Shown here: positions 1 to 64,000 of the stretch, piece after piece
Numbering within the stretch: position 1 is the first letter of the stretch
How the letters are laid out: every line of letters begins with the position of its first letter
Source: a virus
Length of the DNA stretch: 64,000 nt
IMG/VR virus record: IMGVR_UViG_3300028607_002670
Reading direction: 5' to 3' (one strand)
The notes under the pieces: model-generated
Told to the model about the DNA's origin: nothing
The model's database searches: none
Seen by the model: only the letters and a program-made list of their open reading frames with translations
Program-made: the position numbers and the translations under genes

Positions 1-303
1 ATTGCCTGCTATTTTAAGAGAAGATACATCTCCATTTACAGTGCTAACAGTACCTTCTATAACGTCAGCTTTAATATTACCGTTGGTGGTGGTAACATTC
101 TTTATAAGGTTAGCTGTTACATTACCATTCTCATTATTTAATGTTTCTATGTCACCAATCACTGTCACATGTACAACACCAGTGAGTTTTTGTTCCATAG
201 TTTTTCCATCTACAACAACTTCTCCATTATTTATAGAAATATTACTACCTGAGTAAGATGTTCCATTAACTTCTATACTCCCGTTATTCATAGTTATATT
301 CAA
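1..303 (-). CDS. partial CDS (C-terminus beyond window edge): beta-helical repeat protein, bactofilin-like pattern
   Basis: My translation of the minus strand from ATG 291 (or TTG 303, 6 nt after AGGAGAG) stays open to position 1: MNNGSIEVNGTSYSGSNISINNGEVVVDGKTMEQKLTGVVHVTVIGDIETLNNENGNVTANLIKNVTTTNGNIKADVIEGTVSTVNGDVSSLKIAGN. Short G/N/V/I-rich repeats. Absent from the ORF track because it runs off the edge. Confidence 0.5.
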   Translation of the reverse strand, partial: MNITMNNGSIEVNGTSYSGSNISINNGEVVVDGKTMEQKLTGVVHVTVIGDIETLNNENGNVTANLIKNVTTTNGNIKADVIEGTVSTVNGDVSSLKIAGN

Positions 304-375
304 TATTATCTCTCCTGTTTATTCAATGTGGTAATTGTAGCAGAATCCTTCCCGCTGTCAATATATTATTTAGGT

Positions 376-603
376 TTATTTCATACCTATCTTATCTTTG
401 AAATCTTCTTTACTTAGGGCATCTTCATAACAAATATGAGGTTGCATTTCAAACAACCAGAACTCTCCGCAAGACGGTTGATATTCTAAATAAGGATTAT
501 CCCCTTCACCTACCAAATTAGAATCTAGTTCAAAGTTCTCTCTTATGAACATGAGCATTTCCTCATCATAATCTAGCGTATAAAATGCATCTTCACCTAA
601 CAT
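376..603 (-). CDS. hypothetical protein (75 aa, acidic)
   Basis: ORF track; same strand as and tightly packed against the next gene (stop 607 / start 603). No family recognised. Confidence 0.5.
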   Translation of the reverse strand: MLGEDAFYTLDYDEEMLMFIRENFELDSNLVGEGDNPYLEYQPSCGEFWLFEMQPHICYEDALSKEDFKDKIGMK

Positions 604-606
604 AAA

Positions 607-1299
607 CTACTCCTCTAAATAACCATCTTTTCTAATGAGTAGTTCTTCTTTATGGTTACGTAAATATTCAAATATTTGTAACTTCCTTGAAGCTGCATTC
701 TTTTCAGGGACTATACCTTTTTTCTTCAAGAAAGTGTTTTGTCCTTTGGCTGTTTTACTTTCCGCAATCATTTGTTTATGTGCCGATGCATCGTTAAAAC
801 TTTTAAACCCGTATTTATCTTTATACTTGTCATAATGAGAAATCACTTTGTGAAACTCAGTATCAATTATCTGCATATTATCCTGACTTGTCAATAGTCT
901 TAGAAAATATATCAGAGCCTCTGGGACATTTGTACAACTTCCTGCGGGGTCTATATGATCAACATTATAAGTAGCAAACCTTTGCCCTTTAGGTTTTGAA
1001 GCTTTTAAAATCTTACCTGTTTGTTCACATATATAAGCTTTATAGGTTACTTGTTGCCCTTTCCTTTTACCCGTTTTAAAGTAAGTAGGGTTACCTTTGT
1101 CATCTAACTTAGGGATATCTACTTTCCTTTTAGCTTGGTAATCGTTTTTGAGAATCCAATCTGACCAAATACTTCTGAATTGGCTCCTCAACCAATCTAC
1201 ATACTGACCTTCTGTAGTCCAGATAGATCCTTCCCACTTCCAAGGTTGATGGTGTTGTATTTCCTTTAACAACTTGTTAATGAATTCATCTTCTTTCAA
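607..1299 (-). CDS. HNH-type nuclease-like protein
   Basis: YICEQTGK...ATYNVDHIDPAG...DNMQIIDTEFHKVISH resembles the HNH beta-beta-alpha-metal motif (C..C / DHI.P / N / H..H). Confidence 0.45.
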   Translation of the reverse strand: MKEDEFINKLLKEIQHHQPWKWEGSIWTTEGQYVDWLRSQFRSIWSDWILKNDYQAKRKVDIPKLDDKGNPTYFKTGKRKGQQVTYKAYICEQTGKILKASKPKGQRFATYNVDHIDPAGSCTNVPEALIYFLRLLTSQDNMQIIDTEFHKVISHYDKYKDKYGFKSFNDASAHKQMIAESKTAKGQNTFLKKKGIVPEKNAASRKLQIFEYLRNHKEELLIRKDGYLEE

Positions 1300-1300
1300 A

Positions 1301-1486
1301 TCAAACCCCTTCTACATAAGAAATAATTTCCACATCAGTGATATTTGCACAAGCTTCATAATTTTCCGTCAAGTCCATATACCAAAGTGTATCACCTTCT
1401 AAAGAGTAAGGTTTTACAAGGTTACCCTCAAAGAACAAAAGGTCATTTGTTTCAATGGCAGTATTTATTAAAGCTTTATTACCCAT
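1301..1486 (-). CDS. hypothetical protein (61 aa)
   Basis: ORF track; abuts neighbours at 1299/1301 and 1486/1486. Confidence 0.5.
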   Translation of the reverse strand: MGNKALINTAIETNDLLFFEGNLVKPYSLEGDTLWYMDLTENYEACANITDVEIISYVEGV

Positions 1487-1773
1487 TACATGAAGTCCTC
1501 GTACTTATCATAAAATTCATCTTCGGTAAGTTGATTCTTTGTAAGCAACACCTTTGTAATTGTTTCACCACAACCCGTATCATAGTTTATGAAAGTGCAA
1601 TCATCTTTAATGGAAACGCCTTCTTTTACCTCACCAGAGTATACATCACCTCTTGACACATAATAAAAATCACTTTCGTCTACAAAGAATTCACCTTCGC
1701 AATATTCCATGTAAGGATAGAAATCCTCATTTACTTCCTCTAGTACAGATTTAATCTTATCAAATAATGACAT
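1486..1773 (-). CDS. hypothetical protein (95 aa, acidic)
   Basis: ORF track; start/stop overlaps with both neighbours. Confidence 0.55.
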   Translation of the reverse strand: MSLFDKIKSVLEEVNEDFYPYMEYCEGEFFVDESDFYYVSRGDVYSGEVKEGVSIKDDCTFINYDTGCGETITKVLLTKNQLTEDEFYDKYEDFM

Positions 1774-2450
1774 TACACTTCCTCCAATAATTCCTGTGGC
1801 TCACGGAAACTACTCGGTTTAAGGTATTTACCTTTTGGAAAACGTTCATTGTTTTTAGAATCATATTTACTCTTGAAAATGTAAACCTGTTTACCTAAAA
1901 GTTCACCTTCTTCAAAATATACATCTTTGTAGCGACCTTTTTCCTCAATCTTATCTGCTTCTACTTCTGGGTCAACTGTACCAACCTCAGGGAATTTAGA
2001 AAGATTACTTTTGTTCACAGCATGTAGATAAGCAACAATATCACCTTCCACCGAATCGACAGCATCTTCAATAGCACCTAATGCATCCACATAGTTACGT
2101 TCACGGAAGAATCGGTAACCTTCGTACACAAGATCATCAACACTTCGCTCAGATTCATTTAGGTAAAGTGGTGCATTCTTGGTTAAGTAATCATCCCCAT
2201 CAACAATACACACCAATTCTGAAAGGGTTGTTAAAATATCCCCAAGGCCATCATGCAGCTCAACAATATCATTTTCATTAATAGCTTTCACCGTTTCTAA
2301 AAATTCACTCTCTGTTAGTGCAAATTGATTATCTTCATATTCAGCAGTTAATTCATTTCCAACACAAGCATTAATATTTCGTGCAGTGATATATACTTGT
2401 TGGATTGCTGCTGCTTTCTCTGCTTTGTTGCTACGTGATAATTTTGTCAT
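1773..2450 (-). CDS. MazG-like nucleotide pyrophosphohydrolase (tentative)
   Basis: EFLETVKAINENDIVELHDGLGDILTTLSELVCI resembles the MazG/all-alpha NTP-PPase E..E...E..D helix pair. Confidence 0.35.
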   Translation of the reverse strand: MTKLSRSNKAEKAAAIQQVYITARNINACVGNELTAEYEDNQFALTESEFLETVKAINENDIVELHDGLGDILTTLSELVCIVDGDDYLTKNAPLYLNESERSVDDLVYEGYRFFRERNYVDALGAIEDAVDSVEGDIVAYLHAVNKSNLSKFPEVGTVDPEVEADKIEEKGRYKDVYFEEGELLGKQVYIFKSKYDSKNNERFPKGKYLKPSSFREPQELLEEV

Positions 2451-2454
2451 AATA

Positions 2455-2706
2455 CTATTCTCCTACTTTTACATAAATTAAATTTGTGTTGAAAAGGTTT
2501 TCCAATTCATCTTCACCCTTTCCTGATAAATACCAATCATAAAAGAAGCCACAATCCCATTGATAAACTATGCCATTTTCAGGAATATCTTCTGGAGAAG
2601 TGATCTGTTTGTACTTAGAATAAGGTGTAGATAACTGTTCCCCAGTACCTGAGAGAGGTTTACCATTAATCGTCACAACTGCGTCTTCTGGACTGTAACT
2701 TTTCAT
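2455..2706 (-). CDS. hypothetical protein (83 aa)
   Basis: I prefer the internal start MKSYSPED at 2706, preceded by GAAGGAGAATAATATT. The longer track ORF (to 2805) would overlap the upstream gene by 95 nt. Confidence 0.5.
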   Translation of the reverse strand: MKSYSPEDAVVTINGKPLSGTGEQLSTPYSKYKQITSPEDIPENGIVYQWDCGFFYDWYLSGKGEDELENLFNTNLIYVKVGE

Positions 2707-2710
2707 AATA

Positions 2711-4264
2711 TTATTCTCCTTCGATGTGATCAATAATTTCGCCAGTGGATTTATTCTTTTGTACAAGTTTTGTCTTACCTTCTGAAGAAAGTTTTCTTTG
2801 CTCAAGTAATATCTCTTTAATGGAATCCATTGCGTCCACTAGGTCTTGCTTCTTACCAGATTTATATGCTTTCAGGTTATTATTCAAAATATGATCAATA
2901 ACACTATCATAAGATTCGATTATAACTTCTGCATTATCCTTATCGAACACTTCATAAGGTGCTGTAAAAAGGTTATTGTTTTCAATTGCAGAAGTATCTA
3001 CTTTGAAAGCTTTACACAATTTATAAAAATCCATCTTATCGTCATACGATCTTGTCATGTATGCTACAAGAAAGTAAGTATTCATATAAGTCATGGTATC
3101 AACGTCATGAAAATCTCCGTGACAGTCTGTGTATTCTACACCATTAGAAAGTAATTTTGCAAAGGTATCTATAGTAGCTTGTAAAACTTCTTTAGCCGTA
3201 GTACAAGGTTGTAATACTCTATAGGCTGCTTGAACACCAAAGTTCATATTGTAACCGCAATCTACTAGATGCCCTAATGCGTTGTAATTATCGGCTTGAT
3301 CTGAATTCAGAGCAGCTTGTGCCATTAAGAATTTAAAACCATACCCCTTAAGTTCAGGACTCCCTGATGTGGATACTAATTCTAAATTACCTGCACACTT
3401 ATCTGTGGCAGGAATAAGCATCAGTTGTGGATATTTAAAAGTGCCTTTCAAAGGATTATTCTCACCTGTGTGCAAATCAGCGTTTATAACACCTCCTGCA
3501 CTATTTAGGGAATCCTTATCTGACGAAACTAAGACGTAAGATAACCATCCGTTTTTAATATAATTCTTGTAACCCTCAGCTTTATAAAATTCACAAAGGT
3601 CATCACACTCTATATTCTCCCCGTCATAACGACTTACAGGTAACTCTGCTCCTAATTCTTCAACACACCAATCTCTCAACTTCTGTAGTAGTAACGGTCT
3701 TAAGGAGTCTACACGATTTCCTTTGTAAGCTCTCACTGTTGGTAGCTTGTCTCTAAATGTTTTACCTTTACCAAACAGAAGTTTGGTTTTATCTAATCCA
3801 TACTGAAGCTTAATTTGCTTAAGCTTTTTGTATACAAGTATCTTAGCCTGTTCCATAGCTTTGTCTTCATCGTACTTTAGTTTTTGTTTTTCCGTGATAA
3901 CAAAATCTTCGACCTTTAATGGTTCTAATCCTTCTACTTCCCTCTCTGTGTTAAGTAAGCCCAACCAAGAAGATTCTGAAATCTTTTTACCCTTTCCTTT
4001 GAACTCTGTCTTATTCTTCAAGTCGGCAGTGATGTCTCCACACACTACAGTTATAAACTTATTTTCCATTTGTTGTGCAATTCTATACGCTGGAGTATCA
4101 AAATCGAACACTGCAATGGTTTCGTCTGTTATTACACCTTCTTTACGGGGGTCTTTCACTTGAATCTCAGGAAACAATTTATTATCCGAATCATCTCTTA
4201 CAAAAGGTTTTTCCTCACCTTCCACCTTAGGAACATTCCCCATCACAAAACTAAATTCACTCAC
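2711..4264 (-). CDS. 5'-3' exonuclease / flap endonuclease (FEN, PIN-like) with C-terminal extension
   Basis: Ordered FEN motifs: IAVFDFDTPAYR (N-terminal acidic site), TFRDKLPTVRAYKGNR (YKxxR), NIECDDLCEFY (EADD-like), VLVSSDKDSLNSAG (DKD). Confidence 0.6.
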   Translation of the reverse strand: MSEFSFVMGNVPKVEGEEKPFVRDDSDNKLFPEIQVKDPRKEGVITDETIAVFDFDTPAYRIAQQMENKFITVVCGDITADLKNKTEFKGKGKKISESSWLGLLNTEREVEGLEPLKVEDFVITEKQKLKYDEDKAMEQAKILVYKKLKQIKLQYGLDKTKLLFGKGKTFRDKLPTVRAYKGNRVDSLRPLLLQKLRDWCVEELGAELPVSRYDGENIECDDLCEFYKAEGYKNYIKNGWLSYVLVSSDKDSLNSAGGVINADLHTGENNPLKGTFKYPQLMLIPATDKCAGNLELVSTSGSPELKGYGFKFLMAQAALNSDQADNYNALGHLVDCGYNMNFGVQAAYRVLQPCTTAKEVLQATIDTFAKLLSNGVEYTDCHGDFHDVDTMTYMNTYFLVAYMTRSYDDKMDFYKLCKAFKVDTSAIENNNLFTAPYEVFDKDNAEVIIESYDSVIDHILNNNLKAYKSGKKQDLVDAMDSIKEILLEQRKLSSEGKTKLVQKNKSTGEIIDHIEGE

Positions 4265-4682
4265 TAAACACCCCCTTTAAAATTTCTCTCTGTTGCTGCC
4301 CATCTATCCACTTTCTGGCAATTATATACGCTTTTACCAAAATAGTCTTCTCTTCTGAAGTGTTGTAAATTTCAGGGTAAATACCTATACCTCCAAAATC
4401 TTCACTGTGAAAAAGTAATTCTACTTCACCAAAACTAAATTTATAAGTGTAGTTATCTACTTTCTCCAAGTCTTCTGGACAATCCAAAATAGATTCCACC
4501 ACTTCCCAAATAGGAGAACTAATTTCAGATAAGTGTTTCTCCACTTCTGCGGCTTGTTCTTCTTTGGTTAAATGAATCTGCCTACTCCAAAGGTTTGTCC
4601 AATGGTACTCTAGTTTAAATTGTTTAGCCACTTCTGCTGAAAAATAATCTTCTGCTAATTTACGTGCCTTTGGTGTAATCAT
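4257..4682 (-). CDS. hypothetical protein (141 aa)
   Basis: ORF track; overlaps neighbours by 8 and 4 nt. Confidence 0.55.
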   Translation of the reverse strand: MITPKARKLAEDYFSAEVAKQFKLEYHWTNLWSRQIHLTKEEQAAEVEKHLSEISSPIWEVVESILDCPEDLEKVDNYTYKFSFGEVELLFHSEDFGGIGIYPEIYNTSEEKTILVKAYIIARKWIDGQQQREILKGVFSE

Positions 4683-4882
4683 TCTCCACTCTCCATTTCC
4701 ATAACAGAAAAAATATGGTCAACATGTTTACATAACTTTTTCCACTCTTTCTTATTTAAACAAGGTAAAGTTTGGGCAGGGATATCTTCTTCTTTGTAAG
4801 ATATCTGCACATAACCACCTACTTCAACCCATTCTTCTATTTCAAAATGTCCATCTTCTGTCTGTACTTTAATTTCAATCAT
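4679..4882 (-). CDS. hypothetical protein (67 aa)
   Basis: ORF track; 4-nt overlap with the downstream gene. Confidence 0.5.
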   Translation of the reverse strand: MIEIKVQTEDGHFEIEEWVEVGGYVQISYKEEDIPAQTLPCLNKKEWKKLCKHVDHIFSVMEMESGE

Positions 4883-4890
4883 AATACATC

Positions 4891-5076
4891 CTATACAATA
4901 AAATAAATACTAACCATCTCACCTATAGTGTTTGAAAAACTCTCGTAAAACCCGAATAGATTACCTTTCTTGTCGTAATAACTTGTCTTGTAGTGAAAGT
5001 CGCTCACTTCTATAATCTTTTTATCGTAAGCTGTTTTGTCAATATCTATCCAATCTTCTCTACTCACTAATTTCAC
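4891..5076 (-). CDS. hypothetical protein (61 aa)
   Basis: ORF track; 4-nt overlap with the upstream gene. Confidence 0.45.
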   Translation of the reverse strand: MKLVSREDWIDIDKTAYDKKIIEVSDFHYKTSYYDKKGNLFGFYESFSNTIGEMVSIYFIV

Positions 5077-5318
5077 AATAACACCTCTTTCAAAATTTCA
5101 ATAAACCTTTCCTTGATATTCCTTGCAGCAAACAATTCCTCTGCTGTTAAATGACAACCAGTATAGAAATGGTATTTTTCTAAACGTTCAACCACTTCCG
5201 CAAACTGGTTATCCTTTTCCTTCCAAGCTGCTTCTGCTGCAAGGTATTTCTCTTGGTAACATCCGTCATCTTCTATAAAGGAGATTTCTTCCCACCAAGT
5301 ATTAAAATCATTTTTCAT
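5073..5318 (-). CDS. hypothetical protein (81 aa)
   Basis: I prefer the start at MKNDFNTWW (5318), which fits a TAATTATG junction with the small upstream ORF. Confidence 0.5.
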   Translation of the reverse strand: MKNDFNTWWEEISFIEDDGCYQEKYLAAEAAWKEKDNQFAEVVERLEKYHFYTGCHLTAEELFAARNIKERFIEILKEVLL

Positions 5319-5320
5319 AA

Positions 5321-5425
5321 TTATAACCCCTTCCACCAATCACCACTTGCAGAAGTATCATTTTGGGTAAAGTAATTATCGCTACTGTGGTAATAGTTGT
5401 TGAACAAGGTGAATAACTTTTTCAT
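5321..5425 (-). CDS. possible small protein (34 aa)
   Basis: My translation: MKKLFTLFNNYYHSSDNYFTQNDTSASGDWWKGL. AAGGAA lies 7 nt upstream of the ATG. Too short for the ORF track. Confidence 0.3.
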   Translation of the reverse strand: MKKLFTLFNNYYHSSDNYFTQNDTSASGDWWKGL

Positions 5426-5448
5426 AATAGTTTCCTTTTAAGGTAGTA

Positions 5449-5476
5449 GCCCTTCCCAAAAGTGGAAGGGCTTTTG
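5449..5476. terminator. GC-rich hairpin downstream of the SPFH gene
   Basis: GCCCTTCC-CAAAAGT-GGAAGGGC followed by TTTTG on the plus strand and preceded by AAAA on the minus-strand reading. Lies just 3' of the stop at 5481. Confidence 0.4.
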
Positions 5477-5480
5477 TTGG

Positions 5481-6344
5481 TTACTGTTTACCAAACATGC
5501 GATTGCTTACACCCGAAGAGTTACCAAATTCAACAGGGACATACACTGTACCGTCACCTGCATTCTCTGCTAAAGTTTGCTGTACTTCTAGTTGCTTGAG
5601 TTGTAATAGTGCTGGTGTAATACCTTCTGCTAACATTTTATTCTCGTCACGGATAGTTTTTGCTTTAGTCATACGTACTTGGTATTCAGCTTCAGCGATC
5701 AACCGATCATTCTCCTTCTTGGTAAGCTCAATTTCACGGTTAGCCTCTTCCTTCGTAATAGCAAGCCTACGTTCCTCAGCAGCTTCAATAGCCTTTGTAA
5801 CAACATCAGGGTACTGGATATTACCGACTGCAACACTACTAATTTCCAGAGGTGTATTTGTTAAAGAAGTTATTAACACTTTACTAATCTCACCTGATAA
5901 TCGAGCGTAATTCTTATGAACATCATCTACAGAATATTGACTTACAATCTCACGAACTTTATTCTGAACTGCCATCTTACCATAAACTGCATACACTTCA
6001 CGGAATTGTACTAATTTATCTGGACCTGCTGTAATATCATTAAACATTGCGTTCAAAGTGTTCTTATCACCTTTCAATCGACCTTGGAAACGGACTTCAA
6101 CACGAAGGGTTAGCTTATCCTTCAACACAACTTTTACGTTTTCAGTGTACGTGTCCGTCTTTGTCTCAATAAGAACCAACTCTTCTCGCATACCTTCCCA
6201 ATATTTACCTGATGGTAGGATTTCTGGCTGATAACCACTCGGTGTTAAAAGTTTACCTACGTGGGCTGGTGGTACAGTTACTGGACTACAACCTGATAAC
6301 ACCATTGCACCTACTAATACAAACATTGCCATAACTTTATTCAT
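5481..6344 (-). CDS. SPFH/band-7 (prohibitin/stomatin-like) lipoprotein
   Basis: Signal peptide with lipobox MAMFVLVGAMVLSGC. The beta-rich SPFH-like core is followed by a long heptad helix (EERRLAITKEEANREIELTKKENDRLIAEAEYQVRM), the typical SPFH architecture. Confidence 0.6.
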   Translation of the reverse strand: MNKVMAMFVLVGAMVLSGCSPVTVPPAHVGKLLTPSGYQPEILPSGKYWEGMREELVLIETKTDTYTENVKVVLKDKLTLRVEVRFQGRLKGDKNTLNAMFNDITAGPDKLVQFREVYAVYGKMAVQNKVREIVSQYSVDDVHKNYARLSGEISKVLITSLTNTPLEISSVAVGNIQYPDVVTKAIEAAEERRLAITKEEANREIELTKKENDRLIAEAEYQVRMTKAKTIRDENKMLAEGITPALLQLKQLEVQQTLAENAGDGTVYVPVEFGNSSGVSNRMFGKQ

Positions 6345-6642
6345 TGATACTCTCCTCTGTTAATTTACTTTCTTGTTTAAGTTTTTCAAGCTTCTGCGCT
6401 TGCTTTTCTTCAAAAGATACACTTTCCACAATAACCTTTTCAGGTAATGGTGCTGGTGTAGATGTGAACCTTGAGTTGCTGGGTGTTTCCATTACAACAG
6501 GTGAAGTGAACCAAAATACAACAACTGCTAGTCCTGTAACAACCAAACTTTTGTACATCTTCTTTGTGTAAAAGATATAACCTAAATAGCAAATAACTAA
6601 TGTTGCCACGATTTGCATTATATCAAAATAATTAAAACTCAA
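6337..6642 (-). CDS. small membrane protein (2 predicted TM helices), overlaps the SPFH gene start
   Basis: Hydrophobic segments IMQIVATLVICYLGYIF and LVVTGLAVVVFWF. 8-nt overlap with 5481..6344. Confidence 0.5.
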   Translation of the reverse strand: MSFNYFDIMQIVATLVICYLGYIFYTKKMYKSLVVTGLAVVVFWFTSPVVMETPSNSRFTSTPAPLPEKVIVESVSFEEKQAQKLEKLKQESKLTEESINE

Positions 6643-6703
6643 CTTCCTCTCCTCTTCAAAATAGAGACCCCATATTACAGAAGTCTCACCTTCATGTCAA
6701 ATG

Positions 6704-7588
6704 TTATTTTACAATAACTTCTTCCAAACGATTAATCACATCAAACACCACTGGCAATTGTAATTGATACTGTGTCAAAAAGTTAACACTGTCCGAAGTA
6801 TCCTCATCTGGTTTAAATTTTAAATCTTCTAAAAACTTAACCGACTCAATTGATAAAGTGTTCGTCACATCACACTCAAATATTCCGTCGAATTCGATTT
6901 GTACGCTTTTGACCACATTACCTAAATCAGTCACCAATGATAAAATCTCATCCACTGCTGGGTAAGTTTTAGAAACTTTAATTGTAGAAGAAGATGGTTT
7001 TTTATCAAGAACACTCTTCTTACCTAGTGATACCTTTTCCACAAGAGTGAACGGGTCAGGAAGATTCTTACGTTCATCTAATAGGAAATCTGTTAGGATA
7101 GTTTCCGTTGCAACAGGTTCTGTTGAAAGTAATTCCAATTCAGAATAATCACCTTCGAAACAAGATAACAAATCTCCCATAATCATATCAGCAAAGTTAC
7201 GTGCTTCTGCAATCACCACTTTGCCCGTAGAGTTGTCAACAGCCACGATAGCAGCCTTTGAAGTATAACCAGTGTATTGCATTAACTCAAGGCGTTTCTC
7301 CTCTTGTACCGCGTTGTAGGTATCTTCATCTTGTGGTAAAGCTTTGTCTTCTATATGGGCAGCAGTTTGTTCTGCTAAAATAGTTTTATCTGGCTCTTTT
7401 CGAGAAGTGAATCGAATTTTGGCAACTTGGTAACCATTTACGTCTTGGATGTACGTTTCATCGAAAAGTGGATCAAATGAAACTAAAGTGGTTTGTTCTT
7501 TTGTAAGGGTGTTGACAGTTTTAGCAAGGATTGCTTCTTCGTTTAATTGGATATCACCTTTGAAATTGTACACTGCGAATTTTTTCAT
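6704..7588 (-). CDS. RdgC-like recombination-associated protein
   Basis: 294 aa. Collinear resemblance, from my memory of E. coli RdgC: MKKFAVYNF, NGYQVAKIRFTSRKEPDKTIL, DNSTGKVVIAEARNFADMIMGDLL, SVKFLEDLKF..DEDTSD. Confidence 0.5.
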   Translation of the reverse strand: MKKFAVYNFKGDIQLNEEAILAKTVNTLTKEQTTLVSFDPLFDETYIQDVNGYQVAKIRFTSRKEPDKTILAEQTAAHIEDKALPQDEDTYNAVQEEKRLELMQYTGYTSKAAIVAVDNSTGKVVIAEARNFADMIMGDLLSCFEGDYSELELLSTEPVATETILTDFLLDERKNLPDPFTLVEKVSLGKKSVLDKKPSSSTIKVSKTYPAVDEILSLVTDLGNVVKSVQIEFDGIFECDVTNTLSIESVKFLEDLKFKPDEDTSDSVNFLTQYQLQLPVVFDVINRLEEVIVK

Positions 7589-7618
7589 AAATATTATTCT
7601 CCTATTTGATTATCAACT

Positions 7619-7837
7619 TTAAGCTAAATCTATTCTGCAATTTCGGACGAGGATGTATGCTTCCTCTATCTTATGCAAATCTTCTAAACTTTCTATTTCT
7701 AGTGTATCCTCTATCTCTAAGAATTTATCTTGGAAATGTTCTACTACACCTTCTAGGTAATCTAGTATCTCCTCTTTCTGCTCATCAGATACTTCTTCGT
7801 TAAAAGGTATTCCTGATAAAATTTCATATCTATTCAT
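7619..7837 (-). CDS. hypothetical protein (72 aa, acidic)
   Basis: ORF track. The antisense ORF 7606..7803 looks spurious. Confidence 0.5.
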   Translation of the reverse strand: MNRYEILSGIPFNEEVSDEQKEEILDYLEGVVEHFQDKFLEIEDTLEIESLEDLHKIEEAYILVRNCRIDLA

Positions 7838-7869
7838 AAAAACATCCTATTTGATTGTATTATCCTTCT

Positions 7870-7897
7870 ATTCTACAGGAAGGAGATATTTTGTAAA
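7870..7897 (-). promoter_or_regulatory. candidate sigma70-type promoter (TTTACA-16-TAGAAT)
   Basis: Minus strand: -35 at 7897..7892, -10 at 7875..7870, upstream of gene 7619..7837. Confidence 0.4.
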
Positions 7898-7944
7898 GGG
7901 TTATTTGCAACAAATTTCCGATTATTTGTGGTCAATTCTGTGAT

Positions 7945-8160
7945 CTACCACTTCTTCTTACTTGGATCAAAGAACCAAAATCCAATTCCGAAAAGTATGA
8001 TTGATATTGCCATATGGAGTAACCACCAACCAAAGTTTGTTGCTGCGATAGTGAAAAACCCTTGATCAGTTTTAACCAATTCATAAATTGCGTGACCAAT
8101 CCAAAATAGGTTACCTGATATTAAACCTAACCAACCCATTGCAATCATTAAAATTCTCAT
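7945..8160 (-). CDS. small membrane protein (71 aa)
   Basis: Mostly hydrophobic, W-rich; 2-3 TM segments. Confidence 0.5.
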   Translation of the reverse strand: MRILMIAMGWLGLISGNLFWIGHAIYELVKTDQGFFTIAATNFGWWLLHMAISIILFGIGFWFFDPSKKKW

Positions 8161-8175
8161 CCTATTCTCCTATAA

Positions 8176-8364
8176 TTAATCGTTACCAGTGTAAGAACTT
8201 TTAAACAACACCGATGATAAAATTGAAATCCAAATACTGTCCAAAAAGGTTACATCTGGTAGATTGAAAAACTTCACCATAACGTCATCCCATAGACAAT
8301 AGATGATTGTTGGGCAAATTAGAAGTATTGCCATAACCGTGATTAAAATTCCGATAATTTTCAT
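8176..8364 (-). CDS. small membrane protein (62 aa)
   Basis: Hydrophobic N-terminus IIGILITVMAILLICPTIIY. Confidence 0.5.
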   Translation of the reverse strand: MKIIGILITVMAILLICPTIIYCLWDDVMVKFFNLPDVTFLDSIWISILSSVLFKSSYTGND

Positions 8365-8375
8365 AAACTTTTCTC

Positions 8376-8708
8376 CTACAAGTAATTTTCATTTAAAACT
8401 AATTCAAAACCGTCTGTGGTGCATTTATACCCTTCTATACGTGATCCACAATTTCCTTCGTATGCTAGAAATAATTCTTCATCCCCATCCATTGTAAAAT
8501 CACCACCTTTGTAACCTGTGAATGTTTCACCAACTGCATTTGCTAAACAATCCATCATTTCGGTAACAGGCACTTCACCACAAGGTTCTACTGCCAAATT
8601 GTCATAACTTCCACGATAGCTGTGTGCATTGGTGAATCCATTTTCAAAAACTGTATCCTTTGGTAATTCGGATAGCATATCATAAATTTCATATACTGTT
8701 GCGTACAT
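8376..8708 (-). CDS. hypothetical protein (110 aa)
   Basis: ORF track; AAAAGGAGAGAA upstream of the ATG. Confidence 0.55.
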   Translation of the reverse strand: MYATVYEIYDMLSELPKDTVFENGFTNAHSYRGSYDNLAVEPCGEVPVTEMMDCLANAVGETFTGYKGGDFTMDGDEELFLAYEGNCGSRIEGYKCTTDGFELVLNENYL

Positions 8709-8740
8709 TGTTCTCTCCTTTTAAAATGGAAGCTCTTAAC

Positions 8741-8772
8741 ACTTTGGATAAGAGCTTCCTTGTTGCGATAGG
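8741..8772 (-). terminator. hairpin (12-bp stem) in the leader between promoter 8776..8804 and gene 8376..8708
   Basis: GGAAGCTCTTAA-CACTTTGG-ATAAGAGCTTCC; followed by ATTTTAAAA on the minus-strand reading. Confidence 0.4.
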
Positions 8773-8775
8773 TGT

Positions 8776-8804
8776 ATCTTAGTGGAGGGGTGGGTTGTTG
8801 TCAA
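8776..8804 (-). promoter_or_regulatory. sigma70-type promoter (TTGACA-17-TAAGAT)
   Basis: Minus strand: -35 at 8804..8799, -10 at 8781..8776. Confidence 0.55.
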
Positions 8805-8821
8805 GGGTTTGTTTAAAAACT

Positions 8822-10423
8822 TTAGAGCTGTGCCTTCCACTTACCATTTTTAATAGTGATAATACACCGTTTACCATTACTGTAGGTTATAATGTGACTA
8901 TTACTCCATGAAGATCCTCCTTTATTGTACCCCATATCGAGACAACCACTTACCCCCGCAGTGTAAACCCCGTCTTTTATCCCTGCTGAATGAGTATGAC
9001 CTGTGTTGAACCTTCCGCCTTGCATTTGGAAAGCTCTTACACCGCCTCTGGCACCATTATTTCCAACGTGCCCATGTTGACCACACTCTATATCTCCACA
9101 TATTTTGAAGCTTTCATCCTCCGACAAGAATATCACGTCATCTAAGTTATCATTGACTAAATTACAGGCAGTTTTGAATGTGTGCAATTTTCTACCCTCA
9201 TCCATAGCATAATAATTTTGAAGCTGCAGTTCTAAGAAGAAGATAGCATTAACAGGGTCATTTTTATAATCCTGTTCCCTGAGGTATTTTTCTAAAGCTA
9301 AGTCATGGTTCGACTCAACTACAACCACCTTTTCACAAACTTTATTCATTTCTTCTATAAGGTTGGCAGTTAAGGTTACTTCATCTTTAACACTCTCTGT
9401 ACCTTTCTTGTACATCTGAAACTTGAAGTAAGGGTCTTTGATATTGTGGTGATTGCGTGATTGCTGGTCGAAAACATCATGTAAGAACACGTAGTTAGGT
9501 AAAAGTTCACTTGCCATACTATCAGTTCTCTTACCCCAACTAATATCTGCTACAACAGGGTCTAACTTAGCGGTATGAATATCACCCCAATTTATAGATT
9601 CCACACAGTAAGGTTCTTGTTCTTTACCCTCGGGAGTATAGTACCAACCTAAATCGAAGAATTTACCTGTCTCTGATTCTGCTACCAGTTGTCTAACAAA
9701 CCAATCGCCATCACTGTCAATCTCTACAACCAAAGCGCTAAACACATGATTATGAGATGCTTTCTGTCCTGCTTTCATTTTAACGTAGTTACGTTGGGTT
9801 ACCGTGCCTGTTGTATACATCATCTTTGCTGGATCATTCTTAGGTGTTGGCAGACTCTCCAATTGCAACTTGGCGTGAGGTATGATAGCGGAATCTTTAT
9901 TGGTGTAGTTTTGTAACCCTGAAATAGGATTAACTGCAGTAGGTAATATATTCAACTCCCCGCAATAAATCAATTGATCCGCAAGTACACAACTTTCATC
10001 TAAAATATAATCACGTATTTTAGGATCGAACCACACTTCCTCAGATTTACCATTCTGGAAACCGTTCTTATTATAATGATATGTTCCTACAATTAATTCT
10101 GCGTCTTCTTCTTCACAGTAGTGCAATAAGCTTCTCAAGAATTTATCATGTACATAAGTATTATTTTGTGCAGAAGTTATTACAAACTTGTTACCGCTAA
10201 GGATTTTCCTCTTTGTAGTAGGACAAACCACTTCACCACTAGCAACAGGTTTATCCTCATAAGACTCCCAAAAATCAGTATAAGTTTCTTTACGTAAAAA
10301 ATCACCTATCGTAGATTTACCTACACCATACATTTCTGCAATATACCTACTGCTCCGTTTCTCTTGATAAGTTAGTCGTAAAATCTCCACCAACTCATCA
10401 TTTGAAAAAATAGTTTTACTCAA
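8822..10423 (-). CDS. HTH domain fused to calcineurin-like metallophosphoesterase
   Basis: N-terminus RSSRYIAEMYGVGKSTIGDFL (HTH). Phosphoesterase motifs follow in order: WGDIHTAKLD (GDxH), VVESNHDL (GNHD), CGQHGHVG, NTGHTHSAG (GHxH). Confidence 0.6.
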   Translation of the reverse strand: MSKTIFSNDELVEILRLTYQEKRSSRYIAEMYGVGKSTIGDFLRKETYTDFWESYEDKPVASGEVVCPTTKRKILSGNKFVITSAQNNTYVHDKFLRSLLHYCEEEDAELIVGTYHYNKNGFQNGKSEEVWFDPKIRDYILDESCVLADQLIYCGELNILPTAVNPISGLQNYTNKDSAIIPHAKLQLESLPTPKNDPAKMMYTTGTVTQRNYVKMKAGQKASHNHVFSALVVEIDSDGDWFVRQLVAESETGKFFDLGWYYTPEGKEQEPYCVESINWGDIHTAKLDPVVADISWGKRTDSMASELLPNYVFLHDVFDQQSRNHHNIKDPYFKFQMYKKGTESVKDEVTLTANLIEEMNKVCEKVVVVESNHDLALEKYLREQDYKNDPVNAIFFLELQLQNYYAMDEGRKLHTFKTACNLVNDNLDDVIFLSEDESFKICGDIECGQHGHVGNNGARGGVRAFQMQGGRFNTGHTHSAGIKDGVYTAGVSGCLDMGYNKGGSSWSNSHIITYSNGKRCIITIKNGKWKAQL

Positions 10424-10441
10424 ATCTTCTCTCCCCTTCAG

Positions 10442-10630
10442 TTATTCTAACAAAAGTTCCCACTTTGGTGAATGATAAAACTCACTCTCAGAACCATCTT
10501 CATACAAAAACTTAACACTGGTATCTTCCATATCACCATCAAAAATAGTAAACATTACTTTAACTATATCACACCCCATAAAAGTAATACCTGTATCCTC
10601 TATAGGTATCCATTCATCAAGTCTATACAA
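10442..10630 (-). CDS. hypothetical protein (62 aa)
   Basis: ORF track; tightly packed. Confidence 0.5.
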   Translation of the reverse strand: MYRLDEWIPIEDTGITFMGCDIVKVMFTIFDGDMEDTSVKFLYEDGSESEFYHSPKWELLLE

Positions 10631-10631
10631 A

Positions 10632-11060
10632 TCAATCCTCTCTCATAAAAGTTCTTTGCACAACAGTGATCACTTCCTCAGATTGCACCTTTACAAACTC
10701 AGCATCCCCAATCCAATCAATAGCCTCTGGTTCAGCATGTTTACCACCACCATACCAATAGTTCCAACCTATCCACTTACCATCAATCTCTTTTACAACG
10801 TAGTCCACTTCATAATGACGAGAATAACTTTTAGGAAGTATATTACACTCTTCACCCGAACTACGATAATCTTGATATACTTCATAAACAACATCACTTG
10901 GGTAATCCGTATCTGAAAGATATTCCTCTGGGTCATTGTAAATTTCCGAAGCATTATCCAATGTCAACTCACCGTTAAGGGTGACATCTCCCCAAGCAAG
11001 CACTTCTTCAATAATACCTTTGTGAATGTAATCCTGTGGTGTAAGTTTTCTATTGCTCAA
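10632..11060 (-). CDS. hypothetical protein (142 aa)
   Basis: ORF track; W/Y-rich segment WIGWNYWYGGGKHAEPEAIDW. No family named. Confidence 0.55.
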   Translation of the reverse strand: MSNRKLTPQDYIHKGIIEEVLAWGDVTLNGELTLDNASEIYNDPEEYLSDTDYPSDVVYEVYQDYRSSGEECNILPKSYSRHYEVDYVVKEIDGKWIGWNYWYGGGKHAEPEAIDWIGDAEFVKVQSEEVITVVQRTFMRED

Positions 11061-11061
11061 A

Positions 11062-11271
11062 TTATTTCTCCTGTTTAAGCTTAGTCATAAACCTGTGAGG
11101 GTATATTAAATCGTCAATAATACCATTCCTTAAATACCCATAGACCGATGCTTGAAAATCTGTTACTTTAGATACCCATATGGTATCATCTGGTGTGTTT
11201 AAAACGTAATCTATCCTACCCATAGATTCTTTTAACAGTTCTTCCAATATATCTTCTCTTGTCATAATCAC
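11062..11271 (-). CDS. hypothetical protein (69 aa)
   Basis: ORF track. Confidence 0.5.
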   Translation of the reverse strand: MIMTREDILEELLKESMGRIDYVLNTPDDTIWVSKVTDFQASVYGYLRNGIIDDLIYPHRFMTKLKQEK

Positions 11272-11367
11272 TCTCCTCTAACCTACCCTATTTGACACTT
11301 TAACCCCTATTTCCGCAGCTAAAGTGCCATATTTGTCACATTAAGAATTCCCTACGTAAACACAATC

Positions 11368-11601
11368 CTAGGCACAAGTAGTTTTAAATTCTGGAAATAA
11401 AGACTCAATTTCCTCATAATCACCATTGTGCCAAAGTTCCAAGAATAACTTTACGTGATATGTGTTCAATTCTAACGCAAACTCAATCGCTTTGTTATAA
11501 ACATTACACACTTCCTCAATATCACTACCCACTATCATCTTCTTTATAATCTTTATACTCTTGTAAAAACCACTCATACGCAGATTCTGTACTTCTAACA
11601 A
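11368..11601 (-). CDS. hypothetical protein (start uncertain; MIVGSDIEE at 11538 is possible)
   Basis: The track ORF overlaps the upstream ORF by 77 nt. The internal Met would cut the overlap to 14 nt. Confidence 0.4.
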   Translation of the reverse strand: MLEVQNLRMSGFYKSIKIIKKMIVGSDIEEVCNVYNKAIEFALELNTYHVKLFLELWHNGDYEEIESLFPEFKTTCA

Positions 11602-11842
11602 CTTTCTTCTTTTCTTCCCAATTGGAAATCGCTTTACGAAGGTTTTCTTCTGCTAATTCCACCTCTTGTTCCGAAAGGATCATCTCCTGCTCAGCATCCT
11701 GTAATTCTCCCAAAACACCCTCCAAGTCAATTACTAATATGTTATAAAGGTTTTGTTCCTCTTCGGATAATGTCCTTTCTTTTTCAGATGGATTATTCTT
11801 CCTCGAAGGTGATCTCATCCGAAATCTCCTCTTCCACCTCAT
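11525..11842 (-). CDS. hypothetical coiled-coil protein (start uncertain)
   Basis: ORF track; E/K-rich heptads. Confidence 0.45.
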   Translation of the reverse strand: MRWKRRFRMRSPSRKNNPSEKERTLSEEEQNLYNILVIDLEGVLGELQDAEQEMILSEQEVELAEENLRKAISNWEEKKKVVRSTESAYEWFLQEYKDYKEDDSG

Positions 11843-12020
11843 TAGACTTTTCTAAATTGGCAGTGATATCTTTCAAATGAGAAACAATTCTCTCACGTAA
11901 ATCCTCTGGTGTCAATACTTCCTCTTCTTCTGAAGCTTGTTCATCCATTACACCCGCTAGGTACATTTGTTCCAAAGTAAATAAGAATTGTTCTGTGCTT
12001 GCTGTTATTTCTTTTGTCAA
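11793..12020 (-). CDS. hypothetical acidic protein (75 aa)
   Basis: ORF track. Confidence 0.5.
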   Translation of the reverse strand: MTKEITASTEQFLFTLEQMYLAGVMDEQASEEEEVLTPEDLRERIVSHLKDITANLEKSNEVEEEISDEITFEEE

Positions 12021-12045
12021 AATATTTCTCCTATTGTTAATAATG

Positions 12046-12234
12046 TTATTGTTTAATTGGTTTAGCTAGTGAAAAACGTTCCACATCTTTTTCGAATTGA
12101 TCTGCCACTTTTGAAACAACAGATTCAATGTTCACAGTAGAAACCCCTTTCTTCCCATCGGAATATGCTTTCACATAAAGTTGTTCTGCCACATAAAGTA
12201 ACACCTCTTTTGAAACTTGAATCTTATTTTGCAT
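12046..12234 (-). CDS. hypothetical protein (62 aa)
   Basis: ORF track. Confidence 0.5.
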   Translation of the reverse strand: MQNKIQVSKEVLLYVAEQLYVKAYSDGKKGVSTVNIESVVSKVADQFEKDVERFSLAKPIKQ

Positions 12235-12502
12235 TAATTTTCTCCTTCTTAAAAATTTTACTCACCCACATCGCAATAAAGCAACCTAACGCTCCACCAG
12301 TCCCTGTGCTTAACACTAACCACACTTTATCCAAATCTGATGTAGCTATCATATGAATAACATAAACCTCGCACAAAGCTATACATAGGCTTGTAGGAAG
12401 TATCAACCACCATTGACTATTTGTTATATTGATCACCTGCATGGAACGGAAACTCACATAACCTGCAGATGCCAACATTTGAATAAAGAATAATGTTATC
12501 AC
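12224..12502 (-). CDS. small membrane protein (92 aa, about 3 TM)
   Basis: Hydrophobic throughout; 4-nt overlap with the upstream gene. Confidence 0.5.
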   Translation of the reverse strand: MITLFFIQMLASAGYVSFRSMQVINITNSQWWLILPTSLCIALCEVYVIHMIATSDLDKVWLVLSTGTGGALGCFIAMWVSKIFKKEKINAK

Positions 12503-13716
12503 TTTTTATTCCTGTTGAAAACTTCCACTTGCTTATCGGTGTAATATTTACACTTAGTGGCATCATATTCAAAATCATTACCTGCCTTACCTTGACCTTT
12601 TGTTAATTCGAACATACGCTTCTGTGCTTTGAACACATTAGTAAAATTGAAATCATTTTCAAACATAATCTCAGCTAAATCCTCTAACATGATAAAACCC
12701 TTTTCAGAATGTTTATCCAGTAACCACTTAGGTAATTCTATCTTATAATAGTCACTCTTACCACCATCGGATTTAATTGGTGCTGTGGAAGGTTTTTGCT
12801 CGACCTTATTCTTTACCCTTTCCGAACTATCAAGTTGTTTCAGGTAAGAGTTGATCCTCCTAGCCTCATCTTCAACTTTGTTTGTCGTGCATTTATACGA
12901 CCCTTCTCCTAATAAGTGGTCAGGAACACCAAATGTTGCAAGTATTTTATCTTCACTACTTAACTCTTTTAACAAGGCAGCTTTCTTCTCCTCAAGGGTT
13001 CCTTTTAAGGTTATACGTTTTGTATCATCTAAAGAATTAACCATATTACTAAAATCTCTGTACGGTTGGTCAGAAACACTCGGGGAATCAAGTACACTCT
13101 CTCCCGTCAAAGTAAATTCACCTAAATCTACCACCTTCTTTACTCCTGCCACTCCATACTCGGCAGGAGTAATCACTTGTTCCCAAAGGCCAACTTTTTG
13201 ATAATTAGCTTCCACCCAAGATTTCTCACCTCGGAAAAAGATCAATTCATTTTTACTATTATAATCTTCCCAATAGTAATATTTTCCACAATCAGATTCC
13301 GACATGAATAAAATACCATTTCCACTGTAGAATTGTTCACATTGAGAAGGAGCGCCTTTTGAACAACGATAATACTTTTCAATAGAAATGTTTTTAACAG
13401 GGTTGTATGGGATGCTGAAATTTTCTTTCTCAGCTACTTTAAAACTTGCCAAAATACCTTCTCTACTCTTATTCAAGTGTTCCACCAACTTCTCCCATGT
13501 AAAGACCCCTATATTAATCCAATCATTGTCGGTAATGTAATATCCTGTTTCCAATTCTACAAATTCTCGGAAATCAATGGCATGTGTACCAAGGTTAATT
13601 TCTGTGTGAGTGTAACAATTATCGAAAACGTAAGTGAAATCCACGCCGCAATAGTCACTAAACCTTTTCATAATTTCATCTACTTTATCACCGTTAATTT
13701 TTGTATAAACCATCAA
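12499..13716 (-). CDS. protein with C-terminal DUF3310-like domain
   Basis: C-terminus SDGGKSDYYKIELP...LEDLAEIMF.NDFNFTNVFKAQKRMFE..KGQ...DATKCKYY fits my memory of the DUF3310 pattern (HY..ie.id...f..gn..KY..R..K....d..Ka.wY). Confidence 0.45.
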   Translation of the reverse strand: MMVYTKINGDKVDEIMKRFSDYCGVDFTYVFDNCYTHTEINLGTHAIDFREFVELETGYYITDNDWINIGVFTWEKLVEHLNKSREGILASFKVAEKENFSIPYNPVKNISIEKYYRCSKGAPSQCEQFYSGNGILFMSESDCGKYYYWEDYNSKNELIFFRGEKSWVEANYQKVGLWEQVITPAEYGVAGVKKVVDLGEFTLTGESVLDSPSVSDQPYRDFSNMVNSLDDTKRITLKGTLEEKKAALLKELSSEDKILATFGVPDHLLGEGSYKCTTNKVEDEARRINSYLKQLDSSERVKNKVEQKPSTAPIKSDGGKSDYYKIELPKWLLDKHSEKGFIMLEDLAEIMFENDFNFTNVFKAQKRMFELTKGQGKAGNDFEYDATKCKYYTDKQVEVFNRNKK

Positions 13717-14918
13717 ATATCCTCCAAATCAATCTCACCAACAACTGTTAATTTTGTACAAGTGGAATACTTACCACCACCATCAGATTCAAGTTTAGCG
13801 CGAGTTTTCCCTGATGTCAACTTAATAATTGCGGAATTGTCATTGCTTCCTAATCCATAATGATTCTTTGCCTTCTCAGCACTCTTATAAAGGAATACAC
13901 CTCGACCAGAATTGTCAGGACTTTCTCCTACAATATATTTAAAATCTCTGGCATAAATACTTGTGTAAACACCATATTCCGAAGTTTTTAACACTTTCTT
14001 ATAATAGAAATACTCTTTATTAGGATCATTTGGTTCATGTTGTTCTTCGATAAACTCTAATAAATCTTCTAAATCAGTAGCTGGAATTTTAGCAGTTGTA
14101 CCTTCTAAATTACATTCCAACTCTTCTAATTGTTCAAACACTTCCTCTATTGTAAAATCTTTATCTTCATCGAAGAGGTCATCCATGTTATAACCGTACA
14201 TACCTCCGATAGCATTTTTAACATCGTCCCAAGAAGAAAGATTCAAACTTGCAACAGATAAACATAGTTTAATAAATTCCTTTCGATTAATTGAATAACC
14301 TCGTTGCTGGTATTTAGCTAAGCGAAGTTGACTAATAATTGGGAAAGATGTCCCCTCGTTAACACGTAGCTTTCGTGAAGCATTATCTGTTAGGAAATCA
14401 TCATCTAGGACGAAACACCCCTGTGCAAAATCGTACACACCCATGTTAATAGTGAAATCAAAACTTTTAAAAATATCTTCCACTGTTGGATAGAATCCAC
14501 AATGAATAGCTTGCACCTGCATACCACTTCCGTCAAGGAACATAACACTTTTATCAGTGTGACCCACATAACGTAAGGCAAAGGTATCTAATTCTACAGG
14601 AGAGGGTGTTACATCTTGGTCAAAGTTAATAGCACTTGGAGTACAAGGTACACAAGGTTTTTCACCAAAAGTTACTTTTATAAATTTAATCAAACTTTCC
14701 TTATCACGGAAATAAATATCCAAATCGTTCACTTCTTTATTAGTGAATACACTTGTCACAGCTCCACCTGCTACAAAGCATCCTAACTCTTTGAACAATT
14801 CTTCCAACCCTTCTGTCTCACTAACTAAACTTAAAAGTTGTTTCTTTTGTCGTGAATGCTTGCCCTTGTTTGATCGGGTGATCACTTCTTGGATTTCATT
14901 TAACACTTGTTCCCTCAT
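13713..14918 (-). CDS. Pol-beta-fold nucleotidyltransferase-like protein (tentative)
   Basis: GCFVAGGAVTSVFTNKEVNDLDIYF matches the hG[GS]x(9-13)DhD NTase signature, as in CCA-adding/poly(A) polymerase heads. Confidence 0.35.
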   Translation of the reverse strand: MREQVLNEIQEVITRSNKGKHSRQKKQLLSLVSETEGLEELFKELGCFVAGGAVTSVFTNKEVNDLDIYFRDKESLIKFIKVTFGEKPCVPCTPSAINFDQDVTPSPVELDTFALRYVGHTDKSVMFLDGSGMQVQAIHCGFYPTVEDIFKSFDFTINMGVYDFAQGCFVLDDDFLTDNASRKLRVNEGTSFPIISQLRLAKYQQRGYSINRKEFIKLCLSVASLNLSSWDDVKNAIGGMYGYNMDDLFDEDKDFTIEEVFEQLEELECNLEGTTAKIPATDLEDLLEFIEEQHEPNDPNKEYFYYKKVLKTSEYGVYTSIYARDFKYIVGESPDNSGRGVFLYKSAEKAKNHYGLGSNDNSAIIKLTSGKTRAKLESDGGGKYSTCTKLTVVGEIDLEDI

Positions 14919-14973
14919 AAAATCTCCTCTTTTAATATTTATTTCGGTAAAGTTTAATTGACTTATGAAAGGT

Positions 14974-15001
14974 ATTCTACGTTAAATTTTACATAAGTCA
15001 A
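14974..15001 (-). promoter_or_regulatory. sigma70-type promoter (TTGACT-16-TAGAAT) inside a 12-bp inverted repeat
   Basis: Minus strand: -35 at 15001..14996, -10 at 14979..14974. AATTGACTTATG (14957..14968) pairs with CATAAGTCAATT (14992..15003), bracketing the promoter. Confidence 0.5.
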
Positions 15002-15014
15002 TTAGTTTTTACTT

Positions 15015-16121
15015 TTATTCTAAAGGTGCTCCACTGTCATCACATTTACGGAAGTATAAACCTCTTGCAAATGTAGGGATACCATCTTCGGTTAAATCTT
15101 GATATTTGAAATTAACCCATTCACCTAAACGTTTACTAAGTTTCTCATAAGTGTTTTCCTCATGGCTGCCGTTCATTGCTAATTCAAAAACAACTTTACT
15201 GTTTGTCTCAGGATTTGTCCACTCTACTGTAAATAAACCTTGTCCATTCTTATCCTCTTTACAAGATAACACCTTACATTCAGAATCTTCCATCAACTTA
15301 TATTTAAGTAGGTCATTTGAACGTTTATTCTGGAACTCATAAAACCCTTGCGGGTTTCTTAGCATGATCCCCTCAAATCCTTCTAACAGATACTGGTAAA
15401 GCTTCTCCTCAAGTCCTGACTTTGTTATAAGCTCTTGCTCTACAATGTTTACATGTAAAAGTTCTGCCGCTGTTTCTTTGAAGCTTTCCATAGTACAATT
15501 GCGATTTACAAAAGGTTCATACAACACGGGGACATCAAATACCTCGTATGTAACTTTCTTTGTTAAATCATTAGGTTTCTTAACACAGGATTGTATCTTT
15601 TGGAGCTTGTACCCAGATACGTAAGCTTCACCATCTAAAGATTCAACACCTGTAACCTCGTGTAGACGCTTTAATTGAGGAATTAAGTGTTCTGGTACAG
15701 GGTAGGTTTTACCACCACGAGAATGCCACTCAGGTTCTCCATTTACGAATACAGTTTTACACCTCAGTCCATCAATTTTTCTAGAAGCATAGAAGGTGTC
15801 TTCTAAAAAGTGAGGTTTCTTAGTGTAATCCTGTGCAAGCATAACACCTTCTGTTAAAAGTAATCTGGACTCTTCAATAGATTCACGGTAATATTTATCG
15901 TATTGTTTATTCCACTTAGATTGTGCTTCCAGTTCCGCTTGTTGAGAAGGTGTTGTCTCATTAGAACGTCCTACATTTTTAGGTTTGCAAACTGTTTTCT
16001 TAATTTGCTTCTTACCTGCAAGCTTGCCCCATTCCACAATAACAGTGGCATCTTCTGTCCAAACAGACCATGATTTTACTTCTAAAGTTTTGTCAACTCC
16101 GTACAATGTTTTCTTATCCAT
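15015..16121 (-). CDS. ATP-dependent DNA ligase
   Basis: Nucleotidyltransferase motifs in order: I SRKIDGLRC (KxDG), III SLDGEAYV, IV EGIMLRN, V DLLKYKL. Confidence 0.85.
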   Translation of the reverse strand: MDKKTLYGVDKTLEVKSWSVWTEDATVIVEWGKLAGKKQIKKTVCKPKNVGRSNETTPSQQAELEAQSKWNKQYDKYYRESIEESRLLLTEGVMLAQDYTKKPHFLEDTFYASRKIDGLRCKTVFVNGEPEWHSRGGKTYPVPEHLIPQLKRLHEVTGVESLDGEAYVSGYKLQKIQSCVKKPNDLTKKVTYEVFDVPVLYEPFVNRNCTMESFKETAAELLHVNIVEQELITKSGLEEKLYQYLLEGFEGIMLRNPQGFYEFQNKRSNDLLKYKLMEDSECKVLSCKEDKNGQGLFTVEWTNPETNSKVVFELAMNGSHEENTYEKLSKRLGEWVNFKYQDLTEDGIPTFARGLYFRKCDDSGAPLE

Positions 16122-16744
16122 TATTCACTTTCCTCCATAATAACATTCCTAACAACTTCCACTATTCGGCAAAGATAATTATATTTATGATTTGGTTCAT
16201 ATTCAAAAGGTACGTTGTCCCAAAGCCATTGCCCAAACTCTTCCTCATAGTATTCATCCTCCACACCATAACCACCAAATAAAGGCTTCCACACAGAAGA
16301 TTCTACTGTCCAATGGTCAACATTCCAATTAAAACATTCATGATCATGTTCAGGTGAAATAACCTCCATATCAATATTATCAATTTCGTCCCAAGCTTTA
16401 CGAGCGTCCTCTTTTAAAATGTAATATGCTCTTCGTTGATATAGAATATACTCTCGCATCTTCTTTCTAAAGGTATCCTGCATTACGGAAGTATCTTTCA
16501 CATCAGAATCAGCACGAATACCTCTTTCAAAACAATTTACCAGATACCCTACGTTTGTACGAGTGAAAAACTCCTTAACATTGCCACCCATACTTCCCCA
16601 ATAAGAAGTCCAGCTTTCACCATAACATTTAATTGTTACATCTGCAGAACCTTCTCCGTATTCGGAGATAAGTATTTCAATCGGGTCAAGTGAATCTAAT
16701 TCTGAAACTTTGATACTTTTAACTAATTTATGTTCAATTTTCAC
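16121..16744 (-). CDS. hypothetical protein (207 aa; GTG start)
   Basis: ORF track; the start overlaps the upstream stop (GTGA). Confidence 0.55.
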   Translation of the reverse strand: MKIEHKLVKSIKVSELDSLDPIEILISEYGEGSADVTIKCYGESWTSYWGSMGGNVKEFFTRTNVGYLVNCFERGIRADSDVKDTSVMQDTFRKKMREYILYQRRAYYILKEDARKAWDEIDNIDMEVISPEHDHECFNWNVDHWTVESSVWKPLFGGYGVEDEYYEEEFGQWLWDNVPFEYEPNHKYNYLCRIVEVVRNVIMEESE

Positions 16745-16908
16745 AAATCACCCTTCCAATCAAATTTATTAAACACATAATCACCATCACTATCCAAATA
16801 CGCATCCTCTGGTAGCACAAATTCAGATAAATCTCCTTCATCCTCAAACATTTGTTTAAAGTATTCCTCTGGCTGATATGTGATCCCTTCATTTGTAATA
16901 TGTTCCAA
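16741..16908 (-). CDS. small acidic protein (55 aa, TTG start), preferred over track ORF 16734..16922
   Basis: My translation: (L/M)EHITNEGITYQPEEYFKQMFEDEGDLSEFVLPEDAYLDSDGDYVFNKFDWKGDL. GAGGAGAGAAGA precedes the TTG. The stop TGA overlaps the GTG of the next gene. Its composition matches neighbours, unlike the basic Cys-rich track ORF. Confidence 0.45.
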   Translation of the reverse strand: MEHITNEGITYQPEEYFKQMFEDEGDLSEFVLPEDAYLDSDGDYVFNKFDWKGDL

Positions 16909-16937
16909 TCTTCTCTCCTCAAGTATTCTTTTAATAT

Positions 16938-17306
16938 TTATTTCTTGTCAGCAATCATAGCAAATTCTGTACGAGTGATCAATGCCTTTTTATAGTTCCC
17001 ATTCACCACTTCATTCACATACATCTGTAAAGCTGAAAATTTATAAATGTCACTCTCTTTCCAATTACGTTTATATTTCATCGTATGATTAAACCTGTAC
17101 ACCAACCAATCAGCATTCACCATCAAATCATACACCACTTCCCTCTCAGGATAACTCCCACCGTTGTCATCTTCTCTCACTCTTTTCTGGAAGTAGGAGA
17201 TCACTTTTGCGACAGGAGAATCACCATCAGGGAAAGAGACATCATTGAAATATGATTTCCACCCATTTTCCCTGAAATCCTCATACTTCCTCAATATCAT
17301 ATTCAT
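16938..17306 (-). CDS. hypothetical protein (122 aa)
   Basis: ORF track. Confidence 0.55.
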   Translation of the reverse strand: MNMILRKYEDFRENGWKSYFNDVSFPDGDSPVAKVISYFQKRVREDDNGGSYPEREVVYDLMVNADWLVYRFNHTMKYKRNWKESDIYKFSALQMYVNEVVNGNYKKALITRTEFAMIADKK

Positions 17307-17739
17307 TATCCTCGACAGGAATATAATCCCAATCTGAAATATTCACTTTTACCACTTTGTCCTGCAGGTGTGGAGGTATCATTGAAATAGCTTTGATTGC
17401 GAACATGTCAGGTTCATCTTGCACACTTGGGATTTTTCCATCTTTAACTTTGTAAAAAGGGACTTCTGATAGGAAATTTACTTCCACTGGACAAGGATTA
17501 CCCTGTTTATCAAATCCGCCTGTAAACACCTCTACAAGGAACTCCTCTCCATTAGCTTGGTATTCACCTTCCCACCATGTAATAACGTCCTCTGTGTGCT
17601 CTACAGGAAGGATTAATTGCACAATAGCTTCACTGTATTGTAAAATGTTCATCTTCTTACGTTGACGGGTGTTATGCTTCGTAAAATTGTTTGGATACTC
17701 TGGTAGCACTATTTCAATTTCTGGTAATTGTTCAATCAT
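17281..17739 (-). CDS. hypothetical protein (152 aa)
   Basis: ORF track. Confidence 0.55.
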   Translation of the reverse strand: MIEQLPEIEIVLPEYPNNFTKHNTRQRKKMNILQYSEAIVQLILPVEHTEDVITWWEGEYQANGEEFLVEVFTGGFDKQGNPCPVEVNFLSEVPFYKVKDGKIPSVQDEPDMFAIKAISMIPPHLQDKVVKVNISDWDYIPVEDNEYDIEEV

Positions 17740-18040
17740 AAATTTTCTCCAATTCTAAATATTCACCTAGGGTTATGTTAATGTAATTATTACAAGAGTT
17801 CTCAAGTATTACAATCGGATGTTCTGGATGGTACCCTATAAACAGGTAGGACTCACCTCCTTTCATAACTAGTCGGGGTTTGTCGTCGAAAAAATCTTCT
17901 GCTTGTTTTCTAGTGATATAGATAGCACCCTCTTCTGCACAAATTACCATCATCTTCCCAAAACGATCTGAGTCCATAGAAAACACTTCTGTACTGTAGT
18001 CATACTTTCCTTGTACCATTGCCTCAAATTCAACCTTCAT
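17732..18040 (-). CDS. hypothetical protein (102 aa)
   Basis: ORF track; overlapping starts and stops. Confidence 0.55.
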   Translation of the reverse strand: MKVEFEAMVQGKYDYSTEVFSMDSDRFGKMMVICAEEGAIYITRKQAEDFFDDKPRLVMKGGESYLFIGYHPEHPIVILENSCNNYINITLGEYLELEKIYD

Positions 18041-18243
18041 AAGATATTCTCCTGTTTAATTAATGTGTAGTCTACCACTGTGATAAATTTACTATCTATT
18101 TCATAAGTGGATGCAATATCATAAGCTTGTTCCTTCACCTTATCCAAAGTAACAGGATACTCACTTACAAAATTAACATTTATAGAAAGTTCACTTCCAT
18201 CATCAGATGACAAAGTAATCTTAGTGTAATACTTAGTTTTCAT
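18037..18243 (-). CDS. hypothetical protein (68 aa)
   Basis: ORF track. Confidence 0.5.
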   Translation of the reverse strand: MKTKYYTKITLSSDDGSELSINVNFVSEYPVTLDKVKEQAYDIASTYEIDSKFITVVDYTLIKQENIL

Positions 18244-18718
18244 TTAAACTCTCCTCGTATTGTAATTGTTTACAAAAATCTTCCATAAATATAGCTTCAT
18301 CATAAAGGGTATCCCTGTTGTCGCTAACCATGTTTACGTAATCGTCAAAACTGATTGTTTTTAAAGTATCTCCTTCTTGGATAACAATGTCAACACTTTT
18401 ATAACCATCTTGATGAAAATTATTCTGCATTATCTCCAAACTTGTCAGAAACTCTAGTGAATAATGGTACTCTGTCCAAACTTGAATTGTTTCATCAAAG
18501 TGGGAGCACTCTTTAACAAGCCTGTTTATGGAAAGGTAATCTAAATTATCCTCTAATTCTTGTATCTCCTTGTACAAAGTGACCCAACCCTTGGATAAAA
18601 GTATATGATTCTTACCTAAACGTTTACTTTTGGAAACTGCTACCACCCCTGAGGCAGCATGACCAATTAATTTTGTTAAAAGGTATAAACTTATTGCAAA
18701 AATACTAAAATAAATCAT
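18233..18718 (-). CDS. hypothetical protein with N-terminal TM helix (161 aa)
   Basis: IYFSIFAISLYLLTKLIGHAASGVVAV hydrophobic anchor. Confidence 0.5.
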   Translation of the reverse strand: MIYFSIFAISLYLLTKLIGHAASGVVAVSKSKRLGKNHILLSKGWVTLYKEIQELEDNLDYLSINRLVKECSHFDETIQVWTEYHYSLEFLTSLEIMQNNFHQDGYKSVDIVIQEGDTLKTISFDDYVNMVSDNRDTLYDEAIFMEDFCKQLQYEESLNEN

Positions 18719-19109
18719 TTATTAAATCCTCCTCTAAAAAGTTTAATTCTTCATCTGATATTGAATTTTCTTGCTCCAATCTCATTTCTAAAGTTGATTC
18801 TAATGTAGCAAGTTCCTCTTGTAAAGAATTAATTGACATTCGGATAAACATTTCCTTGTGTGCAGATATGCTTGTGTGAATTTCTCCATCAGATAATCGA
18901 AGTGGATTCTCATTTGGATAATCTTTCATTGCTTTGAATTGAACTAACATTGCTTTAATGGCAGCTATCTCTTTTAGTAAAGGGATATAATCTTCCACAC
19001 AAGAGTCAGGATTATCCGCAAGGAAACATTTGATCTCAATTTGTTCTTCTGGTTGAAGTGATTCATCTGAGAACCAATAGGCTTTGTCCAAAGTGTGTAC
19101 TTTTGGCAT
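18705..19109 (-). CDS. hypothetical protein (134 aa); first gene after promoter 19184..19212
   Basis: ORF track. Confidence 0.55.
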   Translation of the reverse strand: MPKVHTLDKAYWFSDESLQPEEQIEIKCFLADNPDSCVEDYIPLLKEIAAIKAMLVQFKAMKDYPNENPLRLSDGEIHTSISAHKEMFIRMSINSLQEELATLESTLEMRLEQENSISDEELNFLEEDLINDLF

Positions 19110-19150
19110 AATTTTTATCCTTTTTAACAGAGTGAATTAAATTTTAGGCA

Positions 19151-19188
19151 ATAAAAAAGCTCTTACCCGTTTGATTAGGTAAGAGCTT
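19151..19188 (-). terminator. rho-independent terminator (11-bp stem + TTTTAT) ending the leftward fibre operon
   Basis: Minus strand: AAGCTCTTACC-TAATCAAACG-GGTAAGAGCTT then TTTTAT. Confidence 0.65.
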
Positions 19189-19212
19189 ATGTTATGTTGG
19201 GGTTGTTGTCAA
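19184..19212 (-). promoter_or_regulatory. sigma70-type promoter (TTGACA-17-TAAGCT) whose -10 lies in the 5' arm of the terminator stem
   Basis: Minus strand: -35 at 19212..19207, -10 at 19189..19184. Confidence 0.55.
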
Positions 19213-19294
19213 GAGGGTTTTATGTTTTATATGGGGATTGTGTGTTAGGATTTTACTTTGCTGTGGATATTGGCAGCAAGATTAAAAAATAGCC

Positions 19295-19415
19295 AACGTA
19301 AAAACAAAACTAGCAAATACATTTACACCAGCATCAACGGCATTTGGTTTAATTGGTCATCTTGTATGACAGCATCTGCTAGCTTCGGTGTTAATTTTTA
19401 CAATGTTAAGAAAGG
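19295..19415 (-). repeat. left copy of 121-nt inverted repeat (partner 62597..62717)
   Basis: The reverse complement of 19295..19415 aligns with 62597..62717 with 7 mismatches by my count. The first 70 nt (19415..19346 vs 62597..62666) are identical. Confidence 0.9.
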
Positions 19416-19440
19416 ATAAGTAGACTCATTGATGGTTTTT

Positions 19441-21363
19441 CTAGTTTTGGTTGTTAGATCTACTAAGCTCGCACCACAACCCAAGCCTGTTATACATCAA
19501 TTCTATTTTATCAAGCTCATGAGTCATTGAAAAATCCCCCTTGTCAACATCTAACCTTATATTGTCAGATGAGTTTATGGTAACTGTACGGGATGAGTTT
19601 TTGGCGTTTAAAATAAGCCTCATACCCTCAAAACCCCCATTTATTGTGGTTAGAGTATCGGTTGCTGCGCCACCTTCCGTGTCAACGTTATGATATGATT
19701 TTGTGGCGTTTATAGACCCGCTAGATATTGTCTTATCCTCAGCCATTCCAAATGAAAAATAATTAGATTCGACCCCGCTTTTTGAGCTATCCCCATTGTT
19801 TGTAATTATAGCAGCACCGTTACCTATCATGTTAAATCTAGGGCTGTATAATTCTTCTCCATACCCAGTTACACTTGGGCTTTCATAATTAACCTTACCT
19901 GTACCTATCGCTCTAGCTATATACTGCCCAGTCGCATTTGTTACAGTTGCAAGTTCAGCATTTACTTCACCTCCACCAAGCGCGTACATGGCTATACCTG
20001 CCACTCCATCTATAGATACCTCGTCTGCGTTTATGATACCTCCAAATGATGTTGTTAGGGCTGATTGCATAGAGTTAGAGATAGATGCAAATTTAACAAA
20101 TATAGCTCCACCACTTTCGCAGGTTACGCTTGACTGTGCCGTATCATTAATAGTTGCGTTTGTAGCTTCTATGCTGCCTCCGTAATTAACAACAAGACCG
20201 TGCCCACTGGTCTTGTCTATTTCACCACTGGACACGTTTATATTGCCACCATAAAGTATGGCTACAGCATCCGTTCCTGTGTCGTAAACTTTAGCATTTA
20301 CAGCGCTTATAGTGCCCCCATGCTGACAATATAATCCTCTGTTAGATGAACCGACAATAACGCAGTTATCAACTATAGACATTCCAGATTTGTGAGCGTG
20401 TATGCCTACGCCTGTAGAGTTTACCGAATATATATCATCAGCCACTGTCACGCCTCCATCTTCCGCTTTAAACTGACTACCTAGAGTGCTGCACCCTGCG
20501 GCTGTTATCTTTCCAGAGTTAAATGGGTTTGATGTAATCTTAATGTCTTTTAGCTTAACATCTCCGATAAATCCGCCGTCAAACGATAGTGAGGATAACC
20601 AGTAAGAATTAATAAGGTTAGCCCTTCCCGTTACATCTTCAAGCTTTAATTCTTCATACGTTGGCTTTACCCCTGATACGTAGCCAGCAATTTCACCCCC
20701 ACCTATTGTTTTATTATTTAACCCATCAACACTGTTGACCAAGAAACTATTCCCGAAAGGTATTTCCAAAGGGAGGCCGAGAGATTTAGACTTATTATTT
20801 GCTTCATTTACTGCCGCACCAGAGTTAGCGCCATCAACTGCACCGAAGTTAATTACATTACACACATCACGTATCTCTAAATCATAGCTGTATGATGAAT
20901 TTGCAGAACTCTGAATAACATCAAGATCGTTAGGTGTTACCGATGACGTTTCAACAACACTAAAATAAGCTTGGCGGTCTTTTAGGTAAACCCTACAACC
21001 CAACAACTTATCAATTTTACTATAAGATTTAGCATCCTCTACAGTATCGAATTCCAATCCATCAAATTTATCCTTTACGCTAAAACCTTCCTCCAAAACC
21101 ACCTTCTCAGCACTCTTCTCTAATCCCTTAACAGCTTCCACCAATTGACTACTATTAGCATTATCCACATCCCCATCAGGAGTGACACCTGCTTCAAGTA
21201 GCAACCCTTGCAAAAACCCCTCTAGGTTATTATACCAATCTGCTTCAAATGGAGTCCCTGTACCCTCAACCCCGCCTACAACATTCCTGCCTTTTCCATA
21301 AGGATAATTTGGGTCAGTGGTATCTGTACGTCCACTGTACGTATTTTTAATCTGTATTGCCAT
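19441..21363 (-). CDS. tail fibre / tailspike with right-handed beta-helix (depolymerase-like), fibre F1
   Basis: The N-terminal ~80 aa is shared with 60344.. and 62753.. (MAI..YSGR...YP.GK...GTGTP..A.W.N...GF.Q.LL...G.TP.G). NVINFGAVDG..SGAAVNEA resembles a pectate-lyase-type start. Then >7 periodic GG.I.A.NA.V-type coils (HGGTISAVNAKV / YGGNINVSSGEI / YGGSIEATNATI / SGGAIFVKFASI / FGGIINADEVSI / GGGEVNAELATV). Confidence 0.7.
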   Translation of the reverse strand: MAIQIKNTYSGRTDTTDPNYPYGKGRNVVGGVEGTGTPFEADWYNNLEGFLQGLLLEAGVTPDGDVDNANSSQLVEAVKGLEKSAEKVVLEEGFSVKDKFDGLEFDTVEDAKSYSKIDKLLGCRVYLKDRQAYFSVVETSSVTPNDLDVIQSSANSSYSYDLEIRDVCNVINFGAVDGANSGAAVNEANNKSKSLGLPLEIPFGNSFLVNSVDGLNNKTIGGGEIAGYVSGVKPTYEELKLEDVTGRANLINSYWLSSLSFDGGFIGDVKLKDIKITSNPFNSGKITAAGCSTLGSQFKAEDGGVTVADDIYSVNSTGVGIHAHKSGMSIVDNCVIVGSSNRGLYCQHGGTISAVNAKVYDTGTDAVAILYGGNINVSSGEIDKTSGHGLVVNYGGSIEATNATINDTAQSSVTCESGGAIFVKFASISNSMQSALTTSFGGIINADEVSIDGVAGIAMYALGGGEVNAELATVTNATGQYIARAIGTGKVNYESPSVTGYGEELYSPRFNMIGNGAAIITNNGDSSKSGVESNYFSFGMAEDKTISSGSINATKSYHNVDTEGGAATDTLTTINGGFEGMRLILNAKNSSRTVTINSSDNIRLDVDKGDFSMTHELDKIELMYNRLGLWCELSRSNNQN

Positions 21364-21392
21364 TATTTAATTTCCTATTTTATTTACGTAAA

Positions 21393-22145
21393 TTACGCTA
21401 CACGTTCCCAAACATTCATCGCTTCATAAGGGGGTAACACTGTTGCATTAGAAACACCACCACTTAATCCATGAGAGTGACTTCCACCACCACCAAAGCT
21501 GCTATCTTCTGTAGTAGTGTCATAATATAGCCAAACAGAATTATCACCATCTGTACCTTGAGCACCACGCCCCGAGTTATAATTAGAAGGAGTGGATTCT
21601 TTATAAACAGATTGACTCACTTCACTAGGAGTATCTACATGGTAACGATCCCTATATTCATGACTGTGAACATATGTAGGCACCTGCGCTTCTGTTAAAG
21701 TGTGGCTGTTTACAGAAAGGTTATCATTATGTGTATGGGTTTTTACACCGCCAGTCTTACCTGCTGGACTAAAATCAGTGTCTGTTGAAGAAGTAGAAAC
21801 AATAAACTTCCCTTCCACTTTCTCCCATGTACCAAAACCAAACCTAACAGCAGGATCATCTTCCGATTTAGTCACCCACACATCACCCACACTGAATATC
21901 AATTGCAATAACGCTTGGTTATCAGGTTCTTGTTGTGTTAAATTGGTGATCTGGTCTTGAAGGGATTTAATTGCCTCATACGTTTCATACTTTAAATAAT
22001 TATTCCATTGACGAGGTTCCGCTTGGTAACGTTTTAATCCACTTGTTTTAACTTGAGCAGGAGGAGCTGATTTATTATTCTCTCCTGAAATGGGGTCAGT
22101 TTCATTAACGCTCGCCCATCTTAGCTTTTCGTAATCATACGCCAT
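21393..22145 (-). CDS. tail-collar-type fibre protein
   Basis: GGVKTHTHN...HSHEY...GGGGSHSHGLSGGVSNATVLPPYEAMNVWERV resembles the phage tail-collar / MdpB-like C-terminus (HxH ... PPY...W.R). Confidence 0.5.
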   Translation of the reverse strand: MAYDYEKLRWASVNETDPISGENNKSAPPAQVKTSGLKRYQAEPRQWNNYLKYETYEAIKSLQDQITNLTQQEPDNQALLQLIFSVGDVWVTKSEDDPAVRFGFGTWEKVEGKFIVSTSSTDTDFSPAGKTGGVKTHTHNDNLSVNSHTLTEAQVPTYVHSHEYRDRYHVDTPSEVSQSVYKESTPSNYNSGRGAQGTDGDNSVWLYYDTTTEDSSFGGGGSHSHGLSGGVSNATVLPPYEAMNVWERVA

Positions 22146-22147
22146 TA

Positions 22148-22384
22148 TTATTTTTCCTTATGTTCTTCTTTATTTCTGCTAAATTCATATGTAAATTTAT
22201 AAGTAGCAGCTATTGACGCAAATATTCCACTTATGGCAACACCTGCTCCTGCACTCAACGCATTTAATTCTTCCACCCCGAATGAAGTAATCCATGTTAC
22301 GATGTAATAAAACATCCATGAAATGAATAGACATGCACTGATGCTAAAAATTCTATATTCTTTTATCTTTTCTGGGAAGCTCAT
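22148..22384 (-). CDS. small membrane protein (78 aa, 2 TM)
   Basis: Two long hydrophobic helices and a basic C-terminus (holin-like topology). Confidence 0.45.
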   Translation of the reverse strand: MSFPEKIKEYRIFSISACLFISWMFYYIVTWITSFGVEELNALSAGAGVAISGIFASIAATYKFTYEFSRNKEEHKEK

Positions 22385-22875
22385 GACTTAGGTGCTCCCA
22401 CCATTCTGAATGTTTGTGATGGACGTTGACCAAACCAGAATGTGATTGCCGTAATTGTAAGATATATTATACTAAAGATTATCTGACCGTACATATCAAT
22501 TAATACATCCATAGGAAGCGTTTCTAAGCCACCAATAAGGGTATTAACCTCATAGGCTAAGTAGGTCATGAAAATAAGCAGGTACGTTGTTACAAGGACT
22601 CTCACGGCACTCATTAATCCTGCTGCCCATCCAGTTTTAGGAGTGTCTTGTGCTTTTACAAACGCTTCTCCATCTAAACGCTCTCCATCTGCTTTAGATT
22701 GAGATTCAATTTCTCTGCGTTTATTCTCACTATCCAACATGGACATTTTATACTGTTGGTTATTCTGTTCTTTAATTATTTCTATTTCTTGCTTCTTTTG
22801 TATCCAATTCCCAATCATACCAGATATACTACCTAGGACGGGACTAGCAAGAAGTGTTAAAATACTTTCAATCAT
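22381..22875 (-). CDS. putative holin (GTA_holin_3TM-like architecture)
   Basis: N-terminal helix + charged coiled segment (KKQEIEIIKEQNNQQYKMSMLDSENKRREIE), then 2-3 TM helices. Resembles 3TM holins as I recall them. Confidence 0.35.
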   Translation of the reverse strand: MIESILTLLASPVLGSISGMIGNWIQKKQEIEIIKEQNNQQYKMSMLDSENKRREIESQSKADGERLDGEAFVKAQDTPKTGWAAGLMSAVRVLVTTYLLIFMTYLAYEVNTLIGGLETLPMDVLIDMYGQIIFSIIYLTITAITFWFGQRPSQTFRMVGAPKS

Positions 22876-23359
22876 TATTTCTTCCTCTTCGAATATTCTT
22901 TATGTAAGTGTCAACTTTTGTTTTAATAAGAACATCCATTTTCTTTATGTGAGGTGCAAATCGTGAATTGATCAAACATGTCCACACTAATATTTCAAAG
23001 AATAATACATTCCAAAATACATAAGTTTCTTGGTAATAAATGTAGAATTCATGAAGTGGTATCCAATACCCAACAAAGTTAACGAAGAAGGATATACAAG
23101 ACACTACAGCTAACATAACACCTATTCTTGATCCAATTATCAACACTGAGAAAAAGAACACCAGTGCCTCGAAGAACATCACAGCTTCATAGTAAGTACA
23201 ATTATACTCTGTCATAAAGTAAAGAGGAACAGTTTCACTTAAGAAACTCATGAAGAGGCAACTAACTGTAGATATAAAGTCCTTAATGTGTTCTTGAGCA
23301 AAAATCAAAACAAAGAATACAACCTCATAATACCCTACGTGGAAAGTTGCCTCTTCCAT
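22868..23359 (-). CDS. polytopic membrane protein (163 aa, F/Y-rich)
   Basis: 4-5 hydrophobic segments. Confidence 0.5.
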   Translation of the reverse strand: MEEATFHVGYYEVVFFVLIFAQEHIKDFISTVSCLFMSFLSETVPLYFMTEYNCTYYEAVMFFEALVFFFSVLIIGSRIGVMLAVVSCISFFVNFVGYWIPLHEFYIYYQETYVFWNVLFFEILVWTCLINSRFAPHIKKMDVLIKTKVDTYIKNIRRGRNND

Positions 23360-23434
23360 TATTTATCTTTCTTCTTAGTCTTTTCTCGTGGAGTTTTAGG
23401 CTGTGTCTTAGGTGGCTTTAATTTAGTAGGCATT

Positions 23435-23833
23435 CTAGTTCCCTTGATTTTCTAGACGTTTTTCTATGTTTACCAATGCATTGTTTGTAACAGCTACATC
23501 AGTGGAGAGTTTATTAACTGTGCTTAGGATTATGTCAAGTTTATGATCGTATTCTCTACGGCCTTCGTTAACACTTCTACGATCTTCTGCTTGCTGATAA
23601 AGTGCATTTTCAATCGTCACTAACAACTTTTCATAACGAGCATCCATTTCCTGCTGGACATTCTCCTTATGATTTTTTATGATAGTGTCAGTTTCTTTCT
23701 TTGTGTAAGTGTTGTCTAGCTTTTCTTTATCCTTTCGGACATAATGAATCAAGCCGCCCCACATTACAGTGAAGATTGCACAAACAATGTAGAAGAGGTA
23801 TTTGAATCCGATCAAAGCTGCTTCTGGACTCAT
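23435..23833 (-). CDS. N-terminally anchored coiled-coil membrane protein (132 aa)
   Basis: TM YLFYIVCAIFTVMWGGLI followed by a charged helical region. Confidence 0.5.
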   Translation of the reverse strand: MSPEAALIGFKYLFYIVCAIFTVMWGGLIHYVRKDKEKLDNTYTKKETDTIIKNHKENVQQEMDARYEKLLVTIENALYQQAEDRRSVNEGRREYDHKLDIILSTVNKLSTDVAVTNNALVNIEKRLENQGN

Positions 23834-23892
23834 TTATCTTTTCCTTAAAAGGTTGTTTTGTGGTAGGATACGGGATTGTATCCATAAGATAC

Positions 23893-23921
23893 ATTATAAC
23901 AGAATATAATTATTTTTACAA
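23893..23921 (-). promoter_or_regulatory. sigma70-type promoter (TTGTAA-17-TATAAT) for the leftward operon
   Basis: Minus strand: -35 at 23921..23916, -10 at 23898..23893. The palindrome GGATAC-N6-GTATCC (23866..23883) lies just downstream. Confidence 0.55.
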
Positions 23922-23927
23922 TCACAC

Positions 23928-23956
23928 TTGACAACAAGGTAATCTTTGTGTAAATT
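23928..23956 (+). promoter_or_regulatory. sigma70-type promoter (TTGACA-17-TAAATT) for rightward early genes
   Basis: -35 at 23928..23933, -10 at 23951..23956. Confidence 0.55.
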
Positions 23957-23996
23957 GTACAGCACATTATGAAAATGTTTAATTAGGAGGGAGATT

Positions 23997-24302
23997 ATGA
24001 TAAGAAAGAATAAGGCATTTTTAAGTAATACTCATGGTGAAGGTGGAAGTATTAATTGGTACATAGCCACAGGTAATTGTATTGATGAGGATTTTAATAT
24101 ATTTTCAAATATAGTAGAAGGGGAGTTGAAACTATCAGATTGTTATAGAACAATAACCTTGGACTTTGATTGCGAGAATACAAACCAGCTTGATAAACGT
24201 ATTATTAAAGTTCAAACACTTATTGATAATCTTTTAGAAATGAAGCAAGGTTTACTTGAGGCTAGAGAGAGTATCAATACGAAGAATAAATTTTATTACT
24301 AA
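23997..24302 (+). CDS. hypothetical protein (101 aa)
   Basis: ORF track; AGGAGGGAGATT precedes the ATG. Confidence 0.6.
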   Translation: MIRKNKAFLSNTHGEGGSINWYIATGNCIDEDFNIFSNIVEGELKLSDCYRTITLDFDCENTNQLDKRIIKVQTLIDNLLEMKQGLLEARESINTKNKFYY

Positions 24303-24313
24303 AGGAGAATACA

Positions 24314-24607
24314 ATGAATAAGACAACTAAGGCACAATTGGAATACAATTCACGTAAAGTGGGTTATGGTTGGGCATATGTCGGTGGTGCCTTGTTAGGA
24401 GGTTTATACTTACACTATGCGATCATTAAGGAATGGGATTTCTTTTTAGCAGGGATTGCCGTTTTGGTGGCGAGTTTTTATCAACCAATTTTCATTTGGG
24501 TACATTTGATCTTTGTGTTAGGCGGGGTGTTCCATACAAAATGGTTAATTGATCAGCAGAATAAGAAGATCATGAAGGATTGTGAGGATGTTTTTGGGGA
24601 GGAGTGA
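24314..24607 (+). CDS. membrane protein (97 aa, 2-3 TM)
   Basis: AAGGAGAATACA precedes the ATG; hydrophobic core. Confidence 0.55.
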   Translation: MNKTTKAQLEYNSRKVGYGWAYVGGALLGGLYLHYAIIKEWDFFLAGIAVLVASFYQPIFIWVHLIFVLGGVFHTKWLIDQQNKKIMKDCEDVFGEE

Positions 24608-24858
24608 TGAGTAGGTATGGAACTAGGACAGTACCCTATAAACATAACACATCCTTTCATCAATACATTTATTGTAGGGGTGGTAGACACTTGTTATGGA
24701 GTTATGATCCTTCTAAGATAACCGTGTTGGATACAAGGAACCCAACTGGAATACACGATCATGGTTGTCAGATGGGTGACTTTGATGAAAGTGTTTTAGA
24801 TGAGGTTGAGGTTTATTGCCCTCATAGGTATATTTATCCTAGAGTTAGGGGTAGGTAG
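24604..24858 (+). CDS. hypothetical protein (84 aa)
   Basis: ORF track; GGGGAGGAG upstream. Confidence 0.5.
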   Translation: MMSRYGTRTVPYKHNTSFHQYIYCRGGRHLLWSYDPSKITVLDTRNPTGIHDHGCQMGDFDESVLDEVEVYCPHRYIYPRVRGR

Positions 24859-24870
24859 TGTAGGATATTT

Positions 24871-24911
24871 ATACCAAGTTTGTTGACATATACTAAGTTT
24901 CTTGGTATAAT
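24871..24911 (+). promoter_or_regulatory. consensus sigma70 promoter (TTGACA-17-TATAAT) bracketed by 8-bp inverted repeats (candidate operator)
   Basis: -35 at 24883..24888, -10 at 24906..24911. ATACCAAG (24871..24878) pairs with CTTGGTAT (24901..24908). AAGTTT occurs twice. Confidence 0.7.
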
Positions 24912-24931
24912 AGAGTTAAATAGGAGAATGT

Positions 24932-25174
24932 ATGAGTATCAAAACGCAACTTTGCAATATAGTTATAACTTTGAAAAAGGATAAAAATCTAACATATGAC
25001 CAGATATTAGACAAAGGTGAAGGAGCATTTCACAGGTCACAATTAGTATCTATTTTAAAAAGAGATGGTACATCTGTGAGTGTTAATGTGATAGAAGATG
25101 TTATAAAATGTTTAGGGGGTAATTTGTCTATTATTTGCTCAACCGATCCGACCTTCGAGAATTTCAGAGAGTAA
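24932..25174 (+). CDS. small HTH-type DNA-binding protein (80 aa)
   Basis: LTYDQILDKGEGAFHRSQLVSILKR looks like a helix-turn-helix. First gene after the operator-flanked promoter; TAGGAGAATGT precedes the ATG. Confidence 0.45.
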   Translation: MSIKTQLCNIVITLKKDKNLTYDQILDKGEGAFHRSQLVSILKRDGTSVSVNVIEDVIKCLGGNLSIICSTDPTFENFRE

Positions 25175-25278
25175 GGTAAAGCCTTATAGGGTACGGCCTG
25201 TAGAGGGATTTTATAAGTTTAAATTCCCTCTTAGCGAACCATATGATACTCTATCTATAATTACATAGGATTATTACT

Positions 25279-25479
25279 ATGCTTAAACTTATAATACCTC
25301 GTCCCTTATTGGAGTATATCGATAGGTGTAGAGGTTATAGATCTAGACCTAGTTTTATACTAGCATGTGTGAATTACATTATGATTAACAATATAAACCT
25401 AAATAACGAAGGTGAATGTAATGATGAACTTAAAAGAACTCTCAATAGAGGAGAGAACATTAATAACGATAGGGTGTGA
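25279..25479 (+). CDS. ribbon-helix-helix (CopG/Arc-like) protein
   Basis: MLKLIIPRPLLEYIDRCRGYRSRPSFILACVNYIM fits the beta-strand/helix/helix RHH pattern (v.lp..ll..ld......sRS.fI). Confidence 0.45.
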   Translation: MLKLIIPRPLLEYIDRCRGYRSRPSFILACVNYIMINNINLNNEGECNDELKRTLNRGENINNDRV

Positions 25480-26692
25480 CCCATTCTATATAGGATTTAC
25501 CCAAGACAATAAACTTAAACCCGTGCATAATGAATTGAGTAAATATTTCCCCAGTAACCACAAAAAAGAGTTGTGGGTTTTTATAACTGCTGCAGTAAGT
25601 CCTATAAAAAATAATTTATCTGGTAGTATATTCTCTATGAGAAAGGAGGACTACACAAAAGCCAATAAATTAAATAACAGTAAGATTAGTTACGTAAAGT
25701 GTAAGCGTATAATTGATAAACTTGATGAATTAGGTTACATAACTTTTTACAAGGGTTTTTATGACCACAGTGAAAGTTTAAGTTTAAAAAGTTGTTTTAT
25801 TATCAACGATAAATTAAGACTTTTGTTTGATAGAATTAATATAGAGAAAGTAGGTAGACCTTTACCTATAGAAACTTATGTAGAATTAAAAGATTCTAAA
25901 ACAAAGGAAATAATAACAGAACTCAGCAAACTTAAAGGTATTAAAAATAAAAGGGAATTAGTAAAGAAGTATAATGAGATGCTTTTGAAATTTGATATAA
26001 GGTGTAAGTCTCATCGGGTTTCTGCTGTATATAAAAGAGTGTTTACTGATCTACTTGATCTGCATGGTCGTTGGTATAGCCACGGTTCTTTCCAAACAAC
26101 CAGCTCTTTACTAAGACCTTTTATAACGATAAATGGAGTTAAGACTACAGAAGTAGATTTCAGGCAAATGCACCCTAGAATATTAATGGAGTTAGATGGT
26201 ATTAAAAAACCTATGACTTGGGAACCATATACCGATATTTCAGACATCACAGGAGGTTGTAAAAAGGAGTCAAGAACATTAAGCAAGTTTGCTCTTATGT
26301 GTCTACTTAATTGTGAGACTACAAGTAAGGCTAAGTCGGCTTTATTTAAATATTTCTGTGATGATAAAAATAAGGAAAATAAGGTAATACCAAGTTTAAA
26401 GTTACCTAAGGGTTCTGTAAATACAATATTTGAAAGACTCCTTGAGAAGAATAAAGAAATATCTCATTGGTTTGGGAAAGATAAGCTATGGGCTGTGTTG
26501 CAGCACTACGATTCTGAAATTGCATCTTTCATTATTGATAAGTTTATAAAACTTGGTAAATGTATACTTCCTTGGCATGACAGTTTTGTGGTGCAGGTGG
26601 GTGATAGAGATTTACTGATTAATATTATGAGAGAAGCATGGGAAAGTGTTTTAGGTAAACGAGATAATTGTTTTTACGATATTGAATTTTAA
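25421..26692 (+). CDS. miniature right-hand polymerase-like protein (PolA / T7-RNAP-type motifs)
   Basis: Motifs in canonical order (ORF-track numbering from GTG 25412): DLHGRWYS (D216), EVDFRQMHPRIL (D249), SRTLSKFALMCLLNC (R288, K292), LPWHDSFVV..LLINIMRE (D390). I prefer the ATG at 25421, 7 nt after GAAGGTG. Confidence 0.5.
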   Translation: MMNLKELSIEERTLITIGCDPFYIGFTQDNKLKPVHNELSKYFPSNHKKELWVFITAAVSPIKNNLSGSIFSMRKEDYTKANKLNNSKISYVKCKRIIDKLDELGYITFYKGFYDHSESLSLKSCFIINDKLRLLFDRINIEKVGRPLPIETYVELKDSKTKEIITELSKLKGIKNKRELVKKYNEMLLKFDIRCKSHRVSAVYKRVFTDLLDLHGRWYSHGSFQTTSSLLRPFITINGVKTTEVDFRQMHPRILMELDGIKKPMTWEPYTDISDITGGCKKESRTLSKFALMCLLNCETTSKAKSALFKYFCDDKNKENKVIPSLKLPKGSVNTIFERLLEKNKEISHWFGKDKLWAVLQHYDSEIASFIIDKFIKLGKCILPWHDSFVVQVGDRDLLINIMREAWESVLGKRDNCFYDIEF

Positions 26693-26713
26693 TAAGAAGA
26701 GAGGAAAATAAAA

Positions 26714-27661
26714 ATGAAATTAAAGAGTTTAGAAGGTGAAACTGTAATTTTTAGAGCTAAAATAGAAAGGATCTATCTAATTAAAAGCACATCTAGCAAA
26801 AATTACCCAAATAGATGGGCTGCCACATTGACAAATTTACGTTGTAAAGGTCAGCCAGTAAAACTAAACTGCCGTAATATGGAATTAGATGTAACTAAGC
26901 ATTATCACAATCTACTTAAAGGAGATGTAATAAAGTTCAAGAGTAAGGTATCTTTAAATGTTGATAATAGATTTAAAAATGTAAACAAGATTGAAATAGT
27001 AAAGTCCCCTCTTGTAGATAAAATAGGTAACGATTACTTTGAAACTTTATCGGAGGTTTGTGATAAGGTATCTACAAGGAAGAATGGAGATAAGTTAAAT
27101 ACAAAAATAAATAAAGAAGATGTTTTTCCTCTTATAGTTAAGAGTAATAGAGAGAATGGTACAGTATATACATTCACGTACTTACTTGAGAATATAAAAA
27201 TAGTAGGCTGGGGTTATAAGACATTATACAAGGAAATGTTATTTAAAAGTAAACCCGAGATGTATTTTGTATACCAATTAAAAAGAGGTGAAGATATTGT
27301 TTATGTAGGATCTAGCAAAGGATTAGGTAGTAGGCTAACCTCTCATAAGAAAGATAAAGATTTTGACCAAGTTCTTATCTGTTTGTGTAAGGATGAAGAA
27401 GATATGTTGATTCTTGAAAACGGAAAAATACAAGAACTTCAACCAGAATATAACAAAAGTATAAACCTTAAGTTAGCTCGTATCTATAAAGAAAGCCCAG
27501 ATCACATTTTTGAGAGCTTAGAAGACCACACTCTTGATTTTATCCCTTCTATACCTCTTCACAAAGAATTTGGATTTAATAATGAAGGTTATTGGTATGA
27601 AGTTCCGTTAGGTTTGTTCATAAGAAAAGAATTATGCCCTCTATCTTGGAAACCTACATAA
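26714..27661 (+). CDS. GIY-YIG nuclease domain protein with unrelated N-terminal (OB-like?) region
   Basis: MYFVYQLKRGEDIVYVGSSKGLGSRLTSH...LENGKIQELQPEYN gives GIY / YIG / catalytic R / E..N in order. Confidence 0.6.
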   Translation: MKLKSLEGETVIFRAKIERIYLIKSTSSKNYPNRWAATLTNLRCKGQPVKLNCRNMELDVTKHYHNLLKGDVIKFKSKVSLNVDNRFKNVNKIEIVKSPLVDKIGNDYFETLSEVCDKVSTRKNGDKLNTKINKEDVFPLIVKSNRENGTVYTFTYLLENIKIVGWGYKTLYKEMLFKSKPEMYFVYQLKRGEDIVYVGSSKGLGSRLTSHKKDKDFDQVLICLCKDEEDMLILENGKIQELQPEYNKSINLKLARIYKESPDHIFESLEDHTLDFIPSIPLHKEFGFNNEGYWYEVPLGLFIRKELCPLSWKPT

Positions 27662-27691
27662 ATTAAACTGTAAAATTAAATAGGAGAAACC

Positions 27692-27838
27692 ATGAAAGCA
27701 TTAAAAGGGAACCTAGCAAAAATAATACTATCTGATGAAAAGGGTAAAATTGCTATGAAAGAGTTTATTGCAAGCGGAGAATCTTCTGCAATAATAACTT
27801 TATCAAATAGTAAATCTTATCGAGTTTTTAATAAATAA
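27692..27838 (+). CDS. small protein (48 aa)
   Basis: My translation: MKALKGNLAKIILSDEKGKIAMKEFIASGESSAIITLSNSKSYRVFNK. TAGGAGAAACC precedes the ATG. Confidence 0.45.
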   Translation: MKALKGNLAKIILSDEKGKIAMKEFIASGESSAIITLSNSKSYRVFNK

Positions 27839-27851
27839 ATAGGAGAATATT

Positions 27852-28112
27852 ATGAGGAAACAAACTATTCATACGGTTAACGGCAGTAAGATAAAATTAT
27901 GGCACCCAAATAAAAACTCAGAAGGATACTCTATATCGTTTGCAAGTGGGGGTTGGATGTGTGGATTGTATGCAACCGTAGAAGCAGCGCTACTTGGTGC
28001 AAGCTATGATCTGGAGTGTAGTGAAGATTTTTATGAAATGCAGGAGAGGGTCAATTCTGTTTATAAAGAGAACAGATTAATAATTATTGAAGATATCATG
28101 AACCTTCCTTAA
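27852..28112 (+). CDS. hypothetical protein (86 aa)
   Basis: ORF track; TAGGAGAATATT precedes the ATG. Confidence 0.55.
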   Translation: MRKQTIHTVNGSKIKLWHPNKNSEGYSISFASGGWMCGLYATVEAALLGASYDLECSEDFYEMQERVNSVYKENRLIIIEDIMNLP

Positions 28113-28120
28113 AATAACCC

Positions 28121-28149
28121 TTGACACAACACAAAACCTTCCGTAGAAT
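28121..28149 (+). promoter_or_regulatory. sigma70-type promoter (TTGACA-17-TAGAAT)
   Basis: -35 at 28121..28126, -10 at 28144..28149. Confidence 0.6.
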
Positions 28150-28205
28150 CACCTCTATTGAAGGTTTTCTCGTTTCTGGGGAAGCTAATTATGAGGAGAA
28201 ATATT

Positions 28206-28391
28206 ATGAATAAAGATATGAACGGTCACCCATTATCAGAATACCAAGTGGTAGTTGATCCATACGGAAACCTTCTTACAGTGGAAACCTTCCTGCCAAG
28301 TGGTAATGTTAAATGCCGTAATGGTTGTGTATTTATCAACTGGGAGCCAGAACGGTTGAAACGTGTTAATTATACAGAGGACTTATTATGA
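28206..28391 (+). CDS. hypothetical protein (61 aa)
   Basis: I prefer the start at MNKDMNG (GAGGAGAAATATT upstream) over the track start 28158. Confidence 0.5.
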   Translation: MNKDMNGHPLSEYQVVVDPYGNLLTVETFLPSGNVKCRNGCVFINWEPERLKRVNYTEDLL

Positions 28392-28612
28392 AACTTATTA
28401 GACTATTCCAACAAGATGATTGTGCTCCAGATTCTTTGGAACATTTTGAAAGTAAACTTTATGAAGAAGTCGGTGTTTCTTTGAAAGGTTTTAAAGATCA
28501 AGGGGAATTTACTTGTGGACTTAACTTTATGGATTGGGTACTTGATGGTTATGTGTTGTCTGTTTCAGCAGAAGATCCTTTCTACCTTTTACAAAAGGAA
28601 CATATAACATGA
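28388..28612 (+). CDS. hypothetical protein (74 aa)
   Basis: ORF track; 4-nt overlaps. Confidence 0.5.
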   Translation: MKLIRLFQQDDCAPDSLEHFESKLYEEVGVSLKGFKDQGEFTCGLNFMDWVLDGYVLSVSAEDPFYLLQKEHIT

Positions 28613-28869
28613 AACAAGATTCAATTATCAAAAATAAACCCCTTTTAACGCAATCTCGATTGTTTTTAGAAGTATCAGGTGTCATCGGAAAGGTGGCTGC
28701 TTTAGAAGAGCTTACACTTGCTTACAGAGAGTATAAGTATTGGAAGGATAAAGAAGATTTTGACTGGAGTGTAACACTTCTAGACTCTTTCATTTGGGAG
28801 GGAACACCTCAAGGTTTTGAATACTGGGATAAGATTCGTACTGAGATAGTTAGAAGGGCACCTTTCTAA
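28609..28869 (+). CDS. hypothetical protein (86 aa)
   Basis: ORF track. Confidence 0.5.
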   Translation: MKQDSIIKNKPLLTQSRLFLEVSGVIGKVAALEELTLAYREYKYWKDKEDFDWSVTLLDSFIWEGTPQGFEYWDKIRTEIVRRAPF

Positions 28870-29054
28870 TGGACGATTACATTTACAAGGATAACGGAGT
28901 TTTCACCCGAACAGTGGAATCCATTCACAGAACACGTTTGGAAAAAGACGAATGTGCCTTGAAGGATTACATTTTCGAAAATTACAAACTTTCAGAAGAA
29001 GATATTATACTTTTCTTCCAAAGGTTTAATAATGTGAGGTTGAAGTTTTTGTAA
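28869..29054 (+). CDS. hypothetical protein (61 aa)
   Basis: ORF track. Confidence 0.45.
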   Translation: MDDYIYKDNGVFTRTVESIHRTRLEKDECALKDYIFENYKLSEEDIILFFQRFNNVRLKFL

Positions 29055-29161
29055 AAATTTGAATTCCCTTGTGGAAATACACAGTACGTAGATAAACTTA
29101 AAGGTGCAGTGGTTATTGTGTGCCAAGGGGATTACGTTTATGAATATTGGAGGGAGGAAGG

Positions 29162-29686
29162 ATGACGTTCCACGAACATATAAAACTTAGGGGTGGTGGA
29201 TTCTGCAAACAAAGGGTAAACTGTTTTGTAGATAGTGAAAATCAAATAATCACCTTTCCTTTGTGGACAACCAACGGTAAACTAGTAGGTTATCAGAGGT
29301 ATGATTGGAGAGCTGATAAATTAAGGAGTAACTCTACCAAAGGTAAATATTACACTTACCGTGATAAGAATATACTTTCCTGTTGGGGTGTTGATTGTAA
29401 CGATTTAACTTCAACAGAAGATTTATTTGTTGTGGAAGGGGTTTGGGATGCGATAAGTGTTATTAATACAGGTAGACGATGTGTAGCAGTGTTATCTAAT
29501 AACCCACAAAACCTCAAAGTTTGGTTCAGAACACTACCTTGTAAAACTATTGCATTGTGCGATGGAGATAAAGCAGGTAAAATGTTATCTAAAGTTTGTG
29601 ATAAATCTATAATTCTACCAGAAGGTGTAGATTGTAATGATATGACGTTGACAGTATTAGATAATTATTTAAAGGAGAATTTATGA
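29162..29686 (+). CDS. DnaG-type primase catalytic core (Toprim) lacking a zinc-finger domain
   Basis: IITFPLWTTNGKLVGYQRY......KGKYYTY (primase RNAP-domain pattern), then Toprim LFVVEGVWDAISV ... IALCDGDKAGKM (E ... DxD). Start at MTFHEH after GGAGGGAGGAAGG. Confidence 0.6.
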   Translation: MTFHEHIKLRGGGFCKQRVNCFVDSENQIITFPLWTTNGKLVGYQRYDWRADKLRSNSTKGKYYTYRDKNILSCWGVDCNDLTSTEDLFVVEGVWDAISVINTGRRCVAVLSNNPQNLKVWFRTLPCKTIALCDGDKAGKMLSKVCDKSIILPEGVDCNDMTLTVLDNYLKENL

Positions 29687-30162
29687 AACCAGTACAAGTG
29701 TTCAGCATAAATAAAGATGATGCTCAAGTATATCCAATGGTTACTGATATCGAATATGCGGATATGAGTTTCCTAGGAAGAGAGCCTTACGTTTTACAAC
29801 ACGGAGATAAAGTCTTTTTAGAAGATTATATCAATTATACGAGGACTCCTGTTATCGAATTTCATGATTGTGGAAGTGATATTTCATCCTATGTAAACTT
29901 TACTCCTGATTTGGATAAGTTTGTAAATGTTCTTTTGGAACAGAAAGCAACTTCCGTAGAATTTGAAATTTCCTCTCACTATCAGAAGAGACTTTCTGAA
30001 TTAAGTAAACAACTTAACAAAGTTATTTTTGAAAAGGAAACACTTGTTGAGAAGGATTATCAACGTAGACAAAGTGATATTAAACAAATGAATAATGATG
30101 TTAAACTAGTGGGATGGTTGTTGGCAGGTGTTATTACCTTAGCAGGAGTGTTATTTTTATGA
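29683..30162 (+). CDS. hypothetical protein with C-terminal TM anchor (159 aa)
   Basis: ORF track; C-terminus LVGWLLAGVITLAGVLFL. Confidence 0.5.
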   Translation: MKPVQVFSINKDDAQVYPMVTDIEYADMSFLGREPYVLQHGDKVFLEDYINYTRTPVIEFHDCGSDISSYVNFTPDLDKFVNVLLEQKATSVEFEISSHYQKRLSELSKQLNKVIFEKETLVEKDYQRRQSDIKQMNNDVKLVGWLLAGVITLAGVLFL

Positions 30163-30196
30163 AAGTGAGAGATGATATTATTAAAGAGGAGAAAAC

Positions 30197-30913
30197 ATGA
30201 TAGAAGTATTTGATTTTGAGGCAACAGGATTAGGTGATCCGAAAGCAACTCAAATTGGTAAATGTCGATTGGATAAGAAATACCAACTTATCAAAAGTAC
30301 ATGTAAAAGTAGTTACATCAATCCAGAAAAGGATATCACATGGGGTGCAATGGGAATCACAGGTATCACAAATGAAATGGTGGCAAATAAACCTACTATT
30401 GATAAAGTGTTACCTAAGTTTAAAATCCACCCTTCAACAAAATATGTAGTTTGCCACAATATGTCATTTGATGAAAAGTTCTTTCCAGAAGGGTTTATTC
30501 CTGATGATGTGAAATTGTTATGCACTTTGAAACTAGCGAGGAAACTTATACCCAAAGGTGAATCTGGTGATCATAAAAACACCACTTTATTTTATTATCT
30601 GAGTTGCCACAAAGACCCTTTTGGCAAGGAGTTTATTGAGAAGGCGCACGATTCTTTGTCAGATGTTTTGATGACAGCTAACGTATTGGTTGCCATGTTG
30701 GAAAAGTATAATCTCACTATTGACGAAGCGTATACACTTATTGCACCAAAGGTTAATAATATTGAAGTGTGTGATTTCAACAAGTATAAAGACCAAGGTA
30801 AGAAGTGGGTTGATTTGGTGCAGGAGGATCTTTCTTATGTACAATGGTTACTTGCCAATGTGAAATGGAATGATGAAAAGGAGCAAGCATTTGTTGAAAG
30901 CTTGATTAATTAA
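30197..30913 (+). CDS. DnaQ/epsilon-like 3'-5' exonuclease (DEDDh)
   Basis: Exo I FDFEATGL, Exo II VVCHNMSFDEKF, Exo III AHDSLSDVLMTANV. Confidence 0.8.
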   Translation: MIEVFDFEATGLGDPKATQIGKCRLDKKYQLIKSTCKSSYINPEKDITWGAMGITGITNEMVANKPTIDKVLPKFKIHPSTKYVVCHNMSFDEKFFPEGFIPDDVKLLCTLKLARKLIPKGESGDHKNTTLFYYLSCHKDPFGKEFIEKAHDSLSDVLMTANVLVAMLEKYNLTIDEAYTLIAPKVNNIEVCDFNKYKDQGKKWVDLVQEDLSYVQWLLANVKWNDEKEQAFVESLIN

Positions 30914-30934
30914 ATATAGTTTAACTAAGGATAG

Positions 30935-30962
30935 TTGACAACATTTCAAATTAGTGTATACT
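30935..30962 (+). promoter_or_regulatory. sigma70-type promoter (TTGACA-16-TATACT) driving the leader + tRNA cluster
   Basis: -35 at 30935..30940, -10 at 30957..30962. Confidence 0.55.
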
Positions 30963-31171
30963 TAATCGTATAAGGTGAATTGTGCAGCAGGATTTGACTT
31001 TGCACCTAAATTCATCACAATGTAACTAACATCGGTTACTTCTGTAAAAGGGAGTGGATTTGGTTACATGGAGAATACCTTAGGAACCGTTGTCTTTATT
31101 GGCATCAGGTGTCTTTATGCAAGAGTTAACCCGACTTGCACAAGTTTCGCTGCTTGGATAGGGTTATTTTC

Positions 31172-31248
31172 GGGACATTAGCTCAATTGGACAGAGCAAG
31201 GTGTTTCTACCGCCTAGGTTGCAGATTCGAGTTCTGCATGTCCCACCA
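31172..31248 (+). tRNA. tRNA-Arg (anticodon UCU)
   Basis: Hand-folded cloverleaf: GGGACAT/ATGTCCC acceptor, GCTC-AATTGGACA-GAGC D arm, AGGTG-TTTCTAC-CGCCT anticodon arm, AGGTT variable loop, GCAGA-TTCGAGT-TCTGC T arm, A + encoded CCA. Confidence 0.85.
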
Positions 31249-31252
31249 CATT

Positions 31253-31327
31253 GCGAGATTAGTTTAATTGGTAAAATAGTAGCCTTCCAAGCTTCAGTCA
31301 TGGGATCGTAACCCATATCTCGCTCCA
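31253..31327 (+). tRNA. tRNA-Gly (anticodon UCC)
   Basis: GCGAGAT/ATCTCGC acceptor, GTTT-AATTGGTA-AAAT D arm, GTAGC-CTTCCAA-GCTTC anticodon arm (one T-T mismatch), ATGGG-ATCGTAA-CCCAT T arm (atypical loop), T + encoded CCA. Confidence 0.7.
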
Positions 31328-31329
31328 AT

Positions 31330-31359
31330 TTGACACACACTTAAACAAAGTGTTATAAT
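31330..31359 (+). promoter_or_regulatory. sigma70-type promoter (TTGACA-18-TATAAT with TGT extension)
   Basis: -35 at 31330..31335, -10 at 31354..31359. Confidence 0.5.
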
Positions 31360-31503
31360 ACTCATACAAACAGAGATACATTAATAAAGATTTCATAATA
31401 CTATTTTCATAATAGACCTCCTCAAGAGCCTTGTGCTCTTTATTAATATATTTTACAATAATAAGAGCTGTTTTAACAGCCTTCCAAATTCAAGAGGTAT
31501 TCC

Positions 31504-31785
31504 ATGTGTAGATGTGTAAGCTGCAACAAAGAATTACCACGCACCAGACAATTCAAGAAAATAGTAGTCCCACATAAAACTAATCCGAATAAAGTCACTA
31601 AGATCACATTAGATGGTAGCAATGGTAATTATCCGATCGTAGAAGAAGATATGTGCTCACGTTGTCAATCTTCAACAGGTAGCGATTATTCTGAGTATGA
31701 AGGTATTCATGAAAGTGAGTATGATTTGATGGAAGAGATTGCTACTTTGATTGAAGTGAATATTGATAGAAGTGTAGATTACTAA
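31504..31785 (+). CDS. zinc-ribbon protein (93 aa)
   Basis: CVSCNKEL ... CSRCQS gives two CxxC pairs. Confidence 0.5.
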   Translation: MCRCVSCNKELPRTRQFKKIVVPHKTNPNKVTKITLDGSNGNYPIVEEDMCSRCQSSTGSDYSEYEGIHESEYDLMEEIATLIEVNIDRSVDY

Positions 31786-31797
31786 AAGGAAATCCTT

Positions 31798-32307
31798 ATG
31801 GCAGATGATAAAACCAACAAAGGTGGTGCTCCTTTATTAGAAGATCAAATGAAGAATGCTCATCAGATAGCTTATGTACGTGTACAAAAACGTATGGCAA
31901 AACTTTCTGGTAAGAGTATGGACATTTTAGAAAGACTTGTTTTAGATATTGATGAAAGTACTGATCCTGCTAACATAGGTAAGGCTAATATTGTACAAGT
32001 ACAGAATCCTAATTTTGATGCATCTAAGAAACCTTCTAAAGATAATCCTATGTTCCTAAATGAATATGTTCCAGCATATAATCCAACTAAGTACAAAGAG
32101 AACACACAGTTAACAGTGGTATCTAAAGTGTTGGATAATAATAATGCTTTTGAAAAGGAACAGAAAGCTTTAGCAGAGGCAGAGCGTAAACTTAAACTTG
32201 CTCAAGAGAAAGCTAATTCTAACCTTGAGGAAGAAGAAATTGATGAAGAGTTTGCCCCTTATTTAGATATTCAATTTGATAATGATGAACCTTCTTCTGT
32301 AAACTGA
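31798..32307 (+). CDS. hypothetical protein (169 aa); small-terminase candidate by position only
   Basis: ORF track; charged helical protein upstream of the packaging genes. No motif support. Confidence 0.25.
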   Translation: MADDKTNKGGAPLLEDQMKNAHQIAYVRVQKRMAKLSGKSMDILERLVLDIDESTDPANIGKANIVQVQNPNFDASKKPSKDNPMFLNEYVPAYNPTKYKENTQLTVVSKVLDNNNAFEKEQKALAEAERKLKLAQEKANSNLEEEEIDEEFAPYLDIQFDNDEPSSVN

Positions 32308-32432
32308 TTACATTTATAAAAATTTCCCTACTATATTAAAATAATAATTCTAAAAACTTTTCATAAAAAGAAGACTTCCAAGTCTCTCCTCGTACCATTC
32401 CACATGGTGCATCCCTTTTAAGGGAACCCTCA

Positions 32433-32468
32433 AGCCCCAGTCGCCTCTCCTCGGCTGGGGCTTTTTCT
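32433..32468 (+). terminator. rho-independent terminator
   Basis: AGCCCCAG...CTGGGGCT stem followed by TTTTCTT. Confidence 0.7.
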
Positions 32469-32478
32469 TGCCTAAAAT

Positions 32479-32507
32479 TTGACATACTTTAATAATAGGA
32501 ATATAAT
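32479..32507 (+). promoter_or_regulatory. consensus sigma70 promoter (TTGACA-17-TATAAT)
   Basis: -35 at 32479..32484, -10 at 32502..32507. Confidence 0.65.
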
Positions 32508-32542
32508 CCTCACAATTAGATGTCTAAGAGAGCGACAGAGCA

Positions 32543-32968
32543 ATGAACAAACTTAACGAGTATGATTACACCACTTACTGTGAAATAACGTTCCACACGC
32601 CTCAATATAACGGTATTCCTCATTATATTTATTCAAGGCAAGGGAATTTATTAGCCGAGATATGTCCTGAAGGTAAGCTTACTATTTACAGAGGGTATAG
32701 TTGGAATGTTTGGAGATGTATTGGAGAAGAGGAGATCACTGTTCATGGCGAAAGTGTGATGTATTTGCCAAGTTTAGTGTTAGACGTTTTACGCCAAATG
32801 TATAGACATTCTCACGGATTGGACGGTTATGATAAGATCACCATTCACAAATATTATAAACAACTTATGAAAGAGTGTGGACTTTGTAAAGGAAAAACTT
32901 TTATAAATTATTCTTTTGTGAGAATAGCTGCTTTTTGGCGTAAGGTGAGTTGCAAGTGGAGGTGTTGA
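32543..32968 (+). CDS. hypothetical protein (141 aa)
   Basis: ORF track. Confidence 0.5.
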   Translation: MNKLNEYDYTTYCEITFHTPQYNGIPHYIYSRQGNLLAEICPEGKLTIYRGYSWNVWRCIGEEEITVHGESVMYLPSLVLDVLRQMYRHSHGLDGYDKITIHKYYKQLMKECGLCKGKTFINYSFVRIAAFWRKVSCKWRC

Positions 32969-32993
32969 CTTTGTTGGGATGGTGTGGTAGTAT
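32965..32993 (+). promoter_or_regulatory. sigma70-type promoter (TTGACT-17-TAGTAT)
   Basis: -35 at 32965..32970, -10 at 32988..32993. Confidence 0.45.
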
Positions 32994-33044
32994 TGGGTAA
33001 ATGATGATAGTTTTTAATAATGTTAATTTTATGGGGAGAGGAAT

Positions 33045-33356
33045 ATGAAAGAGTTTAAATTTATGAATGGTTGTGAATTAGAAGCAACAAAAGAAGTGTT
33101 TCAACTTTTAGAAGGTAATCCGTTTTGCCATACATGGGGTATGTATAGAGAAGGTGATTTGGAAAAGGTTTGTATTTGTTTCAAGGATATTTCAGGAGAA
33201 GAGTATTTACTGGAATGGTACAGCAATCAAGAAGACCTTTTTGAAGTTTATTCTGATTTAACAGATATTGATTTGGGTATGGAGTTTTATGATTATAAAC
33301 TTGTCAAGGATGTAGTAAATTACCTAAACAGTTTACCACACTTTAGAAAGATTTAG
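33045..33356 (+). CDS. hypothetical protein (103 aa)
   Basis: ORF track; GGGGAGAGGAAT precedes the ATG. Confidence 0.55.
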   Translation: MKEFKFMNGCELEATKEVFQLLEGNPFCHTWGMYREGDLEKVCICFKDISGEEYLLEWYSNQEDLFEVYSDLTDIDLGMEFYDYKLVKDVVNYLNSLPHFRKI

Positions 33357-33372
33357 TCTTGGAGGAGTAGAT

Positions 33373-34182
33373 ATGATCTGGAATAATATCACCTTTCCTG
33401 TCAAAGAAGAGTGGAAAGATATCGAAGGTTACGAAGGTATTTATAAAGTTAGTAATTATGGCAGGGTGAAGAGTCTGTCCAGAGATATTCACTACCACAG
33501 GAACGGAAAAATGACTTCTATCTTTAAGAAAGGAAGGTTACTTAAACCCAAGACAGACAAGGATGGTTATAAAGAGTTATGTATGACTTCCTCTGAAGGT
33601 ATTAGGAAATACAAGAGAGTGCACCGTATCGTGGCAGAAGCTTTCTTAGAAGAAACTCACATAGATAACGCTGTGATAGACCACATAGATAATACCAAAG
33701 ACAATAATATTTGGTACAATCTGCAATGGATGACTTCTACTCAGAATACTATAAAGTATTACGCAGAAGATTACAGTAAAAGTAGAACTTTAAGTTCCTT
33801 AACAAAAGAGGAGTTTGCTAGGATAGGTGAACTTTACAATAAAGGTTTACTTTACCCTGAGATTATAGATGAAATGGGTTTGACGGTAGAAAGTCCCTCC
33901 ACTTTATGGGAAGTTCTATGTGGGAGAAGGTTGTCTAGCGTATCTGGTTTTAAAGAGGGAGATTTTAAAACAAGACCTCACCCTACTACGAAATTAACTG
34001 AAGATGATGTAGTACAAATAATTAAAGAAAGAATTATAGATAAACAAAAGTTAAAAGTGTTGTCAGAGAAATGGGGTGTAGCTGAGTCCATGATAAGTAG
34101 ATTTACTAAAGGTACTCGACAACCTTCCGCTTATATTAAATTCAAAGAAAGGTATAATTATGACAAAGAAAAAGAAGAGTGA
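33373..34182 (+). mobile_element. free-standing HNH homing endonuclease (NUMOD4 + HNH_3 + C-terminal HTH)
   Basis: WKDIEGYEGIYKVSNYGRVKSL (NUMOD4-like); HRIVAEAFL...VIDHIDNTKDNNIWYNLQWMTSTQN (HNH_3-like). Its 3' end overlaps terminase exon 1 by 23 nt. Confidence 0.75.
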
Positions 34183-36219
34183 ACCACTCTTCAAACCCGC
34201 CAGTGAGAAGCAAGCTCTTATTCTTAAAAGGGCTTCTGACACACAGGTGACTATTATTGGTGGAGCTTAAAAATCCAGTGGTTCCACATTAAATAACCCT
34301 GCTAATTCGATGAAGGCTAAGTGTACTACATAAGCTAATATCGAGCCGAATGATTAAATTCATGGGTGTAGAGATCAATCGTGATGAGTGTAACGATGTA
34401 GGGGCCAAGTGGCTTCCAAACGTAGGGCTATGTTATAACATAGAAGATATGATCCGACAACACAGGAAACTGTGGAAAGAGAGTAACGCCTCTAAAACTG
34501 ATCCTGAAAAATGGCTGGTTCAGGAAAAAGTTATCTATTGCAAATGATCCCTTTAATGTTAATAGATGATCCCAATTCGGAAATGGTAATGTTCCGTAGA
34601 ACTAATCCCCAGATAAAAGGTGCGGGTGGTATATTTAGCACAGGTTGCGGAATATACAATCAGCTCCCTCCTAATATAAGACCAAAGATTAAAACAGGTG
34701 ACCTAGAAGTTATATTCCCTACCAAAGACGAGAAAGGTAGGCGTAGTTATAATGGTGCCAAGATAAAATATCAACAAGCAGAAAATGTAGAACAAAGTAA
34801 ACTAAATGCCCAAGGTTTGCAATGGACTTTTGTTGGTATAGATGAGGGTTAATTGTAGCCCCTTAATGTAGGAATACATTTAGAAAATCCCGTGAATTCA
34901 GGGGAAGCCTCTAGTAGGTAATCCTGAGCGAAGCTCGAAAGAGAACGTGCAACGACTATCCTGAAAAGGAGTACACAACAAGCTAATGGTTGTGGAAGCG
35001 CGGGACACCTAGAACAGGTGATGATATAGTCTGAACTTCTATGGTGACATAGAGCAGCCATAATAGGCGGAAGATGACTTGCAAACATCTTTGAACACAA
35101 TTGACACAATTCGAATGGAGTCAGATAGAATATTTCATGTCTCGACTCAGGTCACAATCAAAACATTTCTCCCGTATGGTTATATCTTGTAACCCGTCAC
35201 CCTCTCATGAGATTAAGAAGATGATCTCATTCTACTTGACAGATGACGGATATCCTGACCCTAAAAAGGACGGTTTAGTTAGGTATTTCATACAAAGAGA
35301 CGGTGAGTACATATGGGGAGAAACAAGGGAAGAATTAGGAACAAGGTTTGATATTCCTGAAAAAGATTGGGAAAACTTAATTCTATCTTTCAGCTTCGTG
35401 AGCGCAAATATTTATGATAATCCTCCGATGATTGAGAGCAACCCAGCTTACCTCGGCTTCTTAGAAGGTTTGAATGAAATTGACAAAGCTCAACTATTAC
35501 ATGGTTGCTGGGCAGAATTTGCATTCGGAAGTAAATACTTTAAACGTGATTGGATAGATCACGTAGATAAAGTACCTACAGATGGTCTCACTGTTAGGGC
35601 ATACGATTTCGGAGCATCTGAAAGAACCATGTCAAACAAGAACCCCGATCCAACAGTAAGTATAAAAATGCATAAAAGTAAAGATGGCTATTATACTTTA
35701 ATGGGTGATTACCACGAAGACTTCTATGACAAAGTGGATGATATTCAAGGGGCAATGTATCTCAGTTCTGGGGAAAGGGATAGAGTAATGTTAAAACAGG
35801 CTGCATTTGACGGTTCAGAAGTTTACCTTGTTGGTCCGCAAGATCCTGCTGCGGCTGGAAAAGCCCTTTGGAATCAACAAGCTAAGTACTTTGCAGAAGA
35901 AGGTTATATTTATAAAAAAGACCCCATGCCTATAACAAAGAATAAACTTACCAAGTTCTTACCTTTTGCAACAAGTGCAGAGAATGGTTTGATACGTATA
36001 GTTAAGTCCACTTTTTCAGAGAACACTTATAATCATATAATGAAACAGTTGGAAAACTTTGATGGTGAAAGATCAACCAAAACCAAAAAGGATGACTTTG
36101 CAGATGCTATAGCTTCGGCTTACAACTTCCTATCCAAAGAAAGAGTAATCCGCGCCTACAGCCTCCCAGACACCACTTCTCCAACAGCTTACACCTCTTA
36201 CCGCAAGTCTATCCGATGA
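34160..36219 (+). CDS. terL: terminase large subunit, three exons: join(34160..34267, 34514..34849, 35104..36219), 519 aa
   Basis: Exon 1 (my translation): MTKKKKSEPLFKPASEKQALILKRASDTQVTIIGGA. Joined to exon 2 it restores Walker A IIGGA|AGSGKSYLLQ. Exon 2/3 junction: Walker B FVGIDEG|TQFEWSQIEYFMSRLRS. Exon lengths sum to 1560 nt, in frame. Each 5' exon ends in T and each intron ends in G. Confidence 0.8.
34268..34513 (+). mobile_element. group I intron 1 in terL (246 nt, ORF-less)
   Basis: Exon-end GGAGCU can pair with intron GGUUCC (34280..34285), giving P1 with a U-G wobble at the splice site. The intron ends in G and starts with an in-frame TAA. GATATGATCC + CACAG-GAAA-CTGTG near the 3' end looks like P7/P8. 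Confidence 0.65.
34850..35103 (+). mobile_element. group I intron 2 in terL (254 nt, ORF-less, td-like IA2 core)
   Basis: Exon GGGU pairs with intron GCCC (34858..34861). TAATTG.., GGGGAAGCCTCTAGTAGGTAATCC, CAACGACTATCC, GATATAGTCTG and CTATGGTGACATAGAGC closely resemble the T4 td intron core as I recall it. Ends in G. Confidence 0.75.
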
Positions 36220-36235
36220 CGGGAAGTGGGTTCTG

Positions 36236-36264
36236 TTGCCAAAATAAACCCCTTGTGTTATAAT
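36236..36264 (+). promoter_or_regulatory. sigma70-type promoter (TTGCCA-17-TATAAT, TGT-extended)
   Basis: -35 at 36236..36241, -10 at 36259..36264. Confidence 0.5.
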
Positions 36265-36364
36265 ATCTCTTATAACAAGAATTAATAAAGTTTCCGTAAT
36301 AATATAACATTGCGGGAACATCTACATTTAGGAGAAATGTTCTCCTTTCCTAACAGGAGATACA

Positions 36365-37918
36365 ATGGCTAATAAGACTAGGCGCAGACGGAAGAAAAAT
36401 AACTCTTCTGAACGTGCTAACATGGCTGCAACAAATGCCACTCCCCCTAATTCAACTCGTGAACAACGTTCCGCTAATAAGCAATTATCCACTGCAGCAA
36501 TAGAGTTTGTCAAGCGTCAAATTGATATCCTTAAACCTTGGGAACTCAGTCGGACGCAACGACTCACCACTTACCAGCAAATGTTAAACGATGATGCAAT
36601 AGCTACTTGTTTTTCTGCAAGAAGTATGGCTGTTGCAAAAGCTCAAGCTAAAGGTAAGTTCAAATATGATGTAAACTCAGAAGAGTCACTTCGCATCAAA
36701 GAGTTCCTTGAATATAACATGGAAAACCTTTTTGGACAAACCCCTTTAGTTGTAGGTATGTGTTCTGCTGCAATGATCCGTGATGGATGGTCACCTTTTG
36801 AGATGGTGTTTGAAAATGGTGATGCAGAATGGAATGATAAGTGGAAGCTTAAAAAACTTGCTTATATCCATCCTCTCACTTTAGATAAGATCACTCCTTG
36901 GACAACTACACCTAATGGAGACAGAATAACCTCTTTGAATCAATCGCAATCAGCTTTTGAAGGTGTGGATGGTGTTCGTTCAATAGGGTTCAATGGATTC
37001 AAAGGTAATACAGGTGTGCAACCTATCTCCTTTAATCGAGTAGCTTATTGCTCATATTCATCGACTCCTACACAACCTGCTGGAATTTCAGTATTTGATT
37101 CAGCTTATATCCCTTGGAAAGAGAAACAACTTTTACAAGATTTAACATTGATTGGTGTTCAAAAGGATATGGCGGGTATGCCTGTTCTTGGTGCTCCAAG
37201 TTCATTGTTAGCTGCGGCCTCTGATAACCCAACGGGACCAGAAGCTAGAATGGTTGAACAATTGAAAGATAACCTTGCCAACTTACATGCTGGTGACCAA
37301 AGTTATTGTGTTCTTCCAACAGATACACATTCTGAAAATGGTGCAGGTGCAGCGCAGTTCAAACTTCAATTCTTAGGGATCGAAGGAAGCGGGAAAAACT
37401 TTGATATAATGGAATTAGTTGAACAACGTAAACGTGCAATATACAACTGTTTCGCATGTCAGAATATGTTATCAGGTGAAAACGGTGGCGGAAGTTACAA
37501 CCTTTTAGAAGGGCAATCTTCTATACAAGCACACTTTGTTGAACTAGATACCATGATCATAGATGATATGTGGAATAAGCAAATTTTCCCTAAGTTGATG
37601 AAACTTAACAATTGGGATTATAAAGCTTCGGACATGCCTAAATGGAAAGCGGGTAATGTTCAGAAGATATCTGCTGATGAAGCGGGTAAGCTTGTTTCAC
37701 GTACAAAGAGTATTCTACCAGCGCATCCAGACGTTATAAACTATGTTCTCGATATGATGGATGTAGACTACCGTGTTCCAATTGATACACCTGCGGAAGT
37801 GTTAAGAGAAATGCTTTTCGATATACAGGATAATCAAGGAGAAGATAATGGTGGTACATCAGGATCTGGGAACAATGCACAGGATAATTCAGATGTTAAC
37901 AATGAAAATGCGGCATAA
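36365..37918 (+). CDS. portal protein
   Basis: 517 aa, directly downstream of terL, with a basic N-terminus and acidic G/N-rich C-terminus. Call rests on position and size. Confidence 0.65.
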   Translation: MANKTRRRRKKNNSSERANMAATNATPPNSTREQRSANKQLSTAAIEFVKRQIDILKPWELSRTQRLTTYQQMLNDDAIATCFSARSMAVAKAQAKGKFKYDVNSEESLRIKEFLEYNMENLFGQTPLVVGMCSAAMIRDGWSPFEMVFENGDAEWNDKWKLKKLAYIHPLTLDKITPWTTTPNGDRITSLNQSQSAFEGVDGVRSIGFNGFKGNTGVQPISFNRVAYCSYSSTPTQPAGISVFDSAYIPWKEKQLLQDLTLIGVQKDMAGMPVLGAPSSLLAAASDNPTGPEARMVEQLKDNLANLHAGDQSYCVLPTDTHSENGAGAAQFKLQFLGIEGSGKNFDIMELVEQRKRAIYNCFACQNMLSGENGGGSYNLLEGQSSIQAHFVELDTMIIDDMWNKQIFPKLMKLNNWDYKASDMPKWKAGNVQKISADEAGKLVSRTKSILPAHPDVINYVLDMMDVDYRVPIDTPAEVLREMLFDIQDNQGEDNGGTSGSGNNAQDNSDVNNENAA

Positions 37919-38032
37919 TATGTTAAGTGTTGTGTTATTTGCAATGCTATGTTATAATGTAACAATAAAGGAGATAGAGTGGATTAATTCTTATTAATTA
38001 CTTTGTCTCCACTAATAATAAAAGGAAGAGTA

Positions 38033-39490
38033 ATGGCTAAAAAGAAAGCTCATCAACTCCCCCGCTTTAGTAAATCAATCCTAGAAAAACCTCAACTCAT
38101 ATTAGAATCTAAATTCCGAGAAATATCAGAAGTTCTTGAAAACAGAGAAAACCTTAATGCATATAAAGAAGAACTTCTTTTGTCAGAGGATTTCAATGAA
38201 GGTAAAGAATATTTAAACATTTCAGAAGATATTGGTATTCTTAGAGTAGAAGGTCCAACAACTTATAAACCTAATGGTTTTGAAGCTTTATGCGGCGGTT
38301 GTAGTTACACAAGTTTACTTTCTCAAATGCAAGAATTTGCTGAGGAAGGTGTTAAAACTGTATTGATGAAACTAGATTCAGGAGGCGGTCAGAGCTACCG
38401 CATGATTTTTACGGCAACCCAGTTACGTAAGATTGCAGATGACAATAAGATCCGATTAATAGGGTATATTGATGGCATGGCAGCATCTGCTGGTATGGGT
38501 TTAGCTGCAGCTTGTCACGAGTTGATTGCCAATCCAGAAGCCGAAGCAGGTTCTATTGGTGTGGTGATTTCTCTTGCTAACAACAGTAAGCAACTTGAGA
38601 AAGAAGGTATTGAACGTACATTCATTACTGCTGGTAGCGAAAAAGTTCCATTTGAAGATGATGGTAGTTTCCGTAAAGGTTTCTTAGAAGATTTACAGGA
38701 AAGTGTAGACGACCTTTATATCAAGTTTACCAACCATGTAGCTAACATGCGTAATATTTCTGTTCAAACTGTCCGTGATACACAAGCCAGAATGTTTAAA
38801 GCAGAGAAAGCTTTACAACTAGGTTTAATCGATAAAATCATGGAAGAAGATGAATTCCAAGCTTATCTGGGTGGTTATTCTATCACTCCTGAGCAACAAC
38901 AAGGCACTACACAAGTAGCTGCAAAATTAACTAAGACTGATGAGGAAATCTTAATGTCGAAGAACACAGAGCAAGCTTCTAGTGTTGATGCTGAACAATT
39001 AGCTCAACTTCAAGAACTTGAAACAATCAAAACAAAATTAGCCGCTCTTGAAGCAGAGAAAGAGCAAGCTTCTACAGAATTGGCAAATTATAAAGCTAAA
39101 GAAGCACTTGCTGCAAAAGAAGCACTTGAAGCTAAATTAGATTCTAGCGTATGGGCTGCTGATTGTAAGGAGTCTTTAGTGTCAGTATTACTTTCTGATG
39201 AAGTATCTGGTACATATAAAGAACTTTTAAACACTGTTATCGCTTCTGCTGATATGGCTGTTAATGAGTTAACTGGTAAAGTTGAAGAAGCTACTTCTGC
39301 ACTTACTGTAGCTCAAGAAGAATTTGCAGCAAAAGAAGAAACACTTCAAGCTGAAATGAAAACTATTCAAGAAGAATTTGGTGCTGCTCCTCAAACTACT
39401 GAAGAAGCATTACCTCAGACAGATACTACATCATTAAGTATCGAAGAGCAATTAGCAATTAATCTTAAAAAGTTAAACGCTAACAAGTAA
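38033..39490 (+). CDS. prohead protease (S49/ClpP-fold) fused to coiled-coil scaffold domain
   Basis: LDSGGGQ..., IGYIDGMAASAGMGLAAAC (S49 serine motif), then a long A/E/K-rich coiled coil (res ~300-485). Start at MAKKKAHQ after AAAAGGAAGAGTA. Confidence 0.75.
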   Translation: MAKKKAHQLPRFSKSILEKPQLILESKFREISEVLENRENLNAYKEELLLSEDFNEGKEYLNISEDIGILRVEGPTTYKPNGFEALCGGCSYTSLLSQMQEFAEEGVKTVLMKLDSGGGQSYRMIFTATQLRKIADDNKIRLIGYIDGMAASAGMGLAAACHELIANPEAEAGSIGVVISLANNSKQLEKEGIERTFITAGSEKVPFEDDGSFRKGFLEDLQESVDDLYIKFTNHVANMRNISVQTVRDTQARMFKAEKALQLGLIDKIMEEDEFQAYLGGYSITPEQQQGTTQVAAKLTKTDEEILMSKNTEQASSVDAEQLAQLQELETIKTKLAALEAEKEQASTELANYKAKEALAAKEALEAKLDSSVWAADCKESLVSVLLSDEVSGTYKELLNTVIASADMAVNELTGKVEEATSALTVAQEEFAAKEETLQAEMKTIQEEFGAAPQTTEEALPQTDTTSLSIEEQLAINLKKLNANK

Positions 39491-39537
39491 TCCCTGCATT
39501 AGCAGAACATAATAATTATAAATAAAGGAAAAATATA

Positions 39538-39906
39538 ATGGCTACATTATCTCGTAACCAAGTTGTATTACGTGCTCTTCAAGGTGAAGGTACTGGCGAT
39601 GCAATGATTAACACAACTCTTCAAGTTACTAAAACTGCTACTATGACTCATGGTACTTTGCTTAAAGCTGACTTCACTGAAGCTGCTGATGCTGATATCA
39701 CTGCTGGTGACGTTGTCTACGTAATTGATGATTATCTAATTGACGCTGTTGCAACTGGTGACGAAGCTACTATCCGTGCAGTTGTTGAACTGGATTGGGT
39801 TATCTTCCGTGCAGAAGAATTAAAAGTTGGTAGCACACCACTTACAGAAGCACAGCTTACAGCATTCGGTAAAAAGACTCAAGCTTCTCACGAAGTATTA
39901 GTTTAA
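39538..39906 (+). CDS. head decoration protein (lambda gpD-like position)
   Basis: 122 aa between protease/scaffold and the E-type capsid gene, as in lambda C-Nu3-D-E. Codon usage looks like a highly expressed gene. Confidence 0.5.
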   Translation: MATLSRNQVVLRALQGEGTGDAMINTTLQVTKTATMTHGTLLKADFTEAADADITAGDVVYVIDDYLIDAVATGDEATIRAVVELDWVIFRAEELKVGSTPLTEAQLTAFGKKTQASHEVLV

Positions 39907-39940
39907 TCCAACAATAATAAGAATAAAAGGAAAATAAATA

Positions 39941-40981
39941 ATGGCAGATTTACGCTTAGGTGATCAAGGTTTACAGAACTTTACACCACTGATGACACTA
40001 GTTCCACGTGTTGAGAACATGCTTGAGAAAATGGGTTTATTTGATGTAGACTATTCTGAGGAGAGTGTTGTTGCATTTGAACGTATTGTTACTGGTATGG
40101 ATAACATGTACTCAGTTGCTCGTGGTGCAGACCGTCAAATTGCGGGTGATGATGAGGCGCGTACAGCTTGGGTAGAAATCCCATTCTTCTCACTAGATTA
40201 TATTATCAAACCAAAAGATGTACAATCTTTACGTGAGTTTGCAACTGCTCAAGACCCTGAAACAGTTCGTTCAAAAGCTGCTCGTGTTATTGCACGTATC
40301 CAAAAATCTCACGCTAAGACTATCCAAAAGTGTATGTATCAAGCGCTTAAAGGCTCTACTTATGCAGTAGATGCTGATGGTAATCCTCGTCCAAACTTAC
40401 AACGTTCATTCCAGTCGATGTTTGAAATCGCTGATGCGGACATGTATAATGGTGCAGCAGGTGGTGCGGCATCTTATGACCTTACTGACCAAGCTATCAA
40501 CCCAGCAGATGAATTTGAAAAAGTTCGTAAACATGTGTTTAACAAAGCGGGTGACTTAGGTGATGATTACGAGATCGTAGCTATCCTTGGTACAGATGCT
40601 TTCACAGCACTTAAAAACCACACTGACTACGTTGAAGCATTCGCTAACTACGCATCACAAGAAGAGCCTTTACGTCAACGTTTAGGTGGCCTTTCTACAG
40701 GTCGTGTACTTCGCTGGCAGGGTATCACTTACCTTGAAGACGTAAGTGGTCAAGTAGAGTCTAATAAAGGTTACGTATTCCCACGTGGTGTTGATGATAT
40801 GTTTAAGACTATCTACGGTCATTCAGACACTATCGCTGGTGCAAACCGTGAAGAAGAAATTTCTGAAGGTTACCTGTTCATCATGAGTGACTTACGTAAA
40901 GAGATTGTATCTAGTGATCTCGCCGTGGTTTGTTGTAACAGTCGTCCTGACCTTATCGCAAGCTACACGTTCACTGTTTAA
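39941..40981 (+). CDS. major capsid protein (lambda gpE-like family)
   Basis: 346 aa, in the right position, followed by a strong terminator. Size and N-terminal pattern (..LF......S....F) fit Phage_cap_E as I recall it. Confidence 0.75.
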   Translation: MADLRLGDQGLQNFTPLMTLVPRVENMLEKMGLFDVDYSEESVVAFERIVTGMDNMYSVARGADRQIAGDDEARTAWVEIPFFSLDYIIKPKDVQSLREFATAQDPETVRSKAARVIARIQKSHAKTIQKCMYQALKGSTYAVDADGNPRPNLQRSFQSMFEIADADMYNGAAGGAASYDLTDQAINPADEFEKVRKHVFNKAGDLGDDYEIVAILGTDAFTALKNHTDYVEAFANYASQEEPLRQRLGGLSTGRVLRWQGITYLEDVSGQVESNKGYVFPRGVDDMFKTIYGHSDTIAGANREEEISEGYLFIMSDLRKEIVSSDLAVVCCNSRPDLIASYTFTV

Positions 40982-41004
40982 TTTATAGTTGAACAATTTA
41001 AAGA

Positions 41005-41028
41005 GAGAAGCCTTGTGCTTCTCCTTTT
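41005..41028 (+). terminator. rho-independent terminator after the capsid gene
   Basis: GAGAAGC-CTTGT-GCTTCTC then CTTTTAA. Confidence 0.6.
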
Positions 41029-41125
41029 AATAAAACATTCTAATATAGAGTAGTTTATTAAAAGGAGACTTCTCCAAAAGTCATTACATGGAATGTGACT
41101 TACAATTATCCCAGAGAGGAAACGA

Positions 41126-41614
41126 ATGAAAGAACAATACAAACTTTTTAAAACTAAGAAACAATTCTACCAATGGTTACAATTCTTCATCGAAGATTTA
41201 GATTTCAACAAGAGTATCACTAGCTCACGATTTTCATTCTTCGTAGGAAAAGATTTCTACCATTGCCCTAATATGCGAATCATGTGTGAGAAGTTGAATA
41301 ACTTCCTACCAGAAGAAGCACAACTTGATGAAGTAGCTTCTCGTATCAAAGGCCAAGTTGCAATCATGTTATTCTTCAAGAATGCTGTTGCTGAAAAGGA
41401 AACTACTGTAGAAGAAGCTCCTGTTGAAGAAGATAAGCCAGAAGAAGAAGAGTTAATCACTTTAGAAGTGGATAAGCCTGATTGGGACAAAGTTGATGCA
41501 ATGGAAGATAAAGATGAATTAGCAGATTATGCTGAATCTTTCAAAGTAACATTAGCTAAAAATGCTAAACTTGAGAACATGAAGAAAAAGTTTAAAAATG
41601 AATACTCAGCTTAA
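41126..41614 (+). CDS. hypothetical acidic protein (162 aa)
   Basis: ORF track; E/P/K-rich linker (VEEAPVEEDKPEEEE). Confidence 0.5.
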   Translation: MKEQYKLFKTKKQFYQWLQFFIEDLDFNKSITSSRFSFFVGKDFYHCPNMRIMCEKLNNFLPEEAQLDEVASRIKGQVAIMLFFKNAVAEKETTVEEAPVEEDKPEEEELITLEVDKPDWDKVDAMEDKDELADYAESFKVTLAKNAKLENMKKKFKNEYSA

Positions 41615-41636
41615 TATAATTAAAAGTTAAGAGTTT

Positions 41637-41676
41637 AAAGACCGCCAAGGGACATTCTCTCTTAGGCGGTCTTTTT
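41637..41676. terminator. bidirectional terminator between convergent genes
   Basis: AAAGACCGCC ... GGCGGTCTTT, with an A-run before and T-run after. Confidence 0.65.
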
Positions 41677-41692
41677 GCGTAAAGGGGTAAAG

Positions 41693-42037
41693 TTAATCTA
41701 AATAATCCAATAGGTCAACACCACACGCCTCACAATAACCTAACAAATAGCTGAATGTGATAATACCGTTAGCAAGATTTCTTTGTAAGCAAGTGATCCC
41801 TTTCTTAATGGTGTTATATTCCCAATCAGAAGTCATTTCCCAACTATACCCCTTCTCAGAATATCCTTTCCCAGAAAGTAGTTCCTTCTTAGAAGGTATC
41901 TTGTTCTTAACATGACACACTATGTAACAATAGTTATCCAATTTTAACAAAGTAAGATAAGGAAAAGTTGTATTCCCTTTAGCCACTTGGATTGTTTTGT
42001 CAAAAGTCAAGACACTCTCATTAACATCAAAATTCAT
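41693..42037 (-). CDS. hypothetical protein on the opposite strand (114 aa)
   Basis: I prefer the start at MNFDVNES (AAGGAAACTATTT upstream). It is one of only a few minus-strand genes in the structural module. Confidence 0.5.
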   Translation of the reverse strand: MNFDVNESVLTFDKTIQVAKGNTTFPYLTLLKLDNYCYIVCHVKNKIPSKKELLSGKGYSEKGYSWEMTSDWEYNTIKKGITCLQRNLANGIITFSYLLGYCEACGVDLLDYLD

Positions 42038-42108
42038 AAATAGTTTCCTTGTTTTAAAGGGACATTTTAACATTATAAAATCTTATGTCAAGTAAGTAAG
42101 GAGTTTCT

Positions 42109-42924
42109 ATGACACCTGTTGATATAACCGTCACAGGAGAAGATTTCGTTTCTATTAATCAAGAGGCAGATATACCTGTAGGGACAGAGTTACAACTACA
42201 AACTAAAAGTAATCACCCTATAGTGATTCAAAGATCAGATTTAAAACCTTCCCCTGATAATAGTAACGGTAGAATTATGAAGGGGGTAGGAAATAAGTCT
42301 TCTGTTTATACGATAAGTACTGGGTCAGAAGAGGTGTGGTTGCGTCTACTCTCTGATAACACATTAAACAGAGGCGTAGTTACTGCTGGGTTCTTTTCGG
42401 AAACAACCCCTGTAGAGGTAGAGTATGCAGCGAGGTTGGACGGTTTGAGTCAATATTGGCAAACATCCTCTCCAGTAACAGCTTCTACTCTAAGTTTCAC
42501 TTTTATAAAAGACGGCGTAACTGGTGATCCAGAAGATAATGCTATGGGAGTATTAGCACTTAATAATAGTACCACTTATTTAACATTACTACCTACAGGT
42601 ATTATTGAAGTAAATTCAGCTATTAGTTCTTTAACTTTCAATGAGGATGTTATTTCTGATGGTGATGACATTACTTCATACTTAGATGGCAGAAAATTAT
42701 CGGTTGTAGTTAATTTCTCCTCTCCCACACAGTTCAATATACTAGGAAGAGGACGTTATGTTATACAATTCTTAGAGGGTATTCTGTACAACATTAATGT
42801 GGATAATGGACTTCTTATATTACCAATGGATGACCCAGAACAAGGTGATACCCAAAACCCTACCACAGGAACTACTACTATAAGAATGTTAAATTATAGT
42901 GGTGATGTGTGGGAGGAGGTTTAA
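42109..42924 (+). CDS. structural-module protein; N-terminal domain paralogous to 43216..43503
   Basis: Residues 1-95 align by eye with the 95-aa ORF: VGT.L.LQ.K...P......D..P..D..NGR........S.......GS.EVWLR.L.D. Confidence 0.5.
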   Translation: MTPVDITVTGEDFVSINQEADIPVGTELQLQTKSNHPIVIQRSDLKPSPDNSNGRIMKGVGNKSSVYTISTGSEEVWLRLLSDNTLNRGVVTAGFFSETTPVEVEYAARLDGLSQYWQTSSPVTASTLSFTFIKDGVTGDPEDNAMGVLALNNSTTYLTLLPTGIIEVNSAISSLTFNEDVISDGDDITSYLDGRKLSVVVNFSSPTQFNILGRGRYVIQFLEGILYNINVDNGLLILPMDDPEQGDTQNPTTGTTTIRMLNYSGDVWEEV

Positions 42925-42925
42925 A

Positions 42926-43216
42926 ATGCCTATAGTTAACCAGACATACGCTTTTGTAACAAACCAAGGCTGGGAGAATTCCCTTTATGAAGTGTGGCCT
43001 TTTGCCCCTTTATATGGTGATTATAGGTTGCTTGTTTTTGCAGGTAAAGAACTACCTTCTATAGAAAAAGAGTACTCTTCTGCCACTTTTAAATATTTAT
43101 CCGTAGAGGATACTATAAAGGCTATGAAATCAAAACAAATAGGTCCGTTTATTTGTAACATCCAACAAGCAAGAGAAGTTACACCACATTTTGAAATACA
43201 AAAGGAAATAGAATAA
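42926..43216 (+). CDS. hypothetical protein (96 aa)
   Basis: Start at MPIVNQ after GGGAGGAGGTTTAAA. Confidence 0.5.
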   Translation: MPIVNQTYAFVTNQGWENSLYEVWPFAPLYGDYRLLVFAGKELPSIEKEYSSATFKYLSVEDTIKAMKSKQIGPFICNIQQAREVTPHFEIQKEIE

Positions 43217-43503
43217 TGGCTACATTAAATGATATAATTGCTACAAGTGATCAGTTTCAAGCATTAAGTGTTTTAACTGGGGTTGCCGTTGGTACAGCAA
43301 TAGAACTACAAGTAAAAGGTATTTACCCTGTACTTTTAAAAAGTCAAGATACACAACCCACCAACGATGATACTAACGGAAGAGTGTTATACGATATGCG
43401 TACAGAATCAGGGATAGTTTCTATTACAGAGGGATCAGATGAGGTATGGTTACGCTGTTTGAAAGATGGATCTCAATCTAAGATATCTGTAGAAGTAGTT
43501 TAG
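43216..43503 (+). CDS. stand-alone copy of the 42109 N-terminal domain (95 aa)
   Basis: See 42109..42924. Confidence 0.5.
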   Translation: MATLNDIIATSDQFQALSVLTGVAVGTAIELQVKGIYPVLLKSQDTQPTNDDTNGRVLYDMRTESGIVSITEGSDEVWLRCLKDGSQSKISVEVV

Positions 43504-43504
43504 T

Positions 43505-44905
43505 ATGGGTATTTTATTTAAGAATGGAGGTACTGTTGCAGGGTTGAACCAATTTATCCTAGGCAGACAACAGAACGTATTCGGTGATGAAACAGAACGA
43601 GACAATTACGCAACAGCTAACCCCGATTGGCTACAAAGCTATGATGATAACCCTCTCACCACTATTAAAGTAGGGGATACCTTTTATAACAGGGTGGATG
43701 GTGCTTGGAATGACCTCACGTTCCTCATAGGGGTCGCTGGTGATAGTGAAATACTTTCTAATGTATCTGCTTGGAATTATCCTGTTAAACAGCCTGACGG
43801 TACGTTTGCAGATGGAGAATTGACTCTTAATCCAACAACATTAGAAGTTTCTACACCATCAACTTTTAGAACAGGTGTGTCACTTGGTATCAAACTTAAA
43901 GATACCCATGCAATAAGCAGTGTTGGTGAAAATATTTCCTTTTCAAACTTAGTTTCAAACATACCTTTCACTATTGGTGCATGGAGCGATGGAACTTATG
44001 GAGAAGATTGGAGACCCACTGCTAGGTTAGGGTTGGACACTTTTGACGAAGCTGTACTGCAACCAGAGTTTGATACAATTATAACCAACCCAGATTATAG
44101 TACTCCTGCATCAGGTGACCGTAGGACTTATGGTTTCTATTACAAAGGTGTAGCTCCTCAGCAGAAAGTTAAGATAGAGATATTTGAAAACGGTAAAGAG
44201 ATTTTTGAGTCTAAACTATTTGATATTGTAACAGGAGATGGATACGTCTCATTCGAAGTTGCAGAAGGTGGGAGTGGTTTTGTAGACTTGTTAGACGGAG
44301 TTAATTACCAAATAGTATTTTCTTCTGTTCTAGGTGATGTACAATTACTTGGTAACGATCAAGGTGTCCCTTATTTAGCGTTGAAGTATCAACTTTGGGA
44401 AACTAGAGAGATTTGTTACAAAGAAGAGTTAGACAACCCTCCGAGGTTTTCAGGTTCATTAAGTGGTGCAACATTTAACCTTAGCACAACAGAGCAAACA
44501 TTAACTTTTGACCAAACCAACTTTTCAAACAATATCACTCTTAATAATGGAACATTCACTGTTGTAGAAAGTGGTTTTTATGAAGGACAGATAACACTTA
44601 ATGTTAATGTAACAGGTTTTTCTGCACCAACACTTTTAGTGTGGATTGAACGTTTTATAGGTGGTGTGTGGTCAGTTGTTCCACAGTCTTTAGCCTCTAC
44701 ACGAACATTCTTAGATACAACAGCTATTGTGCAGTTATCAACAGGGATTAATTTAGAAGCAGGACAAGCTTTCCGCATAAAGACTCAACAAGTTGGAGGA
44801 GGAGTGTTATCTCTTGTGTCGAATACAGTTATTGTTGCAGCAGGAACTCTAATCCAACCAGTGGCATCTATTGCTTTCAAGCGAACAGGTAAGAAATTTA
44901 ATTAG
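43505..44905 (+). CDS. fibre-like protein with C-terminal C1q/TNF-like jelly-roll pattern
   Basis: RFSGSLSGATFNLSTTEQTLTFDQTNFSNNITLNNGTFTVVESGFYEGQITLNV resembles the C1q signature (FSa...i.Fd.v..N.g......G.Ft.p..G.Y.f...v). Confidence 0.4.
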   Translation: MGILFKNGGTVAGLNQFILGRQQNVFGDETERDNYATANPDWLQSYDDNPLTTIKVGDTFYNRVDGAWNDLTFLIGVAGDSEILSNVSAWNYPVKQPDGTFADGELTLNPTTLEVSTPSTFRTGVSLGIKLKDTHAISSVGENISFSNLVSNIPFTIGAWSDGTYGEDWRPTARLGLDTFDEAVLQPEFDTIITNPDYSTPASGDRRTYGFYYKGVAPQQKVKIEIFENGKEIFESKLFDIVTGDGYVSFEVAEGGSGFVDLLDGVNYQIVFSSVLGDVQLLGNDQGVPYLALKYQLWETREICYKEELDNPPRFSGSLSGATFNLSTTEQTLTFDQTNFSNNITLNNGTFTVVESGFYEGQITLNVNVTGFSAPTLLVWIERFIGGVWSVVPQSLASTRTFLDTTAIVQLSTGINLEAGQAFRIKTQQVGGGVLSLVSNTVIVAAGTLIQPVASIAFKRTGKKFN

Positions 44906-44911
44906 GAATTC

Positions 44912-46129
44912 TTACTTCCACCACTCGTTTATATAATCTTTACAAAAGGAACAAACCTCTTCATAATGTTTGTTCTTAACTAACTCACTACTTCCGTAAG
45001 TATTTTCTGGTCGGTCAGAATCATAAATACCGTCACCAAAACCTATGAGCAACTGTTCTAAGTTAAATATGGTTATGTGATCTGCTTGTAAGGTGAGGGT
45101 TTGTGTAAAAGTGAATTTATCTTTTCCGTAGAAATTATCTAACCTACCCTGATTTTCTTTCAACCTCCTATTTAGGTCAAAAGTTCTCCCAACTTTAAAA
45201 TAAGGTAGGCCAGATATAAGTAGGTACAGATTATCAGGGTAATGTTCTTTCCCTTTAAAGTATCCAAAGTTACTTACAGCACAAGACCTGCATCTTTGAC
45301 CTGAGATATATCTACTTGCAGATGTGAGGCAAGGGTGATTGTTATTACAAACCCAATGAAATTTACTATTAACATCTTCATATGGTTTATCCCATTTTAA
45401 GAAAGTTGATTTTTCAGATGACAATATTTTATTTATTTTGAAATTTATGATATTATAAGGGTATCTATAACTATTGCTGCATCTGCAAGGTAAGGAACCT
45501 TTCCGTAAGCCAGAGGCAGTTGATGAGAATACCCCAGAACACAAACCCTCTTCTACGTATTCATCATAAGAGCAAGAAGGGCAAGTGTAGGTCCACCTAG
45601 CAGTATTCTCACTGTCTCTATAAAATTTAGTACCTTCTTTAAATTTACCTGATTCCCAGAAAGATTTTATATTATCTTTATCACTCTTAAACATACGTTT
45701 CGACGAAGCCAAACGCCGTACCTCAGGATCTCTTTTACCATTGTTTATAAAATTGTTTATATTGCAGCTACTCCAAGTATTATCTGTAACGGGATTGTGT
45801 AATATAAGTTTAGTATCCACCCCTAACCATTCACCATCAAACCCTAAAAATGTATATCCTAGGTCAAGACATTTACGTTGTATCTTAACAACCCACTGGT
45901 ACTCTTTCCATTTAGTAGACTTGGAACAACCGCAAGGAACTCTACCCTTTAAAAGGTGGCTCTTAGATATTAAAAAATCCTCGCTGAAAAGTTCTTTATC
46001 CTGACTACAGATAGAACATTCAACTTTATACTTGACTTTCCAGTTATTAACTTCTTTCCCCGTTACCGTCAAAACACCACCCCCGTAAGTAGTGAAAGTT
46101 TCTCCGATAAAATTATCAACTTTTTTCAT
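44912..46129 (-). mobile_element. GIY-YIG-like (T5orf172-type) endonuclease with repeated Zn-ribbon modules, opposite strand
   Basis: NLYLLISGLPYFKVGRTFDLNRRLKENQ...LEQLL fits the T5orf172/GIY-YIG-like core. N-terminal repeats CSICSQ..VPCGCS, CPSCSY..LPCRCS, C..NNH..CRSCA. Confidence 0.45.
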
Positions 46130-46265
46130 ACTTACTTTTATCCTTTTCTGTTTTCATTTTCACCCTGCAATTAACACTGCAAGTTTTGGCACCTTCTCGG
46201 GCATAAAAATATTCTCCGCAAAAATCACAAGTTTTAGGTTCTGGTGGGGTCTTTTTATCTTTCAT
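46116..46265 (-). CDS. small zinc-ribbon protein (49 aa)
   Basis: My translation: MKDKKTPPEPKTCDFCGEYFYAREGAKTCSVNCRVKMKTEKDKSKYEKS. Overlaps the start of the next gene. Confidence 0.4.
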   Translation of the reverse strand: MKDKKTPPEPKTCDFCGEYFYAREGAKTCSVNCRVKMKTEKDKSKYEKS

Positions 46266-46295
46266 ACTTTTCCTTATATTAACACTTATCTGTTA

Positions 46296-46324
46296 TTGAT
46301 AATTACATTATAACAGTTTATAAT
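46296..46324 (+). promoter_or_regulatory. sigma70-type promoter (TTGATA-17-TATAAT)
   Basis: -35 at 46296..46301, -10 at 46319..46324. Confidence 0.55.
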
Positions 46325-46358
46325 AGATTAATCAACTCAATTTACAAAAGGTTCAAAA

Positions 46359-46913
46359 ATGGATTTCACAAATAAGAATGTGGAGGAGATAGAAGAATAC
46401 TTAAGGTTCTGGTTTGGGGATCTTACCGAATCTCAAATATCTTCTGAAAACATGCAAAAGATTATACAGTTAGTGATTGACAGAAACCCCGAATACACAG
46501 GGTGTCAGGTAGTCTATTATTCAGCTGTAGAAGTTCTTCAATGGTTAATAAGACAACAATCAAAAGGACAAGCAGGGAGTCTTGGTGCAGGATTAAGTAA
46601 AAAAACTGAAAAGGTGGGTGATGTAAGCATATCACAGGAATACGCCTTTAACGATTCTTCGGTAACATCAGGTTGGGATAGGGTACTAGAGGATCTTGAA
46701 GAAGACCCCTCGTCCATAGGCTGTATAGTTTTTACTGATAGTAAAGAAGATATGGGCTTAGTTCTTCTCGGTGGTGTTTCTCAGAAAGAATACCACAGAG
46801 TAAAAGATAACCCTGATTCGCGTAACGGATATGATGTTGAAACAGAGTACAGGAAATCACCTTATAGTTGTTTCTCTAATAGGCGAAAGAATAAACGTTA
46901 CTACGATATTTAA
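46359..46913 (+). CDS. head-tail joining candidate (184 aa)
   Basis: Position only, between the head genes and tail genes. Confidence 0.3.
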   Translation: MDFTNKNVEEIEEYLRFWFGDLTESQISSENMQKIIQLVIDRNPEYTGCQVVYYSAVEVLQWLIRQQSKGQAGSLGAGLSKKTEKVGDVSISQEYAFNDSSVTSGWDRVLEDLEEDPSSIGCIVFTDSKEDMGLVLLGGVSQKEYHRVKDNPDSRNGYDVETEYRKSPYSCFSNRRKNKRYYDI

Positions 46914-46937
46914 TCCTCTTATCACAAAATAGGTAAT

Positions 46938-46966
46938 TTGACAAATAGTTGGATTACCTATATAAT
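46938..46966 (+). promoter_or_regulatory. consensus sigma70 promoter (TTGACA-17-TATAAT)
   Basis: -35 at 46938..46943, -10 at 46961..46966. Confidence 0.65.
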
Positions 46967-46991
46967 TACTATAATAGAAAGGAGAACATTA

Positions 46992-47156
46992 ATGGCAACT
47001 GTTAAAGTTACAAAAGTGTTTCCAGATGGGACAAAAGAAGAAATTATTCTTCCTGAAAAAGCTACACGGAGGAAATCTCGTGCAAGCAAAAATAATAAGA
47101 AAAAACAAGAACAACAAAGTGTGGGAGAAACTGAAAAAGAAGATTCAGGATCTTGA
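46992..47156 (+). CDS. small lysine-rich protein (54 aa)
   Basis: MATVKVTKVFPDGTKEEI... with AAAGGAGAACATTA upstream. Overlaps the next ORF by 130 nt in another frame. Confidence 0.45.
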   Translation: MATVKVTKVFPDGTKEEIILPEKATRRKSRASKNNKKKQEQQSVGETEKEDSGS

Positions 47157-47577
47157 CAACAAAACTGTTGATGTGGGTTTTCCTGCAAACGCTTCAGGTT
47201 TTGGCGAGTGGGACAATAGAAACAATATGACCTTCGCCAATCTCGCCTTTATCCACGCAAACGCTGATGTTTTCAAAGTAGACTTCCCTAAACGTGATGT
47301 TATCGCTCCAATTAAACCTATCGTAGGGGGCGCTTTAAACCAAACCAAATTCTTCAAAGGGATATTCAAAAAGTATCTTGATGTTTCTACCACTTATAGT
47401 ATGAACAATGCGCTCAATGATATTGGTAGAAAGTATATGCAAGATGGAAAAGGAATATTCGGAAACTCAGCTTACCTAGTTGTAACAAAGAACCCTACAC
47501 CCTTAATTGATGAGGGTGAGCTAATGGATCACTTTGGTTACAAAACATCATTAGCAATGGAGATAAAATACTTATGA
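47026..47577 (+). CDS. head-tail completion candidate (HK97 gp10-like?), start uncertain (ATG 47026 or GTG 47119)
   Basis: The stretch from ..WEKLKKKIQDLDNKTVDVGF.. looks like a gp10-family N-terminus. The first ~30 codons look non-native. Confidence 0.35.
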   Translation: MGQKKKLFFLKKLHGGNLVQAKIIRKNKNNKVWEKLKKKIQDLDNKTVDVGFPANASGFGEWDNRNNMTFANLAFIHANADVFKVDFPKRDVIAPIKPIVGGALNQTKFFKGIFKKYLDVSTTYSMNNALNDIGRKYMQDGKGIFGNSAYLVVTKNPTPLIDEGELMDHFGYKTSLAMEIKYL

Positions 47578-47954
47578 GCGAAATATCTCTATTTAACCGA
47601 GTGGAAACTCTCAGTAGAAATGATGGAGGTACACAGTATATTGATTTCGAAGTGGTTCCAGCAGAAGATTATCTAGTTGAGATAGAATGTAATATTCAAC
47701 CTTATCGTGATGGTAAAAACACTTTAAAACTCCCAGACGGATTCAGAAGTGTTTATGCTATTGAAATAAGGTCTCCCTCTGAGCTACGAGCCAATGATGA
47801 ATTAGAAGATTGGATGGCAGATGAAATAGTTTACGAAGGTCGTACTTTCTACTGCTTGGATGTTGCCAATTGGACAGGACATTCTACTGGTGGAATTAGT
47901 TTAATACCTAATCATTATCTTGGCCTGTTTTATAGGAGAGATAAAGTTGATTGA
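47574..47954 (+). CDS. head-tail/neck protein candidate (126 aa)
   Basis: Position; 4-nt overlap with the upstream gene. Confidence 0.35.
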   Translation: MSEISLFNRVETLSRNDGGTQYIDFEVVPAEDYLVEIECNIQPYRDGKNTLKLPDGFRSVYAIEIRSPSELRANDELEDWMADEIVYEGRTFYCLDVANWTGHSTGGISLIPNHYLGLFYRRDKVD

Positions 47955-48648
47955 TATTGACAAATTAGAAAAAGCTGTTGCAAGAGTTATCACCTTATCA
48001 GTAGGAGATCAACTGGCTACACTAGAAGGGAGCATTTCTGGTAGCAGTGGAGGAACAGTACCTGCTGTAGTATTAGAAAGAAACTTTGAAAAAGACGGAA
48101 CGCATCGTAAACCTAATATCCCAGATTACCCTTACTGCAGTGTCACCCATAATCGAATAGTAGATGATGGCGCGGAGATAACAAACGTTTTCCTAAGAGG
48201 AGATGATTTTGTTTATCAAACACCAAAGATTGTTTCTGTGAATATTAAATTTTACGGTAATAGGAAAAACTCTGCTGACAGTATTGCAAATAGAATGCAC
48301 ATGAGTTGGGAAGTTGAACAATTTAGAAACCTTTTAGAAGTGTTTTATGGTGAGGATGTTGGACTTAGAAGTAAGTCGGATGTTGTACCTGCTAATATAG
48401 TTTATCAAGATACCTACATTGAAATGCGTTCATTTGACATATTCTTATCGGTAGTAGATGAGTATTCAATTTCCACAGACGAGATTGGTTACTTTGACCA
48501 GATAGATGTAGATTCTGATTTAAACATTTTACCTCCCGTTCCACCTGATAGTGGATTACCTTCTCAAGAAGCCTCCGAAGGCGGAGAATTGGATCATTAT
48601 GAAGATGACCCTGCTCCTATGGCTGTAACCTTTAGTACAATAAAATAA
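47947..48648 (+). CDS. tail-proximal structural protein (start uncertain: TTG 47947 after AGGAGAG, or ATG 47920)
   Basis: Immediately upstream of the sheath gene. Confidence 0.35.
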   Translation: MIDIDKLEKAVARVITLSVGDQLATLEGSISGSSGGTVPAVVLERNFEKDGTHRKPNIPDYPYCSVTHNRIVDDGAEITNVFLRGDDFVYQTPKIVSVNIKFYGNRKNSADSIANRMHMSWEVEQFRNLLEVFYGEDVGLRSKSDVVPANIVYQDTYIEMRSFDIFLSVVDEYSISTDEIGYFDQIDVDSDLNILPPVPPDSGLPSQEASEGGELDHYEDDPAPMAVTFSTIK

Positions 48649-48673
48649 TAACTAACCAATTAAGGATTAATCA

Positions 48674-50050
48674 ATGAGTGTACAATTAGCCATTGCTAAC
48701 ATCTCTTTGGAAACGGCAACAGTAGGTCGTCAAGGTTTCCAAGGTATTATGTTTGCGGCAAAACACAATTTATGGCCTGAACGTATTCGTACATACACTG
48801 ATGCTGATGCTTTGTTAGAAGATGGTTTCTCATCTACTGACCCTGCTTACAAAGCATTGCGTGGAGGCTTTTCACAAACACCACATCCAACATCTATTAA
48901 AGTAGGTCGTATTAACGCTTCTACAGACATTACCCTCGATGGTGATATCGTTACAGGTTTGGAATACAATATCACACTAGGTGCTCAAGATGCAACGTCT
49001 ACTTCAACTGTTACAATTACAGCAGAAGCAGGTGATACACAGGAAATCATCTTAGGTAAAATTGTAACAGCTATTGAAACAGCACCTGAATTGGATGCTA
49101 AAATTTCAGCAAGTGTTGCAGGTACTGGTGTTGATGCAGTGTTATCACTTGATCACAAAGTAGGTGACGATTGGTTCACAGTGACATCTCCTCTTAACTT
49201 AAATGTTGTTGCGGGTGCAGTGGATGAGTCTGCGGCAGAAATGTTAGCAGCTATTGCATTAGAAGATGATTCATGGTACTATATAACAAGTGAAGAAAAA
49301 TCAGTAGAGTTCATTGAAGACTTGGCTGCAGAAGCAGAAGCTCGTTTCAAACTTTACCGTTACACCACTGCGGAAGAAGGTTCATATGCGGCTACTCTAG
49401 CTGGTTCATTGAAGACTGTCCAAGACAATCAATACTTCCGTACAATGGGCGAGTATCATCACCTAGCAGAAGATACTTATCCAGAAGTTTCAGCTTTAGC
49501 AGAGATTGCTACTTTTGTAACAGGTAGAGTTACATACCACGCACGTATTGTTTCTGGTGTCCCAGCAGCATTAAATGCAGAAGGTAAAAACCTAACTGGT
49601 ACGCAAGTGGAAAACATGAAGAATAACAACGTAAACTTCTACGACAAAGTTCAAATTAGTGGTGCTTCATTTGCTTCAAATCCTTCTATCACTTATGGTG
49701 GTAAGGTTGCAAGTGGTGAACTTACTATGAACATCGTAGCTCGTGATAACCTTCAAGTTGATTTAGAAGCTACCTGTACAGAACTACTTATTCGTCAAAA
49801 GAATGGTCGTCTTGCGTTTGATGAGACAAGTTTGAATAAGGTTAGAGGTGCTGTACGTACTGTACTTAACCAATATGAGTCAGAAGATTTCCATAATTTC
49901 CTTCAACCAAATACTATTATCACAATACCTCGTGTATCTGAGATCAATGCTGCTGATAAGGCTGCAAACGTATTTAAACAAGTAACTTTCAATGGTACAC
50001 TTCGCGGTGCTATCCACATGATTGAAATTACTGGTACACTAGGTAACTAA
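48674..50050 (+). CDS. tail sheath protein (DUF3383-like)
   Basis: 458 aa, directly before the tube gene. N-terminus ..TVGRQGFQGIMFAA.H and size fit the DUF3383 sheath-like family as I recall it. Confidence 0.65.
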   Translation: MSVQLAIANISLETATVGRQGFQGIMFAAKHNLWPERIRTYTDADALLEDGFSSTDPAYKALRGGFSQTPHPTSIKVGRINASTDITLDGDIVTGLEYNITLGAQDATSTSTVTITAEAGDTQEIILGKIVTAIETAPELDAKISASVAGTGVDAVLSLDHKVGDDWFTVTSPLNLNVVAGAVDESAAEMLAAIALEDDSWYYITSEEKSVEFIEDLAAEAEARFKLYRYTTAEEGSYAATLAGSLKTVQDNQYFRTMGEYHHLAEDTYPEVSALAEIATFVTGRVTYHARIVSGVPAALNAEGKNLTGTQVENMKNNNVNFYDKVQISGASFASNPSITYGGKVASGELTMNIVARDNLQVDLEATCTELLIRQKNGRLAFDETSLNKVRGAVRTVLNQYESEDFHNFLQPNTIITIPRVSEINAADKAANVFKQVTFNGTLRGAIHMIEITGTLGN

Positions 50051-50061
50051 GGAATATTACA

Positions 50062-50574
50062 ATGGCTAAAACTTATAGTCCAAAGGACGTTAAAATAGTA
50101 GTTGCTGGTTTCCAAGATGTATCAGGTTGGACTTCAATTACAGTAGACCGTAATTCAGATAACTCAAGTACAATTATTTCAGCAGATGGAGTTCCAGCAC
50201 ACACTGTTATTGCAGATAGTACGGGTACTTTTGAGATTGAATTACAGCAACACAATTCTGAATTTAATATGTGTATAGCAGCGTTAGATTTACAAACTAA
50301 AACCACTAATGACCTTTTGTTCTTTGATATCACTATCACAGACCGTTCAGGAAGTGCTTTAGTTAATCTTAAAGATGTACACTTACGTAAAATGGCACCA
50401 CAAGCATTGGCAGCAGAAGCGGGTACTCGTACTCACATGTTCCATGTTGATGATGTCCAATATCTACCTGTTCCAGAAGGTTTCCAAGAAAGTGCATCGG
50501 ATGTACTTAATGCTGGCAACTTTGTAGATTTTATTTCAGAGCAAGCACAAAACCTTAAAGATTTAGTCTCTTAA
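50062..50574 (+). CDS. tail tube protein (DUF3277-like)
   Basis: 170 aa. MAKTYSPKDVKIVVAGFQDVSGW..ITVDRN fits my memory of the DUF3277 pattern. A terminator follows. Confidence 0.65.
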   Translation: MAKTYSPKDVKIVVAGFQDVSGWTSITVDRNSDNSSTIISADGVPAHTVIADSTGTFEIELQQHNSEFNMCIAALDLQTKTTNDLLFFDITITDRSGSALVNLKDVHLRKMAPQALAAEAGTRTHMFHVDDVQYLPVPEGFQESASDVLNAGNFVDFISEQAQNLKDLVS

Positions 50575-50590
50575 AGGTTAATTGATATTA

Positions 50591-50629
50591 AAAGCACTTA
50601 CCTACATGGGTAGGTGCTTTTTCTTTTTG
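50591..50629 (+). terminator. rho-independent terminator after sheath/tube
   Basis: AAAGCACTTACC-TACATG-GGTAGGTGCTTT then TTCTTTTTG. Confidence 0.7.
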
Positions 50630-50659
50630 TAAAACAGAAAATACGAGGATAAAGAGAGA

Positions 50660-51115
50660 ATGTTACCAACAAGAAAGAAAACTATCGGTGGAAAGACTTA
50701 CACAATCAACCTACTTACCACATGGGAATGTTTTAAAGGTAGTCGTACATTGTTAAAAACCATTGCACCAGTGATGGGTGAAGTTTTGGATAGCAAAAAT
50801 GTGGATGAAGATTACTCAGCTTTCAACAAAGTTAATACTTTTAAGGAAGTGATGGGTCTTATCGCAGATGATTTAGATAAGCCTGAAATTGATAAGCTTA
50901 TTGCAAAGATGTTAATCGGCGCTTCAAATGATGAGGGTGTACAATTTAACAACTTTGAAGATTTGGATAAAGATTTCCGAGGCAAGCCAGAATTATTTAT
51001 GGAATTTGTATTCTTTCTGTTCGAGGAGAATTTTAAAGGTTTTTTTACAGAAAACGTTATAACACGGTCATGGAAAGGGGTGCTGTCGAAGGTGATGCAA
51101 CCTACAGAGGAATAG
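50660..51115 (+). CDS. tail assembly chaperone (G-like)
   Basis: Lies between the tube and tape measure genes. Overlapped by a -1 frame ORF. Confidence 0.6.
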   Translation: MLPTRKKTIGGKTYTINLLTTWECFKGSRTLLKTIAPVMGEVLDSKNVDEDYSAFNKVNTFKEVMGLIADDLDKPEIDKLIAKMLIGASNDEGVQFNNFEDLDKDFRGKPELFMEFVFFLFEENFKGFFTENVITRSWKGVLSKVMQPTEE

Positions 51116-51327
51116 TTGATAAACACGTAGAAAAGTATTCTACTATTTCTCCTGATCGTTTATATCAAAACATGGTTGCAAAGTATACATGGAAAAATTA
51201 TGGAATTAGTTATCAACAATTGATGCACGAGTCACACATTGATGAATACCTTGATTGGGAAGAGGAAATGTTGATGAATCAGGATTATGAAATTGCACAA
51301 TATGAAGATACAAAACCAAAAGATTAA
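50660..51327 (+). CDS. tail assembly chaperone, -1 frameshift product (GT-like): join(50660..51046, 51046..51327)
   Basis: Slippery T_TTT_TTT at 51040..51046 in the zero frame. The -1 frame is open from there to 51327. Confidence 0.5.
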
Positions 51328-51390
51328 TCATGGCAACAAAGAGAGGTATTTCTTGCAAGTGCTCTCTTATAATATAAGGTATAGATATGA

Positions 51391-54300
51391 ATGTCTAATA
51401 TAATTGAAGAATTTGTAATAAAGTTTCTCACTGATTCTAAGGAAGCTAAGAAGGGTGCTCAAGAGATTGATAAACTTCTTGACAGTGTAGGTAAAAAACA
51501 AGTTAAACGTGCTACAACCAATGCAAAGGTTGAAAATAAAGCACACAAAACAATGTTAGCAAAGAAACTAAAGGACGAAGCTACTTACGGAAGGGATAGT
51601 CGTATTCAAGCTGATAAGGCTCGTAAGGCATGGGAACGTAGGGAAAAGATTAAATCCATCATGCCAAATAACCAACTTGCTAATAAAAGTGCTCAAAGTA
51701 GTGCTAGTGTTTTCGAAAAAAGTTTCAAAGAAGAAGCTGTACAATCAGCAAAACTTTCTGAAATGGAAAGGAAGCGGTGGGTTGATAAGCAAAAACGTAG
51801 AGCTGCTAATAGAAGGCAAAGGGAAGATGATCGGAGGCAAGAAGAGGATTCTTATAGAAAGTCTCTTAATAATCGCCTAAAAGCTTTCAAGGCTTCTAAA
51901 CAAAAAGAACGAAAACTTACAGAAGATATAGACAAGCAAGCTGCAATGATCCGTAGAACGGCGGGGTTCAAACTTGCGGGACGTATGGGCGAAAGTGGTA
52001 AATATGACAGCGAGATACAACGTTTAGTAGATAAGAAAGACCTTGCGGGACTGAGAAACCTTCGCTACGAGATGTCTGATGTTCGTGAAAATATGACTCG
52101 TTATCGTAAGAGTTTAAGGAAAACTAACATTGCTCAAAAAGGACTTACCGATTCTACAAGGAATATGATCCGTAGTTATGCAAGTTTATATGCTATTTTT
52201 GAAGGAACCACTGCAATTAAGCGGGTAGGGCAAGACTTTCAGGGGATGGAGGCATCTATGTTGGCTGCAAGTGGTAGTACTGAAGCTGCTGCAAAGGATA
52301 TGATGTTTATAAATGGAATTGTTGATGAAATGGGTCTTAGTTTAAAAGATACTACAGACGCTTTTGTTAAGTTTAAATTTGCATCAAAAGGAAAAATTTC
52401 CCAAACGGAACAAGAGGACTTATTCACAGGATTGAGTATGTTCGGGACAGCATTGAAGGTAGATGATGAAAGCATGAAGCGAAGTCAGAAAGCCTTGATC
52501 CAGATGATGTCCAAGGGAAAAATTATGGCAGAAGAATTAAAAAACCAGTTAAAACAAAGACTTAGCTGCCTAGTATAGAAATGTACTAGTGAAAAACTCC
52601 TTTAATTGTCTGGGAAGCCGTAAAACTTTACTTTTATAAAATATAATGTTAATATAGTATTTTATAGAGTAGAGATATATTGGTAATCAGCAGCGAAGAC
52701 CACTTATATCTCCTGAAACAGGAGAGTGAAATGATAAAAGATATACCTAATTTTTCAGGGTATTTTGCAGATGTAGATGGTAATATCTACTCTAGCAAAA
52801 AGGGTAATATAATTAAGAAATTAACACCGCAGTATCAAAAACAGTGGGGTTATTATTCTTTGAGGCTTATAGCAGATTGCGGTAATAAGAAGCACATGAC
52901 AGTTCACAGACTAATGGCTCTAACTTACCTGCCAAACCCTGATAACCTACCAGAAGTAAACCATAAGAACGGAGTGAAAACCGATAACAGGTTATCAAAC
53001 CTAGAATGGATGTCTAAGAGTGATAATATTAAACACGCTTACCAGATAGGTATGAACTGTGTAAAAGGTGTTCTCAACGGAAGGTCAACTTTAGAAGAAC
53101 AAGAAGTTTTAGAGATTTATAACAAACTTTACCAAGGTGTTAGTACAAATAGCTTAATGCAAGAGTACAATACAAGTAGGAGCATTATCAGTAATATAAA
53201 AAGAAGAGAAGCTTGGTCACATTTAACCAAAGACCTTCCTGATATTACTATAAAAGTTAAATCTAAGACTCTTCCTGAAAATATTGTCAGGTTTATATGT
53301 GAGAACCTAGAAAGGGGTTTATCTCCTACAAAAATACTAACCTTGTGTTTGGAAACTTTTGGAGAAGGTTCAGTACGAATCGATAATATCTATGATATAA
53401 AGAGACGTAGAGGTTTTAAAAATATCTTATCAGATTATAAATGGTAACGTTCAACGATCATTGAAAGCTAACTGTAAAACAGTGCGAGTAAAGTACAGCC
53501 TAAGTTTATGAGGTAGATGTGGTGAGTAATAATCATGTAATCCATCTTTAAATGGAAATGGGGAGAACCTAAACAAGTTAAGTTGTAGGTTAAGATATGA
53601 TCTAGTCTTGCATGAAAGTGCAAGCTGATACAAGGATGTTACGGGAGAGGTGTTACGAGCCTCTTCGAATACAACGTAGGTGATAGTTTGCCAGGGGCAG
53701 TGCAAATATTTACAAGGGCTTTAGGAGTCACTGAAGCTGAACTATTCAAAATGATGGAACAAGGTCAACTCCTTTCAGCAGAAGTATTACCAAAAGTAGC
53801 AGCCGAGTTTAAAAAATCAGCAAAAGAAGGTGGGGCATACACACTAGCCTTACAAGGACTACGTGTTAAAGAAGGTCAATTTATGACTGGAATGCAACGT
53901 GCAGGGAAAACCATATTCAACTCAGGTTTTGAAAAAGGGTTAGCAAACCTTTATGGCACACTGTCAACCATGTTCGAAAACTCAGAACCCCAACTTAAAA
54001 AATTAGGTAAAATATTTGGTGATGTATTCAATGGAATATCCATTGCCATAAAAGTATTAGAACCTATTATGAAAATTGCCATAGATAACTTTTACACACT
54101 TGTAGGGGCAAAGGCAATCTTTATGGTAAGGGGTTTTGTTGGTGCATTAAATGCACAAAGTTACATTGCAGCAAGAGCATGGGCTAGAATGTTTGCCCCT
54201 GTAGCAGCAGCGTTAGTTTTAGTAGATGAATTAGCTTCTCTAATGGACGATTCCCGTTTAGGTTTACTTGAGAAGAGTATTGGTAAACAGGTGAACGTTA

Positions 54301-54608
54301 AAACAGGAAGTATTAGCGAATTTACTGAGAAGAATGGTAAGTTTTATGCGAAAGAGGGAAGCAGTAGCAAAGTGTCAGGACTTTCAATGGGGTTCAGTGC
54401 AGTGTCTAATGCTGTCCAGAATATGAATCCATTCCACTCAGTTTATAATGCTGCTACGTCAGCTTCGGATTTATTCCAATCAGGTATGACTTCTGGAAGT
54501 GCAGTGTATAACCATTATCAAAATACATTCAACAATACTCAAGCTGATGATGTTAAACGTGCAGTGGGTGCAGGTGTATCTGCAGCACAACAACCAAGAG
54601 GAAAATAA
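51391..54608 (+). CDS. tape measure protein, two exons: join(51391..52549, 53677..54608), 696 aa
   Basis: The junction restores the conserved TMP core ..[50 protein letters not shown]. The exons sum to 2091 nt, in frame. Confidence 0.8.
52550..53676 (+). mobile_element. group I intron in the tape measure gene (1127 nt) carrying an HNH endonuclease ORF
   Basis: The 5' exon ends in U (CAGU pairs with intron GCUG 52565..52568) and the intron ends in G. CAACGATCATT ... AAGATATGATCTAGTCTTGCATGAAAGTGCAAGC resembles td-type P7/P8. Confidence 0.7.
52731..53447 (+). CDS. intron-encoded HNH homing endonuclease (NUMOD4/HNH_3 type)
   Basis: IPNFSGYFADVDGNIYS; VHRLMALTYL...EVNHKNGVKTDNRLSNLEWMSKSDN. Paralogous to 33373..34182. 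Start at ATG 52731 after CAGGAGAG. Confidence 0.75.
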   Translation: MIKDIPNFSGYFADVDGNIYSSKKGNIIKKLTPQYQKQWGYYSLRLIADCGNKKHMTVHRLMALTYLPNPDNLPEVNHKNGVKTDNRLSNLEWMSKSDNIKHAYQIGMNCVKGVLNGRSTLEEQEVLEIYNKLYQGVSTNSLMQEYNTSRSIISNIKRREAWSHLTKDLPDITIKVKSKTLPENIVRFICENLERGLSPTKILTLCLETFGEGSVRIDNIYDIKRRRGFKNILSDYKW

Positions 54609-54611
54609 TAA

Positions 54612-55226
54612 ATGGCAAAGCAGAGCGTGTTTTACTTTATAGCTCCAGCGGTAGAAGACAAGGAATCTGCTTTGTACCGCTTGGCAGCTACCACAGATAT
54701 AAGACTTTCCCGTTCTGCTAGAGCTACCCGATCAAGGGTAGAGTCTGGCAAAAGTTTAACAGATAATTACCATCTGGATAATTGGGATGTCTCTTTCGAT
54801 GGGGTTATAACTAATGTAGGTATATACAAGGAAGGAGATACATCTCTAGAAACGTCTGATTGGATAAGTCAGGTTAATAGTTTAAGAGAAGAAACCCCTA
54901 TACGACCTTTAACTGTTGTAGCTGATAATATAGTTATTGAAAACTGTATAATCACCAATTTTACCGTAAGTAAAAGTAAGGCAGAAGGTTTAGGTGGGTG
55001 GCGAGTATCCTTAGCCTTCCAAGATATAACCTTTGTTTCAAAAGCCTCTCTGGTACTGGTACAGACTCCTGCAGAAGCAACCAAAGATGATGTGGCAAGC
55101 AAAACCTCGGGTAATAATCAAACTACCAAAGAGTTAACCACTAACGCTACAGCCGATATATTTTCTGGTGCAGTGGATAGAGTGAATGAAACTTTAGGAC
55201 TAATAACGGATGATGGAGAAGAATAA
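54612..55226 (+). CDS. tail/baseplate-proximal protein (204 aa)
   Basis: Position directly after the tape measure gene. Confidence 0.35.
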   Translation: MAKQSVFYFIAPAVEDKESALYRLAATTDIRLSRSARATRSRVESGKSLTDNYHLDNWDVSFDGVITNVGIYKEGDTSLETSDWISQVNSLREETPIRPLTVVADNIVIENCIITNFTVSKSKAEGLGGWRVSLAFQDITFVSKASLVLVQTPAEATKDDVASKTSGNNQTTKELTTNATADIFSGAVDRVNETLGLITDDGEE

Positions 55227-55580
55227 ATGTTTCAAATAAAAATCACAGAATCCGCTTACCAAGAAAAAACTTTCACCGCAAATAAAACTACTTTTTATAT
55301 AAGAGCTACATTCAACACGAGTGATGACTATTGGTACATTGACCTTGCTGATAAAGATAACAATGACATTATAAACGGTATTAAAATCTTGCCAGATCAA
55401 TTTCTGACTAGGAAATACTTAGATTTGGAGGAAGCTTTTGGAGGAGGTGCATTGCGGTGTTATAACAATGAAAGTAGTGATGACATTATTGGAAGGGATA
55501 ACTTTGGTACAGATAAACAATATCAATTAATATACTGGACTGCAACAGAGGTGGAAGCTTATGACGAAGCTACTGGATAG
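55227..55580 (+). CDS. baseplate-associated protein (117 aa)
   Basis: Position. Confidence 0.3.
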   Translation: MFQIKITESAYQEKTFTANKTTFYIRATFNTSDDYWYIDLADKDNNDIINGIKILPDQFLTRKYLDLEEAFGGGALRCYNNESSDDIIGRDNFGTDKQYQLIYWTATEVEAYDEATG

Positions 55581-56580
55581 ACAATACCGTCTTGTAATAG
55601 GGCTACCTCCTAAAATTGTAGATATCGATCCTTCAACCGAAGTGGTGTCTAATATATTCAAGCAGAATGTAGTTGTCGGAAGTTTGGATACTTCTTTAAC
55701 AAACGACTTCAGAACAGAAACCACCCTCCGTGCCAAAGAGTTCAGAGAACTCCGACTTATAGCAGATGTAACTTCTTCCTCTAAAGCAGGTGGTGCAAAA
55801 GGTGGTAACACTACTATCCAATTATATAACTTGTCAGAAGAAAGTTTAGCAATAGTTGAACAAGAAAATGCACAAGTTATCCTTGAAGCAGGATATTACT
55901 CCGATTTTGAAGATGAGGATAGAACACTCCCACTCCTATTCACAGGTCAAACCCGACAAGTTAAAACTATTCAATCTGGTGAAGATAAGATCACTGTTAT
56001 AGAATGTACCGCTGCACAAGCTGTTAATGACTCTGTAAAGGTGAGTAAATACTTCGAAGAAGGTAACACTTTAGGTAATGTTCTTGAATATTTGATAGAT
56101 ATTTATGGACAAAATGGAGTCCCCCTTGGTCAATATGTAGGTAGAGCTTCTACAGAAGATAGAGTAGACTATGTGCAATTACTTTCTCCTGATGACGTTC
56201 CTTTAACAAACGGGTACAGTGTTACAGGTTTCCTCCACCAAGCTTTGGATAAAGCCACTGCACAATGTGGGTACATTTGGTATATTGCGAACGGTAGGTT
56301 ATTCGTTCATCCTAGAGGATACACCAAGTCTGTAGAACAATTCACTTTAGATAATGATCTAATAAAATCTATCGAAGGTGTTATTGATAATAAGAAAGAT
56401 AAGATAACTGGTGTCACAATCTCAACCTTCTTAGACGCACGTATGTCCATTGATAAAAGGATTGAGGTCACTGACGGCAAGTTTGAAGGGGTTTATAAAA
56501 TTGTACAAGCCACTCACAACTTAGATAATGAACTTGGTGCATGGGATACTGTCCTTACCTGTCAATCACTTGTTCAATAA
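55561..56580 (+). CDS. baseplate hub protein (XkdQ / late-control-D-like position)
   Basis: 339 aa; position relative to the tape measure and spike genes. Confidence 0.4.
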   Translation: MTKLLDRQYRLVIGLPPKIVDIDPSTEVVSNIFKQNVVVGSLDTSLTNDFRTETTLRAKEFRELRLIADVTSSSKAGGAKGGNTTIQLYNLSEESLAIVEQENAQVILEAGYYSDFEDEDRTLPLLFTGQTRQVKTIQSGEDKITVIECTAAQAVNDSVKVSKYFEEGNTLGNVLEYLIDIYGQNGVPLGQYVGRASTEDRVDYVQLLSPDDVPLTNGYSVTGFLHQALDKATAQCGYIWYIANGRLFVHPRGYTKSVEQFTLDNDLIKSIEGVIDNKKDKITGVTISTFLDARMSIDKRIEVTDGKFEGVYKIVQATHNLDNELGAWDTVLTCQSLVQ

Positions 56581-56618
56581 CTACCTCTTGATAAATAATG
56601 ATAATAAGGTTATAATAT

Positions 56619-57344
56619 ATGAATACGGATATAGATAGTTTTAATGAAGCTATCGTATCTCACATTGACAACTATGAAGCTCAAATGTACTCAGCTCTCC
56701 CTGCAACAGTGGTGAGTTATGATGCTACAACACAAAGAGTCCTATGTCAACCAGTGATGTACGAAGCTTACACATCAGGGGAGTCGCAAGAACATTCTTA
56801 TATTCAATGTCCTCTTATCCAAACAGGGAGCGGAGGGGGTGTGTTAACCTTTCCAGTGAATGTAGGTGATGAAGTTCTTTTGGTTATGTCATCTAGAAAC
56901 TTTGACACATGGTGGAGCACTTCACAAGCCCCCTCACTAAGTTCTACGGTACGTTTTAATGACTATTCAGATGCAATAGCTATCCTAGGTTTAAAAAGTA
57001 AAAACAATAGCGTCAACGCCTCCACAGAGAACGTAGAGTTACAATTCCGTGACCAACAAGGTGTCCCTTTATCAAGTATTATACAACGTCCTGATAAAAG
57101 CGTGGATATTACTTCTGAAAGTGGAAGTAGTGTGAAATTACTACCTGATGGTAACATAGAGATCACTACTGCTGCAACTATTAAAATTCAGAATAGCGGT
57201 GAAGAGTTGGTCAATTTGTTCAGTGAGTGTCTAGAAGAAATATCTAAAATAACCACTAACACTATCTACGGGTCAAACACCCCAATAAACAACCTTCCCG
57301 CTTTTGTAGCGTTGAAATCAAGACTAGACACTTTAAAAGGATAA
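56619..57344 (+). CDS. baseplate central spike (Gp138_N / Mu gp45-like)
   Basis: LPATVVSYDATTQRVLCQPVM...QCPLIQTGSGGGVLTFPVNVGDEVLLVMSSRNFDTWW fits the Gp138 N-terminal OB pattern. Confidence 0.55.
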   Translation: MNTDIDSFNEAIVSHIDNYEAQMYSALPATVVSYDATTQRVLCQPVMYEAYTSGESQEHSYIQCPLIQTGSGGGVLTFPVNVGDEVLLVMSSRNFDTWWSTSQAPSLSSTVRFNDYSDAIAILGLKSKNNSVNASTENVELQFRDQQGVPLSSIIQRPDKSVDITSESGSSVKLLPDGNIEITTAATIKIQNSGEELVNLFSECLEEISKITTNTIYGSNTPINNLPAFVALKSRLDTLKG

Positions 57345-57349
57345 CCTTT

Positions 57350-57541
57350 ATGCCAATGGTTACAGAGAATGTCGTGTTAGCAGCTAAAGCAGCCCTTTCA
57401 CAAATAGATTACACTGGTGGTGAAACAGATAACACAGAAGCATTAGAAGCCTTAATTGGTGCGATAATAGATGAAATTATCACTAATGCGGAAGTAACTG
57501 TCACGGGTGGAAGTAGTGCTGGTGTTTATAAAATAACGTAA
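57350..57541 (+). CDS. small baseplate-module protein (63 aa)
   Basis: ORF track. Confidence 0.4.
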   Translation: MPMVTENVVLAAKAALSQIDYTGGETDNTEALEALIGAIIDEIITNAEVTVTGGSSAGVYKIT

Positions 57542-57555
57542 CACAGAAGGTTCAC

Positions 57556-57912
57556 ATGGCAGATATAAAATTAAATTCTTCACATGATTTACTCATTGAA
57601 GGAAAAGACATCTCTATGTTTGAAACAATAGAAGATGGAACTGTTCAAGCAGTTAAAATTAGATTACAGAATTATCAAGGAAATTGGTTTTTAGATTTAA
57701 ACAATGGTATCCCTTATTATCAAGAAATATTCGGGTACAATAATACTAAAGAACTAGCCGATACCTATATAAAAACAACAATAAAGAATACAGATAATAT
57801 CACAAGTATTACAAGTTACACAAGCACAATTGAAGATACTAAATTAAAAGTAGTATTTTCTGCTAAAACTTTAGTGGGTGCTGATTTAACAAATGTGACA
57901 TTATTTGTGTAA
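57556..57912 (+). CDS. baseplate wedge protein (gp25/W- or XkdS-like)
   Basis: VKIRLQNYQGNWFLDLNNGIPYYQEIFG pattern. Lies immediately upstream of the J-like gene. Confidence 0.45.
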   Translation: MADIKLNSSHDLLIEGKDISMFETIEDGTVQAVKIRLQNYQGNWFLDLNNGIPYYQEIFGYNNTKELADTYIKTTIKNTDNITSITSYTSTIEDTKLKVVFSAKTLVGADLTNVTLFV

Positions 57913-57933
57913 TCCATTATTTAGGAGTACAGT

Positions 57934-59370
57934 ATGGCTTTTGGAGTAACCGATGCAGGTTTCAAAGCGAAGAAGTTTGACGATATAAAAACTGAGGTTG
58001 CTGCAAGCCTTAAAACTGAATTGGGTATTGATATTACATCACTCCCCGACAGTGTTGCAGAAGTTATTACCAATATTTACATCCTACCTCTAGCACAATC
58101 GTGGTCAAATACTCAAAGTTTACAATCGATGTTTGATATAGATAAAGCTACTGGGGTATGGTTGGATAACCTTGTTGCGCTAAGGGGTGTTCAACGTTCT
58201 AAAGGTACTTACCCTTTCGGTAATATTTATGTAACTGCTTCTGCCCCTGTTAATATTGTAACTGGTAGTAGTTGGTCAGATTCGGATGGAAACACTTTCA
58301 CCAATGAATCTAATGTAAATATTACAACTGAACTTGCTACTAAGGTGTTGTATGATGTAGAAAATACCGCCTCTGCAGATTATGTCCTAGTTATCGATGG
58401 AAATACTTATTCTGTTAATAAAGTGTCTGGTGATGATCTAGAAGAAATCTTAATAGAGTTAAAAACTCAGATAGAAACGGATCGACCAGATTTATTAGTA
58501 ACACCTACCGCTAACACTATTCAAGTAGAAAGCGTAGACCCTTTAACGCAATTTTCTATAACCTCTGGGGAAAGGATCACTCTAACAGAATTAACAGGGT
58601 ACGGTCAAATATCTTCGGATATACTATCAACACAAATTTACCCAGAAAACACTGTTGTAAATGCACCCCCTTACACTGCTATAATCTCTGCAACAAATCC
58701 TCTTCCTATTCAAAATGGTTCTGGTAGAGAAGACGATGACACTCTTCGTGCAAGGTATAAAGCTACAGAACGTTCAGGTAAAGGTACTGTCGAGGCAATC
58801 CGCTCAGCATTGTTAAGTATCTCAGGTGTGACAAACGCAATTGTCCTTGAGAATGATCAAAGTGGATATGATTATGAAAATGATATATCACCTAACGCAT
58901 TCAAATGTGTTGTTAAAGGAGGTAATGCTCAGGCAATAGTAGATACCATATGGGCAACTAAACCCGCTGGGATAGCTTCTAACGGCGATTCTAAGGGCAT
59001 TATCACTGACAGTCAAGGTATCCAACATTCGATAGCGTACTCAAGAGTAAAAGATAAATATGTTTTTGCTAATATTATCTACACTAAATATGATGAAGAA
59101 TCTTTCCCTGAAGATGGAGAACAAGCCATCGCAGAAGCTGTATTCAATTATGGGGATAGTTTAGATGTTGGTGAGGATGTTATACAGCAGCGTATAATGA
59201 GTAATATTTACCAGAATGTAACAGGTATTCAAGAGATCTTAATCTTTATAGGTGCAACAGATAATTTGAATGAAGGTACTCCATTATTAAGATCAAGCCC
59301 TCCTATCCCGATAAGTATTTTGGAAGAGGCATCCTTCTCTTTAGACAGGATAACCGTAACGGAGCGTTAG
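57934..59370 (+). CDS. baseplate J-like protein
   Basis: 478 aa. N-terminus ..FKAKKFDDIKTEVAASLKTELG and the gene order fit the Baseplate_J family. Confidence 0.55.
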   Translation: MAFGVTDAGFKAKKFDDIKTEVAASLKTELGIDITSLPDSVAEVITNIYILPLAQSWSNTQSLQSMFDIDKATGVWLDNLVALRGVQRSKGTYPFGNIYVTASAPVNIVTGSSWSDSDGNTFTNESNVNITTELATKVLYDVENTASADYVLVIDGNTYSVNKVSGDDLEEILIELKTQIETDRPDLLVTPTANTIQVESVDPLTQFSITSGERITLTELTGYGQISSDILSTQIYPENTVVNAPPYTAIISATNPLPIQNGSGREDDDTLRARYKATERSGKGTVEAIRSALLSISGVTNAIVLENDQSGYDYENDISPNAFKCVVKGGNAQAIVDTIWATKPAGIASNGDSKGIITDSQGIQHSIAYSRVKDKYVFANIIYTKYDEESFPEDGEQAIAEAVFNYGDSLDVGEDVIQQRIMSNIYQNVTGIQEILIFIGATDNLNEGTPLLRSSPPIPISILEEASFSLDRITVTER

Positions 59371-59371
59371 T

Positions 59372-60286
59372 ATGGCAGTAATCAAAGATAGAGATTATGA
59401 AGAATATGTGTCGTTGCTCCCTATTCAATACAATGATAGTAGTAATTTAAAAGAATTTCTAAGAATTTATCTAGAAGCTACGCAATCCTTGAATGAAGCT
59501 CAGTTAGAATTATCAGAAATAAACACTGATTTTAAAACAGCAACAGGGTATCAACTGGATTTGATTGGTAAACTTGTAGGAGCTGAACGTAAAGGAAGGA
59601 CAGATTCTGATTATAGAAATTATATACTTTTTAAAATAAGTGTGAATATTGGTAGTGGTACTCCCGAAGATGTTATCAACTACTTTTCAATAGCCACTGA
59701 TGCGACCAGAATACGATATTTCGAACACTATCCAGCTTGTACAGTATTAGAAACCAACGGCACAACAATACCTTCTGCAATACCTTCTACTTTAGATAAT
59801 GTAACTCCTGCGGGGGTTCGTACTGGTGGTATTATGGTGTTAATCGATGATTATGGATTTCGTCCAGTAGAATTATCTACAGCTTATGATAATGAATACA
59901 CTTATGTGCCAAATGCAAATATAGAGGATATAGATATTGGTGCGGAGGATTCAGAGTGCGGAGGTTCTTTTATAGAATGTGCATCTTCTGCGGTTTTCGG
60001 AGGAGTGTCATTAGGCCAACCCAAGTCAGAACTAGGTACAATGGAGCTAACATCCTTTATAGGAGAAAGGGTTTTTGCATTGGTAGGGACAGAATTTCTA
60101 TTGGGACAAGGTATTTACCCAGAGCTATCCGATGTTTATGATACAGGATATTCTTTAGCAGGGGATGAGAAAATGCTTTCAGGAGATGAAGAAGCCTTGG
60201 CAGCAGGGTTATTTGTTAAAGAAGGTGCTGGTAATCGGGGTAAAAGGGCTGAACTTCTTACAGACAGAAATCAATCTTCTTTTTAG
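59372..60286 (+). CDS. baseplate/tail-fibre adaptor (DUF2612-like)
   Basis: SLLPIQYNDSSNLKEFLRIYLEA....L.......ATGYQLDLIGKLVG fits my memory of the DUF2612 pattern. Confidence 0.5.
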   Translation: MAVIKDRDYEEYVSLLPIQYNDSSNLKEFLRIYLEATQSLNEAQLELSEINTDFKTATGYQLDLIGKLVGAERKGRTDSDYRNYILFKISVNIGSGTPEDVINYFSIATDATRIRYFEHYPACTVLETNGTTIPSAIPSTLDNVTPAGVRTGGIMVLIDDYGFRPVELSTAYDNEYTYVPNANIEDIDIGAEDSECGGSFIECASSAVFGGVSLGQPKSELGTMELTSFIGERVFALVGTEFLLGQGIYPELSDVYDTGYSLAGDEKMLSGDEEALAAGLFVKEGAGNRGKRAELLTDRNQSSF

Positions 60287-60343
60287 GATAATCCTTCCAA
60301 CAAAGAATAATAACAATTAGAAAAGAATTAAGGAAGTACAAAG

Positions 60344-62569
60344 ATGGCTATTGTAGCAAGTAATTTATATTCTGGGAGGGTGATCACTGGTGATGCAGGG
60401 TATCCTTTAGGAAAGGCACAGGACATTGTGAATGGGGAGAAGGGGACGGGGACACCACTTAGGGCAAGTTGGGTAAATGACCAATGGGGTTTTATGCAAG
60501 CTTTATTAGCTGCTGCTAATATTACTCCTTCTGGTACACCAGATCAAGTTGGGCAAAGTGATTATTTGGATGCGATTATTGCATTAACAAAAAATGCCAG
60601 TAAGGTAATCACTAGTGATGGATCTAGCGTACAGGAAAGGCTTGATGGTTTAGGCTATCAGTTTGAAAATGTTGATGATGCTATAAACTATCACTTTATA
60701 GAGGATATTCTTGGGTCAACAATAGCAACAAAAGAGTATAGCGCTGGTAGTGGCGTGGGAGGGGCTAAGTATGAGGTACAGCTAACCGCTAACAATCCAC
60801 AGCTAGACAATATAGGTAATGGGTTTGTAAGTTCTGCAAACCCAACATACTGTTTAGTAAATAAATCTGTAAATATAATGGTAACTCATTATGGCGCTAG
60901 GCCAGATGATATAACAATAAACTCATCACCATCTATACAGGCAGCCATAAACGAATCCAAAAGACTTACTGACTTATATTCAAGTTTTATGGATGGAGCA
61001 GGGCAGGTAAATAGGCCAACTGTTAGTGTTATATTTGAATATGGTGTCGGCTATAGGATTTCAGAGCAGGTTGTCATTGATGAAATAAGAAGCTTTGCAA
61101 TGGTTGGTTATGGTAGAGTTTTATTGAAATCAGATGACACCATAGAATACCCATTCTCAGTTACTGGTGTTGCTTTCGCACATAAAATATCTGGATTTAC
61201 ATTTGAGTGCAACAGGAGAGGTTTTTTTGACTTTGATTGTACAAACGTATCAGGATCACTAGTTGAGTTTGATGATTGTAGATTTACAGATGATCCTTAC
61301 GGATATCACACAGGAATAGCCATTAGGTACAGAAACAGAAGCTCAGAACTAAGGGTTAGTAACACATACTTCAACAGGGTCAAGCACCCAGTTCATAATA
61401 GAGAATGTGATTTTGTAACGTTCAATGATAACTGCTGGTTTGGCTTCCCTTTCAATTCTGTATTTGGTGATAGGGATGGGTACATAAGGAACGATAACGG
61501 CTTTATGCGTATAGATAACTGCCTCTTTGCAGGCGGACCTTCTGACACCCCTGTAGGTACTGGCGCTGAGAATGGCGAGGAAATAGCGTATGTTAGGTGT
61601 GGGACTGAAACGGTTAGCCCAGACATAACAGAGGTACATGGGAGAATATCAATAACAAACACTCGAATAGGTTATGAGCAAGGAGCTGGTGCTCTAGTTA
61701 ACTATTTTACTCCATATGAGACTACAGGAACCGTATTTAGAAGTGGTATATACATCAGCAATATACAAACAAACCCTAGAGAGGATAAGCTTAAAAACTT
61801 TGAAGGTACAGATGTAGGGCATCTAATAAGATTGTTTACAGCCCCTTCCCAGCTAATACTTGAAAATATATATATAAACCCTGCTAACGTGGCTCTTGTT
61901 TCAAATGGCTCAACAACCAGCTTAGAAGGCATTAGAGACCAGCTTAATAATTCCGTTAACTACAGTGATGACTTTGCAGATCAAGGTGATGATAAAAGAG
62001 CGTTTTGGCAGTATGACGCTAAAAATATTTGCGGTGAAAACGTGTTTATAGTCGCATCACAAACCGCACCAAGCAAGGGAGAAAACAACAAGTGGCTTGA
62101 GTTGTTTGGTAGGTTTAACTATTTCTTCGAGTCTGATTTTCCAACACCAACATCGTCAGGCAATTCACCAACCATAAAAGTAGAAACATTCTTTGATGAT
62201 TTCTCATCACAAGGAGGGTCAATATTTAAAGTTTATGGTGATTGCTACCCAGCCGTGGCTGGAGGAAATATAAACAGAAGGAATATATCAGGGACAATAA
62301 GTATACTTAATAACGAGGCTAGCAACTCAATTACAGGTGTATTTCATGATAACTCAGGAATATCTGCAAGCATGGCAATAACAGTTTTGTTTGATGTTTC
62401 AGGCACTGAAAAATCGAGCATCACGCTTGCTGAGGCTGCTAACGCTAGAATGATTGTTAAGTTAACAAACGCCGCTGTTGATGGGGCGAATATAAGGTGT
62501 AGAGGGTTAGTAGTAAAACCTGTATCAGCTGATTTTGATGATATGCAAAATGGTTTTTATCAAGCGTAA
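60344..62569 (+). CDS. tail fibre / tailspike with pectate-lyase-like beta-helix (depolymerase-like), fibre F2
   Basis: Shares the N-terminal anchor with F1/F3. MVTHYGARPDDITINSSPSIQAAINES resembles the pectate_lyase_3 start (v..yGA.gD...d...aiq.Ai). Confidence 0.65.
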   Translation: MAIVASNLYSGRVITGDAGYPLGKAQDIVNGEKGTGTPLRASWVNDQWGFMQALLAAANITPSGTPDQVGQSDYLDAIIALTKNASKVITSDGSSVQERLDGLGYQFENVDDAINYHFIEDILGSTIATKEYSAGSGVGGAKYEVQLTANNPQLDNIGNGFVSSANPTYCLVNKSVNIMVTHYGARPDDITINSSPSIQAAINESKRLTDLYSSFMDGAGQVNRPTVSVIFEYGVGYRISEQVVIDEIRSFAMVGYGRVLLKSDDTIEYPFSVTGVAFAHKISGFTFECNRRGFFDFDCTNVSGSLVEFDDCRFTDDPYGYHTGIAIRYRNRSSELRVSNTYFNRVKHPVHNRECDFVTFNDNCWFGFPFNSVFGDRDGYIRNDNGFMRIDNCLFAGGPSDTPVGTGAENGEEIAYVRCGTETVSPDITEVHGRISITNTRIGYEQGAGALVNYFTPYETTGTVFRSGIYISNIQTNPREDKLKNFEGTDVGHLIRLFTAPSQLILENIYINPANVALVSNGSTTSLEGIRDQLNNSVNYSDDFADQGDDKRAFWQYDAKNICGENVFIVASQTAPSKGENNKWLELFGRFNYFFESDFPTPTSSGNSPTIKVETFFDDFSSQGGSIFKVYGDCYPAVAGGNINRRNISGTISILNNEASNSITGVFHDNSGISASMAITVLFDVSGTEKSSITLAEAANARMIVKLTNAAVDGANIRCRGLVVKPVSADFDDMQNGFYQA

Positions 62570-62596
62570 ATTAAAACCCCTTTGCGGGGCTATTTT

Positions 62597-62717
62597 CCTT
62601 TCTTAACATTGTAAAAATTAACACCGAAGCTAGCAGATGCTGTCATACAAGATGACCAATTAAACCGAATGCAGTTGACACTGGTGTAAATGTATTTGTT
62701 AGCTTTGTTGTTACGTT
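62597..62717 (+). repeat. right copy of 121-nt inverted repeat (partner 19295..19415)
   Basis: See the left copy. Starts 27 nt after the F2 stop codon and ends 35 nt before the F3 ATG. Confidence 0.9.
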
Positions 62718-62752
62718 CCCAAATAACAGAATTTTAATAAAAGGAGCCTTCA

Positions 62753-64000
62753 ATGGCAATAGATTATAAACAAAGGTATCCTGATCAGACGGATACAGAT
62801 TCAAATTACCCGCAAGGGAAGGCTCGCAATAAAAGCACTCCCGCAGCAACAGACGGATTTCCTTTCGAAGAAGATTATATAAACGACCAACTGGGGTTTT
62901 TCCAAGCACTCTTAAAGGAAAGTGGAATCACTCCTTCTGGAAGTGCAGATAATGCTAATAATAGTGATTACCTCGAGGCATTGAAAACTTTAACCAACTC
63001 TAACCTAGCTCTGAAAATATTCCAATCCCCTTCTGAAGAAGGTCTAGTTGAGATCCAAACTCGCACCGCCACAACAGGTTCAGTATTCGAAGTACGTAAA
63101 ACTTCTGACGATACTGTAGCTAACATTTATAGAGATGCTGAGGGTACAGTTCTAATATCTCAAGATGGAACGAGTAACGTATCAGATAGATTCGGAGTAG
63201 TCGAATTCTTTATAGGGTACGGAAGTTATTACATTAAAGTCAATTCTAGTGTAAACAATTTTACCGTGTCTAACAGCCGTATAAATTTTAAGGATAAGTC
63301 GGAGGTAGTATCTTCCGATTTAGCGGTCGGTTCTGAAATCCATTGGATGTTGGAATATGGAGGGGATGTCGTTAATAAGAATGGAGGTACGGGAATAGTT
63401 GTTGATTATGACCCCTCTAATTCAGGATTCCAGCTTGACAATGGTAATTATGTATACAGAACAGATTACTATGGTCCTGTAAGAATACTAACGCCTCAAG
63501 AAGCACCAGAAGATCACCTTTTATTCAAAACTAAATCCTCTGCAGGTCCTACTAGGTTACACATAGAACCTGCTGGTAATATAGAAGGAACAACCGCTAA
63601 ACTTGATTGGATGTTTGACCCTTATGATGAAACACCTGTTCCTTCAGGAAGACAACGGGATTATAGAATATTTAACATCTATAATAAGACAGGCGATGTA
63701 AGCGGACTTAACGGTGAGAACGGTGCCGCAGTGATGAATGTCAAATCAGTAGGAGATTTCTGGGGTGTGTGGCCTTCTATGCACTTCTCGGTATCGGACG
63801 ATGCTTCTACAGCGATGAAGATGTACTACTTCGACATGTCGGAAGACAACGAGTGGTTTACTCCTATGAAAGGTAGGTGGCGTGAGAATGCGGAGTTTAG
63901 TGTAGGAGATTATGTAACTTGTGACAACAAAGTGTATCAATGTCAGACGGAAGGTACATCAGGTGTTGATAGGTTGACGCATGAATCAGGTACTGTCAGT
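62753..64000 (+). CDS. third tail fibre (F3), partial, continues beyond the window
   Basis: My translation from ATG 62753 (AAGGAG at 62741) is open for 416 codons to the window end: MAIDYKQRYPDQTDTDSNYPQGKARN...FPFEEDYINDQLGFFQALLKESGITPSGSADNANNSDYLEALKTL. Shares the N-terminal anchor with F1/F2. Absent from the ORF track because there is no stop in the window. Confidence 0.7.
   Translation, partial: MAIDYKQRYPDQTDTDSNYPQGKARNKSTPAATDGFPFEEDYINDQLGFFQALLKESGITPSGSADNANNSDYLEALKTLTNSNLALKIFQSPSEEGLVEIQTRTATTGSVFEVRKTSDDTVANIYRDAEGTVLISQDGTSNVSDRFGVVEFFIGYGSYYIKVNSSVNNFTVSNSRINFKDKSEVVSSDLAVGSEIHWMLEYGGDVVNKNGGTGIVVDYDPSNSGFQLDNGNYVYRTDYYGPVRILTPQEAPEDHLLFKTKSSAGPTRLHIEPAGNIEGTTAKLDWMFDPYDETPVPSGRQRDYRIFNIYNKTGDVSGLNGENGAAVMNVKSVGDFWGVWPSMHFSVSDDASTAMKMYYFDMSEDNEWFTPMKGRWRENAEFSVGDYVTCDNKVYQCQTEGTSGVDRLTHESGTVS

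What the first reader, a model, noticed from the sequence alone, without database searches (positions are those of the whole stretch)
25421..26692. A 423-aa ORF carrying the full ordered motif set of PolA / T7-type single-subunit polymerases at less than half their size
Four motifs occur in the canonical order (ORF-track numbering). (1) LDLHGRWYSHGSF (D216, nt 26057) matches the ssRNAP DxxGRxY motif, which I recall as DWRGRVYAVSMF in T7 RNAP. It also resembles GR(I/L)H.S..Q of Pol I. (2) TTEVDFRQMHPRILM (D249, nt 26156) matches PolA motif A, DYSQIELR. (3) SRTLSKFALMCLLNC (R288/K292, nt 26273) matches motif B, RxxxKxxxMxLxYG (T7 RSVTKRSVMTLAYGS), but N-C replaces the sugar-discriminating Y-G. 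(4) ILPWHDSFVVQVGDRDLLINIMREAW (D390, nt 26579) matches T7 RNAP motif C plus its following helix, IHDSFGT....LFKAVRETM. The inter-motif spacing is only 33/39/102 aa. There is no exonuclease domain and no recognisable promoter-specificity or N-terminal RNAP domain. I know of no described family of such small PolA-superfamily enzymes. It could be a minimal primer-making or transcribing polymerase, or a replication initiator built on a polymerase palm.
Basis: partly seen in the sequence, partly recalled or inferred. Interest (0 to 1): 0.85.

Follow-up and report, generated by a model that had tools for sequence, protein, structure and literature searches.

The report
Thumb-less accessory family-A polymerase (divPolA2)
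The ORF is a real, probably active, miniature relative of DNA polymerase I and T7 RNA polymerase that many marine phages carry alongside their normal replicase; the family was named "divPolA2" in 2024 but nobody knows what it does, and here it looks most like an early-made enzyme that starts DNA replication.

Summary
ORF 25421-26692 (423 aa) carries the family-A motifs, and they are invariant or nearly so across more than 100 relatives that share 22-67% identity with it. An AlphaFold model (pLDDT 91) matches only family-A DNA polymerases in the PDB.

The claim that no such family is described is wrong. The ORF belongs to divPolA2 (Yutin et al. 2024, Virol J 21:200). It is homologous to that paper's representative AUR84708 (BLASTP E 8e-12) and to the barbavirus proteins. 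By profile-profile comparison it also relates to the probable TV-Pol of phage Ma-LMM01 (P 6.7e-5). TV-Pols are minimal family-A polymerases predicted in 2008 to prime replication. One member, CCPol-MP, is a proven primase.

New here:
- The N-terminal domain looks like a winged helix.
- The Pol I steric-gate Glu is His in 105 of 113 relatives.
- The ICP1 orthologue gp100 is an early gene a few kb from ICP1's mapped theta origin.
- Distant members sit in oriV-Rep_3 operons or next to an integrase.
- The closest annotated relative, J2-1, has a canonical primase-helicase, a PolA and a second paralogue.

Best reading (about 0.4): an early, sequence-targeted polymerase that makes the initiating primer at the origin. 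Rivals are a minimal RNA polymerase and a repair DNA polymerase. It is a new member of a known but uncharacterised kind.

The parts
25421..26692 (+). divPolA2-type accessory family-A polymerase gene (423 aa plus stop)
   Evidence: ORF. PHROG 4756 of unknown function, E 9e-149. Homologues in 244 phage records. AF2 pLDDT 91.4. Foldseek PDB top hits are all family-A DNA polymerases. BLASTP to divPolA2 representative AUR84708, E 8e-12.
25553..25804 (+). Winged-helix-like module (residues ~45-128) inside the N-terminal domain (residues 1-~195)
   Evidence: Helix-helix-helix-beta-hairpin pattern in both models. The N-terminal model's top 50 PDB matches are almost all winged-helix proteins (MarR, Fur, PadR, TFE/TFIIE, Orc1/Cdc6, TubR), but none is significant (best E 0.017). 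Weak Pfam wHTH hits in several relatives: HTH_46, HTH_34, Cdc6_C, FtsK_gamma. Tentative.
26066..26077 (+). G216-R217-W-Y219 beta-hairpin motif (equivalent to PolA GR / T7 RNAP xxGR, and to the TV-Pol 'absolutely conserved arginine')
   Evidence: G and R invariant in 113 of 113, Y in 102 of 113. Predicted strand 217-220.
26150..26173 (+). Motif A: E244-V-D246-F-R-Q-M-H251 (catalytic Asp; His at the Pol I steric-gate position)
   Evidence: D246 in 113 of 113, E244 in 108 of 113. H251 in 105 of 113 (Gln 7, Tyr 1; never Glu or Gly). Strand 240-247.
26273..26311 (+). Motif B / O-helix: R285-xxx-K289-xxx-M293-xxx-N297
   Evidence: R in 111 of 113, K in 113 of 113. K+4 is Leu or Met in 102 of 113. 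K+8 is Asn 79, Phe 19, Tyr 15. Helix 281-297.
26501..26515 (+). Fingers motif L-Q361-xx-D364-S365
   Evidence: Q in 106 of 113, D in 109 of 113. Corresponds to the conserved fingers aspartate named for TV-Pol.
26576..26584 (+). Motif C: H386-D387-S388 (second catalytic Asp)
   Evidence: H and D in 113 of 113, S in 105 of 113. Beta-hairpin 383-392.
25279..25479 (+). 66-aa upstream ORF overlapping the polymerase start; ribbon-helix-helix-like by sequence pattern; probable co-transcribed partner or regulator
   Evidence: Co-conserved with the polymerase gene in L003-L007 at 40-92% identity. Only a weak Pfam DUF7677 hit. The RHH assignment is my inference from the sequence.
24883..24911 (+). Consensus sigma-70 promoter (TTGACA-17-TATAAT, 12 of 12, with extended -10 TG) heading the operon 24932-ORF / 25279-ORF / polymerase
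   Evidence: Consistent with the 'Early' class of the ICP1 orthologue gp100.
23834..23996 (.). Divergent intergenic region (leftward late/lysis-type genes, rightward early genes) 1.4 kb upstream; the GC-skew sign change lies here
   Evidence: Divergent promoter-like sites at 23928-23956 (+) and 23921-23893 (-). In 9 of about 12 related loci the gene lies 0.5-4 kb from such a strand switch.

Best explanation
The ORF encodes an active, thumb-less, exonuclease-less family-A nucleotide polymerase of the divPolA2 / TV-Pol-like group. A palm plus fingers (residues ~200-423) with the full catalytic set is fused to an N-terminal domain of ~195 residues that contains a winged-helix-like DNA-binding module.

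It is an accessory enzyme. The phage lineage has its own gp4-type primase-helicase and a full-size PolA.

Proposed mechanism, mostly inferred:
1. Host RNA polymerase makes the enzyme early, from a consensus sigma-70 promoter.
2. Its N-terminal domain directs it to a specific DNA site in or near the theta origin.
3. There it synthesises the first primer de novo. This is the job T7 RNA polymerase does for the T7-type replisome, and that CCPol-MP or TV-Pols are shown or predicted to do for mobile elements.
4. It then hands over to the canonical replisome.

Sugar specificity is open. The Pol I steric-gate Glu is replaced by an almost invariant His, and Tyr766 mostly by Asn. The enzyme therefore does not use the Pol I mechanism for excluding rNTPs, and the primer could be RNA.

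Shown: homology, fold, residue conservation, family membership, early promoter, genomic contexts. Inferred: DNA-site targeting, de novo initiation, role at the origin.
For: Fold and active site:
- AF2 pLDDT 91.4. Foldseek PDB hits are exclusively family-A polymerases.
- G216, R217, R232, D246, K289, H386 and D387 are invariant in 113-124 diverse relatives.

Family:
- BLASTP to AUR84708, E 8e-12. Barbavirus hits.
- hhalign of the family profile against the Ma-LMM01 gp030 group (a probable TV-Pol, next to IS605-type transposases) gives P 6.7e-5. 167 columns align with all motifs in register, and the D-x4-H and K-x7-N signatures are shared.
- T7 RNAP and T7 DNAP profiles give only P 0.19 and 0.65.
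- TV-Pols were predicted to be primase-polymerases. CCPol-MP is a demonstrated PolA-type primase.

Replication link:
- In L016 and L017 a family member with all catalytic residues lies directly downstream of a Rep_3 initiator gene. That gene is preceded by iterons, and in L017 also by DnaA-box-like repeats.
- The bacterial member P0178 lies next to a phage-type integrase.
- ICP1's theta origin maps 'near 60 kb', and the orthologue gp100 lies at 56,043-57,710 in the same strain background.
- gp100 is classed 'Early' and is highly transcribed at 4 min, before replication starts at about 8 min.

Window context:
- Perfect sigma-70 promoter.
- The gene is 1.4 kb from the divergent switch and GC-skew sign change.
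- A Toprim primase-like ORF and a DnaQ-like exonuclease lie 2.5-3.5 kb downstream.

Accessory status: relative J2-1 encodes primase/helicase gp67 and DNA pol I gp68 elsewhere. ICP1-type phages are not predicted to encode an RNA polymerase that could prime a T7-type replisome.
Against: - There is no biochemical or genetic evidence for any member of divPolA2.
- No iterons, tandem repeats or an obvious AT-rich unwinding element were found next to the gene in the window or in ICP1.
- The ICP1 origin is mapped only with 1-kb bins and described as 'near 60 kb'. That is 2-4 kb from gp100, not at it.
- These phages already have DnaG-like or gp4-like primases.
- Yutin et al. found the gene's neighbourhood variable and not replication-rich. 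My neighbourhood survey agrees.
- J2-1 has two paralogues, and other phages two or three. An origin-primer model does not need this.
- The Rep_3-linked and integrase-linked members are distant branches. The Rep_3-linked ones are shorter at the N-terminus.
- The winged-helix assignment rests on non-significant Foldseek hits (best E 0.017).
- The identity of Ma-LMM01 gp030 as the TV-Pol of Iyer et al. is my inference from its size and transposase neighbours.
Confidence: 0.4

Rival explanations
1. It is a minimal single-subunit DNA-dependent RNA polymerase. Made early by the host enzyme, it transcribes phage middle and/or late genes. The winged-helix-like N-terminal domain acts as promoter reader, and paralogues serve different promoter classes.
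For: - ICP1-type phages have no predicted RNA polymerase and no known means of temporal control.
- gp100 is early, while replication genes are 'Middle-early'.
- PF00940 is the only polymerase family with weak Pfam hits among relatives (2 of 113, best E 0.0046).
- Motif C is HDSF as in T7 RNAP (H811-D812-S-F). Leu or Met occupies K+4, as does T7 M635. The steric-gate Glu is absent.
- The best hhalign segment against T7 RNAP aligns motif C in register, though not significantly.
- Two or three paralogues per genome.
Against: - No long repeated promoter-like motif exists in the 64-kb window. No 12-mer occurs more than 3 times, whereas T7-type phages repeat a ~23-bp promoter many times.
- PDB structural top hits are DNA polymerases, not RNA polymerases.
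- The profile relationship to the TV-Pol-like group is far stronger than to T7 RNAP.
- Members occur in oriV-Rep_3 operons and integrase-bearing bacterial elements, where a dedicated transcriptase is not expected.
- The position of Tyr639, the key rNTP-selecting residue of T7 RNAP, is usually Asn.
- No specificity loop or intercalating hairpin can fit in 423 aa (inference from size).
Confidence: 0.2
2. It is a primer-dependent accessory DNA polymerase used for repair, gap filling, lesion bypass or recombination-dependent synthesis. It would be analogous to Pol I, Pol theta or Pol nu functions, with no role in initiation.
For: - The closest solved structures are Pol I-type DNA polymerases, including Pol theta.
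- Lack of proofreading and of a thumb suggests low processivity.
- Yutin et al. list repair as one option.
- The J2-1 paralogue gp58 lies in a block with endonuclease V, polynucleotide kinase and a phosphatase.
- The divPolA2 representative AUR84708 has Pol I-like Glu at D+5, Tyr at K+8 and FDE at motif C.
- CCPol without its partner only extends primers.
Against: - The gene is expressed very early, before any phage DNA synthesis.
- A repair polymerase does not obviously need a conserved, dedicated N-terminal DNA-binding-like domain.
- This subgroup lacks the dNTP-selecting Glu and mostly lacks Tyr.
- Members are linked to oriV-Rep_3 and to integrases.
- Invariance of the GR hairpin, Q225 and R232 is uninformative here, because those features are shared by all family-A enzymes.
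Confidence: 0.2
3. It is a non-catalytic origin-binding replication initiator or regulator that merely retains a polymerase-like fold.
For: - N-terminal winged-helix-like module.
- Position near the ICP1 origin.
- Upstream RHH-like ORF, as in plasmid copy-control modules (inference).
Against: - Both metal-binding aspartates, the O-helix Arg and Lys, and the primer-terminus Arg are invariant over more than 100 relatives at 22-67% identity to the ORF. That pattern is expected only under selection for catalysis.
- The Rep_3-linked members already have a separate initiator.
Confidence: 0.04

Closest known systems
divPolA2 (Yutin, Tolstoy, Mutz, Wolf, Krupovic & Koonin 2024, Virol J 21:200; PMC11348598)
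   Same: - Same family by direct homology: BLASTP E 8e-12 to AUR84708, family HMM E 6.5e-51, and barbavirus proteins hit by tblastn and Foldseek.
- About 420-440 aa, an active-looking palm, no 3'-5' exonuclease, no canonical thumb, and an N-terminal globular domain.
- Encoded in addition to a regular DNA polymerase.
- Paralogues within one genome (J2-1 gp58).
   Different: - This ORF's subgroup has His / mostly Asn / HDS where AUR84708 has Pol I-like Glu / Tyr / FDE.
- The published description left the N-terminal domain unassigned. Here it looks winged-helix-like.
- It did not note the ICP1 orthologue's early expression and proximity to the origin, or the Rep_3-linked and integrase-linked members.
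TV-Pol family (Iyer, Abhiman & Aravind 2008, Biol Direct 3:39)
   Same: - Minimal family-A core: beta-hairpin with an invariant Arg, two catalytic Asp, and fingers with RxxxK and a conserved Asp.
- An optional N-terminal, largely helical extra domain.
- No nuclease fusion, and occurrence in viruses and mobile elements.
- Profile-profile P 6.7e-5 to the Ma-LMM01 gp030 group, with shared D-x4-H and K-x7-N-G signatures.
- A bacterial member lies next to an integrase.
   Different: - In this phage there is no linkage to a D5-like helicase, resolvase or transposase.
- The two-helix thumb could not be verified.
- That gp030 is the TV-Pol of the 2008 paper is inferred, not confirmed.
- No direct comparison with Sputnik V13 or the original alignment was possible.
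CCPol-MP primase of SCCmec (Bebel et al. 2020 eLife; Rice 2023 Front Mol Biosci)
   Same: A small A-family polymerase on a mobile element with a shortened thumb and no active exonuclease. It is the only such enzyme shown to synthesise primers de novo, so it is the functional precedent for the proposed mechanism.
   Different: - CCPol needs a separate OB-fold partner (MP) and a helicase in the same operon. It keeps Pol I's Glu710 and Phe762 equivalents and uses dNTPs.
- This ORF has a fused N-terminal domain and His plus Leu/Met at those positions.
- Its neighbours are an RHH-like ORF and a homing endonuclease, not an SSB or helicase.
T7-type single-subunit RNA polymerases (Pfam PF00940)
   Same: - Family-A palm and fingers.
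- xxGR, RxxxK-xxx-M and HDSF motifs resemble T7 residues 421-425, 627-635 and 811-814.
- An extra N-terminal DNA-recognition domain in concept.
- T7 RNAP also primes replication at the T7 origin (established knowledge).
   Different: - Less than half the size.
- No significant sequence-profile match.
- The N-terminal domain is unrelated.
- Tyr639 is usually Asn, and Gly542 is His.
- No repeated promoter in the genome window.
Bacterial/phage DNA polymerase I (Klenow, KlenTaq, apicoplast POL; Pfam PF00476)
   Same: Best structural matches. Motif A D-[FY]-x-x-x-x-x-[R] and the motif B and C geometry are shared.
   Different: - No Pfam hit.
- No exonuclease domain and no canonical thumb.
- The steric-gate Glu is replaced by His.
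- TM-score normalised to the query is only 0.27-0.38, because the N-terminal half is unrelated.

Membership tests
divPolA2 | Sequence homology to the barbavirus proteins and to the published representative AUR84708 (MG592441.1) | tested here: met
   BLASTP E 8e-12 over 222 aa with all motifs aligned. The family HMM hits AUR84708 at E 6.5e-51. tblastn to 115 Rheinheimera barbavirus records at E 3e-12. Foldseek to Barba31A A0A4P8NBL2 at E 8e-22.
divPolA2 | Palm with conserved catalytic residues; no 3'-5' exonuclease domain; no canonical thumb; N-terminal globular domain | tested here: met
   Catalytic residues are invariant. The model shows an N-terminal domain (residues 1-~195) plus palm and fingers, with no exonuclease-like segment.
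divPolA2 | Encoded in addition to a regular replicative DNA polymerase; sometimes 2-3 paralogues per genome | tested here: met
   Not visible inside the window. In the ~93% identical relative J2-1: DNA pol I gp68 and primase/helicase gp67, and a second paralogue gp58 (HMM E 4e-129).
TV-Pol | [quoted passage not shown] | tested here: met
   R217, D246 and D387 in 113 of 113. R285 in 111 of 113, K289 in 113 of 113, D364 in 109 of 113. Strands 204-209 and 217-220.
TV-Pol | Profile-level sequence relationship to accepted TV-Pol members | tested here: inconclusive
   hhalign of A3 against the Ma-LMM01 gp030 group gives P 6.7e-5, probability 64%, over 167 columns from the GR motif to motif C. gp030 is only presumed to be the Ma-LMM01 TV-Pol (506 aa, adjacent to IS605-type transposases). 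Sputnik V13, CCPol and the original alignment could not be obtained.
TV-Pol | Thumb of two antiparallel helices | not testable with these tools
DSSP shows helices 130-136 and 174-188 before the palm.
TV-Pol | Gene-neighbourhood or fusion link to a D5-like helicase, or to a resolvase, integrase or transposase | tested here: not met
   None within 5 kb in the window or in most phage loci. It is met only for the distant bacterial member P0178, which has a Phage_integrase gene immediately upstream.
T7-type ssRNAP (PF00940) | Significant match to the RNA_pol profile | tested here: not met
   No Pfam hit at E<=10 for the ORF. Two of 113 relatives hit weakly, best E 0.0046. hhalign against a T7-group profile gives P 0.19.
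T7-type ssRNAP (PF00940) | rNTP-selecting Tyr639 in motif B, Gly at motif A D+5, and the T/DxxGR motif | tested here: not met
   K+8 is Asn 79, Phe 19, Tyr 15. D+5 is His in 105 of 113. GR is invariant, but the preceding Asp is not conserved.
T7-type ssRNAP (PF00940) | DNA-dependent RNA synthesis from specific promoters | not testable with these tools
   This needs biochemistry. The indirect test, a search for a repeated promoter motif in the 64-kb window, was negative.
Family-A DNA polymerase (PF00476) | Significant match to the DNA_pol_A profile | tested here: not met
   No hit for the ORF or any of 113 relatives at E<=10. PDB sequence and profile searches were empty.
Family-A DNA polymerase (PF00476) | Right-hand palm/fingers fold of Pol I | tested here: met
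   Foldseek top 50 are all Pol I-type enzymes, probability 0.99-1.00, E down to 1.5e-5.
Family-A DNA polymerase (PF00476) | Steric-gate Glu (Klenow E710 / T7 DNAP E480) five residues after the motif A Asp | tested here: not met
   His in 105 of 113, Gln in 7, Tyr in 1, never Glu. T7 DNAP D475..E480 was checked on the real sequence.
CCPol-MP type PolA-SSB primase | Adjacent small OB-fold ssDNA-binding partner and a helicase in the same operon | tested here: not met
   The upstream neighbour is a 66-aa RHH-like ORF, and the downstream neighbour is a GIY-YIG-like homing endonuclease. No helicase lies within 5 kb. The fold of the small ORF was not predicted.

The most novel reading that the evidence does not exclude
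This roughly 420-aa protein and its ICP1 orthologue gp100 are the missing phage-encoded RNA polymerase of ICP1-like phages. That would make it the smallest known sequence-specific DNA-dependent RNA polymerase. It would read promoters with a winged-helix domain instead of the T7-type N-terminal domain and specificity loop. It would both switch on middle genes and make the RNA primer at the theta origin.
Probability: 0.12. Interest if true: 0.9.

Novelty: new member of a known kind. Interest (0 to 1): 0.45.

Why it matters
If the proposed role is right, a very large and untested protein family (thousands of sequence clusters in marine and enteric phages, plus some bacterial mobile elements) would be a third kind of primase. 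These would be built on the Pol I / T7 RNAP palm rather than on the DnaG or archaeo-eukaryotic folds.

It would also explain how ICP1-type phages start theta replication. They have a T7-like replisome but no T7-like RNA polymerase.

Because the Vibrio cholerae phage ICP1 carries an orthologue (gp100) and is genetically tractable, the question is directly testable.

The natural His/Asn versus Glu/Tyr variation at the sugar-selecting positions could also show how family-A enzymes switch between dNTP and rNTP use. Even if the function turns out to be repair, a 220-residue catalytic core defines the minimal working family-A polymerase.

Tried and rejected
1. Direct Pfam, NCBIfam and PDB-sequence searches with the ORF or with family profiles gave nothing useful. 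The only hit was a spurious HAD-hydrolase match at E 3.5e-4, far below its cut-off.
2. hhalign of the family profile against T7 RNAP and T7 DNAP, as single sequences and as profiles built from 75 and 74 IMG/VR relatives, was not significant. Those template profiles were too narrow (Neff about 1.9), so this does not argue against the structural relationship.
3. A search for iterons, tandem repeats or AT-rich elements around the gene in the window and around ICP1 gp100 found nothing convincing.
4. A search for a repeated phage promoter by k-mer counting in the 64-kb window found none.
5. The search for related loci with the diverse alignment failed because no stretch was conserved enough. The second homologous-protein run, with the 113-sequence profile, returned essentially the same 33 proteins.
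6. tblastn against plasmids found only one to three alphaproteobacterial hits with uninformative neighbours.
7. I considered that the adjacent 'DNA polymerase exonuclease subunit' PHROG hit (30197-30913) might make this a split PolA replicase. I rejected this because the exonuclease is DnaQ/RNase_T-type, not PolA-type, and the lineage has a full-length PolA.
8. I considered chance motif co-occurrence and rejected it on conservation and fold.
9. The supplementary alignment of the TV-Pol paper is not held.
Full report
THE OBSERVATION

The window is part of a ~120-130 kb myophage genome. It is about 92-93% identical at the nucleotide level to Pseudoalteromonas phages HM1 and J2-1 (Qingdaovirus) and is distantly related to Vibrio phage ICP1.

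The ORF is real. The ORF listing gives 25412..26692. The likely start is ATG 25421 or 25424, behind an AGGTG ribosome-binding site.

The protein matches PHROG 4756 (unknown function, E 9e-149). It has homologues in 244 phage records: Vibrio, Rheinheimera, Aeromonas, Shewanella, Pseudoalteromonas, Klebsiella and Pseudomonas phages. An HMM of the family finds 8,767 clusters at 50% identity with E<=1e-3.

In alignments of 113-124 relatives sharing 22-67% identity with the ORF, G216, R217, R232, D246, K289, H386 and D387 are invariant. Y219, Q225, E244, H251, Y270, R285, Q361, D364, S365 and S388 are at least 90% conserved.

Two details do not generalise. The Asp of 'DxxGR' is variable. The Tyr766/Tyr639 position is Asn in 70%, Phe in 17% and Tyr in 13% of relatives.

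FOLD

AlphaFold2 with a 22-sequence alignment gives a confident model (pLDDT 91.4, pTM 0.88).

Foldseek against the PDB returns 78 hits at E<=1e-3. The 50 listed are all family-A DNA polymerases: apicoplast POL, Aquifex Pol I, KlenTaq, Bst, Klenow, M. smegmatis Pol1 and Pol theta, with probability 0.99-1.00. TM-scores normalised to the query are only 0.27-0.38, because the N-terminal ~195 residues have no counterpart there.

Against predicted viral structures, the best non-family hits are again phage PolA enzymes. One family member, from Rheinheimera phage Barba31A, is already labelled 'DNA polymerase' in UniProt.

Sequence methods alone do not see the relationship. There is no Pfam hit at E<=10 and no PDB sequence or profile hit. 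Only two weak PF00940 hits, and no PF00476 hits, appear among 113 relatives.

ALREADY DESCRIBED

- Iyer, Abhiman and Aravind (2008) defined TV-Pol. This is a minimal family-A polymerase of transposons and viruses with exactly this motif set and an optional N-terminal helical domain. They predicted it to be a primase-polymerase.
- Bebel et al. (2020) showed that one member, CCPol, becomes a dNTP-using primase together with a small partner, MP.
- Yutin et al. (2024) described 'divPolA2' in barbaviruses and other phages. It has an active palm, no thumb, no exonuclease and an unassigned N-terminal domain. It occurs alongside a regular DNA polymerase and has up to three paralogues per genome. They proposed a repair DNA polymerase or an RNA polymerase.

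I fetched their representative AUR84708. It aligns to this ORF with BLASTP E 8e-12 across all motifs and is hit by the family HMM at E 6.5e-51. The barbavirus proteins are hit directly. The ORF is therefore a divPolA2 member.

No later paper in the library mentions divPolA2 or ICP1 gp100.

LINK TO TV-Pol

Ma-LMM01, named in the 2008 paper as carrying a TV-Pol element, has a 506-aa hypothetical protein, gp030, next to IS605-type transposases.

- The family HMM picks gp030 as the best ORF in that 50-kb stretch (E 7.7e-4).
- A profile of gp030 and six homologues aligns to the family profile with P 6.7e-5 over 167 columns, running from the GR hairpin through motifs A and B and the LQ..D motif to motif C.
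- Both groups share the unusual D-x4-H and K-x7-N signatures.
- By contrast, T7 RNAP and T7 DNAP profiles give P 0.19 and 0.65.

I conclude that divPolA2 is a branch of, or sister to, the TV-Pol assemblage. The caveat is that gp030's identity as 'the' TV-Pol is inferred.

WHAT IS NEW HERE

(1) N-terminal domain. A separate model of residues 1-195 (pLDDT 83) has no significant PDB match. Its top 50 are almost all winged-helix DNA-binding proteins: MarR, Fur, PadR, TFE/TFIIE, Orc1/Cdc6 and TubR, with E 0.017-0.3. Several relatives give weak Pfam winged-helix hits. A winged-helix-like module at residues ~45-128 is a reasonable but unproven reading.

(2) Sugar-selecting positions.
- The residue five positions after the motif A Asp is Glu in Pol I and T7 DNAP (the steric gate) and Gly in T7 RNAP. 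Here it is His in 105 of 113 relatives and never Glu or Gly.
- K+4 is Leu or Met, as T7 RNAP has Met635. It is not Phe or Tyr.
- K+8 is mostly Asn.
- AUR84708, in contrast, has the Pol I-like Glu, Tyr and FDE.
The family thus contains two active-site flavours.

(3) Expression. A perfect sigma-70 promoter (TTGACA-17-TATAAT with an extended -10) lies at 24883-24911. It heads an operon of an 80-aa ORF, a 66-aa ORF and the polymerase. The ICP1 orthologue is ORF100/gp100. It is classed 'Early' and has its highest read counts at 4-8 min.

(4) Position.
- The gene lies 1.4 kb from a divergent intergenic region where the GC skew changes sign.
- In 9 of about 12 related loci it lies 0.5-4 kb from such a switch.
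- In ICP1, theta replication starts from a single origin 'near the 60 kb position', mapped in 1-kb bins. gp100 lies at 56,043-57,710 in the same strain background.

(5) Contexts of distant members.
- In two small HK97-type phage contigs (L016, L017), an N-terminally shorter member with all catalytic residues follows a Rep_3 (WH1-WH2) initiator gene directly. That gene is preceded by iterons and, in L017, by two DnaA-box-like repeats.
- A bacterial member (P0178) follows a phage-type integrase.
- A Thioclava plasmid copy sits among IS and methylase genes.

(6) Accessory status. J2-1 encodes primase/helicase gp67 and an 847-aa DNA pol I gp68 about 70 kb away. It also has a second paralogue, gp58. 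gp58 is about 33% identical overall, with the N-terminal half at 24-32% and most of the C-terminal half at 38-52%, and it has Tyr at K+8.

(7) Small upstream ORF. A 66-aa ORF overlapping the polymerase start is co-conserved in relatives. By its sequence pattern it looks ribbon-helix-helix-like (my inference).

MECHANISM

The evidence shows an active family-A nucleotidyl transferase without proofreading or a canonical thumb. It is fused to a probable DNA-binding domain, made early, and is additional to the replicase.

The best-supported role is sequence-targeted de novo primer synthesis at the theta origin, followed by hand-over to the gp4-type/PolA replisome. Four lines support it:
- the family's kinship with TV-Pol and CCPol;
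- the oriV-Rep_3 and integrase contexts;
- the origin-proximal position and pre-replicative timing in ICP1;
- the fact that these phages have a T7-like replisome but no T7-like RNA polymerase to prime it.

I give this about 0.4. The weaknesses are real:
- there is no biochemistry;
- no iterons or unwinding element lie near the gene;
- the origin map is coarse;
- other primases are present;
- neighbourhoods are variable;
- the paralogues are unexplained.

A repair or gap-filling DNA polymerase (about 0.2) fits the structural neighbours and the Pol I-like AUR84708 subgroup. It does not explain the very early expression or the dedicated N-terminal domain.

A non-catalytic initiator is very unlikely, given the invariant catalytic residues.

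VERDICT

The added value is a concrete hypothesis that can be tested in ICP1 (gp100).

Interest is moderate (0.45). It is not a new kind of enzyme. It is, however, a very large uncharacterised family with an intact polymerase active site, an unusual sugar-selecting pocket and a plausible role in starting replication.

Noticed in passing
window 34840-35054 (+), with 34511-34852 and 35101-36219: A group I intron (Rfam RF00028, 97 bits) lies between a short ORF and the C-terminal two-thirds of the large terminase (PHROG 979, profile positions 274-626). The terminase gene appears to be split by an intron. An HNH endonuclease gene lies just upstream at 33373-34182.
   Followed up: partly
window 51391-54608 (+): The tape-measure gene is in two pieces (51391-52578 and 53688-54608), separated by an HNH_3 endonuclease ORF (52680-53447). 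ICP1 gp79-gp81 has the same arrangement. No intron RNA reached the Rfam threshold here.
   Followed up: partly
window 26714-27661 (+): A 315-aa ORF with a weak GIY-YIG/UvrC-like match starts 22 nt after the polymerase stop codon. It has no counterpart in the two closest relatives' loci (L003, L004), so it is probably a free-standing homing endonuclease that inserted next to the polymerase gene. The J2-1 paralogue gp58 is likewise next to an HNH gene.
   Followed up: partly
window 29147-29686 and 30197-30913 (+): A 179-aa Toprim-only DnaG-like ORF matches the middle of primase PHROG 849 and has no zinc-finger or helicase-binding part. A 238-aa DnaQ/RNase_T-type exonuclease lies 2.5-3.5 kb downstream of the polymerase gene.
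   Followed up: partly
window 25279-25479 (+): A 66-aa ORF overlaps the polymerase start by about 60 nt. It is co-conserved with the polymerase in relatives down to 34% polymerase identity. Its sequence pattern (beta-strand KLIIPRPL, then ...YRSRPSFILACVNYI) resembles ribbon-helix-helix repressors.
   Followed up: partly
window 31253-31324 (+): A single tRNA gene (Rfam RF00005, 57 bits) in the early region.
   Followed up: no
window 44912-46129 (-): A 404-aa protein with four CapR-homology domain repeats (Pfam PF21817; PHROG 'endonuclease') is encoded on the opposite strand inside the late structural block, like the T5orf172-type nucleases of ICP1.
   Followed up: no
L017 4840-5064 and 7979-8232: Upstream of the Rep_3 gene are two copies of CTGTGGATAACC (DnaA-box-like) and two ~37-nt iterons. 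Downstream of the polymerase homologue are five copies of a 28-nt repeat (GTGAGCCGTCGCGTACGCGCCTGTGAGC) spaced exactly 60 nt apart. This could be a CRISPR-like mini-array or a second iteron set.
   Followed up: no
L181 (J2-1, NC_047839) 9290-10552 (-) = record 69290-70552: The closest annotated relative carries a second divPolA2 paralogue (gp58, 420 aa, HMM E 4e-129). It is only about 33% identical to the window ORF, its N-terminal half is more diverged than its catalytic half, and it has Tyr instead of Asn at motif B K+8. The window itself has only one copy.
   Followed up: partly
L179 (Vibrio phage 1.063.O, MG592441) 25469-26761 (-): The published divPolA2 representative AUR84708 sits in the same relative genomic position as ICP1 gp100, with an acyl-carrier-like gene upstream and nrdD downstream. 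It nevertheless has Pol I-like Glu (D+5), Tyr (K+8) and FDE (motif C) instead of His/Asn/HDS. This suggests two substrate-selectivity flavours within one family.
   Followed up: partly
window 25600-26000: The lowest G+C content of the region (24-26%) lies inside the polymerase gene, in the part encoding the end of the N-terminal domain and the linker. No repeats were found there.
   Followed up: partly

Follow-up and report, generated by a model that had tools for sequence, protein, structure and literature searches.

Background

Group I introns in the gene for the large terminase subunit (terL) of phages have already been published, including the family to which the first of the two introns treated here belongs, with an endonuclease as its neighbor (PMC10448857). 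For the terL intron of ICP1, splicing has been demonstrated by RNA-seq and RT-PCR (Barth, Dunham & Seed 2023, PMC10448857). Genes with several terL introns are known in the Bastillevirinae (PMC11878797), terL introns are known in Shewanella phages 1/4, 1/40 and KASIA (PMC8541194), and terL splicing has been verified experimentally in SIOphi, phiAGATE and KASIA (PMC11878797, PMC8541194). Some phage group I introns, in terL and in polymerase genes, splice in vivo and not in vitro (PMC11878797).

The spread of such introns can depend on endonucleases encoded elsewhere. As summarized in PMC10448857, collaborative homing involves the psbA intron of cyanophage S-PM2 together with F-CphI, as well as T3/T7-like cases (Zeng et al. 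2009, Bonocora & Shub 2009), and in T4, MobE provides trans-homing of the nrdB intron (PMC2790892).

The locus described below lies within a stretch of 64,000 nucleotides (the window; IMG/VR record IMGVR_UViG_3300028607_002670), which comes from a marine phage related to Pseudoalteromonas phages HM1 and J2-1. Judged from the DNA, its terL is very probably one gene that is cut by two ORF-less group I introns, both excised from the pre-mRNA by splicing.

The terL gene and its joined product

The terL gene occupies its expected place ahead of the portal gene and is spread over three reading frames (Table 1). The first, at 34160-34270, encodes 36 aa and ends ..VTIIGGA before a TAA; the second, at 34511-34852, reads M-AGSGKSYLLQ...FVGIDEG and again runs into a TAA; exon 3 begins at 35104 with TQFEWSQIEYFMSRLRS. 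The exons are 246 nt and 254 nt apart. The original prediction had placed one break inside Walker A and another behind Walker B, and both placements agree with the ORF list and with the alignment to a related TerL. Joined in frame, as had been proposed, the exons (108 + 336 + 1116 = 1560 nt) yield a single protein of 519 aa, in which Pfam recognizes Terminase_6N (residues 32-299, E 1.6e-17) and Terminase_6C (residues 393-489, E 3.5e-9). Only this spliced product has the complete T4-like Terminase_6 arrangement, an ATPase at the N terminus, with the Walker A and Walker B motifs, and an RNaseH-like nuclease at the C terminus.

The original prediction had also suggested comparing the spliced protein with an intron-less terminase. 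With the TerL of Vibrio phage RYC, which is uninterrupted, the joined protein shares 60% identity, and the alignment is free of gaps over both junctions. A sequence search of the PDB with the spliced TerL gave no match at E<=0.01. The backbone of the phage is of the Pseudoalteromonas-phage type, and the TerL proteins of its closest backbone relatives are only 31-35% identical to that of the window. Together with the HNH endonuclease gene upstream, terL forms a block foreign to the HM1/J2-1 backbone.

Table 1. Features of the terL locus, in positions of the window
Feature	Position	Strand	Description and basis
Replaceable cassette upstream of terL	33040..34159	+	Here a 103-aa ORF and the HNH gene; comparison with relatives
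HNH homing endonuclease gene, free-standing	33373..34182	+	NUMOD4 (E 4e-14) and HNH_3 (E 1.3e-7), Pfam; overlaps the terL start by 23 nt
terL exon 1	34160..34267	+	36 codons up to ..IIGGA, with the first half of the P-loop (Walker A); ORF list, alignment to RYC TerL
Intron 1	34268..34513	+	246-nt ORF-less group I intron within the Walker A codons, in-frame UAA first, G34513 last; RF00028, homologues, covariation
Intron 1 P1	34260..34287	+	Exon GUGGAGCU 34260-34267 with guide GGUUCCAC 34280-34287; U34267-G34280 marks the 5' splice site
Intron 1 P10 guide	34275..34279	+	CCAGU, pairs with GCUGG 34514-34518 at the start of exon 2
Intron 1 core	34373..34454	+	From the P7 5' strand (34373-34377) through the P7 3' strand (34450-34454); pairing and covariation
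Inside intron 1 core	P7.1 34378-34397; P7.2 34401-34416; P3 3' strand 34422-34427; P8 34428-34443	+
terL exon 2	34514..34849	+	112 codons, AGSGKS...FVGIDEG, Walker A lysine through Walker B/catalytic DE; ORF list, alignment to RYC TerL
Intron 2	34850..35103	+	254-nt ORF-less td-like group I intron right after Walker B ..DEG, in-frame UAA first, G35103 last; RF00028
Intron 2 P1	34846..34861	+	GGGU/UA 34846-34851 (slash, splice site) with UAGCCC 34856-34861, 6 bp; U34849-G34858 marks the 5' splice site
Intron 2 core	34954..35031	+	P7 GACUA 34954-34958 with UAGUC 35027-35031; holds P7.1, P7.2, the P3 3' strand and P8; Rfam alignment
terL exon 3	35104..36219	+	371 codons and stop, remaining ATPase domain and nuclease domain; ORF list, Pfam, RYC alignment

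Two group I introns in the ATPase motifs

The exon/intron boundaries, the ribozyme structure with its covariation, the conservation of the introns and the purifying selection on the joined frame are all established here. A three-exon terL with group I introns in its ATPase motifs, as originally proposed, has the support of Rfam, of covariation and of the RYC alignment. In both introns the 5' splice site follows a U that wobbles with a guide G in P1, and the last nucleotide is a G (G34513 and G35103), which matches the earlier reading of both 3' ends. The P7.1/P7.2 architecture of both is td-like. Both had been expected to match the group I model of Rfam (RF00028, gathering threshold 50 bits), which holds in full for intron 2, at 97.1 bits, whereas intron 1 comes out just short, at 48.6 bits.

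Intron 1 lies 1.4 bits under the threshold, with E values of 2e-11 (local search) and 2.6e-9 (entire window). Independent evidence covers this shortfall: a family of introns at the same site, the spliced homologue of ICP1, and compensatory changes in P1 to P10. The family occupies an identical Walker A site, GGNGCU/GCNGG (slash, insertion point), in at least eight phages of Vibrio, Aeromonas and Pseudoalteromonas (the window, ICP1, IBT_VpB-34, 1.161.O, 1.170.O, 1.187.O, PH357 and PAc), among which TerL identity falls to as little as 27%. Intron 1 shares 81-85% nucleotide identity with the terL introns of ICP1 (81.8%) and other Vibrio phages, and the RF00028 scores of these homologues are 42.1 bits for ICP1, 66.8 for 1.170.O and 75.4 for 1.187.O.

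The helices P3, P4, P5, P6, P6a, P7, P7.1, P7.2, P8 and P9 can all be drawn in intron 1. Like intron 2, it has the group I core, including the P3/P7 pseudoknot that carries the guanosine-binding site. Its 8-bp P1 contains a variable pair, A-U in the window, U-A in ICP1 and G-C in PH357. The 5-bp P10 takes a compensatory form in Vibrio phage 1.170.O (CCUGU with GCAGG), and P7, GAUCA with UGAUC here, is GACUA with UAGUC or GACCA with UGGUC in relatives. Across the alignment, 94.6% of cells are paired, versus 35-40% when the partners are slid, although this figure is inflated by a structure that was drawn on the window sequence. The count of compensatory pairs is free of that inflation: 36 of 65, versus 5-9 with slid partners, with P1, P10 and P7 all covarying. 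The U that ends exon 1 does wobble with the guide, as had been claimed, but P1 is longer than the guide first given (34280..34285) and reaches 34287. A P1 drawn by the Rfam model inside exon 1, with non-canonical pairs, is displaced by this covarying guide pairing.

Intron 2 matches RF00028 over the full model (1-253, E 7.9e-24), and its 14 helices (P1-P9.2) are all fully canonical, in agreement with the Rfam alignment; its P10, judged by eye, is weak at about 3 bp. The U at the end of exon 2 and the guide GCCC (34858..34861) were found where the original prediction had put them. That prediction had further listed a series of blocks shared with the T4 td intron, and most of these are indeed present there: the td intron has TAATTG, GGGGAA, AACGACTATCC, GATATAGTCTG and ATGGTGACAT in the order seen in intron 2, and the two agree exactly at the 5' junction GGGT/TAATTG. 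Two blocks fared less well. In the td intron, CCTCTAGTAG is altered to CTCTAGTAG, and AATCC, which does follow GGGGAA there, also recurs elsewhere in the td gene.

No close homologue of intron 2 at the Walker B site was found by blastn on phages or by k-mers in IMG/VR, beyond the relatives with 93-95% identity. Distant blastn searches against phages returned only introns of other genes, with 70-78% similarity over the core. A 21-mer from the core recurs in about 50 further stretches of IMG/VR, in none of them close to a relative of the window TerL. Two exact matches there to the junction 16-mer (L019 and L021) are chance occurrences and not introns, and a second insertion in terL of IBT_VpB-34 precedes Walker B by about 8 codons, a different site.

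Proposed splicing

Excision of introns 1 and 2 would follow the guanosine-initiated, two-step transesterification of group I introns. Each intron would first fold into its P3-P9 ribozyme core. A free guanosine at P7 would then attack the phosphate after the exon-terminal U, which would be held in the P1 wobble (U34267-G34280 in intron 1, U34849-G34858 in intron 2). The freed 3'-OH of the exon would in turn attack after the terminal G34513 or G35103, positioned in intron 1 by the 5-bp P10. Ligation would restore GGA/AGSGKS of Walker A and GIDEG/TQF of Walker B, with its catalytic Glu, within the 519-aa terminase. Since each intron opens with an in-frame UAA, translation of unspliced RNA would end at the boundary and not run into the ribozyme. 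Exon 2, with 336 nt, is in frame, and thus any transcript that skipped it, as happens in terL of SIOphi, would encode an isoform with a dead ATPase.

For the terL of the window phage, we infer that both introns are spliced and that splicing is autocatalytic. Strict self-splicing is not guaranteed, given the phage introns that splice only in vivo. Several terL, polymerase and RNR introns of the Bastillevirinae are spliced during infection and not in vitro (PMC11878797), and by that precedent, at least one of the present introns could need a protein or another cellular factor and would then fail to self-splice with GTP and Mg alone. The short P10 of intron 2 and the shortness of several peripheral helices fit such a dependence, which is nevertheless unlikely, as both intron cores are complete and canonical. 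Moreover, intron 2 closely resembles the td-type phage introns, and these, such as T4 td and SPbeta bnrdE, self-splice.

Selection on the exons and conservation of the introns

Three relatives with 93-95% nucleotide identity (L015, L016 and L072) retain both introns. In L015 and L016 the introns differ from those of the window only in loops or by compensatory changes, such as C-G to U-A at 34405/34412. Compared with the 95% relative, the exons carry 76 synonymous and 10 non-synonymous codon differences; exon 2 has 7 and 1, respectively, and exon 1, compared with L015, has 5 and 0. These counts indicate that all three terL exons are under purifying selection. A search for an intron-less terL allele in close relatives (IMG/VR and a JGI metagenome scan) yielded only the same three intron-bearing relatives and no empty site.

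These comparisons bear on whether the gene is alive. If one or both introns had decayed and no longer spliced, terL would be a pseudogene and packaging would fall to another gene; the score of intron 1 under the Rfam threshold could be read in this way, and the foreign origin of the HNH-plus-terL block could reflect a recent, imperfect acquisition. However, the excess of synonymous differences argues against a dead gene, every core helix is intact, as is the splice-site pairing of both introns, the introns are kept in the close relatives, terL stands before the portal gene where it should, and no other terminase happened to be noticed in the 64-kb window. Decay is accordingly very improbable.

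Least probable of all is a gene in pieces, whose three ORFs would be translated separately and assembled with no splicing of the RNA, the arrangement of the HEG-split nrdA in phage Aeh1: an in-frame ATG (34511-34513) does precede exon 2, exon 3 falls within an ORF to which the ORF finder assigns TTG 35101 as start, and database records of relatives list the pieces as separate CDSs, but across the intron 1 family exon 2 is preceded by TCG, TTG, AAG or ATG and so by no conserved start, the DNA between the pieces folds into covarying ribozymes, the ICP1 homologue of intron 1 is spliced, and the breaks fall inside the P-loop (GGA/AGSGKS) and right after the catalytic DE, points at which separate chains could scarcely reconstitute an active site. 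Separate starts for the pieces, which the original prediction had named as the case that would count against it, thus find no support.

The upstream endonuclease slot and possible intron mobility

The original description of both introns as ORF-less stands. The sole ORF inside either one, at 34350-34547 (65 aa), has no Pfam match, overlaps the ribozyme core of intron 1 and extends out of frame into exon 2. At 246 and 254 nt, neither intron has room for an endonuclease gene, and neither carries the endonuclease of its own that marks a mobile group I intron; neither can move by itself. They most likely spread by passive co-conversion with the flanking exons or with the aid of an adjoining free-standing homing endonuclease gene.

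Such a gene does adjoin terL, and the HNH endonuclease it encodes may have had a part in intron spread. The slot that it occupies is filled differently in the 93-95% relatives, by a GIY-YIG nuclease gene in L015 and L016 and by a zinc-finger ORF in L072, so that three unrelated ORFs, at least two of them homing-type nucleases, are found there across these phages. The only Pfam match of the L072 ORF is a weak one to the DUF4379 zinc finger; in BLASTP, its similarity to the T5orf172 protein of RYC is confined to the zinc-finger repeats. The closest homologue of the HNH protein (52%) is encoded upstream of an intron-less terL in another lineage. This argues neither for nor against homing, because the neighboring terL has a different Walker A sequence.

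A bolder reading, which we regard as speculative and rather unlikely, takes the two introns and the endonuclease slot as one mobile terL cassette. The slot nuclease would cut the intron-less terL of co-infecting phages at or near Walker A or B, the introns would immunize the donor, and through repair of the break the recipient would acquire the nuclease gene along with both introns and a large part of terL. Such transfer would account for the presence of a RYC-like terL in a Pseudoalteromonas-phage backbone whose relatives have such dissimilar TerL proteins.

The locus forms a clean natural series for intron/endonuclease dynamics, in which the introns stay constant, the slot ORFs change, and one P-loop site is occupied in divergent terminases. 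It makes two published proposals testable by ordinary phage crosses: that ORF-less introns result from the turnover of endonucleases, and that such introns are retained because they protect against neighboring nucleases. The locus also matters for annotation, since gene callers break an essential terL into pieces of 36 aa (an orphan), 113 aa (a fragment) and 372 aa (the "terminase"). Several database entries for relatives show the same mis-splitting, and some relatives apparently contain further introns that are unannotated.

Comparison with known systems

Like the window, the collaborative-homing systems combine an ORF-less intron, inserted into an essential gene, with a free-standing homing endonuclease gene beside it. 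In a collaborative pair, by definition, the enzyme cleaves the intron-less allele close to or at the insertion site, and the intron shields its own genome. What the window shows is the adjacency of the HNH gene, with other ORFs in the slot of near-identical relatives, at least one of them a nuclease of a different family.

Terminase genes with one to three group I introns, as in the window, are also present in the Bastillevirinae, the Shewanella phages and Vibrio phage 1.187.O. The terL of 1.187.O has three RF00028 matches (75-90 bits), of which the first lies at the Walker A site of intron 1. The other terL introns of this set are inserted elsewhere (SCNP/P, IYD/NP and LLHG/NW), many introns of this type hold an internal endonuclease ORF, and the hosts and TerL clades differ from those of the window.

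Intron 2 is like T4 td in the common order of its core blocks and in the GGGU/UAAUUG junction. Over the core it is 70-78% identical to td-like phage introns, the comparison set being T4 td, SPbeta bnrdE and introns of Twort-like phages, of T7-like primase/helicase genes and of an Aeromonas phage DNA polymerase gene. However, it sits in another gene and at another site, Walker B of terL, and it has no internal endonuclease ORF, whereas the T4 td intron carries I-TevI.

The terL of ICP1 comes close on several counts. Its intron is homologous to intron 1, shares the Walker A insertion point and is ORF-less, and in both phages the gene next upstream of terL exon 1 encodes a free-standing homing endonuclease. 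However, ICP1 has a single terL intron versus two here, its neighboring endonuclease is of the T5orf172 type and not HNH, and its TerL belongs to a different lineage (the TerL of its close relative 1.161.O is 27% identical to that of the window). The window terL is a further example of this published type of terL intron and offers little that is new in kind; the insertion of intron 2 at Walker B appears to be the sole novelty of the locus.

Exons and joined product of terL

The large terminase gene (terL) was proposed in the original prediction to consist of three pieces in frame, interrupted by two ORF-less group I introns, and every detail of that description proved accurate when the ORFs, their translation and the alignment with Vibrio phage RYC were considered. 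Removal of intron 1 (34268-34513, 246 nt) and intron 2 (34850-35103, 254 nt) leaves 1560 nt (108+336+1116) that encode a single 519-aa protein, which contains Pfam Terminase_6N at residues 32-299 (E 1.6e-17) and Terminase_6C (E 3.5e-9). Identity between the joined protein and the uninterrupted RYC large terminase is 60%, with an ungapped alignment across both junctions, IGGAAGSGKSYLLQ and G(I/V)DEGTQFEW. Neither junction can be moved without altering the product, since the bases on the two sides of every proposed splice site, 5' or 3', are different.

Features of the terL region (hand layout for the intron 2 helices)
Feature	Coordinates	Strand	Remarks
Free-standing NUMOD4/HNH_3 gene	33373-34182	+	directly upstream of terL; 23-nt overlap with terL start
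terL first ORF	34160-34270	+	36 aa; C-terminus ..VTIIGGA; stop TAA
terL second ORF	34511-34852	+	M-AGSGKSYLLQ...FVGIDEG; stop TAA
terL third piece	35104 to stop at 36219	+	within ORF holding TQFEWSQIEYFMSRLRS
Intron 2 P1	34846-51 / 34856-61	+	includes U34849-G34858
Intron 2 P3	34888-94 / 34999-35005	+	
Intron 2 P7	34954-58 / 35027-31	+	
Intron 2 P2, P4, P5, P6, P6a, P7.1, P7.2, P8, P9		+	

The same terL with both introns is present in two IMG/VR contigs (L015 and L016, about 95% nucleotide identity) and a metagenome contig (L072, 93%). Codon differences from L015 in the exons comprise 76 synonymous and 10 non-synonymous changes (5/0 in exon 1, 7/1 in exon 2 and 64/9 in exon 3), and the 36-codon exon 1 too evolves as coding sequence.

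Intron 1

Intron 1 gives 48.6 bits on the Rfam group I model RF00028 (E 2e-11 locally, 2.6e-9 for the whole window), 1.4 bits below the gathering score of 50; the Rfam alignment also puts P1 in the wrong place. The verified terL intron of Vibrio cholerae phage ICP1 scores just 42.1 bits, and the sub-threshold score can therefore be read as a limit of the model rather than as counter-evidence.

Homologues are found by blastn in 230 phage records, the nearest in Vibrio phages (81-85% identity), including all ICP1 isolates (81.8%); intron 1 can be placed in an already published intron family. The insertion point, ..GGTGGNGCT / intron / GCNGG.., is identical in eight phages (the window, ICP1, IBT_VpB-34, 1.161.O, 1.170.O, 1.187.O, PH357 and PAc), and the terminases that host the family are as little as 27% identical to that of the window.

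Helices P1, P10, P3, P4, P5, P6, P6a, P7 (the pseudoknot), P7.1, P7.2, P8, P9 and P9.1 were specified on an alignment of these eight introns. Standard pairs fill 94.6% of cells, versus 35-40% with the 3' partners slid by 1-3 columns, a figure that benefits from the use of the window sequence to draw the structure, as the compensatory counts do not. Pairs changed on both sides number 36 of 65, versus 5-9 when slid, and none of 500 shuffles reaches any observed measure. Both splice-site helices covary: the variable P1 pair is A-U in the window, U-A in ICP1 and G-C in PH357, and P10, CCAGU/GCUGG in most sequences, reads CCUGU/GCAGG in 1.170.O. Across the family P7 is GAUCA/UGAUC, GACUA/UAGUC or GACCA/UGGUC. 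Eight differences separate intron 1 from that of L015; at 34405/34412, in P7.2, C-G is replaced by U-A, a compensatory change, at 34403 a G-U pair becomes A-U, and the remaining five lie outside the modelled helices.

The homologue in Vibrio phage 1.187.O (L002 1609-1861) has ..TTACAA ahead of GCTGG, without the terminal G of all other members, and carries 11 extra nucleotides after P7. Splicing there may occur at a shifted site, which would give GGAGSGKS, or may be impaired.

Intron 2

Intron 2 is recognized by RF00028 above the gathering score: 34840-35054 matches the full model at 97.1 bits (E 7.9e-24). Its helices, laid out by hand, have canonical pairs throughout, and two extra 3' hairpins (P9.1 and P9.2) explain the 49 nt from the end of the match to G35103. 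All four differences from L015 fall outside the modelled helices.

By its P7.1 and P7.2, intron 2 is assigned to the td-like phage introns. The blocks of the T4 td intron named in the original prediction are present in the T4 record, where the 5' junction GGGT/TAATTG is followed by GGGGAA, ..CTCTAGTAG..AATCC, AACGACTATCC, GATATAGTCTG and ATGGTGACAT, in the order seen in intron 2. The closest relatives by blastn are other phage introns, 70-78% identical over the core, namely those of SPbeta bnrdE, Twort-like phages, T7-like primase/helicase and Aeromonas phage DNA polymerase. No other occupied case of the site, after ..DEG of Walker B, was found by blastn and IMG/VR sequence searches beyond the 93-95% relatives, and we regard intron 2 as a td-like intron at a Walker B site not met outside them.

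An 8-nt direct repeat spans the 3' splice site, at 35095-35102 (ACACAATT-G, intron end) and 35104-35111 (ACACAATT-C, exon 3 start). The upstream copy is unusable as an in-frame alternative splice site; the repeat may act as a P10 decoy, be the footprint of an insertion or be due to chance.

Splicing: precedent and proposed mechanism

RNA-seq and RT-PCR have shown that, in ICP1, a short N-terminal exon and a long C-terminal exon are joined to give the mature terL message, with loss of the stop and start codons that had been annotated (Barth, Dunham and Seed, NAR Genomics and Bioinformatics 2023, PMC10448857). The ICP1 junction derived by homology agrees with this report, since both the exon 1 stop (2503-2505 of the ICP1 record, L007) and the exon 2 TTG start (2759-2761) lie within the intron.

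In the window, group I self-excision of both introns is most likely. Two ribozymes would remove themselves from the terL pre-mRNA in a guanosine-initiated two-step reaction, restoring the P-loop and the Walker B/catalytic Glu region. An in-frame UAA opens each intron (34268-70 and 34850-52) and would halt ribosomes on unspliced RNA at the intron start; a stop at the start of a phage group I intron should keep translating ribosomes off the ribozyme fold. The anatomy is seen directly; that both introns splice, with or without the help of a protein, is inferred. Some phage terL introns splice in vivo and not in vitro (PMC11878797).

Separate translation of the three pieces is implausible: one break lies within the P-loop and the other at the catalytic DE, the sequences between the pieces are covarying ribozymes, and the triplet before exon 2 (TCG, TTG, AAG or ATG across the family) is not a conserved start, so that pieces with their own starts, the case that the original prediction had set against itself, were not upheld. 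A terL pseudogene is contradicted by purifying selection on the exons and by the intact intron cores.

Endonuclease genes and mobility

An endonuclease gene would not fit into either intron. The nearest homologue (52%) of the window's upstream HNH gene precedes a terL that has no intron and belongs to another lineage. Relatives, too, have a gene of nuclease type upstream of terL: T5orf172 in ICP1 and in RYC (intron-less terL), GIY-YIG in 1.187.O and 424E50-1, and a CapR-domain protein gene in PH357 and PAc. In L015/L016 (95% identical), homology to the window ends at 33039 and restarts exactly at the terL ATG (34160); a 295-aa GIY-YIG gene in L016 replaces the window's 103-aa ORF and HNH gene, and L072 has a third ORF, zinc-finger and unclassified. 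The slot (33040-34159 in the window, 2132-3000 in L016, 1-423 in L072) holds three unrelated ORFs (HNH, GIY-YIG, zinc-finger) among phages 93-95% identical, the swap boundary being exactly the terL start codon. All three end ..DKEKEE because these residues are specified by the stretch shared with terL. Such an arrangement is discussed by Barth et al. as collaborative homing or endonuclease turnover (PMC10448857).

Pseudoalteromonas phages HM1 and J2-1 are 79-95% identical in nucleotides to the window on either side of 33015-36063. The HNH-plus-terL block has no nucleotide match in them, and their TerL proteins are just 31-35% identical; homology restarts within the last ~75-155 nt of terL, at 36064 (HM1) and 36145 (J2-1). 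The block appears to have been exchanged as a whole cassette, a breakpoint lying in the 3' end of terL.

Other loci

A tape-measure-like gene (51391-54608) is split in the window into ORFs 51391-52578 and 53688-54608, ~1.1 kb apart. Between them lie an HNH_3 ORF (52680-53447, E 3e-9) and an RF00028 match below threshold (53492-53624, 28 bits, E 5e-5 locally). The gap probably represents a third group I intron, one that carries an endonuclease, as do the tape-measure introns of ICP1; in HM1 and J2-1 this site is interrupted as well. HM1 also has a sub-threshold RF00028 match (L005 17432-17625, 36 bits) in a ~1-kb portal gene insertion relative to window 37387/37391. A pair of neighbouring tRNA genes (31172-31245 and 31253-31324; 63 and 57 bits) precedes the terL region; the gathering-threshold run listed only the second.

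Comparison with other phage terL introns

The different terL of J2-1 (L006 about 590-1000) reads GGAGGT/TGTTAATT.. with guide GCCTCC in the Walker A codons. The core of this candidate is 69% similar to intron 1, with no Rfam match at E<=0.001, and the annotated CDS begins far downstream; J2-1 terL appears to carry an unannotated intron there. In several GenBank records (L004, L008, L009, L010, L011 and L013) the Walker A exon is a "hypothetical protein" or unannotated, the terL call beginning only with the second exon; consequently, many genomes of Vibrio, Aeromonas and Pseudoalteromonas phages contain the intron 1 family without annotation.

The two-intron reading of terL is real and correctly interpreted, and its kind is already known; the chief use of the locus is in annotation and in the study of intron and endonuclease turnover, for which it is a tidy system. 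Among phage terL genes, group I introns have been described in Shewanella phages KASIA, 1/4 and 1/40 (PMC8541194) and in ICP1 (PMC10448857). The terL of 1.187.O, 55% identical to that of the window, has three clear RF00028 matches, the first intron at the window's Walker A site and the others at SCNP/P and IYD/NP.
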